From an uncultured Afifella sp. (GTDB lineage Bacteria > Pseudomonadota > Alphaproteobacteria > Rhizobiales > Afifellaceae): a stretch of DNA of 48,924 nucleotides. Under the pieces are notes generated by a model. The model was not told the DNA's origin. It worked only from the letters and a program-made list of their open reading frames with translations, and ran no database searches. Position 1 is the stretch's first letter. Every line of letters begins with the position of its first letter. Position numbers and translations under genes: made by a program. Positions 1 to 48,924 of the stretch are shown here, one piece after another. The stretch is taken from the NCBI GenBank assembly GCA_947259045.1, contig CAMYKZ010000019.1, positions 1 to 48,924 on the forward strand. Direction: 5' to 3'.

Positions 1-209
1 TCAATCAGCACAAAACTGCCCCGCAAATCGCCGATAATCACCATTTGCTGAAACCGGTCTTCGATCGTGCTTTCGGTTTCAGCCGACGTGTTTTTCGAGC
101 CGGTAACGGCAATCCAGCCGATGATCGCCATGGATATCAGAGCGACGACGAAAATCGATGCAAGCTTCATCGACAAGGTCATTGTGAATTTTGGACGCGA
201 CGGTTCCAT
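1..209 (-). CDS. Membrane sensor protein N-terminus, partial (runs off the window edge). TM helix then a periplasmic-type region; could be an MCP, a histidine kinase or a GGDEF protein.
   Basis: ATG at 209..207 with an AGGGGA SD 10 nt upstream. Translation MEPSRPKFTMTLSMKLASIFVVALISMAIIGWIAVTGSKNTSAETESTIEDRFQQMVIIGDLRGSF has a hydrophobic TM segment followed by a polar region. Co-directional, 85 nt downstream of the binding-protein gene. Confidence 0.4.
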   Translation of the reverse strand, partial: MEPSRPKFTMTLSMKLASIFVVALISMAIIGWIAVTGSKNTSAETESTIEDRFQQMVIIGDLRGSFVLI

Positions 210-294
210 TTTGTCCCCTGAATTTGACTAGGGCTGAAAGGGATGTTCGAAACAGATGTTCAAACGCCCCTCTCCCAGTTCGGATATCGATTGA

Positions 295-1059
295 CTATGA
301 CGGTGCACGCTGGCTCATGGCTTGAATCAGCGCACGGACATCATTGTTCGCATCACCCTTCGTCACCAGAATCAGCGGCTGCTCAGCGAAAACGCCGGGC
401 AAGGCAAAGACGGAAGCATTGAGCCTTGGTTCGTTGACGAAGCCGATGCCGTGTTTGGCCTGGCCGATCACTTTGACCACCTGTTGCAGCCCGGCCAACT
501 CCTGGGCGGTGCCGACGATAGCCTTGCCGTTCAGCAACTGCTTTTCAACCAGCGACCTCAAGCCCTTGCCCGCTTTAGTCGTGAATATCGCGATCCGCAT
601 GTCCGGCCCGCCGAGTTCGCGCCAGTTTGTGATCCTGCCAAGCAGAATATCGCGCAGTTGATCTTCGCGCAGGGAGCGAACCGGATTTTCCGGATGAACG
701 ATAAAGCGTGTTTTGACGCCACCGATCCGATGTTCTTTCAACTGGGTTTTGCCGATGGCGCCAGGAACCTTGCGCTCTACCGATGCCTTGACATCTTCAA
801 ACGGCGCCGAAATCATCGCCACATCGGCCTTGCCCGTGATCAGGGCAATAATGCCTTTGGACGATCCGTTGGCGATGACATGGATATTGCGGCCGGTCGC
901 CTTGTTCAGCGCGTCCATGTGCGGAATCAGAACGGTTCTCGCAACCGTGGTGGAGCCGTGTACTTCCATCACGCGGCCCTGTTGAGCGGATGCATGACCA
1001 AAAGCCAGCCCGAACGCCGTCAGCGCCAGCAGCCCCTTCAGTGATAATTTATTCAGCAT
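295..1059 (-). CDS. Periplasmic PstS-like (PBP_like_2) substrate-binding protein with signal peptide
   Basis: 254 aa. Signal peptide MLNKLSLKGLLALTAFGLAFGHASA. Motifs HGSTTVAR...ANGSSKGIIALITGKADVAMIS are typical of phosphate-binding-protein-like periplasmic domains. SD CAGGAGT upstream of the ATG. Confidence 0.7.
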   Translation of the reverse strand: MLNKLSLKGLLALTAFGLAFGHASAQQGRVMEVHGSTTVARTVLIPHMDALNKATGRNIHVIANGSSKGIIALITGKADVAMISAPFEDVKASVERKVPGAIGKTQLKEHRIGGVKTRFIVHPENPVRSLREDQLRDILLGRITNWRELGGPDMRIAIFTTKAGKGLRSLVEKQLLNGKAIVGTAQELAGLQQVVKVIGQAKHGIGFVNEPRLNASVFALPGVFAEQPLILVTKGDANNDVRALIQAMSQRAPS

Positions 1060-1708
1060 TATGTCTACTCCTGTTACCCTTGATTTCGGCCGCGCGGATC
1101 GCCGTCCGGGATCAAGCCGGGTTAGCCGTGATGCCTGTTGTTCAATCGCAGCTAGAAGCTGTTAGTAAATAATAAACGACGATTGAAGCGTCACGACACT
1201 GCAATGAATAGATCAAAAAAATGTCGCATATGTTATGAAACGCGGTTAATTAATTCTGTTCTTTGGCTTTGCAACGCAACGTTCCAGCGGTAGAAGTATA
1301 ATCGTCTCGCTTGCTTCATGCTAAGTTCTTAACCATATCGTCGATGTATTGTGAGTCCCGTTTGTCGCACGGAATCAAACATATAGAATTAATATCGGAA
1401 AATACGGATCATGCCATACAACCGCTGGAGGTGCCGGATTTTTTGTCAGAAATTTGCCTTCGAACTGTCGTCAAATATCGGCCGTATAAAGACTGCGGCA
1501 TGGACAGTTGTTTGAGAATTACAGTCAGGCGGGTTTGCGAATTCCTGGCGAGAGCCGCTAAAACCGGCAGAAATCACTGGCATGGTTTTCTCTTTGCGGT
1601 GACGCGGATGGGCCTGGTCGGCGGCGCCGTTCTGCTGGTCCCGCTGTTTCACGCTCTGGTGCCGCAACCGGACAAACCGGCCGGTCTGGCCGTTACCGAT
1701 GCCTCATC

Positions 1709-4700
1709 CTACACGCGTACGGGTTCCGACGCGCCGTCCTGGAGTTGCAGATCGAGCAGTTCAATCTCTCCGGACGGGTGCAACCTGAGCCGGCTTTGAT
1801 CCGCGATTGCATGCACACCCCTCGCGCCGACGATCATCGCAATGTCATGTTCGCGTGCGACAATCGCCATATGGCTCAGCCAGCCACCGACTTCGCTCAC
1901 CACACCGCCTGAACGCAGAACGAACGGCAGCCATGCCGGATGCACCATGGAGCAGACGATAATATCGCCATCGCGGAAACCTTCGATCGGTTTGCCCGCC
2001 TCGGCCGCTTCCATGGACACCACACAGCAACGGCCGGAAACAGCGCTGGAACCTGAGACCCTGGTGCCTTGCAGATCCGATATTGCGTCAGCGCCCTGCG
2101 CGGCGGACACCAGAGACGCCGATTCCAATTGCTTCAAAGTGAGACTGGTGGGCAACGCAGGCATCGCAAGAAGCTTTTGCTGTTCTTCCTGGCGCCGGCT
2201 TGCGACAGGCCTGAGTGCTGCGGCGCCACGGGCTTGAAGTTCCGCAAGTTCCTCAAATGTCAGATAGAAGCACAGGCCGGAGAGATTGAGTCTGCGGTCA
2301 AGTTCCATCAGCGCATGACGCAGAACGGCGAGATGGCGCAGCGATTCGTGTTTGGCGTCCTCCTTGAGCACCTGATAGCGCCGGGCAATGCCAACGGATG
2401 TTTTGACATCTTCGGGCAATTCGGGACCGCTGTCTGCCGCTTCCGCCGCATGGGAGAATTCCAGGCCGCACAAAGCGTCAAGATGCTCAGGCGTTTCTGA
2501 GTACCGCGGCTCGGAAAGTTCATAGTCGAAGCCGGCGCGATGGCCGAACTTGGCGACCAGATGCAGTTTTTTCTCCGCGGCGGGCAGGGCCAGCGCTTCA
2601 GAAAGAGCCCGCGCGGAAACCGCATCGGCTGCACTGCCAAGCAGGGCTGCCGGATCCAGACCTGTATTCTCGATAGCCAGCTTGGCGCGTGCAGTGTGGA
2701 AATCCGCCGCAATGTTGACGGTTTCGACTTCGACATGAGTGGACGTTACAAATTCCTCACGCAGACGTTCGACGCAGGCAAACAGTTCCGGCGTGGCCAT
2801 CTTTTCGAAATTGGCGATCTCCAGAACATTCATTTCCGCGTTGAACAGCGGCAGGAATTCTTCGCGGAACCGCCGTTCGATGCTTTCCACGCCTTTGGTC
2901 AGGCGCACGGATGCCGCTTTTGTCAAAGTCACCGCATTCTGTTTCATCCGCCGGGGATCGGTGTAAAGCCGGCCGAAGACGGTTTGCAGATGCGATGGAG
3001 CATCTTCCTCGACCGGATAGGTCAAGCCCAGACTGCGGCAGGACAGATCGACACTGCCGCCGGGCGCCCAGAGCGAACTCATCAGCGACAATGACAGTGG
3101 TGTGGGGCGTGGCAGAACCTCCGACATCTCGGTCTGTTCCAGCACGATTTCGTCCGCGCCGGCGTCAGCGGCAAGAGCAAACACTTTGTTCCATTCGTCC
3201 AGCGCCAGCTGATCCTGTGCCGCCGTGCCGAGAAGTGCGGTTATGTCACGGCTCTGCACGATCATGAATGCGCCATCGCGGTAGGTCCATTCAATGTCCT
3301 GCGGCCCGCCGAATATCTCTTCTGCCTGCGCGCCTGTTGCCAGCAATGATGCAATGTCAAAGGGCGCACCGGTTTCATCGAGGCTTTCATGCGAATGCCG
3401 TCCGAAGCGGAACGTATCGGGGGCCGCCATACCGGATACGAGATCATCGGCAGTACCGCGCACCATTTCCACCATCATGGCGCCGGCGGATTCCGGATCG
3501 CGGGTAAAGAGCACGCCGGCGAACTCCGGTGAAATCATGCGCTGGACGAGGATGTTGCCGCCGCTTGCGTCGAGGCCGTAACTGCCGGCGCGACCGGACA
3601 CGAAGGAGGCCATGACTTCGTCAATCGCGCGCTCAAGACTTTCATATTCGACATCGAGAACGCTCTCGAAGACCCCGGCGAAACTTTGCGTCGCACCGTC
3701 TTCCGCCGCCGCGGAACTGCGCACAGCGACACGGTCCGCTCCAAGCATCTGCCATGCCCGGTCCAGCATCTGCTGGCGCGCACTGCCGTCAGCAGCCTGC
3801 AGCCGTTGCAGGAACGATGTGGTCAGCACCACGCCATCGGGCACGGCAATGCCGTGCTGGCGCAGGCGCGCGAGCCGATAGGCCTTGTTGCCGCAACCGG
3901 CGAGCTGTTCTGCATCGGTCAAGGGGATAATGCCTGTCCGGGCCTGCAGATTGCGCCGTGCTTCGCGTAGAGCGTCCGGCAATCGCGCAAGCCGGGAAAA
4001 CTGACCGGTCACTGCGGCGCGCTGCACCAGAAGCAGGACAGCGCTGACGATCAGATAGAGGCTGGCGGCGGCGCTCAGTATGGCAGCCAGACCGGTCAGG
4101 ACCGGCAAAGCGATAAGCCATGCCAGCACCCGCTGCCGCTTTGTTCTGACGAGCACCAGATCCAGATAGACCGATCCCAGCAAAGCGAAAATCGCCGGCA
4201 GGACATAAAGCGGATCGGGCGCAGCGATATCGTCAATCCACAACAGGGAAACATTGTTGCCGTTTGCGGCGATCTGAACCGCCGACAGCATGATCATCAT
4301 CACCGGCAGGAATGCGAGTGCCAGGAGGTTGCGCAGCGGCGTCAGGCCGTGACGCGTGTAGAACGCCTTGATCGCACGGGTCAGACGCTGTGGATCATGT
4401 TTCAGCCTGTCTTTCAATTCGGCCAGCTCAGGCGCTGCCGCATTGGCGCGGATCTGATCGCGTTCCGCTTTGATCGCGACAGGCAGGACCGCAAGCCTGG
4501 ACGCCACGGCAGCCAGCAGAATGGTCAGCAGCAGGCCGATCCTGCCAGCCGCGCTGTCGAGCAGCCCGCCGACGACGTCGATTGATTTCTGCCACAGGCC
4601 GGCCTGCGATGCCGCCATCCAGGCCTCGATATGAGGTTTGGGTTTCTTCGGTATGAAATATTCCCATGGCAGGGTATAGCGGCCCCGGAAATCATGACCT

Positions 4701-5788
4701 GCACGGGTCAGTTCAAGTCCCAGCACTTCGGCATTGAAGCAACTCCGACGATCATAGCAGGCCGCGACGATGGGCTTGCGCGGCAGTCTGGAGATCCGGT
4801 CGGTCAGTTCCGCCGTCGGCGTCGGGCGCACAGGAAGATTGATTGCGCCCGGCAGGTGGCCGGAAGCAAAGTCGGCCGGGTAGCGCACATCGACGATCGC
4901 GGCTTGCTCGTTTTCGATCAGACCGCGGACATCCGGTGTGTCGAGCAGAACATTCTGAGCCGGATAGGACGGAAGGGCACGCAAGTCGCTCAGGGACCGG
5001 ACAGTCCTGTCCGTGAAAGACCGTCCCTCCACGATCCATTTTTCGATACCGCCGACAATGAAGCGGCAGTCGATACCCAGGCGGGCGAGCTTTTCGCAGG
5101 TTTCGGAACTGCGGTTGCCGTTGTGACACAGCAGAATGGCCGTCTTTCCGGCAAGATCAATATTCGACTTGGCCAGATCGGGGAAACGAATATGGCGTGC
5201 GCCGGGCAAGGTGCCCATCTCGTTTTCCGAGGTCTCCCGGATGTCGAGAAGAACCACGTCACTGCGTTCTCCCGTTTGCACCTGTTCTAGAAGCGCTGTC
5301 GTGTCGGCCGTCGAAATCCCCAGGCCGTGATCGCTCTGCGCTGCGAATGAGGTCACCTTGAGGTTCGGATCCAGAATGCGGGTTCCGGCGGTCACGGCAG
5401 GCCTGGTCAGTGTCGCCTGAAGCCGTGTTTGGCCTTGCTGACGCTGGTCGACAAACTGATAAATGTTCAGCCCGGCTGAAAGGAGAACCACCACAAACAG
5501 CCCGGCAGCGATACGCAAGGCCATTTTTGCGGAGCGGTCATCCCTGCCGGCTTTTGCACTGGCGCGCATACCAGCTGCTGCAGCACCGCCCCCCAGCATC
5601 GCCACGCCAAGGGCCATCAGCTGCGACACGCTTGAGATCGAACCGATCACAAGTTCCGGTGACGGAATTGCATAGGCCGGGCCAGCAAACAGAATGCCTG
5701 CCCCTGCGGCGGCGCTGGTACTGACAGTCTGAATTGAGAAACGGTTGCTGGATACTGGAGAGGAAATTGAAATCTTCAGGCGATACAT
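1709..5788 (-). CDS. Large multidomain membrane protein: N-terminal TM helices, two rhodanese domains, YidC/Oxa1-like insertase core, PPDK_N-type ATP-grasp (PEP/pyruvate-binding-like) domain, C-terminal PEP-utilizers phospho-His swivel domain
   Basis: 1359-aa uninterrupted ORF with high GC3. Rhodanese CX5R loop (LLCHNGNRSS) and a second (AACYDRRSC). YidC-like motifs (SRLAVLPVA; KAFYTRHGLTPLRNLLALAFLPVMM; LLWIDDIAAPDPLYVLPAIF). PPDK_N motifs (GCGNKAYRLARLRQHGIAVPDGVVLT; VAVRSSAAAEDGATQSFAGVFES; IEWTYRDGAFMIVQSRDIT). Swivel His motif GGWLSHMAIVAREHDIAMIVG. No PEP/pyruvate TIM barrel. Confidence 0.8.
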   Translation of the reverse strand: MYRLKISISSPVSSNRFSIQTVSTSAAAGAGILFAGPAYAIPSPELVIGSISSVSQLMALGVAMLGGGAAAAGMRASAKAGRDDRSAKMALRIAAGLFVVVLLSAGLNIYQFVDQRQQGQTRLQATLTRPAVTAGTRILDPNLKVTSFAAQSDHGLGISTADTTALLEQVQTGERSDVVLLDIRETSENEMGTLPGARHIRFPDLAKSNIDLAGKTAILLCHNGNRSSETCEKLARLGIDCRFIVGGIEKWIVEGRSFTDRTVRSLSDLRALPSYPAQNVLLDTPDVRGLIENEQAAIVDVRYPADFASGHLPGAINLPVRPTPTAELTDRISRLPRKPIVAACYDRRSCFNAEVLGLELTRAGHDFRGRYTLPWEYFIPKKPKPHIEAWMAASQAGLWQKSIDVVGGLLDSAAGRIGLLLTILLAAVASRLAVLPVAIKAERDQIRANAAAPELAELKDRLKHDPQRLTRAIKAFYTRHGLTPLRNLLALAFLPVMMIMLSAVQIAANGNNVSLLWIDDIAAPDPLYVLPAIFALLGSVYLDLVLVRTKRQRVLAWLIALPVLTGLAAILSAAASLYLIVSAVLLLVQRAAVTGQFSRLARLPDALREARRNLQARTGIIPLTDAEQLAGCGNKAYRLARLRQHGIAVPDGVVLTTSFLQRLQAADGSARQQMLDRAWQMLGADRVAVRSSAAAEDGATQSFAGVFESVLDVEYESLERAIDEVMASFVSGRAGSYGLDASGGNILVQRMISPEFAGVLFTRDPESAGAMMVEMVRGTADDLVSGMAAPDTFRFGRHSHESLDETGAPFDIASLLATGAQAEEIFGGPQDIEWTYRDGAFMIVQSRDITALLGTAAQDQLALDEWNKVFALAADAGADEIVLEQTEMSEVLPRPTPLSLSLMSSLWAPGGSVDLSCRSLGLTYPVEEDAPSHLQTVFGRLYTDPRRMKQNAVTLTKAASVRLTKGVESIERRFREEFLPLFNAEMNVLEIANFEKMATPELFACVERLREEFVTSTHVEVETVNIAADFHTARAKLAIENTGLDPAALLGSAADAVSARALSEALALPAAEKKLHLVAKFGHRAGFDYELSEPRYSETPEHLDALCGLEFSHAAEAADSGPELPEDVKTSVGIARRYQVLKEDAKHESLRHLAVLRHALMELDRRLNLSGLCFYLTFEELAELQARGAAALRPVASRRQEEQQKLLAMPALPTSLTLKQLESASLVSAAQGADAISDLQGTRVSGSSAVSGRCCVVSMEAAEAGKPIEGFRDGDIIVCSMVHPAWLPFVLRSGGVVSEVGGWLSHMAIVAREHDIAMIVGARGVHAIADQSRLRLHPSGEIELLDLQLQDGASEPVRV

Positions 5789-6282
5789 ATACGTCTAACC
5801 TTACGCGTTGTTTCAAAACGTTGCCCCCCTGGAAGCAAGCGCTCAGTTTTTGAGTTCCATATCTGGACATTAATCTGTAGCGTTGATTAGATTTTGAATC
5901 AAACTGTAAGTGTATTTTAATTTGTCACTCTACCCCTGCCTGAATATCAACGGGGCTCACAGGTTTGATTTTCTCCGCAGAATTCAGCGCGCGAAATGCC
6001 GGCACCGGAGCGCAAAATGGAAACGAGCGCAAGATACCGGCGCCGTTGGCGGATCAACCCGCTGAAGGATTGTCGGTTCTGATCATCGCATTGCCGGAAA
6101 AACATCCGGATCCGACCCCGATTTGATCACAATCATCCGTAATGCTGACAGCGACGTGGAGATCACAGCCATCTCCTGTGCGGTCCTGCTTTGTTCTTTT
6201 TCCGGAATTGTGACGGAACCAAGTGCGAACATGGGATAAAGCATTGGAATTTATGAAAAAAACTGTGACTATACTTTGACAA

Positions 6283-6301
6283 TTCACAGGAAGTTCCTGT
6301 G
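6283..6301 (-). terminator. Perfect inverted repeat TCACAGGAA-g-TTCCTGTGA, 15 nt downstream of the pheT stop. Possible terminator stem or protein-binding palindrome.
   Basis: 9-bp arms with a 1-nt spacer, read directly from the sequence. An A/T-rich tract (a T7 run) follows on the minus strand about 20 nt later, so it is not a canonical intrinsic terminator. Confidence 0.3.
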
Positions 6302-6315
6302 ATCAGCACAACCGG

Positions 6316-8739
6316 TCAACTGCGCAATTGTGCACCGGCCGCCTTGGAAACCGCGGCGACGATTTTCTGCGAAACCGCATCAATCTCCTCATCCGTCAGG
6401 GTCTTGTCGCGCGGCTGCAGCGCAATCTCGATGGCGATCGATTTCTGGCCGTCGCCAATGGAACCGCCGGCAAACACGTCGAACACATTAACATCGGTAA
6501 TCAGCGCCTTGTCCGCACCGCGGGCGGCGCGGACGATGTCGCCTGCGGCGACATCAGCCCCGACGATAAAGGCAAGATCCCGGGTCACAGGCTGCAGGTC
6601 AGACGCGTTGAGCGCCGGTCTTGCCGTCCTGGCCGATTTGGGCTGCGGCAGGGCATCCAGGTTGAACTCGAATGCGACGATCGGCCCTGCCACATCCAAT
6701 GCCTTCAGGATCCGCGGATGCACTTCGCCGAACGCGGCAAGCCGGTTCTTGGGCCCCAACTGCATAGAACCGACACGGCCGGGATGGTACCAGGCCGGGC
6801 CGGCGGCGACGGTTTGCAGCGACGCCACGGGCGCGCCGACCGCCTCCAGCACGGCCAGAAGGTCCGCCTTGGCGTCGAACAGATCGACCGGTCTGGACTT
6901 GCTTGCCCAGTGACGGGCGGCATTGGCGCCGGCGCGGATTGCGGACACATGCACCTGCTCGTCGGCGGCTTCCGGGCCGAGATAGATCTGACCCGCCTCG
7001 AACAGGGCGCAACTGTCGAAACCGCGCGCCTGGGCGCGGCCGGCAGCGCTGATCAGGTTAACCAGCAGGGACGGTCGCATATGCGAGAGTTCGGTTGAAA
7101 TCGGATTGTCGAGCGCAACCTCGTCACCGCCGCCGCCAAACAGTTCCGCCTGGTCCTGCGGCAGGAACGACCAGGTGACCGCTTCATTCAGACCGCGGGC
7201 GGCAAGAGCCCGGGCGGCGCGGAAACGCCGCCGCTGCGCGACCGATATCGCCTTGGCCGTGACCAGATCCCTGCGCGGCAGATGCATATGTCCGATCCGG
7301 TCGAGACCGTAAATGCGGATGATTTCTTCGACAAAATCGGCCTCGCCGTGCACGTCCGGCCGCCACTCAGGAGCCAGAACCTCAGCAACGCCGGAACCCT
7401 CGTCGAGGGTGATCTGAAATCCAAGTTCGGTCAGGATGCGAACCTGCTCCTCCACCAGGATGTCAACGCCGGCAAGCGTGCGGACCCGGTCCATGCGCAG
7501 CCGATAGGACGCATTGCGCAGCGGGGCTTCGCCGGCGACAACCAGATGGGACGGCTCGCCGCCGCACAGGCTGAGAATGAGTTCGGTGCCCAGTTCAGCC
7601 CCCGGCTCGACGAATGCCGGGTCGACGCCGCGCTCGAAGCGGTAACGGGCGTCGGTGATGACATTGAGCTTGCGTCCGGTGGTGGCGGTGCGCACCGGAT
7701 CGAACCAGGCCGCTTCAAGAAACACGTTCACGGTCTCATCCGTGCAGCCTGAAGCCAAGCCGCCGATCACGCCGCCGATGGCTTCCGGGCCGGCATCGTC
7801 GGCGATGACTGTCATGGTCTCGTCAAGCGTGTAGGTCTTGCCGTCCAGCGCTTCCAGGCTTTCACCCGCCTCTGCCAGGCGGGCGTGAATGTGTCCGTTC
7901 ACCTTGTCGGCATCGAAGACATGGAGCGGCCGGCCGTAGGTCAGCGTCATGTAATTGGTGATATCGACCAGAGCGGAAATCGGCCGCAGGCCGACGGCAC
8001 GCAGCAACTTCTGCATCCATTCCGGCGACGGTCCGTTTTTCACACCGCGAATATAGCGGCCGACAAAAAGCGGGCAGGGCGTGTTTGCCGGATCATCGAA
8101 CCGGAGCGATACTTCGATCGGGCTGTCAAAGGTCCCGGCGACTGGTTCCGTAGCCAACGGTTTCAGCCGGCCCATCCGCTTTGCCGCCAGATCCCGGGCA
8201 ATACCGTAGACACCAAGAGCATCCGGACGGTTCGGCGTCACGCCGACATCGATGACCGGATCATCCATGCCGGCATAATCGGTGTATTTCATGCCGACCG
8301 GCGCATCCTCAGGCAGATCGATAATACCGTCATGATCTTCCGACAGCATCAGCTCGCGCTCAGAACACAACATTCCGTTTGATTCTTCGCCGCGGATCAC
8401 GCCGGGTTTCAGATCAACCCCGGTGCCCGGGATATGCGCCCCTGCCGGCGCGAACACGCCCTTCATGCCCGTGCGGGCATTGGGTGCGCCGCAGACGACC
8501 TGGATCGGCTTGCCACCGTTGATATCCGGACCGGCATCGACGGTGCAGACCCTGAGCCGGTCGGCATTGGGGTGCTGCCGGGCTTCGATGACATGGGCGA
8601 TCGTGAACGGCGCAAGCGCGTCGGCAGCGCTCGTCAGATCCTCAAGTTCCAGACCGATCATCGTGCAGGCATCGGCAATTTCGCGCGCCGACGCGTCGGT
8701 CTCAAGAAACTGTTTCAGCCAGGACAGGGTGAATTTCAT
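6316..8739 (-). CDS. pheT: Phenylalanine--tRNA ligase beta subunit
   Basis: 807 aa. N-terminus MKFTLSWLKQFLETDASAREIADACTMIGLELE is the canonical PheT start. B3/4 and anticodon-binding regions present. Directly downstream of pheS. Confidence 0.95.
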   Translation of the reverse strand: MKFTLSWLKQFLETDASAREIADACTMIGLELEDLTSAADALAPFTIAHVIEARQHPNADRLRVCTVDAGPDINGGKPIQVVCGAPNARTGMKGVFAPAGAHIPGTGVDLKPGVIRGEESNGMLCSERELMLSEDHDGIIDLPEDAPVGMKYTDYAGMDDPVIDVGVTPNRPDALGVYGIARDLAAKRMGRLKPLATEPVAGTFDSPIEVSLRFDDPANTPCPLFVGRYIRGVKNGPSPEWMQKLLRAVGLRPISALVDITNYMTLTYGRPLHVFDADKVNGHIHARLAEAGESLEALDGKTYTLDETMTVIADDAGPEAIGGVIGGLASGCTDETVNVFLEAAWFDPVRTATTGRKLNVITDARYRFERGVDPAFVEPGAELGTELILSLCGGEPSHLVVAGEAPLRNASYRLRMDRVRTLAGVDILVEEQVRILTELGFQITLDEGSGVAEVLAPEWRPDVHGEADFVEEIIRIYGLDRIGHMHLPRRDLVTAKAISVAQRRRFRAARALAARGLNEAVTWSFLPQDQAELFGGGGDEVALDNPISTELSHMRPSLLVNLISAAGRAQARGFDSCALFEAGQIYLGPEAADEQVHVSAIRAGANAARHWASKSRPVDLFDAKADLLAVLEAVGAPVASLQTVAAGPAWYHPGRVGSMQLGPKNRLAAFGEVHPRILKALDVAGPIVAFEFNLDALPQPKSARTARPALNASDLQPVTRDLAFIVGADVAAGDIVRAARGADKALITDVNVFDVFAGGSIGDGQKSIAIEIALQPRDKTLTDEEIDAVSQKIVAAVSKAAGAQLRS

Positions 8740-8805
8740 TCTATTGGCTTTCCGCTTGTCGGTATGGTCCGTTAACCGGCTGATCCTGCCGCCGGGCTTG
8801 CCTCA

Positions 8806-9879
8806 TCAACTCAGGCCCTCAGCCAGCGTCGGCATCGAAACAGCCGAAAATCCGTAGTGGCGCAGCCATCTGAGGTCGGCCTCGAAAAAGGCGCGAAGAT
8901 CCGGAATGCCGTATTTCAGCATCGCGATGCGGTCGATGCCCATGCCGAAGGCATAACCCTGATATCGCTCGGGATCATATCCGCCGGCGGCGATGACATT
9001 GGGATGGACCATGCCGGAACCGAGAATTTCCAGCCAGTCGTCGCCCTGGCCGATTTTCAGTTCGCCGTTCTCCCACGAACAGCCGATATCGACCTCCATC
9101 GACGGCTCGGTGAACGGAAAATGCGACGGCCGGAAACGCATCTTGATGTCGTCGACTTCGAAAAACGCCTTGCAGAACGCTTCCAGCGTTCCCTTGAGAT
9201 GGCCCATATGGGTGGTTTCGTCGATCACCAGCGCCTCAACCTGATGGAACATCGGCGTGTGGGTCATGTCGGAGTCCGCCCGGAAAGTCCGGCCGGGCGC
9301 GATGATGCGGATCGGAGGTTCCTGCCCTTCCATCGTGCGGATCTGAACCGGAGAGGTATGGGTGCGCAGCACCATGCGCGAGCCGTCGGGCTTTTCCTTC
9401 AGGTAGAACGTGTCATGGTCCTGGCGGGCGGGATGTTCGGGCGGGATGTTCAGCGCGCCGAAATTGTACCAGTCGGTTTCGATATGCGGGCCCTCGGCAA
9501 CGGAAAATCCCATATCGGCGAATATCGCAATCACCTCCTCCATCACCTGGGTGACCGGGTGAATGGTGCCGGCCTGCTCCGGCCTGGCCGGCAAGGTGAC
9601 GTCGACGGTTTCAGACCTGAGCCGCTCTTCCAGCGCCGCTTCGGCGAGCGTATCGCGCCGCGCCTCGATCGCCTCGGCGATGCGGACCTTCAGATTGTTG
9701 AGGGCGGGGCCCGCCGTCTGGCGCTCTTCGGGGCTCATCTTGCCAAGCTTTTTCAATTGCCCTGACACAGACCCCTTCTTGCCAAGCGCCAATACGCGGA
9801 CAGCTTCAAGCGCGGTTTCGCTGCCGGCAGCGGCAATCGAGTCGATCAGATCTTGTTCTAACGTTTCCAGTTCTGACAT
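8806..9879 (-). CDS. pheS: Phenylalanine--tRNA ligase alpha subunit
   Basis: Class II aaRS motifs ([12 protein letters not shown]; [21 protein letters not shown]). Start placed at internal ATG 9879 (MSELETLEQ...) rather than the ORF-track start at 9969. Confidence 0.9.
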
Positions 9880-9983
9880 GATGATGCGTCCTGGCAGGAA
9901 TTTTTGAAATCGGCGCTTTTTAGCAGACCTTTGCGCAAGCGCCAGTCCTACAGACCCAATCGGTCTCATAAAACAAGATCGGC

Positions 9984-10016
9984 CGCAAAAGCAAAAGGGC
10001 GGCAGTGCCGCCCTTC
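9984..10016 (-). terminator. Rho-independent terminator downstream of rplT
   Basis: Minus strand reads GGGCGGCactGCCGCCC (7-bp GC stem) followed by TTTTGCTTTTG, about 30 nt after the rplT stop. Confidence 0.6.
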
Positions 10017-10044
10017 AGATTTTCAGTTCAGGCTCGTTCGAAGT

Positions 10045-10446
10045 CTAGCTGACGGCGCCTTCGAACTCACCGGGGGTAAAGTCCTTCAAATAGGCCAGGG
10101 CGGACTTGGCCTGTTCGGCAAGAGCGGTAAAGGCTTCCGCCTCATGCACGGCCAGATCAGCCAGCACCTTGCGGTCGACTTCGATGCCGGCCTTGTTCAG
10201 GCCATCGATCATCCGGCCATAGGTGAGGCCGTTATCGCGGGCTGCCGCATTGATCCGCTGGATCCACAAAGCCCGGAAGTTGCGCTTGCGGACACGACGG
10301 TCGCGATAGGCGTACTGGCCTGCTTTTTCAACCGCCTGCTTTGCGGCGCGGATCGTGTTCTTGCGCCGGCCATAATACCCTTTGGCCTGTTTGGTGACGT
10401 TCTTGTGTCTGGCGTGAGCTGTCACGCCGCGTTTTACGCGTGCCAT
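10045..10446 (-). CDS. rplT: 50S ribosomal protein L20
   Basis: [39 protein letters not shown]... is canonical L20. The 133-aa length with a C-terminal extension is typical for alphaproteobacteria. Confidence 0.95.
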
Positions 10447-10466
10447 TGTTCAGATCTCCTGCTCGC

Positions 10467-10664
10467 TCAACTGTAAGGCATGAACTTGCGGACGATGCGG
10501 GCATCGGGCTCCGACAAGAGTGTTGTGCCACGGGCATTGCGGATGAATTTCTTCGACCGTTTGATCATCATGTGGCGCTTGCCGGCCTGGGCGACTTTTA
10601 TTTTCCCGGTCGCGGTAAACTTGAAGCGCTTCTTGGCGCCTGACTTGGTTTTCATCTTGGGCAT
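10467..10664 (-). CDS. rpmI: 50S ribosomal protein L35
   Basis: [46 protein letters not shown] is canonical L35 (66 aa). Start placed at the internal Met of the longer ORF. Sits 20 nt upstream of rplT. Confidence 0.9.
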
Positions 10665-10851
10665 TCTGCTCTCCTTCATTCGGCAATGGCTTTTGCAACC
10701 CTTTGCCGGACTGGGTCTGTTAAAACTGGCTCGATCAATGAGCATTGCGGATCGACACGGCATGCCCTTTCCGCTTTTGCGGAAGCCGGCCTATCCCAAG
10801 CGCGGCCTTATAGCCGCGACATTTGTCTATGGCAAGTCGATTCCGGCCGGT

Positions 10852-11514
10852 TCAGGCTTCTGCTTCGGCCCCGTCAGTCTGCGTTTCGGCGGCAACGTCC
10901 GCCGGAGCATCGGACTGCGCCGGTTCTGCGTCTGCCGCCTTTTCGGTTTTCTCAGGTTTCGCGGCCTGCTTTACCGACGGCAGCGGCGCCAGGATCATGA
11001 TCATCTGGCGGCCTTCGGACTTCGGCGAGAATTCCATTTTGGCAACATCCGCCAGTTCGTCACGAACTTTGTAAAGCACATCAAGGCCGAGATCCTGATG
11101 CGCCATTTCACGGCCTCGGAACCGCATGGTCACCTTGACCTTGTCTTCGTCTTCCAGAAAGCGGCGGGCATTGCGCATCTTCACGTCATAATCATGGGTG
11201 TCGATGTTCGGCCGCATCTTGATTTCCTTGACGTCGACCGTCTTCTGCTTCTTGCGCGCTTCGGCGGCCTTCTTCTGGGCCTGATATTTGAATTTGCCGT
11301 AATCGAGAATCTTCACGACAGGCGGTCGGGAATTGGGAGAAATCTCAACCAGATCCAGCCCGGCTTCATAAGCCATGGCAAGCGCCTGCTGCGTATCGAT
11401 GTCGCCGTGATTGTGTCCATCTTGGTCGATCAGCTGGACCTGTGGGATCCGGATGTCTTCGTTAACGCGGGTTCCGTCCTTGACCGGAGGCGGTGCGCGA
11501 TGAGGTCTGCGAAT
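10852..11514 (-). CDS. infC: Translation initiation factor IF-3, with a non-canonical AUU start and an Ala/acidic C-terminal tail
   Basis: IF3 N- and C-domain motifs ([24 protein letters not shown]; [16 protein letters not shown]; [13 protein letters not shown]; [11 protein letters not shown]). The N-terminus [14 protein letters not shown] matches alphaproteobacterial IF3 starts. The ATT codon at 11514..11512 is preceded by AAGGAG at an 8-nt spacing. Confidence 0.85.
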
Positions 11515-11686
11515 GGTTAAGTCTCCTTCTTGATATTGAAAAAAGATCCGAATCGTCTTCAAGCGGCTGAATTACGGATCGCTGCTGAAAATCCGGCCAT
11601 TTGGCGCGAGAGTCAACACAAAGTCGGTATCTTTCCGGTTAAGTGTCGCAGGATTGTTTGAACCAAAGGCCGATCAGTGAGCCTTT

Positions 11687-12859
11687 TCAGGCATTTGCGC
11701 CAGCCAGAGCAATATAAAGCGCCAATGTCTGTTCTGCCATGGCAGAGAGTGAAAATCGGCCGGCATGCGCCTTTGCGCGCGCCGCCATCTCCCGTTTCTC
11801 CGTTTCTTCCAGACGAAGCGCCTGATCGATAGCCTCGGCCAGGGCGCCGGAATCGCCTGGCGGAACATGCCAGCCGGTGCGCTGGCCAGGCTCCACTTCC
11901 GGCGGCGCCAGCACCGTTTCAGGCACGGCGCCCAGCGCGGTTACGACAATCGGCACCCCAAGCGCCTGTGCCTCGACGGCTGCGCGGCCAAAGGCCTCCG
12001 GTGATGTCGAGGCAACCACGCTGACGTCGGCCAGGGCAAAAGCGGCGGCGACATCGTCGCAATGGCCGACCATGCGGATCCGGTCCGTCGCCCTGCGTTC
12101 GTCGATCAATGTCTGCAATTGCCGGCGATAGGCGCTGCGGCCCTGGTCGTCGCCGGCCAGGATCACCACAACATTGCCGTGATCGGCCACGGCCGGGCGG
12201 CAGGCCGCTTCGATCAGCACCTGCTGGCCCTTCCAGCTGGTCAATCGGGCGACATTGAGCACAATTCTGTCGGCACCGCCGATTTTCCATTGGCTGCGCA
12301 GGGCCTCGATCCGCTGATCGCCGATGGCTTGCCTCTGAAATCCATCCAGATCCGTGCCCCGGTAGATGACGCGGATCCGGCTTTTGTCGGTGCCATACCG
12401 CGAAACGATCAGATCGGCGGTATAGTTGGAATTGGCGATGATCAGATCGCTGCGCGCCATGACCGAATTGTAGAGCCGCTTCAGCCGTCCCTTTTCGGAA
12501 TAGATGCCATGGTATGTGGTTATCCATGGAACACCCGTGCGGCGGCTTGCCAGCAAGGCCGACCAGGCCGGCGCGCGGCTTCGGGCGTGGATGATGTCGA
12601 CCTTCCGGTCGCGGACCAGTTGCGCAATCCGTCCGGCATTTTTCAGCATGGTCCAAGGATTCTTTGAATCCAGCGGCATCTGCACATGCTCAGCGCCGGT
12701 CGCCAGCAACTCTTCGGCCAGCCGCCCGCCACTGCTTGCCACCAGCGCGCAATGGCCGGCCTGCTGCAGCGCCCGGCTGATATCAACTGCCGTGCGCTCC
12801 GCGCCACCGGTTTCAAGGGACGGTACCAGTTGCAATATGGTCAGGCGGCTTGATGTCAT
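11687..12859 (-). CDS. Glycosyltransferase, GT4/GT1-clan (RfaG-like)
   Basis: C-terminal EX7E-type motif EAFGRAAVEAQALGVPIVV. Rossmann GT-B features. Start chosen at MTSSRLTILQLVPSLETGGAER (ATG 12859), not the longer ORF start at 13042. Confidence 0.75.
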   Translation of the reverse strand: MTSSRLTILQLVPSLETGGAERTAVDISRALQQAGHCALVASSGGRLAEELLATGAEHVQMPLDSKNPWTMLKNAGRIAQLVRDRKVDIIHARSRAPAWSALLASRRTGVPWITTYHGIYSEKGRLKRLYNSVMARSDLIIANSNYTADLIVSRYGTDKSRIRVIYRGTDLDGFQRQAIGDQRIEALRSQWKIGGADRIVLNVARLTSWKGQQVLIEAACRPAVADHGNVVVILAGDDQGRSAYRRQLQTLIDERRATDRIRMVGHCDDVAAAFALADVSVVASTSPEAFGRAAVEAQALGVPIVVTALGAVPETVLAPPEVEPGQRTGWHVPPGDSGALAEAIDQALRLEETEKREMAARAKAHAGRFSLSAMAEQTLALYIALAGANA

Positions 12860-12905
12860 GGTGTGCACCGGATATTCGCATCTGAGGCAGAATGCGAGAG
12901 CAAAA

Positions 12906-13703
12906 ATGACGGATCCAGAGTTGAAGACGCTGAATGTCGGCGAGGGATCGGATGCCCGTGACATCGCCGTGCTGAGGCGGCCGGGCCATGGGCCGGGGCT
13001 AATCTGGCTTGGCGGCTTCAAATCGGACATGGCCGGCAGCAAGGCGGAAGCACTTGACCGATGGGCGGGCGAATACGGCTATGGCTGCACCCGGTTTGAC
13101 TATTCCGGCCATGGCCGTTCCGGCGGAACGTTCCTGGATGGCAGCATTTCGCGCTGGCTGGAGGAAGCGCTGGCGGTGATCGGCAATCTGACCAGCGGGC
13201 CGTCGATCCTGATCGGATCGTCGATGGGCGGCTGGATCGCGCTGCTGGCGGCTCAGGCCCTGCGCCAAGCCGGCGAGGCGGACCGGCTTGCCGGCATGAT
13301 CTTGATCGCGCCGGCCTTCGACATGACCGAAGAGCTGATGTGGAACCGCTTTGACGATCAGGCGCGGGCCGATCTGATGGACAAGGGCGCTTTCAGCCGG
13401 CCTTCCGATTATGACGACGAACCCTATATATTGACCAGGTTACTGATTGAGGACGGCCGCAATCACCTGCTGGGCGCCGGACCGGTCGAAACCGGCTGTC
13501 CGGTGCATATCCTGCAGGGCATGCAGGATCCGGATGTGCCCTGGCACCATGCCACCGGCCTGATGGAAAGGCTGGCCCACGACGATGCCGTTCTGACCCT
13601 GATCGCCGATGGCGATCACCGATTGGCGCGGCCAGCAGACATTGACCGGCTGATCCGTGCCGTTGAGGGGCTGATCGCCCGCTACAAGGCGAAAGAGCGG
13701 TAA
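12906..13703 (+). CDS. Alpha/beta-fold hydrolase
   Basis: Nucleophile elbow GSSMGGW, HGRSGG motif, catalytic-type DGDHRL near the C-terminus. Start at MTDPELKTL within the longer ORF. Confidence 0.7.
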   Translation: MTDPELKTLNVGEGSDARDIAVLRRPGHGPGLIWLGGFKSDMAGSKAEALDRWAGEYGYGCTRFDYSGHGRSGGTFLDGSISRWLEEALAVIGNLTSGPSILIGSSMGGWIALLAAQALRQAGEADRLAGMILIAPAFDMTEELMWNRFDDQARADLMDKGAFSRPSDYDDEPYILTRLLIEDGRNHLLGAGPVETGCPVHILQGMQDPDVPWHHATGLMERLAHDDAVLTLIADGDHRLARPADIDRLIRAVEGLIARYKAKER

Positions 13704-13734
13704 AGACCAGCATCATGGACAGCGACGCTGTTTC

Positions 13735-14457
13735 ATGGCACGGACGATTGCAATGATGACAAAAACCAAGATTTGCGGCCTGAAAGACCGGATTGCGCTG
13801 GAAACCGCCATTGATGCGGGTGCCGATATGGCCGGCTTTGTGTTTTTTGCAAAAAGTCCGCGCAATCTGGGCATGGCGCAGGCCGCTGAACTGTCAAAGG
13901 CCGGTCGCGGCCGTATCAGGCTTGTGGCGCTCACCGTGGATGCCGACGAACGCCTGATCGACGAAATTGCAGAATTTGTGCAACCGGATCTGCTGCAGTT
14001 GCATGGCCGTGAAAGCCCCGACCATATCGCTCGCATGGCGGCGCGCACCGGCCTTGCAACGGTCAAGGCTGTGGGAATTTCCGGGCCTGCCGATCTGGAG
14101 GCGGCGGGCGATTATGCCGGCGTTTGCGATTATCTTCTGCTTGATGCAAAAGCGCCGAAACAGGCCGACCGTCCCGGCGGCCTCGGCGAAGCGTTTGACT
14201 GGACGGTGCTGGAGGGCTACGAGCCCGGTTTGCCGTGGCTTCTGGCCGGCGGACTGACCCCCGACAATGTCGCGGCGGCGCTGGCGATCAGCCATGCGCC
14301 GGGCGTCGATGTGTCATCGGGCGTGGAAAGCGCGCCGGGTGTAAAGGACCCTGACCTGATCAGGGCATTTGTCGCGGCGGTCCGCCGCAACGATGCCGCC
14401 GGTGATGACAAAAGCGACAAGAAAAGCGACAAGAAAGAAGTGAGGTATTCAGCGTGA
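13735..14457 (+). CDS. trpF: Phosphoribosylanthranilate isomerase
   Basis: [34 protein letters not shown] is canonical TrpF. The true start may be the Met at about 13753/13756. The stop overlaps the trpB GTG start (GTGA). Confidence 0.85.
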
Positions 14458-15689
14458 GCGCGCCAACAGCAGCCGAAACGGCTCTCAATTCCTTCCGCAA
14501 CGGACCCGACGAGCAAGGCCGATTTGGCCTTTATGGCGGCCGTTTTGTCGCCGAAACCCTGATGCCCAATATTCTGGAGCTCGATCAGGCTTACGAGACC
14601 GCCAAGGCCGACCCGGCCTTCCACGAGGAGCTGAAGCAGCTCGGCACGCATTATACCGGCCGGCCAAGCCCGCTCTATTTCGCCGAACGGATCAGCGAAC
14701 ATCTGGGCGGCGCAAAAGTCTATTTCAAGCGCGACGAACTCAACCATACCGGTTCGCACAAGATCAACAATTGCCTTGGCCAGATCCTGCTGGCCAAACG
14801 CATGGGCAAGACGCGGATCATTGCCGAGACAGGCGCCGGCCAACATGGCGTTGCTGCGGCCACCGTGTCGGCGCGGTTCGGGTTTCCCTGTTTCGTCTAT
14901 ATGGGCAAGACCGATACCGAACGGCAGAAACCGAACGTCTTCCGCATGAAATTGCTCGGCGCCGAAGTGACCCCCGTAACGGCCGGCGCCGGCACCCTGA
15001 AGGACGCCATGAACGAGGCGCTGCGCGACTGGGTCACCAATGTGGAAGACACCTATTACATCATCGGCACGGCAGCGGGACCGCATCCCTATCCGGCCAT
15101 GGTGCGCGATTTCCAGTCGGTGATCGGCGAAGAAACCAAAGTGCAGATCATGGAGGCGGAAGGCCGGCTGCCGGACGCCATCATTGCCTGCCTGGGCGGC
15201 GGTTCGAATGCCATCGGCCTGTTTCACCCGTTCCTGGATGACAAGGACGTCGCCATCTACGGCGTCGAAGCCGGCGGCAAGGGGCTGGATGGCGAAGAAC
15301 ATTGCGCATCGCTGAATGCCGGCGCGCCCGGTGTCCTGCACGGCAACCGCACCTACCTACTGCAGGATGGTGACGGCCAGATCAAGGAAGGCCATTCCAT
15401 CTCCGCCGGACTGGATTATCCCGGCATCGGCCCGGAACATTCCTGGCTGCGTGACAGCGGCCGCGTGACCTATCTTTCGGCAACCGACGACGAGGCGCTG
15501 GAAGCCTTCCAGCTGTGTACCAGGCTGGAAGGCATTATTCCGGCGCTTGAGCCGGCCCACGCGCTGGCGCAGGTGATAAAACTTGCGCCTGAGATGGACC
15601 GGGACCAGATTATCGTCATGAATCTTTGCGGCCGTGGCGACAAGGATGTCTTCACCGTGGCCGAACATCTCAATGTGGAAATTGCATGA
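14454..15689 (+). CDS. trpB: Tryptophan synthase beta chain
   Basis: PLP-lysine motif HTGSHKINN and [11 protein letters not shown] start overlaps the trpF stop. The stop overlaps the trpA ATG (ATGA). Confidence 0.95.
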
Positions 15690-16543
15690 GCGAAACCCGT
15701 ATCGACCGGACATTCCGGAAACTGAACAAAGCGGCACGGCCGGGCCTTGTCACCTTCATCACGGCAGGCGATCCTGATCCGCAGACCAGCCTCGATATCC
15801 TCAGGGCGCTGCCGGCGGCCGGCGCCGATATCGTCGAACTCGGCATGCCGTTTTCCGATCCGATGGCCGACGGCCCGGCTATCCAGGCGGCGGGCCTGCG
15901 TGCGCTGAAGGCCGGCCAGACCATGATCCGGACGCTGGAAATGGTGCGCGCCTTCCGGCAGGATGATCAGGAAACGCCGATCGTGCTGATGGGTTATTAC
16001 AATCCGATCTATATTTACGGCCCTGAGCGTTTCCTGAAAGACGCCAGGGAGGCCGGTGTCGACGGTCTGATCATCGTCGACCTGCCGCCGGAGGAAGACG
16101 ATGAATTATGCATCCCGGCACTTGAAGCCGGCATCAATTTCATTCGCCTGGCGACACCCACGACCGATGATATCCGGCTGCCGGCTGTGCTCGCCAATAC
16201 GTCCGGGTTTGTCTATTACGTATCGATCACCGGGATTACCGGCGCGGCATCGCCGGACACTATGCAGGTTGCCGGCGCCGTCGACCGGATCAAGCGCCAC
16301 ACCGACCTGCCGGTAGCGGTTGGATTTGGTGTCCGCAGCGCCGAGCAGGCGGCGGCGATCGGCAGAAACGCAGATGCCGTGGTTGTCGGTTCGGCTATCG
16401 TGTCGGCGATCGCCGATACGCTGGACGGTGACGGCTGCGCGACGACGGGAACCGTTGCCGCGGTGACCGATCTGGTCGGCAGCCTTGCCCAGGGCGTGCG
16501 CGCATCCCGGCTGATGGCAGACAATATGGAGACGCAAGCGTGA
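15686..16543 (+). CDS. trpA: Tryptophan synthase alpha chain
   Basis: [43 protein letters not shown] and [10 protein letters not shown] are canonical TrpA motifs. Start is the ATG at 15686. Confidence 0.9.
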
Positions 16544-17550
16544 ATTGGATCCAGAACGTCGTTCGTCCGAAAATCAGCAATTTCTGGACGAAGCGGGAAA
16601 CGCCTGAAAATCTCTGGATCAAATGTCCCGAGTCCGGCGAGATGGTCTTCCACAAAGACCTGGAAATGAACCAGTTCGTCTTTCCCGATTCCAATTATCA
16701 CCAGCGGATCAATGCCAGCACGCGGTTCCGGCTGCTGTTTGACAATGATGAATATGAAAAGATCGCACTTCCGCCGGTCGCGACCGACCCGCTGAAATTC
16801 CGCGACGAACGCCGTTATACCGAACGGCTGAAAGCAGCGCGGGCGAAAACCGGCATGGAAGACGCAGTACTGGCCGGTGTAGGCCTCGTGGAAGGCGTGG
16901 AATTGACCGCCGCCGTGCAGGATTTCGATTTTATGGGCGGATCGCTCGGCATGGCTGCCGGCGAGGCGATCATCGTTGCCGCCGAAGCCGCATGTGACCG
17001 TCAGCTGCCGTTTGTGCTGTTTGCCGCCTCCGGCGGCGCGCGCATGCAGGAGGGTATTCTTTCGCTGATGCAGCTGCCACGCACGACGGTGGCCGTGCAG
17101 CGGCTTCGCGAAGCCGGCCTTCCCTATATCGTCGTTCTGACAAACCCGACCACCGGCGGCGTTACGGCCTCCTATGCCATGCTCGGCGACGTGCAGATTG
17201 CCGAACCCGGCGCACTCGTCGGTTTTGCCGGCCCGCGGGTCATCGAACAGACGATACGCGAGAAACTGCCCGATGGTTTCCAGCGCGCCGAATATCTGAT
17301 GGAACACGGCATGGTGGACATGGTCGTGCATCGCCATGAGCTGAAAAGCACCATCGCCCGGCTCTGCCGTTTGCTCACCGGCCTGCCGGAGCCGGCGGTC
17401 GCGGAGCCGGATACGCCTGCAGGCAGCAGCATCGATGCGATCAGCGATGTTCTGGAAACCCCAGAGACCAGACCGGCAGAGACCAGACCGGCAGAGGCCG
17501 GGGCCGGCGGTGCAGATGCCAAATCCGGCATCCCGCCTGCCACAAGCTAG
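16540..17550 (+). CDS. accD: Acetyl-CoA carboxylase carboxyltransferase beta subunit
   Basis: N-terminal Zn-ribbon-like [10 protein letters not shown]. Carboxyltransferase motifs ([10 protein letters not shown]...SGGARMQEG). GTG start overlaps the trpA stop. Classic trpA-accD-folC arrangement. Confidence 0.9.
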
Positions 17551-17554
17551 AGAC

Positions 17555-18874
17555 ATGACCGATATCGAGGCAATGCTGGCCTCTCTCCAGGCGCTTCACC
17601 CGCGTGTCATCGACCTGTCGCTTGAACGGGTGGAAGACCTGCTGGACAAGCTCGGCCGGCCACAGGACCGGCTGCCGCCGGTGATCCACATCGCCGGAAC
17701 CAACGGCAAGGGTTCGACACAGGCGTTTCTGCGCGCATTGCTGGAGGCTGGCGGGCACCGGGTGCATGCCTATACATCGCCCCACCTTGTCCGTTTCAAC
17801 GAACGCATCCGCATCGGCGCTCCCGGGTCCGGGCAATTGGTCGACGATACCGCGCTGGCGGTAGCGATCGCCCATGTCCAGGCGGTCAATGACGGCGCAC
17901 CGGTGACCTATTTTGAGGCGATGACAGCGATTGCGCTTCACCTCTTTGCCGAACATCCGGCGGATTTCTGTCTGCTGGAAGTAGGTCTCGGCGGGCGTTT
18001 TGACGCCACAAACGTGGTTGATGCGCCGCTGGCTGCGGTCATCTCGACCATCTCGCATGATCATGCCGAATTTCTGGGTGACGATCTGGCCGGCATCGCG
18101 ATGGAGAAAGCCGGTATCCTGAAACCTGGCCGGCCGGGTATCGTCGGGCTGCAGGACGAACATGTCATGGCGATGATCGGTGTGGAGGCCGAGGCGGTGG
18201 GAGCCCCGCTGTTCAAATACGGCGAGGACTGGTCGGTGGGCACGGAACGCGGCCGGCTGGTCTATCAGGATGAGGACGGCCTGCTTGATCTGCCGATGCC
18301 GAAACTGTTCGGCGACCATCAGATCGCCAATGCCGGCCTGGCCGTGGCGACCCTGCGCGCGGCAGGCATCCGGATTAAGCGCAATGCCATGGATGCCGGG
18401 ATCACCGGCGCACAATGGCCGGCGCGGCTGCAGCGGCTGACCGGCGGGCCGTTGATCGACCGGTTGCCGCCGGACAGCGAAGTCTGGCTCGATGGCGGAC
18501 ACAATCCGGCTGCCGGGCTGGCTCTTTCGACCATGATGGGTCAGCTGGAGGAACGTCTGCCGCGGCCATTGGTGCTCGTCAGCGGAATGTTGTCGACCAA
18601 GGATCCGGCCGGATTCTTTCAGCCCTTTGAGGGGCTGGTGCGGCACGTTCTGACAGTACCGGTGCCCGAAAGCGCAGCCGGTATCGATCCTGAAGATCTG
18701 GCCATGACCGCGATGACTTGCGGTCTGCCGGCGCGCCATAACGCTAGCGTCGGCGAAGCCCTTGACGAGATCCGTGCCATGTTCGAGGGCGATCAGGCAC
18801 CACGCGTCCTGATCTGCGGTTCGCTCTACCTGGCCGGGGATGTGTTGAGGGAAAACGGACCATTGCCGGATTGA
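17555..18874 (+). CDS. folC: Bifunctional folylpolyglutamate synthase / dihydrofolate synthase
   Basis: P-loop IHIAGTNGKGST and Mur-ligase family motifs. Start at ATG 17555 (MTDIEAMLAS), 5 nt after the accD stop. Confidence 0.85.
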   Translation: MTDIEAMLASLQALHPRVIDLSLERVEDLLDKLGRPQDRLPPVIHIAGTNGKGSTQAFLRALLEAGGHRVHAYTSPHLVRFNERIRIGAPGSGQLVDDTALAVAIAHVQAVNDGAPVTYFEAMTAIALHLFAEHPADFCLLEVGLGGRFDATNVVDAPLAAVISTISHDHAEFLGDDLAGIAMEKAGILKPGRPGIVGLQDEHVMAMIGVEAEAVGAPLFKYGEDWSVGTERGRLVYQDEDGLLDLPMPKLFGDHQIANAGLAVATLRAAGIRIKRNAMDAGITGAQWPARLQRLTGGPLIDRLPPDSEVWLDGGHNPAAGLALSTMMGQLEERLPRPLVLVSGMLSTKDPAGFFQPFEGLVRHVLTVPVPESAAGIDPEDLAMTAMTCGLPARHNASVGEALDEIRAMFEGDQAPRVLICGSLYLAGDVLRENGPLPD

Positions 18875-18908
18875 CCGGCAACGGTTTGACAGGCTGGAGT
18901 TTCGTCCG

Positions 18909-19229
18909 TCAGCCGGCGTTTTGGATCCATTTCTGCAGATCTGATTTACCGCCCTGCGCGCCGACCCGCATATCCACCGGCTCGCCGCCCTTGAACATGA
19001 TCAGGGTCGGTATCGACCGGACGCCGTATTTGGCCGCAGTGTTCTGATTTTCGTCCAGGTTCAGCTTGACGATCTTGACGCCCGGGATCTCTTCCGACAA
19101 TTCCTCAAGATGGGGTGCTATGACCTTGCAGGGCCCGCACCATTCGGCCCAGAAATCCACCACGACGGGATCGGCTGATGCCAGCACGTCTGCTTCGAAG
19201 CTGCCGTCGGTAACCGGATGAGTAGCCAT
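18909..19229 (-). CDS. trxA: Thioredoxin
   Basis: WAEWCGPCK active site, 106 aa. SD AGGAGA upstream of ATG 19229. Confidence 0.9.
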
Positions 19230-19285
19230 GTTTGTCTCCTGATGATTCTTGTTCACCGTGAACGTAGGAACGCGACCGGGAAGGG

Positions 19286-22200
19286 TCAAGCAGCAGCGGG
19301 CGGCAAAACACCGATTGCTGCAAGCGCGCGGTTGAGCAACTCGTCGTCTAGCGGCATGATTGCCGGCCCGGCCGTCCAGACAAGGATGGCACGCACATCG
19401 GCCGGTCCCGCAGCCCCAGTTGCCCCGTTGGACCCGTTTGCATGCCCGATGATCTCACCGACCAGCCGGCGATAGAGCGCAAGCTGGGTAATATAGGCCG
19501 GATTGATCAGGCCAGGACCGGCCGGGATCTGCCGGTCGGTCTTGAAATCGACGATCCGGGCGCCGCCGTTTCCGATCACCAACCGGTCGATCTGACCGCT
19601 GACGGCGTGACGGCCGGTTTCGGTTTCGACATATCCGGCGACCGGAACTTCCGCCCGCGATCCGGCACCGAATACCGACTTCAATTCAGCGTGATCGAGC
19701 ACGGCGAGAGCTTCTGTCAGCCAGTCGGCATGGACATCGGCGGCGCTGCCATACCGTTGCATCAGCCATGCGGAACCGGTGACCGCCCGCTCCCCGGCCG
19801 GAACGGCCGGCAGATATTGCAGCAGGCCATGGATTGCCTGACCGCGCTGCATCGCATTGTTCAGCCCCGTTGCGGGCAGTTGCAGGCCGGATGTTTCGCT
19901 CGCAGCCAAGCCCGGTTCGGCCGGCGGGTCCGGCTCCGCCAGCGCACGCGACGGCCGCAACGGTTCCGGCACATGCGGCGGCGGCGGTGCCGGGCGGTCG
20001 AGCCATGCAGGCCTGCCAGCCGCCAGCGGCAATTCCACAAGGCCGGGCATATCGGTTTGGCCTGTTTGCCGGTCATCGACGCCCTGTCCGCCATCCGCTG
20101 TGATCTCGCGCTCCACATTGTCGGCGAGCATGTCCGGCCAGATAAACGGCTGCAGCAATTCGCCGTCTTCATTACGCTCGACGCTTTCCGGCACAAGCGC
20201 GCGCGATACAAGATCGTACCAGCAGCCTTGCGCCGGTCTGGCCCGTTTTATGCCGCAGACATAGAGATAATCGCGCGCCCGGGTCATGGCGACATAGAGC
20301 AGCCGGCGATATTCGTCCGTTGCGGCCTCGTCTTCGCGATCGGCATGGTTTCGTTCAAGCCGTCCGGCATTTTCCTTTTTCTGGCGCAACAGCAGCGCCG
20401 GTGCGGCTGGGTCGGCGATCTTGAGCAACGGATCCCTGCGGTTGGTATTGACCACCTGACCGCCGCTATCGGCCAGGAACACGATATCGGCCTCCAGTCC
20501 CTTGGCGCCGTGCACGGTCATGATGCGCACATCGACGGCGCGCTCATCGCTTTCGCGTTTCAGTTCCGCGGTCTGGGAACGGATATAGGCGGCAAAGCCC
20601 TGCAGGCTCGGCGGTTCGAGCCGCTCATAGGCCAGCGCCTGGGACAGGAACGCGTCAAGCACGTCGTCGGCCTCGCTGCCCAGCCGCGTCCTCAGTGCCG
20701 CGCGGCCGCCATCGGATCCGAGAACCCGGGAGAAGAAGTGAAACGGCGTCACCCGGTCGGCCATTGAACGCCAGCCGCCGAGCCTCCTGTGCGCGGCCTG
20801 ATGCGCCGGTTCGGGGCTGGCTGCCAGGCTCTGCCAGAGGGTGCTCCTGCGGCCGGCCGCCAGCGCGATCAGGTCGTCATCATCCAGACCGAGCAGCGGC
20901 GATTTGAGACAGGCCGCCAGTTGCAGGTCATCGTCGGGCAGCAGCACGACATCGGCCAGGGCCAGGCAGTCAAGCACGGCAATATGCGACGACAGGGCGA
21001 TCCTGTCGGCCCCGGCGGTGGCGATGCCGGCGGCCCTCAAGGCTCGGTTCATGGCGAAGAAGAAAGCGTCGCGCTTGCGCACCAGGATCAGGATCTCGCC
21101 GGCCTTCACGTCCTTGCCGGACGGCAGCACCTTTTCCTCGTCAAGCAGCCGCCCGATCTCGCCGGCAATCGATCCGGCAAGCTTTTTTTCAACCTCGGTG
21201 GGCGCATCGTAGGCCTGCGTCCAGTCGTCCGGCGGATCATCGCTGAAGGCAACCAGACGGGGCCAGACGATCGCCCGCCCGCGCGCGCCCTGGCGGAACT
21301 CCTTGTGCGGCACATAATCAGCGGTAATGCTGGCTGTGATCCGGTCGTTTTTGTCGAACACGGCATCGACAGCTGCAAGAACCTGGCGGGTTGAGCGAAA
21401 CGACAGGAAAAGCGACTGCTTTGTCATCTGCTGGCCGGACCGGTCGGCCAGGCGGACGAAATGATGCTGCATATCCGCCAGCATCTGCGGTGCTGCGCCC
21501 TGGAAGCTGAAGATCGACTGTTTGTCGTCGCCGACGGCAAAGATCGTGCGAACCTTCTGCGACGCCGTTTCTCCGGCAAAAAAATCTTCCGTCAGCGCCT
21601 GGATGATCGACCATTGGGCCGGGCTGGTATCCTGCGCCTCGTCGACCAGGACATGGTCGATGCGGCTGTCCAGCTTGTAAAGCACCCAGGCGGCGGCCGC
21701 CGAGCGCGACAGAAGCACAAGGGTGCGGGCGATCAGATCGTCGTAATCGAGCAGACCGTGCTGGATTTTTTCCGCCCGGTAGATGCGCAGAATTTCATAC
21801 CCGAGCGTCAACAGCGCCTCCGTCGCTTCCGCCGTCTCCAGACAGTTCATCTCATCGAGCAGCAAGAGACAAAGTGCGGCGTCAGCATCGAAAATCTCTT
21901 CGAACCCGGCGATTTCATCGCGCACGGCTTCGGTTGCCCGCCCCTTTGCAGACCGCGGCTCGCTCTTCGCAGTCAGGTAGAATTCGAATATCGAACGGCC
22001 CCTGTCATGGCTGCCTTCAGCCGCTGCGATGTCAACAAGGATTTGCCGGGTCTTGCGATTGAGCGGTGTCGGCGCCACTTGCAGTGACGCGAGAAGCGTA
22101 TCGCGAAAGTCTTCAACCAGCTGGAATCGATGCTCGGCAAAAAATCGGGCGGCGACAGTCTCGGCGGTGTCATCCGGCTTAAGACTCAGCGACTTCCGCA

Positions 22201-22885
22201 GGCTGGCGAACACGTCTTCGATCCTGCCGGCCCGGTCATCGGGCGCCGAGCGGATGATCCATTCCTCGATCAGGCCGCGTTTTCTGACGACATCGTTCAA
22301 CGCCTCTGTCATTGCCGTATCGGACATCTTGCCGATCAGCCGATTGAGCGCATCGCGCAGCTTCGTGCCCGGCGGGCCAAGCGCCGCAAAGGCGGCCTCG
22401 CGGGCCTGTTTCAGCAAGGCGTCCGAACCCTGCTCGTCGAGCACCTGAAAATGACCGGGAACATTGGCCTCGAACGGGAATTTGTGCAGCAGGCTTTCGC
22501 AGAAGGCGTGCATGGTCTGGATCTTCAGCCCGCCCGGCGTCTCCAGCGCGCGGGCAAACAGGGTCCGCGCCGCGTTTGTTGCCGCTCTGTCCGGCGGCCG
22601 GCCCTGCAGGTCCAGCAATTGCTGCTTCAGGTCCTCCGCCGGCATCACTGCCCAGGCGGCAAGCCGGTCAAAGATGCGCCGGCCCATTTCCGCCGCCGCC
22701 GTCTTGGTATAGGTCAGGCAAAGGATCGAAGCCGGATCGGTGCCGCCGAGCAGAAGCCGCAATACGCGCTGCGTCAGGACATGGGTCTTGCCGGAACCGG
22801 CATTGGCCCTGACCCAGGCGGAACCGGACGGATCCGAGACCTGCCATTGCAGTTTGCGGGTTGAGTTGAAAGCAGTCTCGCTCAT
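19286..22885 (-). CDS. addA: Double-strand break repair helicase AddA (UvrD-like helicase plus C-terminal nuclease)
   Basis: Walker [13 protein letters not shown]. 1199 aa, a size typical of alphaproteobacterial AddA. The ATG overlaps the addB stop. Confidence 0.9.
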
Positions 22886-25800
22886 TCGTCGCCCTCAATC
22901 GACCATTCGGCGACACGGGCCAGATGATCATAATCGCCGCGCCATTCGGTCTGCTTGTTCGGGATTTTGCGCGAAAGGTAGCCGTTTGCCGGGTCGGCAT
23001 AAAATGCGGAAAGTGCCCGCAACCGGGTCCAGGTGTTCTGTTTTGCCTCCTCGAGGGTGATCGCCGGCCGGTCCTTGTCGGCTTTTCGCTCCCCGCGCGC
23101 TTCCATCTTGCCGCCGGCTCCGGTGCCCGTCAGGTGATAATAGGCAAGTTTCACCACATCTGCGGCGGCGACGCCCTTGAAGCCACCCGCTTCGGCAATC
23201 AGCGCCTCCAGCAGCAATTGCGGCGCCACGGTCAGCACTTCCTTTGGAGAAGACGGCGATCCGGTTTTGTAATCGACAATGGCAATCCGCCCGTCGTCCT
23301 GAACGTCAATCCGGTCGGCGCGGACGGTGAGGTCCAGCTGCGCATGGATGCCAAGCGTTCCCACGACCTCCGTCAATCGCCGGGCGGTGTTTTCGTTTGC
23401 AGCCTCATGGCAGACAAACCAGTCCGCGACGGCGCAAAAGCGCGGCCACCAGAGCGCATCGACGTCGGGAAAATCGCGGTAGGCGTCAAATTGTTCGCGG
23501 CCGATCTGCAACAGACGTTTGCGGGCGGCGTCATCGAACGGCCCGGCCGGGCGTTCGGATACGAAACGTTCAAGCACGTCATGAAACAGGCTGCCGCGTT
23601 CTGCCGGGCCTGGCAGGCCGGCGACCGGCTCAAACGGATTGAGACGCAGAATATAGCGGGCATGGATGGAATAAGGGTCGCGGATCAGGGTTTCGATCGC
23701 CGTCACCGGCAAGCGTCTGGGCCGCAGCGCCAGTGCCGGCGCCGGGCAGGGCCGGTGGCTTTCGCCGGTTCCGGTGACGTCATCGAGATAGTGCGCCATG
23801 CCGAGGATCTGATCGCCCCTGTGCTTCAGCGCTGCTTTTGCCTCTTCGCCGGCATAGGCGGTCAGCCGCTGCAGCCAGCGTGAGGCAATGCGGGGTTCGC
23901 CGTCCTGCCGGACGGCCCGGGTCAGCCACACCTGATCGTGCCCCATCGCCTGGGCGAAATCGTGCGCCGCCAGGCCGATGCGCCGTTCCGGCGGCTCCAG
24001 GTGCAACGTCTCGCGCATGCCGCGCGACAGAAACGGATCGAGGCTGGTCTGGAAGGGCCAGACGCCTTCGTTGAGGCCGCCAAGCACCATGATATCGACA
24101 TGCTGCAACCGCGCCTCAAGCGCGCCCCAGATATGCACACGCGGGTCGGCTCCCCTGGGGCGAACCGGCAAATTGCCGAGAACCGCATCGAAAAAGGCCG
24201 GATAATCCGCTGGTACCAGGGATGGACCGAATTCGGCTGAAGCCGACAGTTCGGCAAACCGGCGCGACAGAAGGTCGACGGCTTCATCCGCCATTGCAGC
24301 CCCGGCCTGAGCGTCGTCGCTATGACAGAGCGCCTGCAGGCAGCGCCAGTGGGCGTCAAGATATTTAGCCAGCGGAACGTCTTCCGATGATCCGGCCAGA
24401 TCGGCAAGCGGCTGCAGGGCGGTTTCCAGCCGGCCTGCCAGATCGAGCGCCGCCTCCCACGCCTCCGGGTCCAGGCTTGCAGCCGACCTGGGCAGGCGTT
24501 TTCGCGCGCCGTCCGCTGTCCGGTTTGCAACGGCGGTACGGTGATTGTCTTCCAGCGCTGCACGAAGGGCGGCAAAACCAGCGCGCAACCGCGGACCGCG
24601 CAACACTGCGCACTCCAGTGCGCGCGCCGCCCTGCGGATTTGCGCACGCTGCCCGCCAAGCGCCACCGCCGGATGTTTGAGCAGCGCCAGCAGTTTTTCC
24701 GCCCGGCCGCCGCTGATCGCCACATCCGCGACAAGCCGTGCGAGGATGCCCGGCGGCGTGGCGATCAGCGGTATGCCGGCGGAATCGTCGACCCTGACAT
24801 TCCAGCGCTCAAGTTCGGCGATCACCCGGCGCGCCAGTTTGCGGTCCGGTGTGACGAGCGCCGCGACACGGCCCTCCTGCTCAAGCGTCCGGCGCAACAG
24901 GACGGCAATGGCAAGCGCTTCCTCGCGTTCGTTGCGCGCCTCGATCAGGCCGACGCCATTGAGCGACTTCGTGCGGGCGCCCGCATCGGGTTGCGCCCGC
25001 GACGACCAGAGATGGGTGGTTGCCGCCGGCCGCATGGCTTCGCTGACAAGTCTGTTGCGGGCGGCGCGGTCGGGAGCCGGATCGGCCAGGGTCTGCACAT
25101 CGGCACGCTCAATGCCGATCTGGCGGATCAGCCTTGCCAGGCCGAATTGCGGATGACCGGCAATCACCGGATCGTCCTCAGCCTTGTTGATGGAGGCCCA
25201 GGCGTCGTCATCGAGCTCGAAATCCAGTCCCGGCAGAACCAGTGCCCCGTTTGGCAACTGCGCGATTGCGGCAAGCAGATCAGCCGTTGCGGCGATGGAA
25301 CCGGTTGAACCGGCGGCTATCACCGGACCGTGCGAGCCGTCGCGTCTCAGACGTTCCGCCTCCAGGCGGATCAGCCTGTCGCGCCGCTCGCCCGGATCGC
25401 TCAGGCCGCGCGTCGCCAGATGTTTCGGCCAGTTTTCGGTGGCGATCTTGAGGAACTGAAGCGTGATTTCCCAATAATGCGCCAGGTCCGCGCTGACAAT
25501 CTGGTCGAGCGCGCCCCAATCCGCCTCACCGGCAGCGACTGCATCGATCAGGTCGGCAAGCAGGGCTGCAAGCTGTGCGGCGTCGGCCGGCGAGGACGGA
25601 ACAAGCTGCGGTTCTGCCGGCATGCCGGCGTTGCGGCGTTCCAGCGCATTCGACCATTGCAGGATCAGCCGCGTCAGGAAAAGCTGGCGCTCAGCGGCGT
25701 CCACAGGCGGGGGAATGGTGTCCGGGTCAAGCTTTTGCCGGCCGGCGTCAAAGACCAGGCCATCTTCATCGATGTCGCCGATCGGACGAATATCCGGCAG

Positions 25801-26013
25801 CAGGACGGCGGGGCCGATCCGGTTGAGAATATGTTCGCGGATCGCCCTGACCGAGCGTCGTGTCGGCAGGTAAATTGTCACCGTGCTCAAGGCGAACGGA
25901 TCGGCTGCGGCATCGAAGCCCGGGATCAGGCGGCCATCCAGAAGGGCTGCTACGAGAGCGTCGAGAAATGCAATTCCCGGCGGCGTGGAAAAGACGTTGC
26001 GGCGAGCGGGCAT
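22882..26013 (-). CDS. addB: Double-strand break repair protein AddB
   Basis: 1043 aa with a PD-(D/E)XK-like C-terminal region (IVDYKTG). Sits immediately upstream of addA. Confidence 0.85.
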   Translation of the reverse strand: MPARRNVFSTPPGIAFLDALVAALLDGRLIPGFDAAADPFALSTVTIYLPTRRSVRAIREHILNRIGPAVLLPDIRPIGDIDEDGLVFDAGRQKLDPDTIPPPVDAAERQLFLTRLILQWSNALERRNAGMPAEPQLVPSSPADAAQLAALLADLIDAVAAGEADWGALDQIVSADLAHYWEITLQFLKIATENWPKHLATRGLSDPGERRDRLIRLEAERLRRDGSHGPVIAAGSTGSIAATADLLAAIAQLPNGALVLPGLDFELDDDAWASINKAEDDPVIAGHPQFGLARLIRQIGIERADVQTLADPAPDRAARNRLVSEAMRPAATTHLWSSRAQPDAGARTKSLNGVGLIEARNEREEALAIAVLLRRTLEQEGRVAALVTPDRKLARRVIAELERWNVRVDDSAGIPLIATPPGILARLVADVAISGGRAEKLLALLKHPAVALGGQRAQIRRAARALECAVLRGPRLRAGFAALRAALEDNHRTAVANRTADGARKRLPRSAASLDPEAWEAALDLAGRLETALQPLADLAGSSEDVPLAKYLDAHWRCLQALCHSDDAQAGAAMADEAVDLLSRRFAELSASAEFGPSLVPADYPAFFDAVLGNLPVRPRGADPRVHIWGALEARLQHVDIMVLGGLNEGVWPFQTSLDPFLSRGMRETLHLEPPERRIGLAAHDFAQAMGHDQVWLTRAVRQDGEPRIASRWLQRLTAYAGEEAKAALKHRGDQILGMAHYLDDVTGTGESHRPCPAPALALRPRRLPVTAIETLIRDPYSIHARYILRLNPFEPVAGLPGPAERGSLFHDVLERFVSERPAGPFDDAARKRLLQIGREQFDAYRDFPDVDALWWPRFCAVADWFVCHEAANENTARRLTEVVGTLGIHAQLDLTVRADRIDVQDDGRIAIVDYKTGSPSSPKEVLTVAPQLLLEALIAEAGGFKGVAAADVVKLAYYHLTGTGAGGKMEARGERKADKDRPAITLEEAKQNTWTRLRALSAFYADPANGYLSRKIPNKQTEWRGDYDHLARVAEWSIEGDE

Positions 26014-26016
26014 CGC

Positions 26017-26736
26017 TCAGGCAGCACTCTCGGCAATGGCGCGTTCGGCGACGCCGATTGCTTCGGGTGTCTCCACGTTTATCCACAGACCGTCAAGGCG
26101 GACACCAAATAGCCGGTCTGTGGCGATGGCCCGGTCAAACAGATCGTTGAGCGAAAATCTGTCGTCCGGCGGCTCGGCAAACAGCCGCGGATGCAGGACA
26201 GCGGCTCCGGCATAGACAAACGGCGCCACAGTCCGTTCCCGGCGCCGTGTCAGCAATCCGTCCGGCCCGATCGTGAAATCACCGCTGCCATTGTAGCCCG
26301 CCGTCATGACGGTGGATGCCAGCAGCAGCAGGCCGTCCATGCGGCTATCATCCCAGGCATTGAACAACCAGCGGAGATTCGGCCGCACACCTTCCAGCCA
26401 GAAGGAGTCGGAATTGCGCAGCACAAACGGCTTGTCGCCCAGCTCCGGCAAAGCCTTGACAATGCCGCCGCCGGTATCAAGCAGTTTGCCGCGTTCGTCG
26501 GAGATGACGATTTCAGGCTGTTTCCGCCGGCGCAGATGCGCTTCCGTCAGATCCGCTAGATAATGGACGTTGACGACAGCCGTCTTGACGCCGGCTGCCG
26601 CCAGACCATCAAGGCAATGGTCGATCAGCGAACGGCCGGCGATTTCGATCAATGGCTTCGGGGTCGTGGCCGAAAGCGGCCGCATGCGTTTGCCGTATCC
26701 GGCAGCAAGCACCATCGCCTTTTCAGGGACAAACAT
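26017..26736 (-). CDS. Sugar-1-phosphate nucleotidyltransferase (MurU-like N-acetylmuramate-1-P uridylyltransferase family)
   Basis: MVLAAGYGKRMRPLSATTPKPLIEIAGRSLIDH is a canonical nucleotidyltransferase signature. Positioned between the tsaE/kinase fusion and addB, as in many alphaproteobacteria. Confidence 0.8.
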   Translation of the reverse strand: MFVPEKAMVLAAGYGKRMRPLSATTPKPLIEIAGRSLIDHCLDGLAAAGVKTAVVNVHYLADLTEAHLRRRKQPEIVISDERGKLLDTGGGIVKALPELGDKPFVLRNSDSFWLEGVRPNLRWLFNAWDDSRMDGLLLLASTVMTAGYNGSGDFTIGPDGLLTRRRERTVAPFVYAGAAVLHPRLFAEPPDDRFSLNDLFDRAIATDRLFGVRLDGLWINVETPEAIGVAERAIAESAA

Positions 26737-26760
26737 TCAGCTCTCCGACTTTCGCACAAT

Positions 26761-28275
26761 CTACCCGTCGCGGTCTGCATACCAGACATGAAGAGCCGAC
26801 AGTACCGGGTGTCTGAGATTTCGCGCAAGCACCTGCTTGACCCGGTCCAGATAGATTTCATAACCCGGTTTTCCACCATGAAACGACAATCGTGTGAAGG
26901 CTCCGAGCACCTTGGTCGCCCGCTGAGCACCGAGGATCGCATAGGCTCTGGCGAATCCCTCCTCATCGAACTTCGGATCGTCGGTCCTGCGGGCATCGCA
27001 ATATCGCCGATAGAGCGCGTCTTCCATACCCTCGCTGATGTCGACCCTGGCGTCCTGGGCCAGGGATGCGACATCATAGGCCGGATGGCCGATCAGAGTG
27101 TCCTGGATATCGATCACTCCGACCCTGTGGGGACCCTGCGCCTCCGGCTGCCAGAGGATATTCGGCGAATGGAAATCACGCATGACCCAGGTTTGCGCCT
27201 CGCCGCCAACAGCCGACAGAATATCCTGCCAGTCCTGCAGAAACGCCTGGCGATTGCCCGGCGACATGGCCTGTCCGCGGCTGTGCGGCACATGCCAATC
27301 GGCAAACAGCGATATTTCGATGAGCATCGCGTCGGTGTCATATCGGGGGACGGTGCATGTCTCGCCATCGAAATGCAGAATTTCCGGCCAGCTTCGGCTG
27401 TGCATGCGGGCAAGCAGGTCGATTGCCGCTTCATAGCGTTCGCGCACCGGTTCGCCGGTTTCGTCAATGATTGTCTCAGCGCCAAGATCCTCCATCAGAA
27501 CGAGGCCGGCAGCGCGATCATGGGCAAAGACCTGCGGCACGTGAATATCCGCGCCGGCAAGCTCGGAACCGATGGCCAGAAACGGCAGCACATCGAGTGC
27601 CCGATGCGCCACATCGTCGTAAGAGCGGCCGTGCCAGACCGCCGGGCCCGGCTGGCGGGCCGGCGCATTCATCAGGATCGCGGTCTGCTGACCGGCGCTG
27701 ACAATCCGCTCAAACGCCTTTGACGAGGCGTCGCCGACAACATGCAACCGGTCTGCCTTCCGATAACCGGCACGGTCGATGAATTTGCGAATGCGGAGAC
27801 TGCGGGCAAGACGTTGCGGCCAGCTTCCTGAAGCCCTGATTTCGGCCTGCCGCTGCTCGCCGGTCATGCGGATTTCGATATCCAGCCGATTGTCCACCTC
27901 CGGCCAGGTGATGCGATCCGGCCATTCGGCGATCAAAGCGGCCTCTTCAAGCGCCTCGTCGAGCCCGAGTTCGAGCGCATCCTCCTCGCCGGCAATGCGG
28001 TAGAGATCGATATGCGCGAGCAGGAGATGGACCAGGCGATAATCAATGCGGATGGAGAAGGTCGGGCTTGGAACATCGAGCACCGGGTCTCCGGCCGCAG
28101 AACGGATCAGTGCCCGGGCAAGGGTGGTTTTGCCGGCGCCCAGATCGCCCGACAGGGTGATCAGGTCTCCGGTCTGCACCATGGCGGCAATATCCTGCGC
28201 CAGCCGGCAGGCCGTGGCCTCATCTGTGATGTCAAGATTGCGCATTGCGGCCGGCATGACCGGATCGCCGGTCAT
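26761..28275 (-). CDS. tsaE: Fusion protein: N-terminal TsaE (t6A biosynthesis ATPase) and C-terminal aminoglycoside-phosphotransferase-fold kinase (AmgK-like anomeric MurNAc/GlcNAc kinase)
   Basis: TsaE Walker A LSGDLGAGKTTLARAL and HIDLYRI. APH-family motifs DFHSPNILW and GVIDIQD in the C-terminal half. Confidence 0.8.
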   Translation of the reverse strand: MTGDPVMPAAMRNLDITDEATACRLAQDIAAMVQTGDLITLSGDLGAGKTTLARALIRSAAGDPVLDVPSPTFSIRIDYRLVHLLLAHIDLYRIAGEEDALELGLDEALEEAALIAEWPDRITWPEVDNRLDIEIRMTGEQRQAEIRASGSWPQRLARSLRIRKFIDRAGYRKADRLHVVGDASSKAFERIVSAGQQTAILMNAPARQPGPAVWHGRSYDDVAHRALDVLPFLAIGSELAGADIHVPQVFAHDRAAGLVLMEDLGAETIIDETGEPVRERYEAAIDLLARMHSRSWPEILHFDGETCTVPRYDTDAMLIEISLFADWHVPHSRGQAMSPGNRQAFLQDWQDILSAVGGEAQTWVMRDFHSPNILWQPEAQGPHRVGVIDIQDTLIGHPAYDVASLAQDARVDISEGMEDALYRRYCDARRTDDPKFDEEGFARAYAILGAQRATKVLGAFTRLSFHGGKPGYEIYLDRVKQVLARNLRHPVLSALHVWYADRDG

Positions 28276-28278
28276 GAT

Positions 28279-30822
28279 CTATTCCGCAGCCACCGACGCG
28301 GAATCGGGCATTGCCGGAAGCCGCACGGTCACGGTGGTTCCCTTGCCTTCCTCCGATTCGATCTGGATCGTGCCGCCGTGCAGTTCGACGAGGCTCTTGA
28401 CGATCGACAGGCCGAGACCGGCACCGCGCCGGCGGCCCTGAGCGCCGCGGCCTTCGAACGGTTTGAATATTTTCGGGATCATGGCTTCCGGAATGCCGGC
28501 GCCAAAATCGCGCACCGTATAGATCACCCAACCGGCATCGCGCTCCCCGGTCATCTCGATCGATCCGCCGGAATCGGAGAACCGGACCGCGTTGGCGATC
28601 AGATTGAACAGGATCTGCCGGACCCTTTGTTCGTCCGCCCTGAATGTTCCGATCTCGTCGGGAATGTTGAGGCGAAGCGTAATCGACTGGGCCTCGATCC
28701 GGTCGCGCAGACCTTCCGCCGATGCCTCCGCCACCCGGCGGATATTCACCTCGGCAATATTCAGCGCCATGATGCCGGCATCAACAGTGGCCAGGTCGAG
28801 AATATCGTTGACGATCGCCATCAGTGCAGTCGACGAGGATGCTATATGCTCCATGTATTCGGCCTGCTGCGGATTGAGCTTGCCGATCGTTTCATCCGCC
28901 ACCATTTCGGCAAAGCCGATGATGGAGGTCAATGGCGAACGCAGTTCGTAGGACACATGCTGGATGAAATCGGACTTCAGCCGATCGGCCGCTTCCAGCG
29001 CTTCGTTGCGCTCGCTGAGCATTTTCTGGACACGGGCTGAATCGGTGACATCGACGAAGATCAGCATCGTCATGCCCTGGGCCAGCGATACGGTGGAATA
29101 ATCGATGACGCTGCCGTCCGGCCGGTCCATCCGGCCTGAAAGCGGCCAGGTATTGTCCAGGTCGGTAATGGCGATGCGGATGCCTTCCCAGACATCCATC
29201 TTGGAATAGATGACGCCGCAATTCTCGATGACTTCGGTGATATGAGGTTCTTCGCGCAGCATATCGGGAGACATGCGCCAGATATCGGCAAAGACCGGAT
29301 TGAACAGCCGCAACTTGCCGTCCGATCCGAACACGGCCACGCCCTCAGCCAGATGGTCAAGGGTTTCGCCCTGTAACTGCGACAGGACGTTAACACGGCT
29401 TTCAAGCGACAATTGCTCGGTCACATTCTCGTAGATATAGGTCATCTGCCCGCCGTTCGACATGGCCACGACCCGGATCGAACGGCCGTCGGGAAGATGC
29501 CACCATTCCTCGCGGGTGCCGTCATTGCCGTAGGCTGTCAGATGATTTTCACGCCATTCGCGGTAGTTGGCCTGTTCCGGAAGTTTTCGTTCCGCCCGCA
29601 ATTGATCGAGGATGGTGCCTTCTTCCGGGCCGGTATCAAGAAATGCCGGCTGAAGATCCCAGAGCGAACGAAACGCTGAATTGTTGAAGCGCAGTTTGCG
29701 GTCGGCGCCGAAAACGGCAATTGCCGCTGTCAGCTGGTCCAGCGTCCGGGCCTGGGTTTCGGCCGCCTGAACCAGTTCTTCGCGTACCGAATCGATGCGG
29801 GATTCGTCGATGGCAACGCCAATCGAGCCGTCCGTCAGAGCCAGGTCCAGTATATGCAGATGCTGGCGTTCACCGGCCACTGTCGTCGGCACGGCTTCAT
29901 CGAAATTCCGTCGGGCTTTGTGGGCTTCACGGATATTGTCGCGGGTTTTCGGGCCCAGCAGTTCCGCACCGGCGGCAATGACCGCTTCCGTGTCCTGGGC
30001 TTCGATCGCGCTGGCGTAGGCATTATTGACCCAGACAATCCGACCGCCTTCGTTGCGGCGCCAGACCGGAAACGGCAGATGTTCGGCCAGGCCGCGCAAT
30101 GCCGTCATTTCGCTGACGACAACGGTAGCCTGCTCCTTGAGTTCGGCAAACGACTTTCGTTCGCCCGTCAGTTCCCGGAACCGGGCGATGGCGCGGCGGC
30201 CACTGGTCCGCCCGGTAACCTCAAGGATGTCGTTGGACAGAGTTGTCAGCGTAATCTGGAAACTTTCGCCGGACCCGCGCAGCTTCTGCAATGCGGCATC
30301 CAGGCTGGACATACTGTCCGGCTCAAGCCAGCTGCCGACGGCCAGAAAGTCTCCGGCGGTTTGCGGTGCTCCGACACGCTCCGGCAGAGAGCCCAGAACA
30401 CGAGGGGCGTCGGTGGGATGATCCCAGACGATCGTTCTTTGATCGTCTGATCCGAGCATCGCCTCGCTGCGGTCAAGCGCGGCGCGCAATTCGATGATTT
30501 TTGTTTCCAGCGAACCGATCGTATCGTCGTCGCGCATATTGATTGCGGCGCGCAATCCGAACCAGGCGGTGACGGCAAATCCGCCGGTGACGGCCAACCA
30601 GAGGATATCCTTGGTTTCGAAACTTGTTCCGAACAGGCTGGCGGTCGGCAGATCGAAGGCAAAGGCGGGTACCGGAAATGCAGCGCAGGCAACGGCAAGT
30701 GGGCTGGTTGCCATCAGCCTCCTGAAAACCGGATTCCGGCAGAGCCTGTTCCTCAATTTTTGCCACCGCCGCAGTTGGAGCTTCCGGGCGCTTGCCGATC
30801 CCGGACGAATCAGTTGGAACAT
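28279..30822 (-). CDS. Multi-PAS sensor histidine kinase (HisKA plus HATPase_c, no receiver domain)
   Basis: H-box HVSYELRSPLTSIIGFAEMV. N/G boxes (NLIANAVRF; RGAGLGLSIVKSLVELHGGTI). N-terminal TM segments and three or more PAS-like segments. Confidence 0.85.
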   Translation of the reverse strand: MFQLIRPGSASARKLQLRRWQKLRNRLCRNPVFRRLMATSPLAVACAAFPVPAFAFDLPTASLFGTSFETKDILWLAVTGGFAVTAWFGLRAAINMRDDDTIGSLETKIIELRAALDRSEAMLGSDDQRTIVWDHPTDAPRVLGSLPERVGAPQTAGDFLAVGSWLEPDSMSSLDAALQKLRGSGESFQITLTTLSNDILEVTGRTSGRRAIARFRELTGERKSFAELKEQATVVVSEMTALRGLAEHLPFPVWRRNEGGRIVWVNNAYASAIEAQDTEAVIAAGAELLGPKTRDNIREAHKARRNFDEAVPTTVAGERQHLHILDLALTDGSIGVAIDESRIDSVREELVQAAETQARTLDQLTAAIAVFGADRKLRFNNSAFRSLWDLQPAFLDTGPEEGTILDQLRAERKLPEQANYREWRENHLTAYGNDGTREEWWHLPDGRSIRVVAMSNGGQMTYIYENVTEQLSLESRVNVLSQLQGETLDHLAEGVAVFGSDGKLRLFNPVFADIWRMSPDMLREEPHITEVIENCGVIYSKMDVWEGIRIAITDLDNTWPLSGRMDRPDGSVIDYSTVSLAQGMTMLIFVDVTDSARVQKMLSERNEALEAADRLKSDFIQHVSYELRSPLTSIIGFAEMVADETIGKLNPQQAEYMEHIASSSTALMAIVNDILDLATVDAGIMALNIAEVNIRRVAEASAEGLRDRIEAQSITLRLNIPDEIGTFRADEQRVRQILFNLIANAVRFSDSGGSIEMTGERDAGWVIYTVRDFGAGIPEAMIPKIFKPFEGRGAQGRRRGAGLGLSIVKSLVELHGGTIQIESEEGKGTTVTVRLPAMPDSASVAAE

Positions 30823-30945
30823 ACTCGCTTCGATGTGAGCATGAAAGTCCGACCCTACGATGGTTTTGGTAAGGAACCGTTAACCGGTTTTCCGGCCGGG
30901 CCAAAGAGGCCCGGCCGGCGCTTTTCCATAGGGATAGACGAGCAA

Positions 30946-32349
30946 TCAGTAGCGATAATGTTCCGGCTTGAAGGGGCCGGTCTGGCTGATGCCGAGATAG
31001 GCCGACTGTTCGGGAGAAAGTTTCGTCAGATCTACGCCCAGCTTGTGCAGATGCAGCATGGCGACTTTCTCGTCCAGATGCTTCGGCAGTACGTACACGT
31101 TGTTTTCATATTCGTCGCCCTTGGTCCACAGTTCGATCTGGGCCAGCACCTGGTTGGTGAAGGACGCCGACATGACGAAACTGGGGTGCCCGGTGGCGTT
31201 GCCGAGATTGACAAGCCGGCCCTCCGACAGAAGCAGGATGCGGGTCCCATCGGGGAACTCGATCAGGTCAACCTGCGGCTTGACATTAGACCATTTGAGG
31301 TTTTTCAGCGCTGCGACCTGAATTTCATTGTCGAAATGGCCGATATTGCAGACAATCGCCATGTCCTTCATGGCGCGCATGTGATCGATTGTCAGGACGT
31401 CCTTGTTACCGGTCGCAGTGACGAAAATATCCGCCGTCGGCGCAACCTGTTCCAGTGTCTTGACCTCAAACCCGTCCATCGCCGCCTGCAGCGCGCAGAT
31501 CGGATCGATTTCGGTGACGACAACGCGGGCGCCGGCGCCGAGCAGCGACTGTGCCGACCCCTTGCCGACATCGCCGTATCCGCAGACAACGGCAACCTTG
31601 CCGGCCATCATCACGTCGGTAGCGCGGCGAATTCCGTCCGACAGGCTTTCGCGGCAGCCATATTTGTTATCGAATTTCGACTTGGTGACGGAATCGTTGA
31701 CGTTGATCGCCGGGAACGGCAATTCGCCGCGTTTCTGCAAATCGTAGAGCCGCATCACGCCGGTTGTCGTTTCTTCCGAAACACCCTGAATGGACGCCTT
31801 GATTTTTGAGAACCAGCCCGGATGGCTTTCAAGACGGCGCCGGATGGTGGCGAACAGTGCCTCTTCTTCTTCATTCGCCGGATTTTCCAGAACGGAAGGA
31901 TCGGTTTCCGCCTTGGAACCCAGCAGCACCAGCATCGTCGCATCGCCGCCGTCATCGAGGATCAGATTTGCCGTTTCGCCATTTGGCCACGCAAAGATCC
32001 GGTCGGCATAATCCCAGTATTCCTCAAGCGTTTCGCCTTTTTCGGCGAAAACGGGGATGCCCGCCGCAGCAATCGCCGAGGCGGCGTGGTCCTGGGTGGA
32101 AAAAATGTTGCAGGACGCCCAGCGCACCTGCGCGCCCAGCGCCACCAGCGTTTCAATCAGCACTGCTGTCTGAATTGTCATGTGGAGCGAACCGGCGATG
32201 CGGGCGCCGGCAAGCGGCTGCTTGCTGCCGAACTCTTCGCGAATAGCCATCAGGCCCGGCATTTCGGTTTCGGCAATGTCAATTTCCGTGCGGCCCCAAC
32301 CCGCCAGCGAAATATCTTTTACGTAATAATCTTCAAATTTTTCGGTCAT
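30946..32349 (-). CDS. ahcY: Adenosylhomocysteinase (S-adenosyl-L-homocysteine hydrolase)
   Basis: [40 protein letters not shown] and the NAD-binding [13 protein letters not shown] are canonical AhcY. Confidence 0.95.
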
Positions 32350-32462
32350 TTGGATCTCGCGTCTTTGGAGGAATTCCGTTGAATTGCCATGGCGCCTTCA
32401 GACGCATGACGATTATGATTTCGGGCGCAGGCCCTACCATGGGATGGATCATTACACAAGAT

Positions 32463-32484
32463 GATATAAAGAAATCTTTATATC
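32463..32484. promoter_or_regulatory. AT-rich near-perfect palindrome GATATAAAGA-aa-TCTTTATATC, about 115 nt upstream of ahcY. Candidate operator.
   Basis: 10-bp perfect arms, extending to 12 bp with one mismatch. Located between the FMN-reductase stop (32489) and the ahcY start (32349). Too AT-rich to be a stable terminator stem. Confidence 0.4.
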
Positions 32485-32488
32485 GTGA

Positions 32489-33058
32489 TCAGTTTTTCGA
32501 TGTCAGCTGCCGCGCCGCATAGAGCAAAGATTTCAGCATCGCGGCCAGTGCCTTCGGGTTGGCGTCATCGGACAGGCGGCCGTCGTCATGGAACGCCTGG
32601 TTTGCCGCCGGAAGCAGAAACTGTTCCGGGATGATCAGAGCGCCGAGACCGAGGCCCAATGTCTGGCGCAGCATCATCAGGCCGCGCAGGCCGCCAAACC
32701 GGCCGGGCGACGCCGCCGCCAGAGCAAAAACACAATCCTTGAACGGCGTGCCGTCTCCGCGGCTCATCCAGTCGATGGTGTTTTTCACAAGCGGGGAGAC
32801 GCCGGCATTGTATTCCGGAGAAACCATCAGCACCGCATCATGATCCTGGAACTGCCCGATCAGGCGGGTGGCGGCGGCAGGCTGGCCCTGTTCCGCTTCC
32901 AGATCGCCGTCATAAACCGGCAGCGGATAGTCAGACAGGGAAATCAGTGTGACGTGGGCGCCCTGGCTTGCCAGTTCGGCAGCCGCCGCACTGGCCAGTT
33001 TCCTGTTGAGCGAAGCCGCCCGGTTCGAACCGGGCACAACGAGAACGCGGGCGCTCAT
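32489..33058 (-). CDS. NADPH-dependent FMN reductase family protein
   Basis: MSARVLVVPGSNRAASLNRKLASAAAAELA is the flavodoxin-like fold signature of NADPH-dependent FMN reductases. Confidence 0.8.
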   Translation of the reverse strand: MSARVLVVPGSNRAASLNRKLASAAAAELASQGAHVTLISLSDYPLPVYDGDLEAEQGQPAAATRLIGQFQDHDAVLMVSPEYNAGVSPLVKNTIDWMSRGDGTPFKDCVFALAAASPGRFGGLRGLMMLRQTLGLGLGALIIPEQFLLPAANQAFHDDGRLSDDANPKALAAMLKSLLYAARQLTSKN

Positions 33059-33099
33059 GGGCAATCTCCGTCTGTTGGAAATCCGGGTTTCAAGATCCG

Positions 33100-34221
33100 C
33101 TATTCGCCCAGCGTATCGAAGAAATCCTTGACTCGGGCGAAAAAGCCGGACGATTCCGGATTGTTTTCCTCAGACTGGACCTTTTCGAATTCCTGCAGCA
33201 ATTCGCGCTGCCGCTTGGTCAGATTGCGGGGCGTCTCGACGACGATCTGGACATACATGTCGCCGACATTGCGAGTGCGCAGGATCGGCATGCCCATGCC
33301 CTTGAGCCGGAACTGCTTGCCGGTCTGGGTCCCGTCAGGAACCTTGACCCGGGTGCGGCTGCCGTCAATGGTCGGCACCTCGAACTGGCCGCCAAGCGAC
33401 GCTGTCGTCATCGACACGGGCGCGCGGCAGAAAATATCGGCGCCGTCGCGCTGGAAGAAACTGTGCGGCTTGATCGACAGAAAGATATAGAGATCGCCGG
33501 TCGGCCCGCCGCGAAGTCCCGCCTCGCCCTCGCCGGCGAGGCGAATTCGCGTACCGTCTTCGATCCCGGGCGGGATGTTGACGGAGAGGTTCCGGGTCTG
33601 GACGACACGGCCGGCGCCGGAACATTTCTCGCACGGATCGGTAATCTGTTCGCCGCGCCCCTGACAGGTCGGGCAAGTGCGTTCGATGTGAAAGAAGCCG
33701 CCCTGTGTCGCGCGCACCCGGCCGGCGCCGCCGCAGGTCTGGCAGGTCGACGGGCTTGATCCGGGCCGCGCGCCGGAACCGGTGCAGGTCTCGCAGGACA
33801 CTGAGGTCGGCACTTCGATTTCCACCGACTTGCCAGAAAATGCGTCTTCCAGGGAAACTTCGAGATTGTAGCGCAGGTCCGAGCCGCGCTCGCGGCCGCC
33901 GCGGCGCTGACCGCCGCCACCCATAAAGTCGCCGAATATGTCTTCAAAAATATCGGAAAAGGAACCGAAACCCTGTCCGGCTCCGCCGCCGCCATTTTCA
34001 AAGGCCTGGTGGCCAAAACGGTCGTAGGCGGCGCGCTTGTCGGCGTCCTTCAGGATCTCATAGGCTTCGCCGACTTCCTTGAATTTGCCTTCAGCTTCCG
34101 GATCGTCGGGATTCCGGTCCGGGTGCAATTGCATCGCCAGACGACGAAAGGCGCCTTTCAGCACCTTTTCGTCGACGTTGCGTTCAACGCCCAGAATTTC
34201 GTAATAATCTCGTTTGGCCAT
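33100..34221 (-). CDS. dnaJ: Molecular chaperone DnaJ
   Basis: J-domain [35 protein letters not shown] region, four CxxCxGxG zinc-finger repeats. Confidence 0.95.
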
Positions 34222-34289
34222 GTCGGTCCGTCAAAACGGCAGGGAAACCCCGTCCGGCCGCGATGCGGCCGGACGGATTTGATCAATGA

Positions 34290-36230
34290 TCAGGCTGATT
34301 TTTTCTGGTCATCGTCGACCAGATCATCGTCATCATCCGACACTTCTTCGAAATCGGCGTCGACAACATCGTCGTTTTCGCTGTCGGCTGCCGCATCGGC
34401 TTGCGCCGCCTGCTCTTCTTCCGCCTGGGCCGCCGCATACATGGCTTCACCGATTTTCATCGAAGCCTCGGCAAGCGCCTGGGACTTGGCTTCGATCTCC
34501 GCCTTGTCCTCGCCTTCCAGCGCCGTCTTCAGGTCGGCAATCGCGGCTTCAACCGCGGCCTTGTCGTCTTCGCCGACCTTGTCGCCATGTTCTGCAATAC
34601 TCTTTTCTGCAGAATGGATCATGGCCTCGGCGGTATTGCGGGCTTCAACGCTCTCACGCCGTTCCTTGTCGGAATCGGCATTGGCTTCGGCTTCCTTGAC
34701 CATCTTATCGATCTCGTCGTCGGAAAGGCCGCCGGAGGCCTGGATGCGGATCTGCTGCTCCTTGCCGGTGCCCTTGTCCTTGGCGGACACATTGACGATG
34801 CCGTTGGCGTCGATATCGAAGGCCACTTCGATCTGCGGCACACCGCGCGGAGCCGACGGGATACCGACCAGATCGAACCGGCCGAGTTCCTTGTTGTCGG
34901 CGGCCATTTCGCGTTCGCCCTGGAAGACCCGGATCGTCACCGCGCTCTGATTGTCATCGGCGGTGGAGAAGGTCTGGCCCTTCTTGGTCGGGATCGTCGT
35001 ATTGCGGTCGATCAGCCGGGTGAACACACCGCCAAGCGTCTCGATGCCGAGCGACAGCGGCGTCACGTCGAGCAGCAGCACGTCCTTGACGTCGCCCTGC
35101 AGAACGCCGGCCTGGATGGCCGCGCCCATGGCAACCACTTCGTCCGGATTGACGCCCTTGTGGGGTTCCTTGCCGAACAGCTGCTTGACGGTTTCCTGGA
35201 CCTTCGGCATGCGCGTCATGCCGCCGACGAGAACAACCTCGTCAATGTCGCCCGGTGTCAGGCCGGCATCCTTGAGGGCCGCCTTGACCGGATCGACGGT
35301 GCGCTGCACCAGATCGTCGACAAGCTGCTCGAACTTGGCACGCGACAGCTTCATCGTCAGATGTTTCGGTCCCGACGAGTCGGCGGTGATGTAAGGCAGG
35401 TTGATTTCCGTCTGCTGCGAAGCTGACAGCTCGACCTTGGCCTTTTCAGCCGCTTCCTTGAGCCGCTGCAGGGCCAGCGGATCCTTGCGCAGATTGATGC
35501 CCTGTTCCTTGTTGAACTCGTCGGCCAGATAATCCACCAGCCGCATGTCGAAATCTTCGCCGCCGAGGAACGTATCGCCATTGGTCGATTTGACCTCGAA
35601 CACGCCGTCGCCGATTTCCAGAACGGAAATATCGAAGGTGCCGCCGCCAAGGTCATAGACGGCGATCGTCTTGCCTTCGTTCTTGTCCATGCCGTAGGCA
35701 AGGGCCGCCGCCGTCGGCTCGTTGATGATGCGCAGAACTTCAAGACCGGCAATCTTGCCGGCATCCTTGGTCGCCTGACGCTGGGCATCGTTGAAATAGG
35801 CAGGAACCGTGATGACTGCCTTCTCGACCGTTTCGCCGAGGAAGGTTTCAGCGGTTTCCTTCATTTTCTGAAGAATCATCGCGGAGATCTGCGAGGGCGA
35901 ATATTTCTCGTCGTTGGCTTGAACCCAGGCGTCGCCATTGTCAGCCTTGACGATCTTGTACGATACCAGCCCCTGATCTTCCTTGACGGTGGGATCTGCG
36001 AAACGACGGCCGATCAGCCGCTTGACCGCAAAGATGGTGCGTTCCGGGTTGGTGACGGCCTGGCGCTTGGCCGGTTGGCCGACAAGCCTGTCATTATCGT
36101 CGTTGAATGCGACCATGGACGGTGTCGTCCGGGCGCCTTCGGAATTTTCGATTACTTTTGGATCTTTGCCGTCCATGACGGCGACGCACGAATTGGTCGT
36201 GCCCAGGTCAATGCCGATGACTTTCGCCAT
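34290..36230 (-). CDS. dnaK: Molecular chaperone DnaK (Hsp70)
   Basis: [29 protein letters not shown]. 646 aa with an acidic C-terminus. Confidence 0.95.
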
Positions 36231-36359
36231 TTTTCTTCACTCCTCTTCCGGCAGGCAGGACGGACCCTATGGCGTCCATCAATGCAGGGTGGTCATAACC
36301 CCACCAGCCCCCAACAGCAGATTTTCAGTGATCGCCGGTACTCCGGCGCTTCGCGGCTC

Positions 36360-36388
36360 ATATAAGGAGCGTATCCGCCACTAGCAAG
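36360..36388 (-). promoter_or_regulatory. Putative sigma-32 (RpoH)-type heat-shock promoter for dnaK
   Basis: Minus strand reads CTTG-N17-CCTTATAT, about 130 nt upstream of the dnaK ATG. This matches the alphaproteobacterial RpoH consensus CTTG-N17-CYTATNT. Confidence 0.4.
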
Positions 36389-36462
36389 CATCTCGTTTGA
36401 AAAAGCAGACCAAAGGACGTCAAACGGCTTGATAGCGGGGATTAAATGCCCCAAACGCCCAC

Positions 36463-37734
36463 TTACACTACCACATCACCGCACGGACCGATTCGGTCAG
36501 GCGACCTGTCATTGAACTTGCTGGCCAGCCGCAAATAAAGCCAGAGCGCAAAGGCGACAAACACGAAGGCAGCGCCCGGAATGCCGGCGGCACCCAGCGC
36601 CATGGTGATCATCGGCAGCCAGTAAACCGCTCCGAGCAGCCACCGGCCCGCCCGGTCATGCGTGAGATCATGCCTGAGATCCGGGTTCTGGGCGCCGGAT
36701 ATGGCCAGGAACAGCCAGGCGAAGATCACCAGATCATAACTCATCATATAGGGTGTCGCCAAAGCCGTGGCTGTCAGCAGCATGGCATAGGATTTCAGCC
36801 CATCGCGGCGCTGCATATAAGTCCACAGCGCCAGTAATGCCGCCAGCACGAATGCCCCTGCCTGGATACCATAACCGGTCTGGGCGGAAAGACCGAGAAT
36901 GCGCAGCGACATGTAGATTGTCGGCATCAGGCCCTGGACGATCCTGGTCGGATCGTTGATCACCATCTCCTGTTCCGGCGCGCCGATCTCGACATAGGCC
37001 CAGATGAGGTCCCAGCCAAAGGCGAGCGCCGTCAGAAGCACCAGGCCGACCGCTGTCGCTGCGGCGGCGGCAAACAGGGTCCAGCGGCGCGAGACCAAAA
37101 GGATCAGCGGGAACAGCAGCCCGAGCTGCGGTTTCATGGTCAAAAGACCGAGAATGATGCCGGCCAGCAGCGGGCGCTCGTCGCGCCAGCGGTAGATCAT
37201 GATCAGCGCGGCGGCGGTAAAAAACGCGTTCTGGCCGGAGACGAAACACAACAATGCCGCCGGCGAGAGCAACAGAACGGCCGCAGCGCGGCGATCGGCC
37301 AGCCAGGGTCTTGCGGCAAAACAGAGTGCGGCGAGACCAAGCGCCGTCCACAGCGCGTAAGCCAGCACATAGGGCAGTTGGCCGAACGGCGTGGCAAAAA
37401 GCATCACCTGGGGCGGATAGGACCATTGCTGGTAGGGATAATCAGTCCCGAGAAAAGTTTGCAGGTAGGGCACGTAAAGATGCCAGTCGTAAAACCGCGC
37501 CGGATCATCGGACAGGGCCTCGCGGCCCATGGTCCAGAAATTGAGAAAATCGCGGCCGATGACATAACCCTGCACGTCGCGCGGATAAAGCTGCAGCCAG
37601 GATATGCTGGCCAGATAGAGCAGACCCAGAATGCCGGTCGTCAGCACGCTGCGCGAGCCGACAACCCACCAGAACGGCTTTCCGGCTTCCGCCTGGGGCG
37701 TGCTTTCCGGCATGGTTGATGCATGATCCGACAT
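36463..37734 (-). CDS. Polytopic membrane protein, DUF2029/GT87-like (putative glycosyltransferase or mannosyltransferase-type)
   Basis: About 11 predicted TM segments. N-terminal motif FLNFWTMGREALSDDPARFYD resembles the DUF2029 family. Start assigned to MSDHASTMPES (ATG 37734). Confidence 0.55.
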   Translation of the reverse strand: MSDHASTMPESTPQAEAGKPFWWVVGSRSVLTTGILGLLYLASISWLQLYPRDVQGYVIGRDFLNFWTMGREALSDDPARFYDWHLYVPYLQTFLGTDYPYQQWSYPPQVMLFATPFGQLPYVLAYALWTALGLAALCFAARPWLADRRAAAVLLLSPAALLCFVSGQNAFFTAAALIMIYRWRDERPLLAGIILGLLTMKPQLGLLFPLILLVSRRWTLFAAAAATAVGLVLLTALAFGWDLIWAYVEIGAPEQEMVINDPTRIVQGLMPTIYMSLRILGLSAQTGYGIQAGAFVLAALLALWTYMQRRDGLKSYAMLLTATALATPYMMSYDLVIFAWLFLAISGAQNPDLRHDLTHDRAGRWLLGAVYWLPMITMALGAAGIPGAAFVFVAFALWLYLRLASKFNDRSPDRIGPCGDVVV

Positions 37735-37852
37735 GGCTGTTTTGTGGCGCAAGCGGATTAAGATCAGACTAACCGGATGCGTCGTGTGGATTAAATCTTG
37801 CTGCCGCCGGATATCCGGTTTAGGCGGCTGCAAACGCAATTACAGTTAGCAA

Positions 37853-38461
37853 TTGATGATGGATGACTTGAAAATCCTGCCGGGATATTTCGATGCCGAA
37901 GCGCAGCGGCAATTGCTTGACGACATCCGCACTGTCGTCCGCGCAGCGCCATTATTCACGCCGGTGATGCCGCGCAGCGGCAAGCCGTTTTCCGTTCGCA
38001 TGAGCAATTGCGGCGGGCTTGGCTGGGTATCCGACAAAGACGGCTACCGCTATCAGCCGCAGCATCCGGTGACCGGGCGGCCCTGGCCGGCAATACCGCA
38101 TCGGCTGCTCGACGCCTGGGCCCATCTTGCAGATTATCCGGGACCGCCGGAGGCCTGCCTGATCAATTTCTATTCAAGCACCGCGAAGATGGGCCTGCAC
38201 CAGGACCGCGACGAAGAGACGTTCGATGCGCCGGTTCTGTCGGTGTCGCTTGGCGATACGGCCTTGTTCCGCATCGGCGGCACGAAGCGCGCCGATCCGA
38301 CACGCTCGGTGCGGCTGGCCTCCGGCGACGTGGTTGTCATGGGCGGCAAGGCCCGGCTTGCCTATCACGGCATCGACCGGGTGATGGCCGGCACGTCAAG
38401 CCTGCTGGCCGATGGCGGCCGCATCAACCTGACAATGCGGCGGGTGACGCCGGGGCGTTAG
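37853..38461 (+). CDS. alkB: Alpha-ketoglutarate/Fe(II)-dependent dioxygenase AlkB (DNA alkylation repair)
   Basis: LINFYSSTAKMGLHQDRDE (HxD) ... DVVVMGGKARLAYHGIDRV (second His, Arg). About 200 aa. Confidence 0.85.
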   Translation: MMMDDLKILPGYFDAEAQRQLLDDIRTVVRAAPLFTPVMPRSGKPFSVRMSNCGGLGWVSDKDGYRYQPQHPVTGRPWPAIPHRLLDAWAHLADYPGPPEACLINFYSSTAKMGLHQDRDEETFDAPVLSVSLGDTALFRIGGTKRADPTRSVRLASGDVVVMGGKARLAYHGIDRVMAGTSSLLADGGRINLTMRRVTPGR

Positions 38462-38591
38462 CGGGGTGCCGATCAGGCCTCCCCACACTGCCCGTTTACC
38501 ATTTTTTGAACAACGTTCATTTTTTCCTTGATTAACTTCGGCCAATCCCGTAGATATTTGAAATGAACAACGTTCAATAATGGAGATGGCG

Positions 38592-39323
38592 ATGTTTGAT
38601 ACACTCAGAACCCTGTTCCGCTGGAATGCGGTCAACGCCGAGGAAATGCTCATCGACCGCAATGCGGTCGCGCTTCTGGAACAGAAGATCCGCGATGCCG
38701 ACACGGCCCAGCGGCAGGGCAAACAGACGCTGGCTGCACTGATGGCGCGGCGCAAGGCCGACATGCGCAACCAGGCCGGGCTTGAGACCCGGCTGGCCGA
38801 TCTGGAAAGCCGCGCCGGCGAGGCGATCGAGGGAAACCGCGAGGACCTGGCGATGCGGGCGGCAGCCGCCATTGCCGAACTTGAAAACGAACGCGCCGCC
38901 AGGCAGCAGGCCATCGACCATGTGGAAACCGAGGTTGCCGATCTGCGTACCAGCCTGGAACGCACCGAGCGGCGGCTGGTGGAACTGCGCCAGGGCCTGA
39001 TTGTCGCCCGCTCCAGCGACCGGGCCCGGCGCGCCCGTTCCGCGCTCTCGCGCAACCAGCTCGGCACCGCCTCGGCGGTCTCCGACGCCGAACGGCTGCT
39101 GAAACGGGTGCTGGAGCGCTCCGACGAAGACCGCGAGATCAGCGATGCGCTCGCCGATGTGGAGCGCGAATTTTCCGGCGACGCGATCCGCGACACGCTG
39201 GAAGAAGGCGGTTTCGGCACCTCGACCCGGGTCAGGGCCGATGATGTGATGGCGCGGCTGAAGGCCGGCCGGCGCAGCACGAAACCTTCCGAAACCGGCA
39301 TCAACGCGCCGATAACTCCGTAA
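38592..39323 (+). CDS. pspA: PspA/IM30 family protein (phage-shock protein A-like coiled-coil protein)
   Basis: MFDTLRTLFRWNAVNAEEMLIDRNAVALLEQKIRDADTAQRQGKQTLAALMARRKAD aligns with the PspA N-terminus. Coiled-coil throughout. A GGAG SD precedes the third in-frame ATG (38592). Confidence 0.75.
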   Translation: MFDTLRTLFRWNAVNAEEMLIDRNAVALLEQKIRDADTAQRQGKQTLAALMARRKADMRNQAGLETRLADLESRAGEAIEGNREDLAMRAAAAIAELENERAARQQAIDHVETEVADLRTSLERTERRLVELRQGLIVARSSDRARRARSALSRNQLGTASAVSDAERLLKRVLERSDEDREISDALADVEREFSGDAIRDTLEEGGFGTSTRVRADDVMARLKAGRRSTKPSETGINAPITP

Positions 39324-39365
39324 TTACATTTTGTTTGACTTGTGACCTAACCAAAGGAGACTGAC

Positions 39366-39629
39366 ATGTCCGAACAATCCCAAGCCTGGATCAGCTATTC
39401 CTATTTCTCTACCGCGTTGGCCATTGCGCTGATGCTCGGCGGCATCTGGTTTTCGCCGCTCGACATTTCCTTCAAGGCCTATTTCGCCATGGGCACGTTT
39501 TTCATGATCTCTTCGGTGATCAACCTGACCAAGGCGATGCGCGACAAGCATGAAGGCGAGAAATTCACCAACAAGCTTGAAGAGGCAAAAACCGAGAAGA
39601 TCCTGCGCGAGTTCGACGTTGCTGCCTGA
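39366..39629 (+). CDS. YiaA/YiaB two-helix-domain small inner membrane protein
   Basis: 87 aa with two TM helices (FSTALAIALMLGGIWFSPL; AMGTFFMISSVINLT) and a KD-rich tail. AAGGAG SD. Sits 43 nt downstream of the pspA-like gene. Confidence 0.65.
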   Translation: MSEQSQAWISYSYFSTALAIALMLGGIWFSPLDISFKAYFAMGTFFMISSVINLTKAMRDKHEGEKFTNKLEEAKTEKILREFDVAA

Positions 39630-39661
39630 TCGGGCTACCTGATCGGGCTGCCTGATCGGGA
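39625..39661. repeat. 13-bp direct tandem repeat CCTGATCGGGCT(A/G), about 2.8 copies, beginning inside the yiaAB-like stop codon
   Basis: cctgatcgggcta / cctgatcgggctg / cctgatcggga read directly from the sequence. Confidence 0.7.
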
Positions 39662-39841
39662 CTTTCCCGACAGACAATGACGTCGTCGAAGCGAAGCGGC
39701 CGGGCAAGCCCCCACCCGGCCGTTTTCGTTTGCGCCGTTTCGCGCTTGGCAGGATGGCGGATCCGGCGATTGGTGTATAATCCGCATCAGCCGGACGAAA
39801 TGATCGCCCCTAATAGGAACACTCCCTAAAAGGATAACCCG

Positions 39842-40228
39842 ATGAACAGACCGATCGAAACCGACGCTGCGCCGCCGCCATTTTCAAACTACAGCCAGGC
39901 CGTTGAAGTTCCGGCAAATGCCAGAACCGTGCATGTATCGGGTCAGGTTGGCGCAACGGCTGCAGGCGTGCTGCCCACCGAACCTGAACGACAACATGAA
40001 CAGGCATGGCAAAACGTCTTTGCGATCCTCGATGCCGCCGGAATGAACAAGGCCGATATTGTCGAGGTCTGGGCGATCGTGACCGATCACGATCAGGTTG
40101 CGGTCTACCGCAGCGTTCGCGACCGGATGCTTGAGGGACACAGATGCGCGTCGACCATGCTGGTCTGCGGCCTTGCCAATCCGCAGTGGATGGTCGAGAT
40201 TGCCGTGCGCGCCGCCCGCTCCGACTGA
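39842..40228 (+). CDS. RidA/YjgF/TdcF family protein (reactive enamine/imine deaminase family)
   Basis: 128 aa. PPFSNYSQAVEV...VHVSGQVG and a C-terminal GLANPQWMVEIAVRA are typical of the RidA fold. Confidence 0.8.
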   Translation: MNRPIETDAAPPPFSNYSQAVEVPANARTVHVSGQVGATAAGVLPTEPERQHEQAWQNVFAILDAAGMNKADIVEVWAIVTDHDQVAVYRSVRDRMLEGHRCASTMLVCGLANPQWMVEIAVRAARSD

Positions 40229-40306
40229 ACCGCTGCGGCAGATGTCTTCAACCGGCCTGATGTTCCGGCAAAAGCCGAATTCGATACCGCGAACAAAGGA
40301 TTATGG

Positions 40307-40864
40307 ATGCCCGTCTATTTCATCCGGCACGGCCAGTCGGAATTCAACGCCACGTTCAAGCAAGGCGACAGCGACCCGCTGATCTTTGATGCGCCGCTGA
40401 CGGCAAAGGGCATCCGCCAGGCCGAAGAGGCCAGGGCGCTTGTCGCGGATCTGGGCATCAGGCATGTGATCACATCGCCCCTGACCCGGGCGATCCAGAC
40501 GACGTTGCGCATTTTCGGCGATAGCCTTCCGATTATTGTCAATTCAGGTCACCGGGAACTGCTGATCCACAGTTGCGATGTCGGTCGTCCGCCGGAGGAA
40601 CTGCAGCGGGATTTCCCGGATCTGTCCTTCGCCCATCTCGACGAGATCTGGTGGCATCAGGGGCCGGAAAACGGTGATGGTGTTGCCAAAGAGCCGGAGG
40701 ACGTTTTCGTCAATCGGATGCAGGCCTTCAGCCGCAGCCTGGCGGAGATCGTCGACCGGCCGGTCGCCATTGTCGGGCACGGCAATGCCTTCCGGGCGCT
40801 GACCGGGCACATGATGGAAAATTGCGAAATACACCGGTATCAGCCAGCCGAGCCTCCCGCCTGA
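40307..40864 (+). CDS. Histidine phosphatase family protein (phosphoglycerate-mutase-like)
   Basis: RHG catalytic motif at the N-terminus (YFIRHGQSEFN) and ITSPLTRAIQT. Confidence 0.8.
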   Translation: MPVYFIRHGQSEFNATFKQGDSDPLIFDAPLTAKGIRQAEEARALVADLGIRHVITSPLTRAIQTTLRIFGDSLPIIVNSGHRELLIHSCDVGRPPEELQRDFPDLSFAHLDEIWWHQGPENGDGVAKEPEDVFVNRMQAFSRSLAEIVDRPVAIVGHGNAFRALTGHMMENCEIHRYQPAEPPA

Positions 40865-41067
40865 GGCTGTGCTGCCGGGACGATCAGGCCTTGATCGTGC
40901 CCGCACCGGAACCGGCAATATTGTCAAAACCGGAAAAATTGCGCAATCTGCAGCAGGTCACAATTCACCGGCTTGCGGGACGACATGTTCCGATCGGAAT
41001 TTTTTCGCAGCCTGTTTTCACGCGATCGCAGGCACAGCCTTGTGCCTGACAATTTAGGGGGCGAGTT

Positions 41068-41577
41068 TTGGCGATGAAATCCGGCATGCGCGGGACGATC
41101 TGTGGGTTGAGCCTTGTCTTTCTGCTGACCGGCTGTGTTCAGCATCTGCCCGTCACATCACCGGCGGTGAACGTCAATTTTGTACGCGGCGTGCCGAGCG
41201 CAGGCATGCTCGGATTTGAGCCGACCCATGTGCGGGTGTTCCAGAAAGCCGACAAGGGCAGTGTCGAAATTGCCGGTGCCGAATGCAGAATCCAGGGCAG
41301 CGGCTTTTCCGCCAGGTTGCTGTCGCCGGCGATCGTCAATCTGCCCGATTACGGTTTGAGATCCCTGCCGGTGACCGCAACCTGCAAATATGGAGAGCAG
41401 ACGGCAACGATCATCGCCAAACCCTATAGCGCGACGGCCGAGAGTTACCGGGATTATGCGACATCGTCGGCCGGTCTTGTCGGATTGCTGGTCGCCGAAA
41501 CGGTCATGTCGTTCGACAAGGAAAAGAAGAACCATGATTTCAAGTACCGGCCGATCCACGTCAAACTGCCGAAATGA
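41068..41577 (+). CDS. Putative lipoprotein of unknown function
   Basis: Signal peptide with lipobox LLTGC. The ORF track uses a TTG start at 41068; the first ATG is at 41074. Confidence 0.55.
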   Translation: MAMKSGMRGTICGLSLVFLLTGCVQHLPVTSPAVNVNFVRGVPSAGMLGFEPTHVRVFQKADKGSVEIAGAECRIQGSGFSARLLSPAIVNLPDYGLRSLPVTATCKYGEQTATIIAKPYSATAESYRDYATSSAGLVGLLVAETVMSFDKEKKNHDFKYRPIHVKLPK

Positions 41578-41786
41578 CCATCGGCACGATGGCGGTCAGG
41601 GCCGCGAAAGCTCAGCCCGCCGGCAAGCCGGAGGCCCGCCCGATCAGCCCTCCGCCAGCGGCGTCTCCGAACCCGCATGATCCCCATGCAGCATGATTGC
41701 GCCAGATGAACCTTCTCTGTTGCCGCGGCGACAAACAGACGAGGCATTGAAGTTCCGATGCCGGTTCACGCAAACGGAGATGCAAA

Positions 41787-42161
41787 ATGTTCAGAGATAC
41801 CACACTTTCGGTCATTGCTATCGCCGCGGCTTTTGTCGCTTTTCAGCCGATCGCCAACGCCAATGCAGAAGGCGTGTACCAGATCAATCCTGAGATCCTG
41901 GCCGTCGAGCCGGCCATAACGCCGGAACTGGTGGCCACGCCGACACTCGCAGAGCCGGACTACACCATTATTCCCTCCGACCCGATTGTCCTGGATCCGA
42001 TCAGCTGCAAGGCCGCACGGAAACTGGTCAAGAATGCCGGCTACCACAAGATCAAGACAATTGAATGCAACGGCGCCGTCTACACGTTCAAGGCCAAGAA
42101 GAACGGCCACAAAATGGCTGTTGCGGTAAATGCCTATTCCAAGCAGGTTTCGGCCCTTTGA
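41787..42161 (+). CDS. Small secreted protein with a PepSY-like C-terminal domain
   Basis: Signal peptide MFRDTTLSVIAIAAAFVAFQPIANANA. C-terminal KAARKLVKNAGYHKIKTIECNGAVYTFKAKKNGHKMAVAVNAYSKQV resembles PepSY. Confidence 0.5.
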   Translation: MFRDTTLSVIAIAAAFVAFQPIANANAEGVYQINPEILAVEPAITPELVATPTLAEPDYTIIPSDPIVLDPISCKAARKLVKNAGYHKIKTIECNGAVYTFKAKKNGHKMAVAVNAYSKQVSAL

Positions 42162-42209
42162 GCCTGAAGCGGGCGGCAGGTGTTGTCCAATTATCGGATC
42201 CGCCGCCGC

Positions 42210-42578
42210 TCAGCCGGCCGGCGTCATCCAGCCGATCAACGCGCCGTCGGGCTGCCTGATGATCGCGATGCGGCCGATGCCCGGCATATCGAAGGCCGGC
42301 CGGACGGCCTCGGCGCCGGCGGCAACCGCCTTTTCCAGCCGCGCGTCGATATCGTCAACGGCGAGATAGGCAAACCAGCGGTCGGAACCGCCGTCGAAAT
42401 CGCCGCCGCTCATGATGCCGCCAACAGGCGTTTCGCCGTTCATGGCGACATGATAGGTGCCGTCCGGCATCTCCATGTCCTCAAACGTCCAGCCGATTGT
42501 TTCGGCATAGAACTTCTTGGCACTGTCGGGATCGTGCGTCATCAGTTCGTTCCAGTGGAAATGTCCATGATCAGCCAT
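42210..42578 (-). CDS. VOC family protein (glyoxalase/bleomycin-resistance fold)
   Basis: 122 aa. HFHWNELMTHDPDSAKKFYAETIGWTF is typical of the VOC N-terminus. AGGAGAG SD. Confidence 0.8.
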   Translation of the reverse strand: MADHGHFHWNELMTHDPDSAKKFYAETIGWTFEDMEMPDGTYHVAMNGETPVGGIMSGGDFDGGSDRWFAYLAVDDIDARLEKAVAAGAEAVRPAFDMPGIGRIAIIRQPDGALIGWMTPAG

Positions 42579-42725
42579 GCCGCTCTCCTGCTCTCGATTC
42601 GAACCAGGTTTTCAGATTAATTAACGATACGGTTAATTGCAACCGATTTATCGCCGGGCGTCTTCAGCAGACGCTAACCTTTTGCCGCTAGAAGGTCTGC
42701 GCGAATCTTAACGGGGATTGAATTC

Positions 42726-44474
42726 ATGCTTGGTGTTGTTCTTGGACTTGTCGCGCTCGCGCTCGGAATCATGCTGCTTGCAAAACCGAACCTTCTGCGC
42801 TTCAGGCGTTTGGGCGCCGCCGGCGGTTATATTGCCGGCATTATCGGCCTTGTTGTCGGAATTGCGCTGCTTTCCAGTTCCAGTTTTGTCGTTATCGACG
42901 CCAATTCCGTCGGTCATCTGAAACGCATCTACGCTTTTGAGAATATGGATTCCGGCCAGATCATTGCCCTGGACGGCCAGAAAGGCCCGCAAGCGCGCAT
43001 TCTCGGGCCCGGATTTCACTTCATCCCGCTGGTCCGGGTGCTCTACGATTTCGAGGAATTTCCGGTGGTCAACGTGCCGGAGGGCTATTACGGCCAGATC
43101 ACCACGCTGGACGGCGGCCGCATGCCCGACGGCATGTTCATTGCACCTGCCATTCCCGACGACAAGGTCGCCGACATGCTGGGTGCGGAAACGTTTCTGG
43201 GCGAGGGAGGATTCAAGGGACCGCAGGAAACAGTGCTGAAGCCCGGCAATTACCGTCTCAACCGCTATCTTTTCAACATCACCGTTTCCCCGGAAACCAG
43301 TGCCACCATCGTGCCGGCCGGCCATGTCGCCGTCATCAAGTCGAATGTCCGTCGGCCCGGAGCCCAGTGTTTCGAAGAAGAGGTTGCCGCCACCGACGCG
43401 CTGCCGGGCGCGCTCTCTGTTCCGCTTGTGCCGCAGGGTTGTGTCGGCATCTGGAAGACACCACTGCTGCCGGGCGCCTATTATCTCAACCGCACCGCCT
43501 ACGAGGTGACGCTTGTCGATACACGGGTCAAGACCTGGGAATATAAGGGCGGATTCACCAAACGTATCATCGATCTTTCGGTCGATCAGGAAGGCAATAT
43601 CCAGCAGAGCGAGCGAACCGAGCCGCAACCCACACCGCCGGATGCGGCTGACCGGGCAGTCTTCGTCAAGGTCGAAGGCTGGGACATTCCGCAGGAACTG
43701 CGTGTGCTTGTCCAGGTCAGCCCGCAAAACGCGCCGATCGTCGTGGGCGCCGTCGGCGGGCTTGAAGAGATCGAAAACCGCATCCTGACCCCGGCGATCC
43801 GGTCGATCGTCCGCAACGTTGCAGGTTCCGAAATCAACCTGCCCGACCCGGACAATGCCGGCGCCACGATTTCCCGGCCGACCCGCGTGCTCGACCTGAT
43901 CGAAAGCCGCGATGCCCTGGAACAGAATATCGAAGCACTCGTCAAGCGCGAAGGCAGCAAGGCCGGTGTCGATATCCGTGAGATCCGCCTCGGCGAACCG
44001 TCGATCCCGCCGGAACTTCTTGTCTCAAGGCTGCGCCAGCAGCTCGCCGACCAGCTCTCGCAGGCCTACAAGCGCGAAACAGAAGCCCAGGAGCAGCGCA
44101 TCGAGACAGAACAGGCGCGCTCCACTGCCAACGAGCAGCCGCGGCTGGTCGCCTCGCAGATCGCAGTCAAGGTCGCGCGCCAGCGCGAAGAAGAGCGGGC
44201 CGCCCTCGGCCGCGCCGAACGGAAATATCTGGAAGAGCTGGCCCGTGGCCAGTTGGCCCAGGCGGAAGTGCTCGGCAAGGACCGCGTGGCGGTGCTGCAG
44301 GCGCTGGAAAAAATTCTGGTCTCCTTGGAGCGCAAACCGGAACTGGTTGCACTGGTCGGAAAACTGGTGCCCAACACGGTCGTGGGCGGCGAATCGGGGT
44401 TGGCCGGTGCGGCAGCGATTTTCGGCCAGAATTTCGGCGAACAGGCCCGCAGCCCGCGCAACGGACCGCAATAA
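42726..44474 (+). CDS. SPFH/band-7 domain membrane protein, flotillin/YqiK-like, with a long C-terminal coiled coil
   Basis: N-terminal TM helices, SPFH core (IVPAGHVAVIKSNVRRPG...), Ala/Glu/Gln/Arg-rich coiled coil (QAYKRETEAQEQRIETEQAR...). 582 aa. Confidence 0.75.
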   Translation: MLGVVLGLVALALGIMLLAKPNLLRFRRLGAAGGYIAGIIGLVVGIALLSSSSFVVIDANSVGHLKRIYAFENMDSGQIIALDGQKGPQARILGPGFHFIPLVRVLYDFEEFPVVNVPEGYYGQITTLDGGRMPDGMFIAPAIPDDKVADMLGAETFLGEGGFKGPQETVLKPGNYRLNRYLFNITVSPETSATIVPAGHVAVIKSNVRRPGAQCFEEEVAATDALPGALSVPLVPQGCVGIWKTPLLPGAYYLNRTAYEVTLVDTRVKTWEYKGGFTKRIIDLSVDQEGNIQQSERTEPQPTPPDAADRAVFVKVEGWDIPQELRVLVQVSPQNAPIVVGAVGGLEEIENRILTPAIRSIVRNVAGSEINLPDPDNAGATISRPTRVLDLIESRDALEQNIEALVKREGSKAGVDIREIRLGEPSIPPELLVSRLRQQLADQLSQAYKRETEAQEQRIETEQARSTANEQPRLVASQIAVKVARQREEERAALGRAERKYLEELARGQLAQAEVLGKDRVAVLQALEKILVSLERKPELVALVGKLVPNTVVGGESGLAGAAAIFGQNFGEQARSPRNGPQ

Positions 44475-44491
44475 CCATCCCAGACGGCGGC

Positions 44492-45019
44492 TTAGGGTGT
44501 CTTCGCCTCCGCCAGCGCGGCGCGGAACGCATGCGCGAAACTGCGCCTGTCGTCCGGGTTGAGGAATGCGCCGATGGCGACCGCTTCGTCGCGCGAGCGT
44601 ACCCGCATGCCGGTGATGCCCTCGTCTTCTTCTTCGGTCACTTCCAGCCGGGCCCAGTAGGGGTTCAGCATCACCTCGCTTGCCCGGCCGTTCGGCTGGA
44701 CCCGGCGGATGGTCAGAGCATCGCGTGACAGGATGACATATTCGCGCGTCCGGCCTGCCCGGTAATTGAGCCGGAAGGCCAGCCAGATGATGAACACGTC
44801 GAGACCGAGAAAGCCGACCACCGGCCAGGCGCCGAGATTGTAAAACATCAGCCCGGCGAAAAAGCAGGTCAGGCCGACAAACGCCATCATCACCGCAAAT
44901 CCGCGCGGCCCCAGCGATCGGTGCGGTGTCAGGGTGGCGGCGAAGATCACCGCGCTCTGGCTGTCGCCGGAGGCGGTTTCGCTGTGGTCAGGCTCATCTG
45001 CGTCATTGCTGCCGGTCAT
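44492..45019 (-). CDS. Small 2-TM integral membrane protein, DUF2244-like
   Basis: Hydrophobic pair FAVMMAFVGLTCFFAGLMFYNLGAWPVVGFLGLDVFIIWLAF. Convergent with the SPFH gene and divergent from nth. Family assignment is tentative. Confidence 0.5.
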   Translation of the reverse strand: MTGSNDADEPDHSETASGDSQSAVIFAATLTPHRSLGPRGFAVMMAFVGLTCFFAGLMFYNLGAWPVVGFLGLDVFIIWLAFRLNYRAGRTREYVILSRDALTIRRVQPNGRASEVMLNPYWARLEVTEEEDEGITGMRVRSRDEAVAIGAFLNPDDRRSFAHAFRAALAEAKTP

Positions 45020-45041
45020 GATTGTTGATTATAGAATTGTT

Positions 45042-45797
45042 ATGGAGAAAAACACGCCCCCGGCGAAAAATACCGCAGCCGACAAGCCGGCGGCCCGCAA
45101 GCGCGCTGCCAGCAAGCCGGTTGCGAAAAAACCCGCCGGCAAAAAACCTGCGATGCGCTCGAAGCTGACCAGGGCGGAAATCGAGACCTTCTATTCCAGG
45201 CTCGAAGCGCAGATGCCGGAGCCGAAAGGCGAGCTCGATTATGTCAACGCCTATACGTTGCTGGTTGCCGTGGTGCTGTCGGCCCAGGCCACCGATGTCG
45301 GCGTCAACAAGGCAACCGGGCCGCTGTTCAGGATCGCCGATACGCCGGAAAAGATGCTGGTGCTCGGCGAGGACAAGGTCCGCGAATACATCAAGACGAT
45401 CGGGCTCTACCGCAACAAGGCAAAAAACGTCATTGCCTTGTCGGATATGCTGGTGCGGGAACACGAAAGTCAGGTGCCGCGCGAGCGGGCCGCCCTTGAG
45501 CGGTTGCCCGGCGTTGGCCGCAAGACCGCAAACGTGGTGCTCAACATCGCCTTCAAGGAACCGACGATCGCCGTCGACACCCACATTTTCCGCATTTCCA
45601 ACCGCACCGGCCTGGCGCCGGGCAAGGACGTTGTGGCGGTGGAGCAGATGCTGGAAAAGGTGACGCCGGACCGGTTCCGCCTGCACGCCCATCACTGGCT
45701 GATCCTGCACGGGCGGTACGTCTGCAAGGCGCGCAAGCCGGACTGCCCGGTGTGTGTTGTTGCGGATGTCTGCAAGTTCAGGGACAAGGTGATCTGA
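45042..45797 (+). CDS. nth: Endonuclease III (DNA glycosylase/AP lyase) with a Lys/Ala/Pro-rich N-terminal extension
   Basis: HhH-GPD LLVAVVLSAQATDVGVNKATGPLF, catalytic-Lys region, [4Fe-4S] CPVCVVADVC. Start 45042 includes the K/A/P-rich tail; an alternative start at ATG 45153 (MRSKLT) corresponds to the E. coli N-terminus. Confidence 0.85.
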   Translation: MEKNTPPAKNTAADKPAARKRAASKPVAKKPAGKKPAMRSKLTRAEIETFYSRLEAQMPEPKGELDYVNAYTLLVAVVLSAQATDVGVNKATGPLFRIADTPEKMLVLGEDKVREYIKTIGLYRNKAKNVIALSDMLVREHESQVPRERAALERLPGVGRKTANVVLNIAFKEPTIAVDTHIFRISNRTGLAPGKDVVAVEQMLEKVTPDRFRLHAHHWLILHGRYVCKARKPDCPVCVVADVCKFRDKVI

Positions 45798-45935
45798 GCG
45801 GTTAAATTCTGATCGTCCGGTTAGACTTGAGAGGACCTCCCCTGTCGATCATATACGCAAGAAAACCGATCGCATGCATTTCGAGATATGACTACCCGCC
45901 ATGAACCGGATCAGGCCGCAGTTGACCGGCCGCGC

Positions 45936-47342
45936 TTATCCCGACGGCCCAGCGGCGGCGGGTTCAGGTCCGGCACCGCCTGGACGATCGTCAAGCGCTG
46001 CCTTCAGTGCCACAAGGCATTGCGGGTCGATGGCCGGACCCGCCTTTTCATCCATGATCGCCAGCGCCTCGTCCACCGGCATCGCGGCGCGGTAGGGCCG
46101 GTCCGCGGTCAGCGCGTCGAATATGTCCGCCGTAGTGACGATCCGCGTGTCGAGATCGATTTCATCGCCCTGCAATCCGTAGGGATAACCCGTGCCGTCG
46201 AGCCGCTCATGATGGCCTGCGACAACCGGCTTAAGGTCCGCAAACGCGGAAATGCCCGACAGGATAGCCTCGCCATGGACGGGATGCATTTTCACCGCTT
46301 CCCATTCATCGGCATCAAGCCAGCTTCGCTTGTCGAGAATCCTGTTGCTGACGCCGAGCTTGCCGATATCGTGCAGCAGGGCCGCCCTTCGAAGCGTGCG
46401 CCGGTGCCGCTCATCCAGGCCGATCCGACTGCCAATCAGGTCGGTGAACAGGGTCACGCGCTGGCTGTGTCCTGACGTGAACGGACTCTTGGCATCAATC
46501 ACCTGGGCAAACGCGGAGGCGATATCGTCAAGGTAATCCTCGTCGGCAAGCTTGATCATCCGGGCCGGCTCAAGATCGTAGATGGCGTCAGAAAGCCGTT
46601 CTGAACGAAGAGTTTCCCAAAATGCATCATCGTTTGCAAACATCGCAAAGACATGGGTGAGATAAGGCGCGAACCATGTTCCCGAGCGTTGCTTCACTTC
46701 ATCGATCGCCGCCTGAGGCCCGGCGCTGGAATGGAAAACGTCGATCACCTGTGCCATCAGCGCCAGTTGCGACAGGATCGATATGTCATCGCCGCCGATG
46801 CGCTCCGGCAAACCGCTGCCATCCCAGTGCTCGTCGAGCTGGCGGATCGGTGTAGCGACCGATTCCGGAAACCCGAGTTTACGGGCAATCCCGGCACCGG
46901 TCTGGCACCGCGTCTCGATCTGCTCGCGGGCGATTTCACCGCCGTTTTGCAGAATGTTGACGACGGCACGGAAGCGTTCGGCAAGACCGGCCTCAGGCCC
47001 GGTATGGGTCAGGACGAAATGCAGCACCTGGGGCAGGCTGCCGTTGACGTGCTTGAAATCGTGCTTGAATGTCAGATCGTCGGCGAGATAGAGCTGGCAG
47101 ATCCGCGCCGCATTACTGCTGCAGCCGAGATCCTTCAGCAGCAAAGTGTAGTAGAGATCGGACAGCTGGCGGTCATTCAGGGCGATTTTCCGGCCGACCT
47201 GCATGCCGATCCAGCAACACCGGATGCAATGGCCCTGCGGCTGGCCTTCGGTCAGGTCAAGCGCACGGCTCATCGAACTCAGCAATTCGGCGACACGAAG
47301 CTCCCGCTGGCCGTCTTCCGGTTCTATCGCCAATTGCCCCAT
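45936..47342 (-). CDS. HD-GYP domain cyclic-di-GMP phosphodiesterase family protein, with a degenerate N-terminal HD-like domain
   Basis: C-terminal LLHDIGKLGV...HHERLDGTGYPYGL is a canonical HD-GYP. The N-terminal half has an HD-like fold with KDLG in place of HDxG. Confidence 0.85.
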   Translation of the reverse strand: MGQLAIEPEDGQRELRVAELLSSMSRALDLTEGQPQGHCIRCCWIGMQVGRKIALNDRQLSDLYYTLLLKDLGCSSNAARICQLYLADDLTFKHDFKHVNGSLPQVLHFVLTHTGPEAGLAERFRAVVNILQNGGEIAREQIETRCQTGAGIARKLGFPESVATPIRQLDEHWDGSGLPERIGGDDISILSQLALMAQVIDVFHSSAGPQAAIDEVKQRSGTWFAPYLTHVFAMFANDDAFWETLRSERLSDAIYDLEPARMIKLADEDYLDDIASAFAQVIDAKSPFTSGHSQRVTLFTDLIGSRIGLDERHRRTLRRAALLHDIGKLGVSNRILDKRSWLDADEWEAVKMHPVHGEAILSGISAFADLKPVVAGHHERLDGTGYPYGLQGDEIDLDTRIVTTADIFDALTADRPYRAAMPVDEALAIMDEKAGPAIDPQCLVALKAALDDRPGGAGPEPAAAGPSG

Positions 47343-47462
47343 GAATCTTTCAGGTCCTGCCTGTCATTCAGCCGTAACGTCTCGTAACAGACGAACGGTT
47401 AATCCTGTCCAATGGTTCGGTGCGACCCGGCGGTCTTGTTAATCGGCTGTTAACGGCCGCGC

Positions 47463-48221
47463 TCACACAACAGCCATCTGCACAATCAGGATCGTGCCCG
47501 ATGCCAAGAGCAGGACCAGGACAATGCGCCTGAAGGCCGTTTCGCTGATGCGCCGATAGGCTTTGACGCCGACCCAGGCGCCCGCCAGCGTGGCCGGCAG
47601 ACACAGGCCTGCGACGATCATCACATGCCGGTCGATCTGGCCGCTGATCGTCATGCCGATGCCGGCAAGCGCCAGCACGATCAGGTTGAACGGCTGGTAG
47701 ACGGCGCGCTGCTCGCCGCTGTCGCCGCCGCGAAGCTGCAGCCAGACCAGCGGCAGCACGCCGGACAGGCCGGCAAGGCCGCCGAGAACCCCGCCACCCG
47801 TGCCGATCATCGCGTCAGCGGCGCGGCCGCCCCAGGATCTGACGGAAAGCCGGGCAAGGCCGGTCAGCTGAAACAGCGCATATCCGGCCAGGAAAATTCC
47901 GACCGTCAGCCGCAACAGGTCCGGCGAGACATGGCTGAGCGCCAGCACGCCAAACGGCACCCCGGCAATGCCGCCGGCAAGATAGGGTCCGGCCCGCCGC
48001 CAGGCGAAGGCGCCGCGCACGGCGTAAAGGCCGATCAATTGCGAGGCGACGGAGGAAATTGCCACAAGCGGCGGCACCATGACCGCGGGCAGAGCATGGA
48101 ACCAGACCCCGGAGGCGACGAGACCGGTGCTGAAACCGGCAAAACCTTAGGTAAAGCCGGCGACAAGCGCGCCGGCAATCGCCAGCGCCAGAGACAGGAT
48201 GTCTGGAAGCTCAGCGTACAT
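47463..48221 (-). pseudogene. TauE/SafE (DUF81) family sulfite/anion exporter gene interrupted by an in-frame TAA at 48149..48147
   Basis: Minus-strand ATG 48221: MYAELPDILSLALAIAGALVAGFT-*-GFAGFSTGLVASGVWFHALPAVMVPPLVAISS... continues in the same frame into ORF 47463..48080. The stop falls inside the conserved Gly-rich first TM motif. Confidence 0.55.
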
Positions 48222-48241
48222 TCTTCGTCAAAACAGCCAGT

Positions 48242-48697
48242 TCATGCGCCGGTCGAACCGAAGCCGCCGGCGCCGCGTTCGGTCTCATCGAGATTGTCTG
48301 CGGCGATCATCTGCACCCGGGTTACCGGCGCGATTACCATCTGGGCGATGCGCATGCCGCGTTCGATGACAAACGGTTCATCGCCGTGATTGATCAGGAT
48401 CACCTTCACTTCGCCGCGATAATCGGCGTCGATCGTGCCGGGGCTGTTGAGCACGGTCACGCCGTGTTTTGCCGCAAGCCCGGAGCGCGGCCGCACCTGT
48501 GCCTCGTGGCCGTCCGGCAGCGCCATGGCAAGACCAGTCGGCACCAGGGCCCTTTGGCCGGGCGCAAGAATCAAGGGCTCGCCGGTATTGACGGCAGCGC
48601 GCAGATCCAGCCCCGCCGCCGACGCACTTTCATAGGCCGGCGGCTCAAGACCCTTGCCGTGCGGCAGGGTTAGATAACGGACGGGCGGCGACGCCAT
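48242..48697 (-). CDS. dut: dUTP diphosphatase
   Basis: [18 protein letters not shown] and [10 protein letters not shown] are dUTPase motifs. 151 aa. The ATG overlaps the coaBC stop (ATGA). Confidence 0.9.
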
Positions 48698-48924
48698 CAG
48701 GCGTTTTTTTTCTGCAAGGCGGCAATTGCCTTTTCAACCAGCCGCGCGGCGACATCGCCCTTGGCCATCTCAGGCCAGTCCTCGACACCTTCCGCCGTGA
48801 CAAGATGCACCTTGTTTTGCGTTCCACCCATAATGCCGGTTTCCGGCGAGACATCATTGGCGACGATCCAGTCGCAGCCCTTGCGCGCCAGTTTGCCTTT
48901 GGCGTGCTCAAGCACATCGTTTGT
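48697..48924 (-). CDS. coaBC: Phosphopantothenoylcysteine decarboxylase / phosphopantothenate--cysteine ligase, C-terminal end (partial; 5' part lies beyond the window)
   Basis: [20 protein letters not shown]...KVHLV is the C-terminus of the CoaB domain. Classic coaBC-dut order. Confidence 0.8.

Follow-up and report, generated by a model that had tools for sequence, protein, structure and literature searches.

Insertases of the YidC/Oxa1/Alb3 family, such as B. halodurans YidC2 (3wo6) and E. coli YidC (3wvf/6al2), share a five-TM core with a cytoplasmic hairpin, an invariant arginine in the first core helix and a W..D..P periplasmic loop motif. In Gram-negative YidC, a periplasmic insert of ~300 residues, folded as the beta-sandwich P1 domain, lies between the N-terminal anchor and the core, and the protein ends with a ribosome-binding tail. 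YidC has been reported as a lipid scramblase and as a binder of the TM-anchored YibN, which bears a single, cytosolic rhodanese; its grooves bind the TM helices of other proteins, and small single-span proteins are its classic clients (PMC11997395).

Rifampin phosphotransferase (RPH) of Listeria, RPH-Lm (5fbs/5fbt/5hv1), is built of an ATP-grasp domain, a helical substrate domain and a swivel His domain, in this order. We grouped with it the other TIM-barrel-less dikinases that combine ATP-grasp and swivel-His domains: PigC/HapC/RedH, HpeHI, MarK, glucan water dikinase and VadK. The known targets of RPH-type dikinases are hydrophobic small molecules, glucans or proteins. VadK is described as a protein kinase derived from PPDK (PMC13400623). 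The chemistry expected of an RPH-type enzyme is ATP + X-OH + H2O -> AMP + Pi + X-O-P via His~P (PMC4844700). A third type of system, represented by AioX/AioS, ArrX/ArrS, TtrS/ThsS and the PstS-PhoR logic, senses oxyanions; a kinase and a DNA-binding regulator control a reductase or oxidase operon, and the PhnD-like domains of TtrS/ThsS sense tetrathionate and thiosulfate (PMC5408782).

Modules of the first two types are joined in a single chain encoded in the window (the whole stretch of 48,924 nucleotides that was analysed), with the following features:

1709..5788, minus strand: whole gene, rhodanese-rhodanese-YidC core-RPH-type dikinase, 1359 aa (ORF, four Pfam families above cut-off)
5687..5746, minus strand: residues 15-34, signal-peptide-like or first TM helix, ending A-Y-A (AF2, relatives, charge)
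5654..5671, minus strand: residues 40-45, AIPSPE motif, predicted periplasmic (family alignment, topology)
5573..5638, minus strand: residues 51-72, Gly/Ala-rich TM helix A, out to in (AF2 helix 51-79, hydropathy)
5459..5518, minus strand: residues 91-110, TM helix B, in to out (AF2, hydropathy, charge)
5003..5341, minus strand: residues 150-262, rhodanese domain 1, predicted periplasmic (Pfam, pLDDT above 90)
5108-5128, minus strand: codons of the rhodanese 1 active-site loop, C221-H-N-G-N-R226 (read from the sequence)
4634..4981, minus strand: residues 270-385, rhodanese domain 2, predicted periplasmic (second Pfam stretch, local HMM)
4739-4759, minus strand: codons of the rhodanese 2 loop, C344-Y-D-R-R-S-C350 (read from the sequence)
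4010..4537, minus strand: residues 418-593, YidC/Oxa1 core, five TM helices (Pfam, PDB matches, Foldseek, topology)
4496-4498, minus strand: groove Arg R431 of the YidC core (72/72 members)
4196-4243, minus strand: residues 516-531, periplasmic loop motif LWIDDIAAPDPLYVLP (read from the sequence)
3209..3916, minus strand: residues 625-860, ATP-grasp nucleotide-binding domain (PPDK_N 112 bits; aligned to the RPH ATP-grasp)
2009..3208, minus strand: residues 861-1260, mostly helical middle domain at the position of the RPH rifampin-binding (substrate) domain (Foldseek)
1754..2008, minus strand: residues 1261-1345, phospho-histidine swivel domain (PEP-utilizers 53 bits; aligned to the RPH His domain)
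1871-1873, minus strand: codon of H1306, in GGWLSH (72/72 members)

The reading frame starts with ATG and encodes 1359 aa without interruption, and the ORF listing and Pfam agree with the initial annotation that six elements lie on one ORF, in the order given there. A Pfam search of the protein returned Rhodanese (twice), 60KD_IMP, PPDK_N and PEP-utilizers, all above cut-off, so that the four family assignments were recovered. The reported absence of a TIM barrel was borne out: PEP-utilizers_C had no match in the fusion protein, and only 53 aa remain past the His. A literature search found no description of the fusion or of a function for it, in line with the earlier view that no described family joins these parts; the database names of relatives ('PEP/pyruvate-binding domain-containing protein', 'YidC/Oxa1 family membrane protein insertase', 'rifampicin phosphotransferase') are automatic only.

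The same architecture was found in at least 120 close relatives (49-70% identity), and tblastn confirmed 377 related stretches in metagenomes; it lies far beyond chance. The ~75 full-length representatives at 50% identity have one module order, and all near-complete members share one set of eight modules, arranged identically. C221, C344, R431 and H1306 are kept in 69-72 of the 72 diverse members over which residue conservation was counted. The initial annotation had asked whether the fusion is Rhizobiales-wide or clade-specific; it is conserved, and its range reaches past Rhizobiales to Rhodobacteraceae, a gammaproteobacterial Granulosicoccaceae MAG and a MAG binned as Brocadiaceae. It had also considered an artefact joining separate genes, in which orthologues would always be split. 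This is refuted by the architecture shared among relatives and representatives: no split or anchor-swapped form was seen among the latter. The frame is uninterrupted, full-length copies lie on many independent contigs and on complete chromosomes (e.g. Rhodoplanes CP007440), and the catalytic residues are kept across the family, so the chance of an assembly or annotation artefact fusing separate genes, or of a decaying pseudogene, is negligible. The fusion is a real, widely conserved bacterial inner-membrane protein with about eight TM helices and parts in three compartments.

The two or more N-terminal TM helices called earlier correspond to AF2 helices at residues 15-34, 51-79 and 84-128 and to hydropathy peaks at 46-64 and 89-107 (pLDDT of the N-half model, 82.5). 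Relatives have the same first hydrophobic stretch, ending AxA, and the K+R content of the N-tail of the fusion favours an N-in orientation. The AIPSPE motif is family-wide, with I41 and P42 invariant in 72 sequences; TM helix A shows 54% mean identity across the family, and a K/R-rich cytoplasmic loop (73-90) precedes TM helix B. Counted over the family, mean K+R is 4.0, 11.0 and 5.3 in the cytoplasmic segments and 0.0, 0.9 and 0.1 in the periplasmic ones. Because of this charge distribution and the YidC core, both rhodaneses are predicted to be periplasmic and the kinase cytoplasmic. A joint sulfur and phosphate reaction on one substrate would therefore need a membrane-crossing step.

Pfam Rhodanese matched two stretches with 80.5 bits (cut-off 22.2), and AF2 placed both domains at pLDDT about 90 or higher. 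Foldseek matched this part to 3gk5 (TMt 0.83) and also to the tandem rhodaneses 6mxv and 1yt8. The first domain had been described as a rhodanese with an intact CX5R loop: the domain stands on Pfam and Foldseek, but the loop, CHNGNR, is CX4R, a six-residue loop of the sulfurtransferase type. The second rhodanese-like domain was found again by Pfam, a local HMM and AF2; with 57% mean identity it is the most conserved module. In rhodanese 1, C221 is present in 71/72 and R226 in 72/72 diverse members; in rhodanese 2, C344 is present in 69/72 and C350 in 55/72. Both domains thus appear to be catalytically intact, Cys-persulfide sulfurtransferase-type rhodaneses. They take the place of the P1 domain of Gram-negative YidC as an insert of similar size between N-terminal anchor and core. 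As in the YibN-YidC pair, a rhodanese is physically joined to a YidC core; here, however, the bond is covalent and the two rhodaneses are predicted to be periplasmic.

The YidC/Oxa1 assignment, including the TM1 arginine, also held: 60KD_IMP matches residues 421-593 (57.7 bits, cut-off 35), R431 and LWIDDIAAPDPLYVLP are both present, and residues 435-479 form a cytoplasmic helical hairpin. YidC2 (3wo6/3wo7) was matched in a PDB sequence search (E 4e-8), and Foldseek aligned the core with 3wo6 (TMt 0.75). A complete core with an invariant groove arginine is thus predicted to sit in the bilayer. It is 26-30% identical to ordinary YidC, forms its own separate clade and scores below the NCBIfam YidC cut-offs. 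Over the 72 members its mean identity is 41-47%, level with the enzyme modules, versus 24% for the helix B region; as it is conserved like the enzymes and far above an ordinary helix, the core is probably more than a mere anchor.

Where YidC carries its ribosome-binding tail, the fusion has a 740-residue enzyme. The ATP-grasp call was confirmed at the Pfam score listed above, as was the swivel domain with its phospho-acceptor His (GGWLSH1306MAIVARE). The nucleotide-binding motifs G633-N-K635, VRSS..ED..SFAG, QDIEW and VQSR are kept as in RPH-Lm and include family-invariant residues (K635 in 72/72 diverse members). The first ~265 residues of the middle domain have no sequence alignment to RPH; they are covered by the Foldseek alignment. 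The middle domain is modelled at pLDDT about 90, and its conserved motifs include LPRPTPLSLSLM, GGSVD, GHR..DYEL and LKEDAKH. Listeria RPH (5fbs/5hv1) gave the best matches in a PDB sequence search with the kinase half. The AF2 model of the C-half (pLDDT 86.6, pTM 0.84) had full-length RPH 5hv1 as top Foldseek match (E 2.6e-28, 886 columns); from this alignment, the kinase half is modelled as a complete RPH-type dikinase, predicted to be cytoplasmic, with ATP-grasp, helical substrate and swivelling His1306 domains. These matches agree with the 'ATP to His to substrate' layout proposed in the initial annotation and, with the missing barrel, with its view that a true PEP synthase is unlikely. 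Equivalog scores were 154 bits for RPH (cut-off 999), 140 for RedH (1350) and 118 for PigC (1300). With 154 bits against 999, the fusion is no RPH orthologue; it also differs from RPH-type dikinases in that its enzyme part follows eight TM helices as a cytoplasmic tail, to which some relatives add PilZ.

The gene neighbourhood proved to be conserved, a point that the initial annotation had left to be checked. At 32 of the 33 loci flanked by 4 kb or more in each direction, the fusion gene adjoins genes for a periplasmic binding protein (PBP) of the phosphate or phosphonate type and a membrane sensor, a figure that overstates independence because some of these loci are near-duplicates. The pair is a PhnD-like PBP with a hybrid His kinase at 18 loci and PBP_like_2 with a HAMP-PAS-GGDEF-EAL protein at 14, in co-directional, divergent or convergent arrangement. 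No other family recurs beside the gene at the well-flanked loci. One locus (L007) has no partner genes within its 8-kb flanks; at every other partnerless locus, one or both flanks are short. The neighbourhood ties the fusion gene, at the genetic level, to an oxyanion-type binding protein of the periplasm and a membrane sensor. In the partner pairs, a PhnD/PtxB-like or PstS-like PBP is encoded directly upstream of a two-TM sensor, the layout of arsenite, arsenate and thiosulfate sensing systems (PMC5408782). The partner PBPs, with ArrX and AioX among their nearest solved relatives, fall well short of the PhnD and PstS cut-offs and are likened to oxyanion sensors by layout. In contrast to known systems, output is through a hybrid kinase or GGDEF-EAL, and the associated gene is the fusion. 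The window contains:

295..1059, minus strand: partner gene, secreted PstS-like periplasmic binding protein (PBP_like_2), 254 aa (Pfam 82 bits)
3..209, minus strand: partner gene, membrane sensor, first 69 codons, running off the window (65% identical to the gene at locus L029)

The window PBP has PstS proteins as nearest solved structures and scores 84 bits with TIGR02136, below cut-off. At L029, the visible part of the gene after the PBP consists of 4HB_MCP_1 and HAMP, and this sensor is collinear with the N-terminal parts of the HAMP-PAS-GGDEF-EAL proteins that serve as partners at other loci. The window copy runs off the window before its output domain.

A C-terminal PilZ (c-di-GMP receptor) domain was found by a local HMM in ~17 of the 75 representatives and at locus L004, and PF07238 matched the C-termini of P0173, P0211 and P0185; a PilZ+GAF fusion also occurs. 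Most of the nine tails inspected have intact RxxxR and [DN]xSxxG motifs. The PilZ-bearing members form a sister clade, and the window protein has no PilZ domain. Cellulose synthase BcsA is a PilZ-controlled polytopic membrane enzyme, and the C-terminal PilZ of the sister clade is consistent with a predicted activation by c-di-GMP, although the fusion has no glycosyltransferase or channel homology to BcsA.

We tentatively favour, at somewhat below even chances, a signal-controlled enzyme spread over three compartments, the effector arm of the PBP-sensor signalling module, which would combine phosphorylation, groove passage and sulfur chemistry. ATP would be split to AMP and Pi, the beta-phosphate being parked on His1306; the His domain would then swivel to the helical domain and pass the phosphate to a hydroxyl (or enol) group on a substrate that is membrane-associated, amphipathic or linked to a lipid. 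Through the YidC groove, which is hydrophilic and Arg-lined, the head group, now anionic, may enter or cross the bilayer, and the periplasmic rhodaneses may perform sulfane-sulfur chemistry with either the exposed product or thiosulfate-like anions. The partner PBP and sensor would monitor the same anion class and set activity via c-di-GMP or phosphorelay. The fusion may show a new use of the insertase fold; against groove passage counts that, in the solved structures of YidC, the groove does not open to the periplasm. The lack of PilZ in the window protein, the position of the sensor's output domain beyond the window and the spacer before the PBP gene, which hints at separate transcription, also speak against this model.

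The near-universal PBP-sensor neighbours, and PilZ and PilZ+GAF fusions typical of signalling proteins, would also fit a signalling protein or co-sensor, in which the rhodaneses would sense redox or sulfur, the YidC core would be a TM relay or a dock for helices of the neighbouring sensor, and the dikinase would act on a protein (e.g. the adjacent kinase or cyclase) or a small signalling molecule. The binding of foreign TM helices by YidC grooves and the PPDK-derived kinase VadK provide precedents. We nevertheless consider this unlikely: both rhodaneses retain catalytic Cys and Arg-containing loops, whereas pure sensor rhodaneses often lose the Cys; the kinase retains a full RPH-like helical substrate domain, so that a small molecule is a more likely target than a protein; and the hybrid His kinase and GGDEF-EAL partners have no shared acceptor domain.

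The complete core, with its invariant groove Arg and cytoplasmic hairpin, could instead belong to a dedicated insertase that assembles specific client membrane proteins, the flanking enzymes modifying the client or gating insertion. Candidate clients are the adjacent two-TM sensor and a small one-TM protein, of the classic YidC client kind, whose conserved ORF directly follows the fusion gene, convergently, in at least 25 related loci. This ORF, however, was seen only at loci of the PBP2/GGDEF-EAL type, and the window has no convincing copy; the core is divergent from ordinary YidC, as described above, and a need for ATP-grasp or rhodanese partners is not known to us from any insertase, which makes this role quite improbable. 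Similarly doubtful is a mere tether, with YidC-like helices holding together two unrelated activities: a thiosulfate sulfurtransferase in the periplasm and, in the cytoplasm, an RPH-like kinase that acts on a small molecule, soluble or xenobiotic. Taken singly, each enzymatic module is complete, and the nearest relative of the kinase half with a solved structure inactivates an antibiotic. However, the RPH score of the fusion is far below the equivalog cut-off, the architecture is fixed, the groove Arg never varies, and the core is conserved as strongly as the enzymes and about twice as strongly as helix B.

The fusion and PBP genes are separated in the window by the following spacer:

1060..1708, no strand: 649-bp AT-richer spacer, fusion gene to PBP gene (GC 0.456 vs about 0.6 in the flanks)

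It contains no convincing small gene, and its matches to promoter and terminator consensus sequences are weak and not above shuffled expectation. The promoter of the PBP-sensor unit probably lies in this spacer, which suggests that the fusion gene is transcribed apart from its partners. With PBP_like_2 and a 4HB-HAMP sensor, the window represents a third, non-orthologous partner version, and its fusion protein groups with the PhnD-type relatives in a rough NJ tree.

The fusion gene is a single, uninterrupted ORF of 1359 codons with an ATG start, located on the minus strand at 1709..5788, as read in the initial annotation. The four domain assignments made there were borne out by Pfam, in which every family exceeded its gathering score in the window protein: Rhodanese (PF00581; 80.5 bits, in two stretches), 60KD_IMP for the YidC-like part (PF02096; 57.7 bits with the cut-off at 35, matching residues 421-593 to 3-161 of the 163 profile positions), PPDK_N (112.1 bits) and PEP-utilizers (53 bits, residues 1271-1331). 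Pfam returned no match to the PEP/pyruvate TIM barrel (PF02896) in this protein, whose chain stops 53 aa past the swivel His, and the reported absence of the barrel thus holds. The motifs quoted from the translation were found at their places in the window protein, with the exception of the rhodanese loop, which had been taken for CX5R: the actual loop is C221-H-N-G-N-R226, i.e., CX4R, the six-residue sulfurtransferase type. The second rhodanese domain (Rhd2) reads C344-Y-D-R-R-S-C350, with a six-residue loop C344-YDRR-S349. Six-residue rhodanese active-site loops start with the catalytic Cys, and seven-residue CX5R loops mark the Cdc25/Acr2 phosphatases and arsenate reductases; a loop of this phosphatase or arsenate-reductase type was dismissed once the residues had been read and, judging from these residues, both rhodaneses are of the sulfurtransferase type. 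In an AF2 model of the N-terminal half (residues 1-640; 57-sequence alignment, overall pLDDT 82.5), the rhodaneses reached pLDDT values mostly of at least 90, and Foldseek matched them in the PDB to 3gk5 (TMt 0.83) and to the tandem rhodaneses 6mxv and 1yt8.

A search of 5.8 billion proteins yielded 610 matches at E <= 1e-10. The best 120 of these are all 1292-1412 aa long, are 49-70% identical to the query over 95-100% of its length, and carry the same four Pfam families in every case; members encoded on complete chromosomes exist, e.g., in the culturable Rhodoplanes sp. Z2-YC6860, whose chromosome CP007440 carries the gene at about 6,261,370-6,265,398. Local HMMs were built for eight modules (signal/TM region, first rhodanese (Rhd1), Rhd2, YidC, ATP-grasp, middle domain, helical linker and swivel), and among the 50%-identity representatives all eight were present in identical order in every near-complete protein. 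Nearly all shorter entries begin or end inside or at the edge of a module, like contig-end fragments, and no split gene pairs were seen among the representatives with these HMMs. A single-protein search of genome contigs gave only 5 loci, and a metagenome profile scan confirmed 377 further stretches. The titled genome loci belong to Rhodobacteraceae, Amylibacter, Hyphomicrobiaceae, a gammaproteobacterial Granulosicoccaceae MAG and a MAG binned as Brocadiaceae. The family counts hundreds of members among Proteobacteria from soil, the sea and freshwater. The initial annotation had allowed for an assembly artefact joining separate genes. This idea is ruled out by the full-length relatives with the same module order, including those on complete chromosomes, and by the metagenome stretches, and we regard it as next to impossible; the main uncertainty is the function of the fusion, not its existence. 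Two representatives of 1024 and 1059 aa (P0175 and P0204) start with Met and combine a YidC-like core at about residues 70-310 with a swivel domain, and Pfam detects neither rhodanese nor PPDK_N in them; these may be divergent variants that lack rhodaneses, or genes called wrongly.

The catalytic residues are strongly conserved in an alignment of 72 sequences with 34-70% identity to the query. The rhodanese residues C221 (71/72), R226 (72/72), C344 (69/72), R348 (71/72) and, less strictly, C350 (55/72) are kept; the YidC groove Arg, R431, and H1306, in the GGWLSH motif of the swivel, occur in all 72, and K635, the ATP-grasp Lys of the G-N-K motif, is invariant. Mean identity to the query is 49% in Rhd1, 57% in Rhd2, 41-47% in the YidC core, 48% in the ATP-grasp, 38% in the middle domain and 50% in the swivel, versus 24% in an ordinary TM helix region (76-125). 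By this comparison the YidC core is constrained like a domain bearing an active site and not like a simple anchor, and the explanation that it merely anchors two independent enzymes to the membrane is accordingly given little weight, at the same low level as that of a dedicated insertase discussed below.

The chain starts with a hydrophobic stretch ending in AxA, followed by AIPSPE, helix A, a K/R-rich loop, helix B, the two rhodaneses, an amphipathic helix, the five-helix YidC core with a K/R-rich hairpin, a K/R-rich segment and the ATP-grasp. One short motif of this part is located as follows:

5654-5671, minus strand: AIPSPE motif (residues 40-45), directly after the signal-peptide-like AxA site

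Within it, I41 and P42 are invariant in the 72 sequences and A40, S43 and P44 are conserved in at least 90%; catalytic sites aside, few short motifs are better conserved. The YidC core has a known orientation, N-out/C-in. Averaged over the family, K+R counts amount to 4.0, 11.0 and 5.3 for the segments predicted to be cytoplasmic and to 0.0, 0.9 and 0.1 for those predicted to be periplasmic; as these counts fit the orientation of the core, the rhodaneses are predicted to be periplasmic and the dikinase cytoplasmic. The predicted position of the rhodaneses is that of the P1 domain in Gram-negative YidC, and the sulfur- and phosphate-transfer sites share a molecule only if that molecule crosses the membrane.

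The AF2 model predicts the core helices at residues 419-433, 435-479 (hairpin), 486-510, 529-546, 550-569 and 573-593, with pLDDT of about 90 or higher and mostly >90 over the core. Foldseek against the PDB matched this region to YidC of B. halodurans (3wo6, TMt 0.75) and of E. coli (6al2, rmsd 3.6 A). In the sequence alignment, R431 of the first core TM helix, in the hydrophilic groove, is the counterpart of the '..RLA.LP..' Arg in B. halodurans YidC2. On this model, the window protein contains the five-TM YidC fold with a cytoplasmic hairpin between core TM1 and TM2. The NCBIfam scores of the window protein nevertheless stayed below the YidC cut-offs (TIGR03592, 55.9 vs 84.3; PRK02944, 56.6 vs 377; PRK01318 models, 38-44 vs 365-1094): the fusion contains a YidC core and is not an orthologue of housekeeping YidC. 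When the core alone (residues 395-640) served as query in an exhaustive HMMER search of 1.84 billion 50%-identity representatives, 198 matches were obtained at E <= 1e-10. The top ~120 carry the core at about residues 370-640 of proteins of 1250-1620 aa, with identities down to about 29-32%, and ordinary YidC (220-610 aa) emerges only at E about 1e-14 with 26-30% identity. By sequence comparison, the YidC core of the fusion thus forms a divergent clade of its own.

In the C-terminal half, the ATP-grasp motifs G633-N-K635, VRSS, ED, SFAG, QDIEW and VQSR are invariant or nearly so in the family alignment and align to those of rifampin phosphotransferase (RPH). The NCBIfam neighbours of this half are RPH, the 'PEP synthase' PRK06241 models and the prodiginine ligases PigC and RedH, all far below equivalog cut-offs. 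A true RPH orthologue was ruled out by the equivalog scores (154.5 vs 999 for NF041857 and 113 vs 1700 for NF000283), and the database label 'rifampicin phosphotransferase', read as orthology, is countered by the same figure (154 bits vs a cut-off of 999); a true PEP synthase or pyruvate phosphate dikinase was ruled out by the missing TIM barrel and by the scores against PpsA models (112-149 vs cut-offs of 598-976). The fusion thus contains an RPH-type dikinase and is an orthologue neither of RPH nor of PEP synthase. The model of residues 640-1359 (pLDDT 86.6, pTM 0.84) gave full-length Listeria RPH as the best Foldseek match (5hv1; E 2.6e-28, 886 alignment columns, TMq 0.51), followed by the RPH ATP domain, HpeI, PEP synthase and PPDK. 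The sequence-only alignment to RPH covers the ATP-grasp and residues 1121-1347 and leaves out about 855-1120; as the structural alignment to full-length RPH spans the latter residues, the model points to an RPH-like helical substrate domain, with which the C-terminal half is a complete three-domain dikinase of the RPH kind. Enzymes of the RPH class convert ATP, substrate-OH and H2O to AMP, Pi and substrate-phosphate, the beta-phosphate travelling via the swivel His (PMC4844700).

The fusion gene is accompanied by a pair of genes, one for a periplasmic binding protein (PBP) and one for a membrane sensor. In the window, the PBP gene (295..1059, minus strand) lies downstream of the fusion gene, beyond this spacer:

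1060-1708, no strand: spacer of 649 bp between fusion gene and PBP gene, GC 0.456 vs about 0.6

Related loci show spacers of similar length (about 500-700 bp), and promoter and terminator scans of window positions 1..6400 gave nothing above shuffled expectation. The gene product is a secreted PBP_like_2 protein of 254 aa (82 bits in Pfam), distantly PstS-like, and the first 69 codons of a membrane protein gene follow before the window edge. In the closest relative with sequence in that region (L029; fusion 78% identical to that of the window), the gene order is the same and the third gene begins with 4HB_MCP_1 and HAMP.

We surveyed the neighbourhood at 95 loci; near-duplicates among them make the counts overstate independence, the pattern being strong nonetheless. 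PBP_like_2 was found at 44 of the 95, usually followed by HAMP-PAS_7-GGDEF-EAL, and a PhnD/PtxB-like binding protein, orthologous between loci (46-56% identity in a comparison of the first five), at 30, usually with a hybrid His kinase directly after it. The other 21 have neither PBP type, and all of these except L007 have <4 kb on at least one side. Where at least 4 kb is available on both sides, the pair is present at 32 of 33 loci (18 PhnD/kinase, 14 PBP_like_2/GGDEF-EAL), L007 being the exception. At this sole well-flanked locus devoid of a PBP-sensor pair (3945-7498), the fusion gene is immediately preceded upstream by two phage-type integrase genes, which hints that this copy is mobile or recently inserted. 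The pair may be downstream and co-directional, upstream and co-directional, divergent or convergent relative to the fusion gene and, where PBP and sensor are both seen, the PBP gene usually comes immediately before that of its sensor. When 633 flanking ORFs were clustered all against all, no further recurrent family emerged besides antisense artefacts and scattered TctC-like genes: the antisense 'family' (13 loci) was judged to be spurious ORFs within GGDEF-EAL genes, and the TctC-like family (10 loci) was set aside as a partner, since it is scattered and such genes abound in these genomes.

A rough NJ tree places the window protein with the PhnD-type relatives, though its partner is PBP_like_2, and the window PBP is only 33-37% identical to other PBP_like_2 partners; this suggests repeated exchange of the partner pair within a lasting association. 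No homology was detected between His-kinase and GGDEF-EAL partners in their periplasmic regions. Among solved structures, the PhnD-like partner is closest to PtxB (phosphite-binding), to PhnD and to the sensor proteins ArrX (arsenate) and AioX (arsenite), and PhnD-like domains sense tetrathionate and thiosulfate in TtrS and ThsS (PMC5408782); by analogy with these proteins, the partners are predicted to be oxyanion-type sensors.

At three loci of the PhnD/His-kinase type (L008, at 15942-17342 on the minus strand, L083 and L093), a GGDEF-EAL gene was also observed in or beside the same gene string, which ties kinase-type partners to c-di-GMP as well. In longer members of the family, the swivel domain is immediately followed by a PilZ domain. 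According to Pfam, PF07238 lies at residues 1361-1443 of P0173 (43.5 bits), at 1400-1472 of P0211 and in P0185, the C-terminus of which is composed as follows:

P0185, residues 1343-1436 and 1467-1601: PilZ and GAF

With a local HMM, PilZ was found in 17 of about 75 full-length representatives, the 17 belonging to a sister clade, and at one further locus (L004); most of the nine PilZ tails inspected contain the RxxxR and [DN]xSxxG motifs. Neither Pfam nor the local HMM found PilZ in the window protein, and the C-terminal extension at L003 (139 aa past the His) gave no PilZ match. PilZ domains and GGDEF-EAL neighbours provide two independent links to c-di-GMP, and the data suggest that the fusion is an effector under the control of the signalling pair.

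Loci of the PBP_like_2/GGDEF-EAL type contain a small convergent ORF directly past the fusion stop, seen at about 22 loci in addition to these three:

L006, 12054-12299, minus strand: small ORF
L009, 12045-12233, minus strand: small ORF
L010, 12076-12264, minus strand: small ORF

It encodes about 60-80 aa with one TM helix and an N-terminus reading 'MTFELVRxGWPN[TS]AAIVALALMPIVAL'. Its 20 distinct sequences are nearly all ATG-initiated and vary by codon position as 0.28/0.16/0.40, which fits a coding sequence. A role as partner or client of the YidC core is conceivable for the small protein. In the window, a candidate at 1311..1799 on the plus strand is only vaguely similar, lacks an in-register start codon and yielded no tblastn match.

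YidC/Oxa1 proteins are universal membrane-protein insertases and, as recognized more recently, also lipid scramblases; we know of none that are parts of enzymes. What the data show is the identity of the domains, their folds and topology, the conserved residues, the constant architecture and the genetic linkage. The best mechanistic reading of the fusion, which we infer tentatively and with somewhat less than even confidence, is a signal-controlled enzyme acting across three compartments. His1306 would be charged from ATP and would phosphorylate a membrane-associated substrate bound to the helical domain; the YidC groove with its Arg lining would admit an anionic head group into or across the bilayer; the periplasmic rhodaneses would carry out persulfide chemistry on that product or on a thiosulfate-like anion; and the PBP and sensor pair would monitor the same class of anion. 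More doubtful is the proposal that the Oxa1/YidC fold was recruited as a bilayer conduit, and not as an insertase, within a three-compartment enzyme controlled either by c-di-GMP or by an oxyanion sensor in the periplasm. Here the cytoplasmic His-swivel dikinase would activate a molecule that is amphipathic or lipid-linked, its anionic head group would cross by way of the Arg-lined groove, and the periplasmic rhodaneses would complete the chemistry, which, if true, would constitute a previously unknown route to a phosphorylated or thiolated envelope component or extracellular signal. Lipid scrambling by YidC has been reported, as has its binding to the TM-anchored rhodanese protein YibN (PMC11997395), and both make the conduit and the association with rhodaneses less exotic. 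The fusion might instead serve as a co-sensor or protein kinase, which we consider improbable; a dedicated insertase, for which the fold itself and a possible one-TM client could speak and against which the scores below the YidC cut-offs count, is less probable still.

Full-text literature searches turned up no description of the fusion or of its parts in combination, and public databases hold automatic names only, e.g., 'PEP/pyruvate-binding', 'YidC insertase' or 'rifampicin phosphotransferase'; the system is new as a combination of known component domains. In it, a YidC fold is predicted to be locked between two different catalytic modules, one on either side of the membrane. Were a small molecule or lipid to be carried by the groove, this would be a new function for the YidC/Oxa1 fold and a new coupling of cytoplasmic ATP to periplasmic chemistry. 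Through its tight link to oxyanion-type PBPs, His kinases, GGDEF-EAL and PilZ, the family is assigned to c-di-GMP and envelope signalling, and this offers direct experimental handles.

As for the remainder of the window, no tRNA genes were found in it. ORF translations identified the housekeeping genes infC-rpmI-rplT-pheS-pheT as a cluster directly upstream of the fusion gene (6316-11562, minus strand); the upstream neighbours vary in every relative examined, and only the downstream partner genes are therefore conserved. An 847-aa ORF (28279-30822, minus strand), the central part of which is 35-40% identical to the HisKA/HATPase region of hybrid-kinase partners elsewhere, lies 22 kb off and is probably an unrelated sensor kinase.

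What the first reader, a model, noticed from the sequence alone, without database searches (positions are those of the whole stretch)
4004..4606. YidC/Oxa1-like insertase core embedded mid-protein, flanked by soluble enzymatic domains
Residues about 395-595 align motif-by-motif with the E. coli YidC conserved core. GRIGLLLTILLAAVASRLAVLPVA matches YidC TM1 with the essential Arg. KAFYTRHGLTPLRNLLALAFLPVMMIMLS matches the 'LYKxxxVNPLGGCLPxLIQMPIF' region. LLWIDDIAAPDPLYVLPAIFALLG matches 'FLWIxDLSxxDPYYILPILMG'. YidC-family proteins normally carry only short N- or C-terminal tails. An insertase fold sandwiched between rhodaneses and an ATP-grasp/His-swivel enzyme is highly atypical, and suggests the hydrophilic-groove fold is being used for something other than general membrane-protein insertion.
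Basis: seen in the sequence. Interest (0 to 1): 0.75.

Follow-up and report, generated by a model that had tools for sequence, protein, structure and literature searches.

The report
YidC-fold core inside a signal-linked membrane enzyme
A real copy of the YidC/Oxa1 membrane-insertase fold sits in the middle of a 1359-residue protein, between two predicted periplasmic sulfurtransferase-type domains and a cytoplasmic ATP-driven phosphotransferase; this uncharacterised protein family occurs in several bacterial phyla, nearly always next to a periplasmic binding protein and a membrane sensor, so it looks like a specialised accessory use of the insertase fold, not the cell's general insertase.

Summary
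Residues 421-593 of the ORF at 1709-5788 (- strand) match Pfam PF02096 over the whole profile (57.7 bits, cut-off 35). They fold with pLDDT 93.7 into a model whose only significant PDB neighbours are YidC/Oxa1 structures. The groove arginine (R431) is invariant across 72 homologues.

Predicted order: cleavable signal peptide, a two-helix TM hairpin, two periplasmic rhodaneses with conserved Cys loops, the YidC 5-TM core, then a cytoplasmic rifampin-phosphotransferase/PigC-type ATP-grasp plus swivel-His enzyme.

The architecture is not a one-off. At least 212 species-level genomes carry it. These are Hyphomicrobiales and roseobacters, plus a second clade in Planctomycetota, Gammaproteobacteria and Cyanobacteria that often adds a canonical c-di-GMP-binding PilZ domain.

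In 70 of 86 loci the gene lies beside an orphan oxyanion-type binding protein and a hybrid histidine kinase or GGDEF-EAL sensor. In Phaeobacter it is carried on a plasmid that can be cured, so it is not the housekeeping insertase.

No paper describing it was found. What the groove does here is unresolved. My best guess is an Arg-lined membrane access path for an anionic or amphiphilic substrate of a signal-controlled enzyme.

The parts
1709..5788 (-). Whole gene, called 'T' in this report: a 1359-aa multidomain membrane protein
   Evidence: ORF list and translation. Four Pfam families score above their cut-offs. More than 230 full-length homologues share the same architecture.
5669..5788 (-). 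Residues 1-40: predicted Sec-type signal peptide ending in AYA
   Evidence: Every homologue inspected has a variable basic and hydrophobic N-terminus that ends in AxA immediately before the invariant IPSPELV. Cleavage is inferred, not shown.
5567..5668 (-). Residues 41-74: invariant N-terminal motif IPSPELVxGS..S.SQ...GGG, forming helix TM-A
   Evidence: This is the most conserved short segment within the alphaproteobacterial clade, at 70% mean identity. It is a hydrophobic segment. Coevolution places it antiparallel to core TM2, but that result is tentative. AF2 confidence is low here, with pLDDT 33-58.
5450..5524 (-). Residues 89-113: helix TM-B, preceded by a K/R-rich cytoplasmic loop (residues 75-88)
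   Evidence: Hydrophobicity and charge count. A long helix appears in the AF2 model. The coevolution ladder links TM-A and TM-B as a hairpin.
5003..5311 (-). Rhodanese domain 1, with active-site loop C221-H-N-G-N-R226 (C221 codon at 5126-5128)
   Evidence: Pfam Rhodanese scores 80.5 bits over two stretches. C221, G224, N225 and R226 are invariant in 72 sequences from both clades. Foldseek hits thiosulfate sulfurtransferases.
4649..4942 (-). Rhodanese domain 2, with loop C344-Y-D-R-R-S-C350 (C344 codon at 4757-4759)
   Evidence: C344, Y345 and D346 are invariant across both clades; R347 and C350 are invariant within the alphaproteobacterial set. This is the most conserved domain between the clades, at 55% identity.
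4004..4606 (-). The finding itself (residues 395-595): YidC/Oxa1-type module with interface helices, five TM helices, the cytoplasmic C1 helical hairpin, and groove Arg R431 (codon 4496-4498). The Pfam match covers 4010-4528.
   Evidence: R431, K440, D444, N487, P531 and Y578 are invariant in 72 sequences. Positive-inside loops fit the canonical YidC topology.
3209..3904 (-). Residues 629-860: ATP-grasp nucleotide-binding domain (PPDK_N)
   Evidence: Pfam PPDK_N scores 112 bits. The motifs VRSS, ED, SFAG, QDxEW and QxRxIT are invariant. The PDB sequence search hits rifampin phosphotransferase and PEP synthase structures.
2024..3208 (-). Residues 861-1255: central domain related to the substrate-binding region of rifampin phosphotransferase
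   Evidence: NCBIfam RIF_Ptrans_rph, PRK06241, RedH and PigC models all hit, but far below their cut-offs. PF27448 Rph_4th is recorded for homologues. 5FBS/5HV1 match at E 1.5e-28.
1769..2023 (-). Residues 1256-1340: swivelling phosphohistidine domain, with catalytic H1306 in GGWLSH (codon 1871-1873)
   Evidence: Pfam PEP-utilizers scores 53 bits. GGWLSH is invariant.
295..1059 (-). Downstream partner gene: an orphan PstS-like periplasmic binding protein (PBP_like_2)
   Evidence: Pfam scores 82 bits. The nearest solved relatives are phosphate-binding PstS proteins. The same gene family lies downstream of T in Hyphomicrobiales loci.
1..209 (-). Start of the next gene on the same strand. It has an N-terminal TM helix and runs off the window. 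By synteny it is presumed to be the membrane sensor (HAMP-PAS-GGDEF-EAL type in related loci).
   Evidence: Translation and start-codon position. Synteny in L001, L007-L023 and others. Its identity cannot be shown from the 69 residues available: there was no HMM hit.

Best explanation
The region encodes a genuine but divergent YidC/Oxa1-fold module. It is the transmembrane centre of a conserved modular enzyme, which I call T.

Predicted layout:
- A cleaved signal peptide puts the invariant N-terminus outside the cell.
- A TM hairpin (TM-A and TM-B) follows.
- Two catalytically competent rhodanese domains sit in the periplasm, at the position of the P1 domain of Gram-negative YidC.
- The five-helix YidC core, with its groove arginine R431 and its C1 hairpin, crosses back into the cytoplasm.
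- A rifampin-phosphotransferase/PigC-type enzyme (ATP-grasp, substrate domain, swivelling His1306) sits in the cytoplasm.

T is not the housekeeping insertase. It is the enzyme arm of a three-gene module that also holds an orphan oxyanion-type periplasmic binding protein and a membrane sensor (a hybrid histidine kinase or a GGDEF-EAL protein). In a second clade T is itself a c-di-GMP receptor through a C-terminal PilZ domain.

Proposed mechanism (inferred, not shown): the swivel-His enzyme uses ATP to phosphorylate a membrane-resident or amphiphilic acceptor. The Arg-lined hydrophilic groove of the YidC fold, with the family-specific R486-N487 at its cytoplasmic mouth, gives that anionic head group a path into or across the bilayer. 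The periplasmic rhodanese cysteines act on the outer side. The whole process is gated by the signal that the binding protein detects.

My confidence differs by part:
- Fold identity, topology and accessory status: about 0.9.
- T as the output of the neighbouring signalling pair: about 0.6.
- Groove used for a non-protein substrate: about 0.35.
For: Shown:
- YidC homology and fold.
- R431 aligns with R72 of B. halodurans YidC2. It is invariant in 72 sequences down to 35% identity.
- The C1 hairpin and TM1 are as conserved as the catalytic domains: 62% and 56% identity within the clade, 39% between clades.
- The rhodanese Cys loops, the ATP-grasp motifs and GGWLSH1306 are invariant.
- Topology: AxA signal peptides occur in all homologues inspected. 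K/R-rich loops lie at 75-88, 436-487 and 548-553, while the 507-520 loop has no K/R. The coevolution register places TM-A antiparallel to core TM2.
- Module conservation: 73 of 86 loci have a binding protein within 5 kb and 70 of 86 also have a sensor. Gene orders differ, and the pairing recurs in Planctomycetota, Granulosicoccus, a cyanobacterium and one unassigned metagenome contig.
- PilZ domains with RRxxxR and [DN]xSxxG motifs are fused to T in the second clade.
- Accessory status: 82 plasmid records carry T. These include pPGA1_262 of P. inhibens DSM 17395, and curing that plasmid improves growth (PMC5421792).

Supporting leads from papers:
- YidC is described as a lipid scramblase as well as an insertase, and it physically partners the rhodanese protein YibN in E. 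coli (PMC11997395).
- PF12974-type domains sense thiosulfate and tetrathionate in ThsS and TtrS (PMC5408782).

From my own knowledge: the characterised relatives of the C-terminal enzyme (rifampin phosphotransferase, PigC) act on hydrophobic small molecules.
Against: - No substrate, product or phenotype is known, and no paper was found.
- Retention of nearly all YidC signature residues is equally compatible with real protein-insertase activity.
- The two binding-protein types (PstS-like and PtxB/PhnD-like) are not detectably related to each other, and neither are the sensor N-termini. The common signal is therefore uncertain.
- The window's own protein and its whole clade lack PilZ.
- About 15% of loci lack the partner genes, although some of these are at contig ends.
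- I could not inspect model coordinates, so the geometry between the swivel domain, the C1 hairpin and the groove is unknown.
- The coevolution signal is weak. Meff is 245, and several topologically impossible pairs score as high as the pairs I rely on.
- Periplasmic placement of the rhodaneses rests on prediction only.
Confidence: 0.55

Rival explanations
1. T is still a protein insertase, but a dedicated and regulated one. In this reading the YidC core inserts or translocates one or a few specific client proteins, and the fused rhodaneses, the dikinase and (in clade 2) PilZ regulate or energise that activity in response to the neighbouring sensor.
For: - Almost all YidC signature positions are kept: the Arg in TM1, the P in the NPL-like motif, the W..DP periplasmic motif, and the Y...S......Q pattern in TM5.
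- The C1 hairpin, which I recall as functionally important in YidC, is strongly conserved.
- E. coli YidC works with the membrane-anchored rhodanese protein YibN, which stimulates insertion (PMC11997395).
- In some Hyphomicrobiales loci a small hydrophobic ORF lies next to T and could be a client.
Against: - No conserved client gene accompanies T across clades. The small ORF is absent from the window and from most loci.
- I infer that a 750-residue enzyme at the C-terminus would sit where ribosomes or substrates dock.
- Q429 of the E. coli groove has no counterpart, and GG is replaced by the invariant R486-N487.
- YibN's rhodanese is cytosolic, and its similarity to T's rhodaneses is only generic.
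- Nothing known about YidC needs an ATP-grasp/His phosphotransferase.
Confidence: 0.22
2. The YidC fold is only a scaffold or signal transducer. In this reading T is a sensor or relay in which the periplasmic rhodanese cysteines detect a sulfur or redox species (or dock the binding protein). The helical bundle transmits this signal to the cytoplasmic ATP-grasp/His module. That module's phospho-His then feeds the neighbouring hybrid kinase and receiver domains, or otherwise sets their activity.
For: - T is tightly linked to signalling genes rich in receiver and Hpt domains, and no output regulator is encoded nearby.
- From my own knowledge, swivel-His domains do pass phosphate to proteins in the PTS (Enzyme I to HPr).
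- GAF and PAS domains are added to T in some members.
- The rhodanese fold is an anion-binding module.
Against: - A passive scaffold would not need the groove Arg, yet it is invariant in 72 sequences.
- The central RPH-like substrate domain is retained and conserved, which suggests a small-molecule acceptor.
- From my own knowledge, PilZ fusions typically mark effectors, not upstream sensors.
- No phosphotransfer from a PPDK-type His domain to receiver or Hpt domains is known to me.
Confidence: 0.2
3. The architecture is an artefact: a mis-assembled or mis-called fusion of separate genes, or a decaying pseudogene.
For: The only support is that it is unusual.
Against: - It is one uninterrupted 1359-codon ORF.
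- The same domain order and length occur in more than 230 clusters from NCBI, JGI, ENA and Logan assemblies, in complete genomes and in 82 finished plasmids.
- Catalytic residues are invariant in all four modules.
Confidence: 0.01

Closest known systems
YidC/Oxa1/Alb3 insertases (E. coli YidC 3WVF/6AL2; B. halodurans YidC2 3WO6)
   Same: - Five-TM core with a cytoplasmic helical hairpin.
- Conserved Arg in core TM1.
- Signature motifs in TM2, the periplasmic loop and TM5.
- Core topology with the N-terminal side out and the C-terminal side in.
- A large periplasmic insertion before the core, as in Gram-negative YidC.
   Different: - Below the NCBIfam TIGR03592 cut-off.
- Rhodaneses take the place of the P1 domain.
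- A signal peptide and TM hairpin replace a single anchor helix.
- GG is replaced by the invariant R486-N487, and there is no counterpart of E. coli Q429.
- A roughly 750-residue enzyme is fused at the C-terminus.
- It is accessory and dispensable.
- It is embedded in a signalling module.
YibN-YidC complex of E. coli
   Same: A membrane-anchored rhodanese domain is physically coupled to a YidC fold (PMC11997395). In T the two are covalently fused.
   Different: - YibN has one TM helix plus one cytosolic rhodanese, whereas T's two rhodaneses are predicted to be periplasmic.
- Sequence similarity is only generic for the rhodanese fold: 31% identity over 64 residues.
- YibN has no kinase module.
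Rifampin phosphotransferase (RPH, 5FBS/5HV1) and prodigiosin ligases PigC/RedH
   Same: The domain order is the same: ATP-grasp, central substrate domain, C-terminal swivelling His. The PEP/pyruvate TIM barrel is absent. The catalytic His motif is conserved.
   Different: - Scores are far below every equivalog cut-off, for example 154 bits against 999.
- The acceptor is unknown.
- T is tethered to the membrane through the YidC core.
PilZ-regulated membrane enzymes such as cellulose synthase BcsA (analogy, from my own knowledge)
   Same: In the second clade, a membrane-embedded enzyme carries a C-terminal PilZ domain with canonical c-di-GMP-binding motifs. A GGDEF-EAL gene is adjacent in many loci.
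   Different: There is no glycosyltransferase and no known polymer. The window's clade lacks PilZ.
Sensors that depend on a binding protein or a PhnD-like domain (AioX/AioS, ArrX/ArrS, TtrS/ThsS)
   Same: An orphan PtxB/PhnD/AioX-like or PstS-like oxyanion-binding protein is encoded beside a membrane sensor, with no ABC transporter of its own. PF12974 domains sense sulfur oxyanions in TtrS and ThsS (PMC5408782).
   Different: The ligand is unknown. The partner output here is T, not a DNA-binding regulator. The two binding-protein types used in different clades are not detectably homologous.

Membership tests
YidC/Oxa1/Alb3 (Pfam PF02096) | Profile match above Pfam's gathering score over the whole domain | tested here: met
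   57.7 bits against a cut-off of 35; residues 421-593 match profile positions 3-161 of 163.
YidC/Oxa1/Alb3 (NCBIfam TIGR03592 yidC_oxa1_cterm) | Score above the curated cut-off of 84.3 bits | tested here: not met
   55.9 bits for the full protein and 60.1 bits for the excised region. The module is divergent.
YidC/Oxa1/Alb3 | Five-TM bundle with a cytoplasmic coiled-coil hairpin between TM1 and TM2 | tested here: met
   AF2 gives pLDDT 93.7. The top nine Foldseek hits are all YidC/Oxa1; 3WO6 scores TM 0.68/0.77 with rmsd 3.3 A.
YidC/Oxa1/Alb3 | Conserved arginine in core TM1 lining the hydrophilic groove | tested here: met
   R431 aligns with R72 of B. halodurans YidC2 and is invariant in 33, 51 and 72 sequences. 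Whether it faces a groove in T could not be checked, because no coordinates were available.
YidC/Oxa1/Alb3 | Core topology with the N-terminal side periplasmic and the C-terminal side cytoplasmic | tested here: met
   This is a prediction only, based on positive-inside loop charges, AxA signal peptides and the TM-A/TM2 antiparallel coevolution register.
YidC/Oxa1/Alb3 | Membrane-protein insertase activity | not testable with these tools
   Needs depletion complementation or proteoliposome insertion assays.
Housekeeping bacterial YidC | Essential, single-purpose chromosomal gene | tested here: not met
   Orthologues lie on 82 plasmids, including pPGA1_262. Curing that plasmid gives better growth (PMC5421792). 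Only an estimated 212 species-level genomes of 185,579 carry the gene.
Rhodanese sulfurtransferases (PF00581) | Rhodanese fold with a catalytic Cys in a six-residue CxxxxR loop | tested here: met
   Pfam scores 80.5 bits over two stretches. C221-HNGN-R226 is invariant. Domain 2 has C344-YDRR-S-C350, which is conserved but non-canonical. Foldseek hits thiosulfate sulfurtransferases. Activity was not tested.
Classical tandem rhodanese (bovine TST, RhdA) | Fixed two-domain arrangement with an inactive N-terminal domain | tested here: not met
   Two-domain superpositions give rmsd 14-17 A, and both domains keep a conserved Cys.
PEP synthase / pyruvate phosphate dikinase | PEP/pyruvate-binding TIM-barrel domain in addition to the ATP-grasp and swivel His | tested here: not met
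   The Pfam scan finds only PPDK_N and PEP-utilizers. All PpsA and PPDK equivalog scores are far below their cut-offs.
Rifampin phosphotransferase / PigC-type swivel-His phosphotransferases | ATP-grasp, central substrate domain and C-terminal His domain with a conserved catalytic His | tested here: met
   5FBS/5HV1 match at E 1.5e-28 in three stretches. GGWLSH1306 is invariant. Rph_4th is recorded on homologues. T is not an orthologue of RPH, PigC or RedH: it scores 154, 118 and 140 bits against cut-offs of 999, 1300 and 1350.
PilZ c-di-GMP receptors | PilZ domain with RxxxR and [DN]xSxxG motifs | tested here: not met
   The domain is absent from the window protein and its clade. It is present with canonical motifs in the second clade.
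Known anti-phage defence systems (PADLOC) | Match to a PADLOC model | tested here: not met
   No hit for T or for the binding protein.

The most novel reading that the evidence does not exclude
The YidC/Oxa1 fold has been recruited as the transmembrane element of a new class of signal-gated enzyme, controlled by c-di-GMP or a two-component system. In this reading the Arg-lined groove does not insert proteins. It carries an anionic or amphiphilic small molecule or lipid head group between a cytoplasmic ATP-driven swivel-His phosphotransferase and periplasmic rhodanese cysteines. That would be a phosphoryl or sulfur-oxyanion relay across the membrane. It would be the first enzymatic, non-protein-substrate use of an Oxa1-superfamily groove, and the first insertase-fold protein directly controlled by a second messenger.
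Probability: 0.3. Interest if true: 0.9.

Novelty: new variant of a known kind. Interest (0 to 1): 0.7.

Why it matters
YidC/Oxa1 proteins are regarded as stand-alone insertases, and more recently also as lipid scramblases. Here the fold is covalently built into an enzyme, conserved across at least four phyla. It is tied to periplasmic ligand sensing and, in one clade, to c-di-GMP.

Three things would follow from working out what the groove does in this protein:
- It would test whether the Oxa1 groove can handle non-protein substrates.
- It would give the E. coli YidC-YibN (rhodanese) partnership a natural fused counterpart.
- It would assign a function to a large 'PEP/pyruvate-binding domain-containing protein' family found in ecologically important roseobacters and soil Hyphomicrobiales.

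The question can be tested directly. The orthologue sits on a curable plasmid of the genetically tractable Phaeobacter inhibens DSM 17395 (locus PGA1_RS19240).

Tried and rejected
1. **Domain-only homologue search.** Searching for homologues with the YidC module alone returned a single fragment, P0121, because the word index handles this TM-rich query poorly. The exhaustive representative search was used in its place.
2. **Artefactual fusion.** Rejected on the conservation data.
3. **Housekeeping yidC.** Rejected on plasmid location and curability. The window itself holds no second YidC. The rest of the source genome could not be read.
4. **Regulatory RNA in the gap.** The 650-nt gap between T and the binding-protein gene has no Rfam hit, either at gathering thresholds or at E<=1. 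Promoter and terminator scans were no better than shuffled sequence.
5. **Conserved small client gene.** A 60-80-aa hydrophobic ORF on the opposite strand recurs in only four loci and is absent from the window.
6. **A single orthologous partner pair in all clades.** The PstS-like and PhnD-like binding proteins give hhalign E 0.11, and the sensor N-termini give E 0.45.
7. **Special relationship to YibN.** Only generic rhodanese similarity was found.
8. **Defence system.** No PADLOC hit.
9. **Named NCBIfam families for the partners.** None reaches its cut-off.
10. **Literature.** Ten searches found no description of this architecture. A Leptospira PilZ paper that mentions YidC is unrelated.
11. 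**Coevolution analysis.** It recovers the expected helix ladders but also produces impossible pairs, so the TM-A/TM2 contact is only tentative.


Full report
**The observation**

The finding's coordinates (4004-4606, - strand) encode residues 395-595 of one uninterrupted ORF, 1709-5788, of 1359 aa. Pfam places four families on it, all above their cut-offs:
- Rhodanese, two stretches, 80.5 bits.
- 60KD_IMP/YidC, residues 421-593 against profile positions 3-161 of 163, 57.7 bits against a cut-off of 35.
- PPDK_N, 112 bits.
- PEP-utilizers, 53 bits.

The excised module hits B. halodurans YidC2 (E 2e-9), E. coli YidC (E 1.7e-7) and human OXA1L (E 7e-3) among PDB sequences. In an exhaustive search of 1.84 billion representatives the module finds 3640 proteins at E<=1e-3, with proteins of canonical YidC length starting at about E 1e-14.

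AlphaFold2 on residues 380-625 gives pLDDT 93.7 and pTM 0.83. The top nine Foldseek PDB hits are all YidC/Oxa1, and everything else has E>1. The stricter NCBIfam TIGR03592 model is not reached, at 56-60 bits against 84.3, so this is a divergent member of the family.

**Anatomy and topology**

All homologues inspected begin with a variable Sec-type signal peptide ending in AxA, immediately before an invariant IPSPELVxGS motif. Hydrophobic segments lie at 46-74 (TM-A), 89-107 (TM-B) and at the five YidC helices. The loops at 75-88, 436-487 and 548-553 are K/R-rich, while 507-520 has no K/R.

This is the canonical YidC orientation. It puts the roughly 300-residue tandem-rhodanese region (108-416) in the periplasm, where Gram-negative YidC carries its P1 domain, and puts the C-terminal enzyme in the cytoplasm.

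A second model (residues 38-640, 72 sequences) has pLDDT 87.6 and pTM 0.70. Confidence is low only for TM-A. Its PDB neighbours are thiosulfate sulfurtransferases and YidC.

A mean-field coevolution analysis (352 sequences, Meff 245) recovers the CH1-CH2, TM3-TM4, TM2-TM5 and TM1-TM2 ladders. It also gives a TM-A/TM-B hairpin and a consistent antiparallel register between TM-A and core TM2 (pairs 51-501, 54-496, 54-494 and 67-484). Several topologically impossible pairs score similarly, so I treat this contact as tentative.

**Are the modules functional?**

The following are invariant or nearly so across 33-72 sequences down to 35% identity:
- Rhodanese 1: C221-H-N-G-N-R226.
- Rhodanese 2: C344-Y-D-R(R)-x-C350.
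- YidC core: S430-R431, K440, D444, T483-P484, R486-N487, P531, Y578 and Q589.
- ATP-grasp: VRSS, ED, SFAG, QDxEW and QxRxIT.
- Swivel domain: GGWLSH1306.

The YidC C1 hairpin and TM1 are as conserved as the enzymatic domains.

The C-terminal half resembles rifampin phosphotransferase (5FBS/5HV1, E 1.5e-28) and PigC/RedH. It is far below every equivalog cut-off and lacks the PEP/pyruvate TIM barrel. It is therefore an uncharacterised member of the swivel-His, ATP-dependent phosphotransferases.

**Distribution**

More than 120 full-length homologues at 49-70% identity share the architecture. A scan of one genome per species found 212 carriers. The 80 loci that were returned are almost all Hyphomicrobiales (Methyloligella, Rhodoplanes, Xanthobacteraceae, Hyphomicrobium) or Rhodobacterales (Leisingera, Phaeobacter, Tritonibacter, Amylibacter, Sulfitobacter and others).

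A second, broader clade occurs in Planctomycetota, Granulosicoccus (Gammaproteobacteria), the cyanobacterium Lusitaniella and Tectomicrobia. About half of the listed members add a C-terminal PilZ domain with canonical RRxxxR and [DN]xSxxG motifs. Some add GAF or PAS domains as well.

**Genomic context**

In the window, T follows infC-rpmI-rplT-pheS-pheT. It is followed on the same strand by an orphan PstS-like binding protein (295-1059), and then by a gene that starts at 209 with a TM helix and runs off the window.

Across 86 loci, 73 have a binding protein within 5 kb and 70 also have a sensor. The pairs are of two kinds:
- A PtxB/PhnD/AioX-like protein with a BarA/TorS-type hybrid histidine kinase. 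This pair is mostly divergent from T in roseobacters and convergent elsewhere.
- A PstS-like protein with a HAMP-PAS-GGDEF-EAL protein, downstream of T in Hyphomicrobiales.

All four distant-clade loci I examined show the same pairing in yet other gene orders. Other flanking genes vary.

The two binding-protein types and the sensor N-termini are not detectably homologous. The association is therefore with a class of partner, an oxyanion-type binding protein plus a membrane sensor, and not with one orthologous pair. PF12974-type domains are the thiosulfate and tetrathionate sensing domains of ThsS and TtrS (PMC5408782). This is a lead linking the module to the sulfur chemistry of rhodaneses, but phosphorus or arsenic oxyanions are equally possible.

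**Not the housekeeping insertase**

Orthologues lie on 82 finished plasmids of Phaeobacter, Leisingera, Tritonibacter, Parasedimentitalea and Ruegeria sp. TM1040. One of these is pPGA1_262 of P. inhibens DSM 17395 (PGA1_RS19240). Curing that plasmid increases growth and yield (PMC5421792).

From my own knowledge YidC is essential in bacteria, so these cells must have another YidC. I could not verify a canonical yidC in the source genome. Only this contig is available, and it contains none.

**How it most likely works**

Shown: a divergent YidC fold with its groove Arg, flanked by apparently active rhodaneses and an apparently active swivel-His phosphotransferase, in a conserved signalling module, with PilZ in one clade.

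Inferred:
- T is the effector arm of that module.
- The YidC core provides an Arg-lined hydrophilic path in the membrane, with the family-specific R486-N487 at its cytoplasmic mouth.
- This path links cytoplasmic phosphoryl transfer to periplasmic thiol chemistry on an anionic or amphiphilic substrate.

The reported lipid-scramblase activity of YidC and its partnership with the rhodanese protein YibN (PMC11997395) make both a non-protein substrate and a rhodanese link plausible. YibN's rhodanese is cytosolic, however, and only generically similar to T's.

Rivals:
- A dedicated, regulated protein insertase (0.22).
- A scaffold or sensor relay that feeds the neighbouring kinase (0.20).
- An artefact (0.01, effectively refuted).

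**Novelty**

Ten full-text searches found no description of this architecture. Databases carry only automatic names. Each domain is a known kind. The combination, its predicted topology, the conserved partnership with a binding protein and a sensor, and the PilZ link are, as far as I could find, undescribed.

I rate it a new variant of a known kind, with interest 0.7. It would surprise a YidC specialist and is directly testable in Phaeobacter, but the mechanism remains open.

Noticed in passing
window 1-209 (- strand): A gene starts at 209 (MEPSRPKFTMTLSMKLASIFVVALISMAIIGWIAV...) with an N-terminal TM helix and runs off the window start. By synteny it should be the membrane sensor partner, but 69 residues are too few to identify it.
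   Followed up: partly
window 1060-1708: This is a 650-nt intergenic gap between T and the binding-protein gene, with no Rfam match and no convincing promoter or terminator. The ORF at 1311-1799 (+, 162 aa) has no Pfam hit and overlaps the 3' end of T, so it is probably spurious.
   Followed up: partly
L007, L014, L015, L022 (gap between T and the PBP_like_2 gene): A 60-80-aa ORF lies on the opposite strand, convergent with T. It has a conserved start (M..R.GLPNT) followed by a hydrophobic helix and a variable tail. About 95 nt of the DNA is conserved in L007, L008, L009, L014 and L022. It is absent from the window.
   Followed up: partly
window 26761-28275 (- strand): A 504-aa ORF combines a TsaE (t6A biosynthesis) domain with an APH-type phosphotransferase domain in one protein.
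   Followed up: no
window 10001-12000 and 34001-36000: Strongly negative AT skew (-0.18) on the + strand. It coincides with highly expressed genes on the - strand: rplT, rpmI and infC in the first stretch, dnaK in the second. This is a composition effect of the coding strand and nothing unusual.
   Followed up: yes
window 9904-10476 (+), 10480-11520 (+) and 38396-39304 (-): Long ORFs with no Pfam hit. The first two lie antisense to rplT, rpmI and infC and are almost certainly not genes. The third was not examined further.
   Followed up: partly
L023 and L063: Some loci carry GGDEF-EAL genes on both sides of T. L016 has two copies of the PstS-like binding-protein gene, which points to local duplication of the sensory partners.
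   Followed up: no
L088/L089 (Phaeobacter plasmids) and other roseobacter loci: In roseobacters the T module sits next to a Zur/znuABC-like metal-uptake cluster on one side. On the other side are a MurR/RpiR regulator and a TviB-type UDP-sugar dehydrogenase. I could not tell whether this reflects function or only shared ancestry of the replicon.
   Followed up: no
L008 and L026: Two carriers are labelled 'Actinomycetes' and 'Ramlibacter' (Betaproteobacteria) MAGs. These could be binning errors or horizontal transfer outside the main host groups.
   Followed up: no
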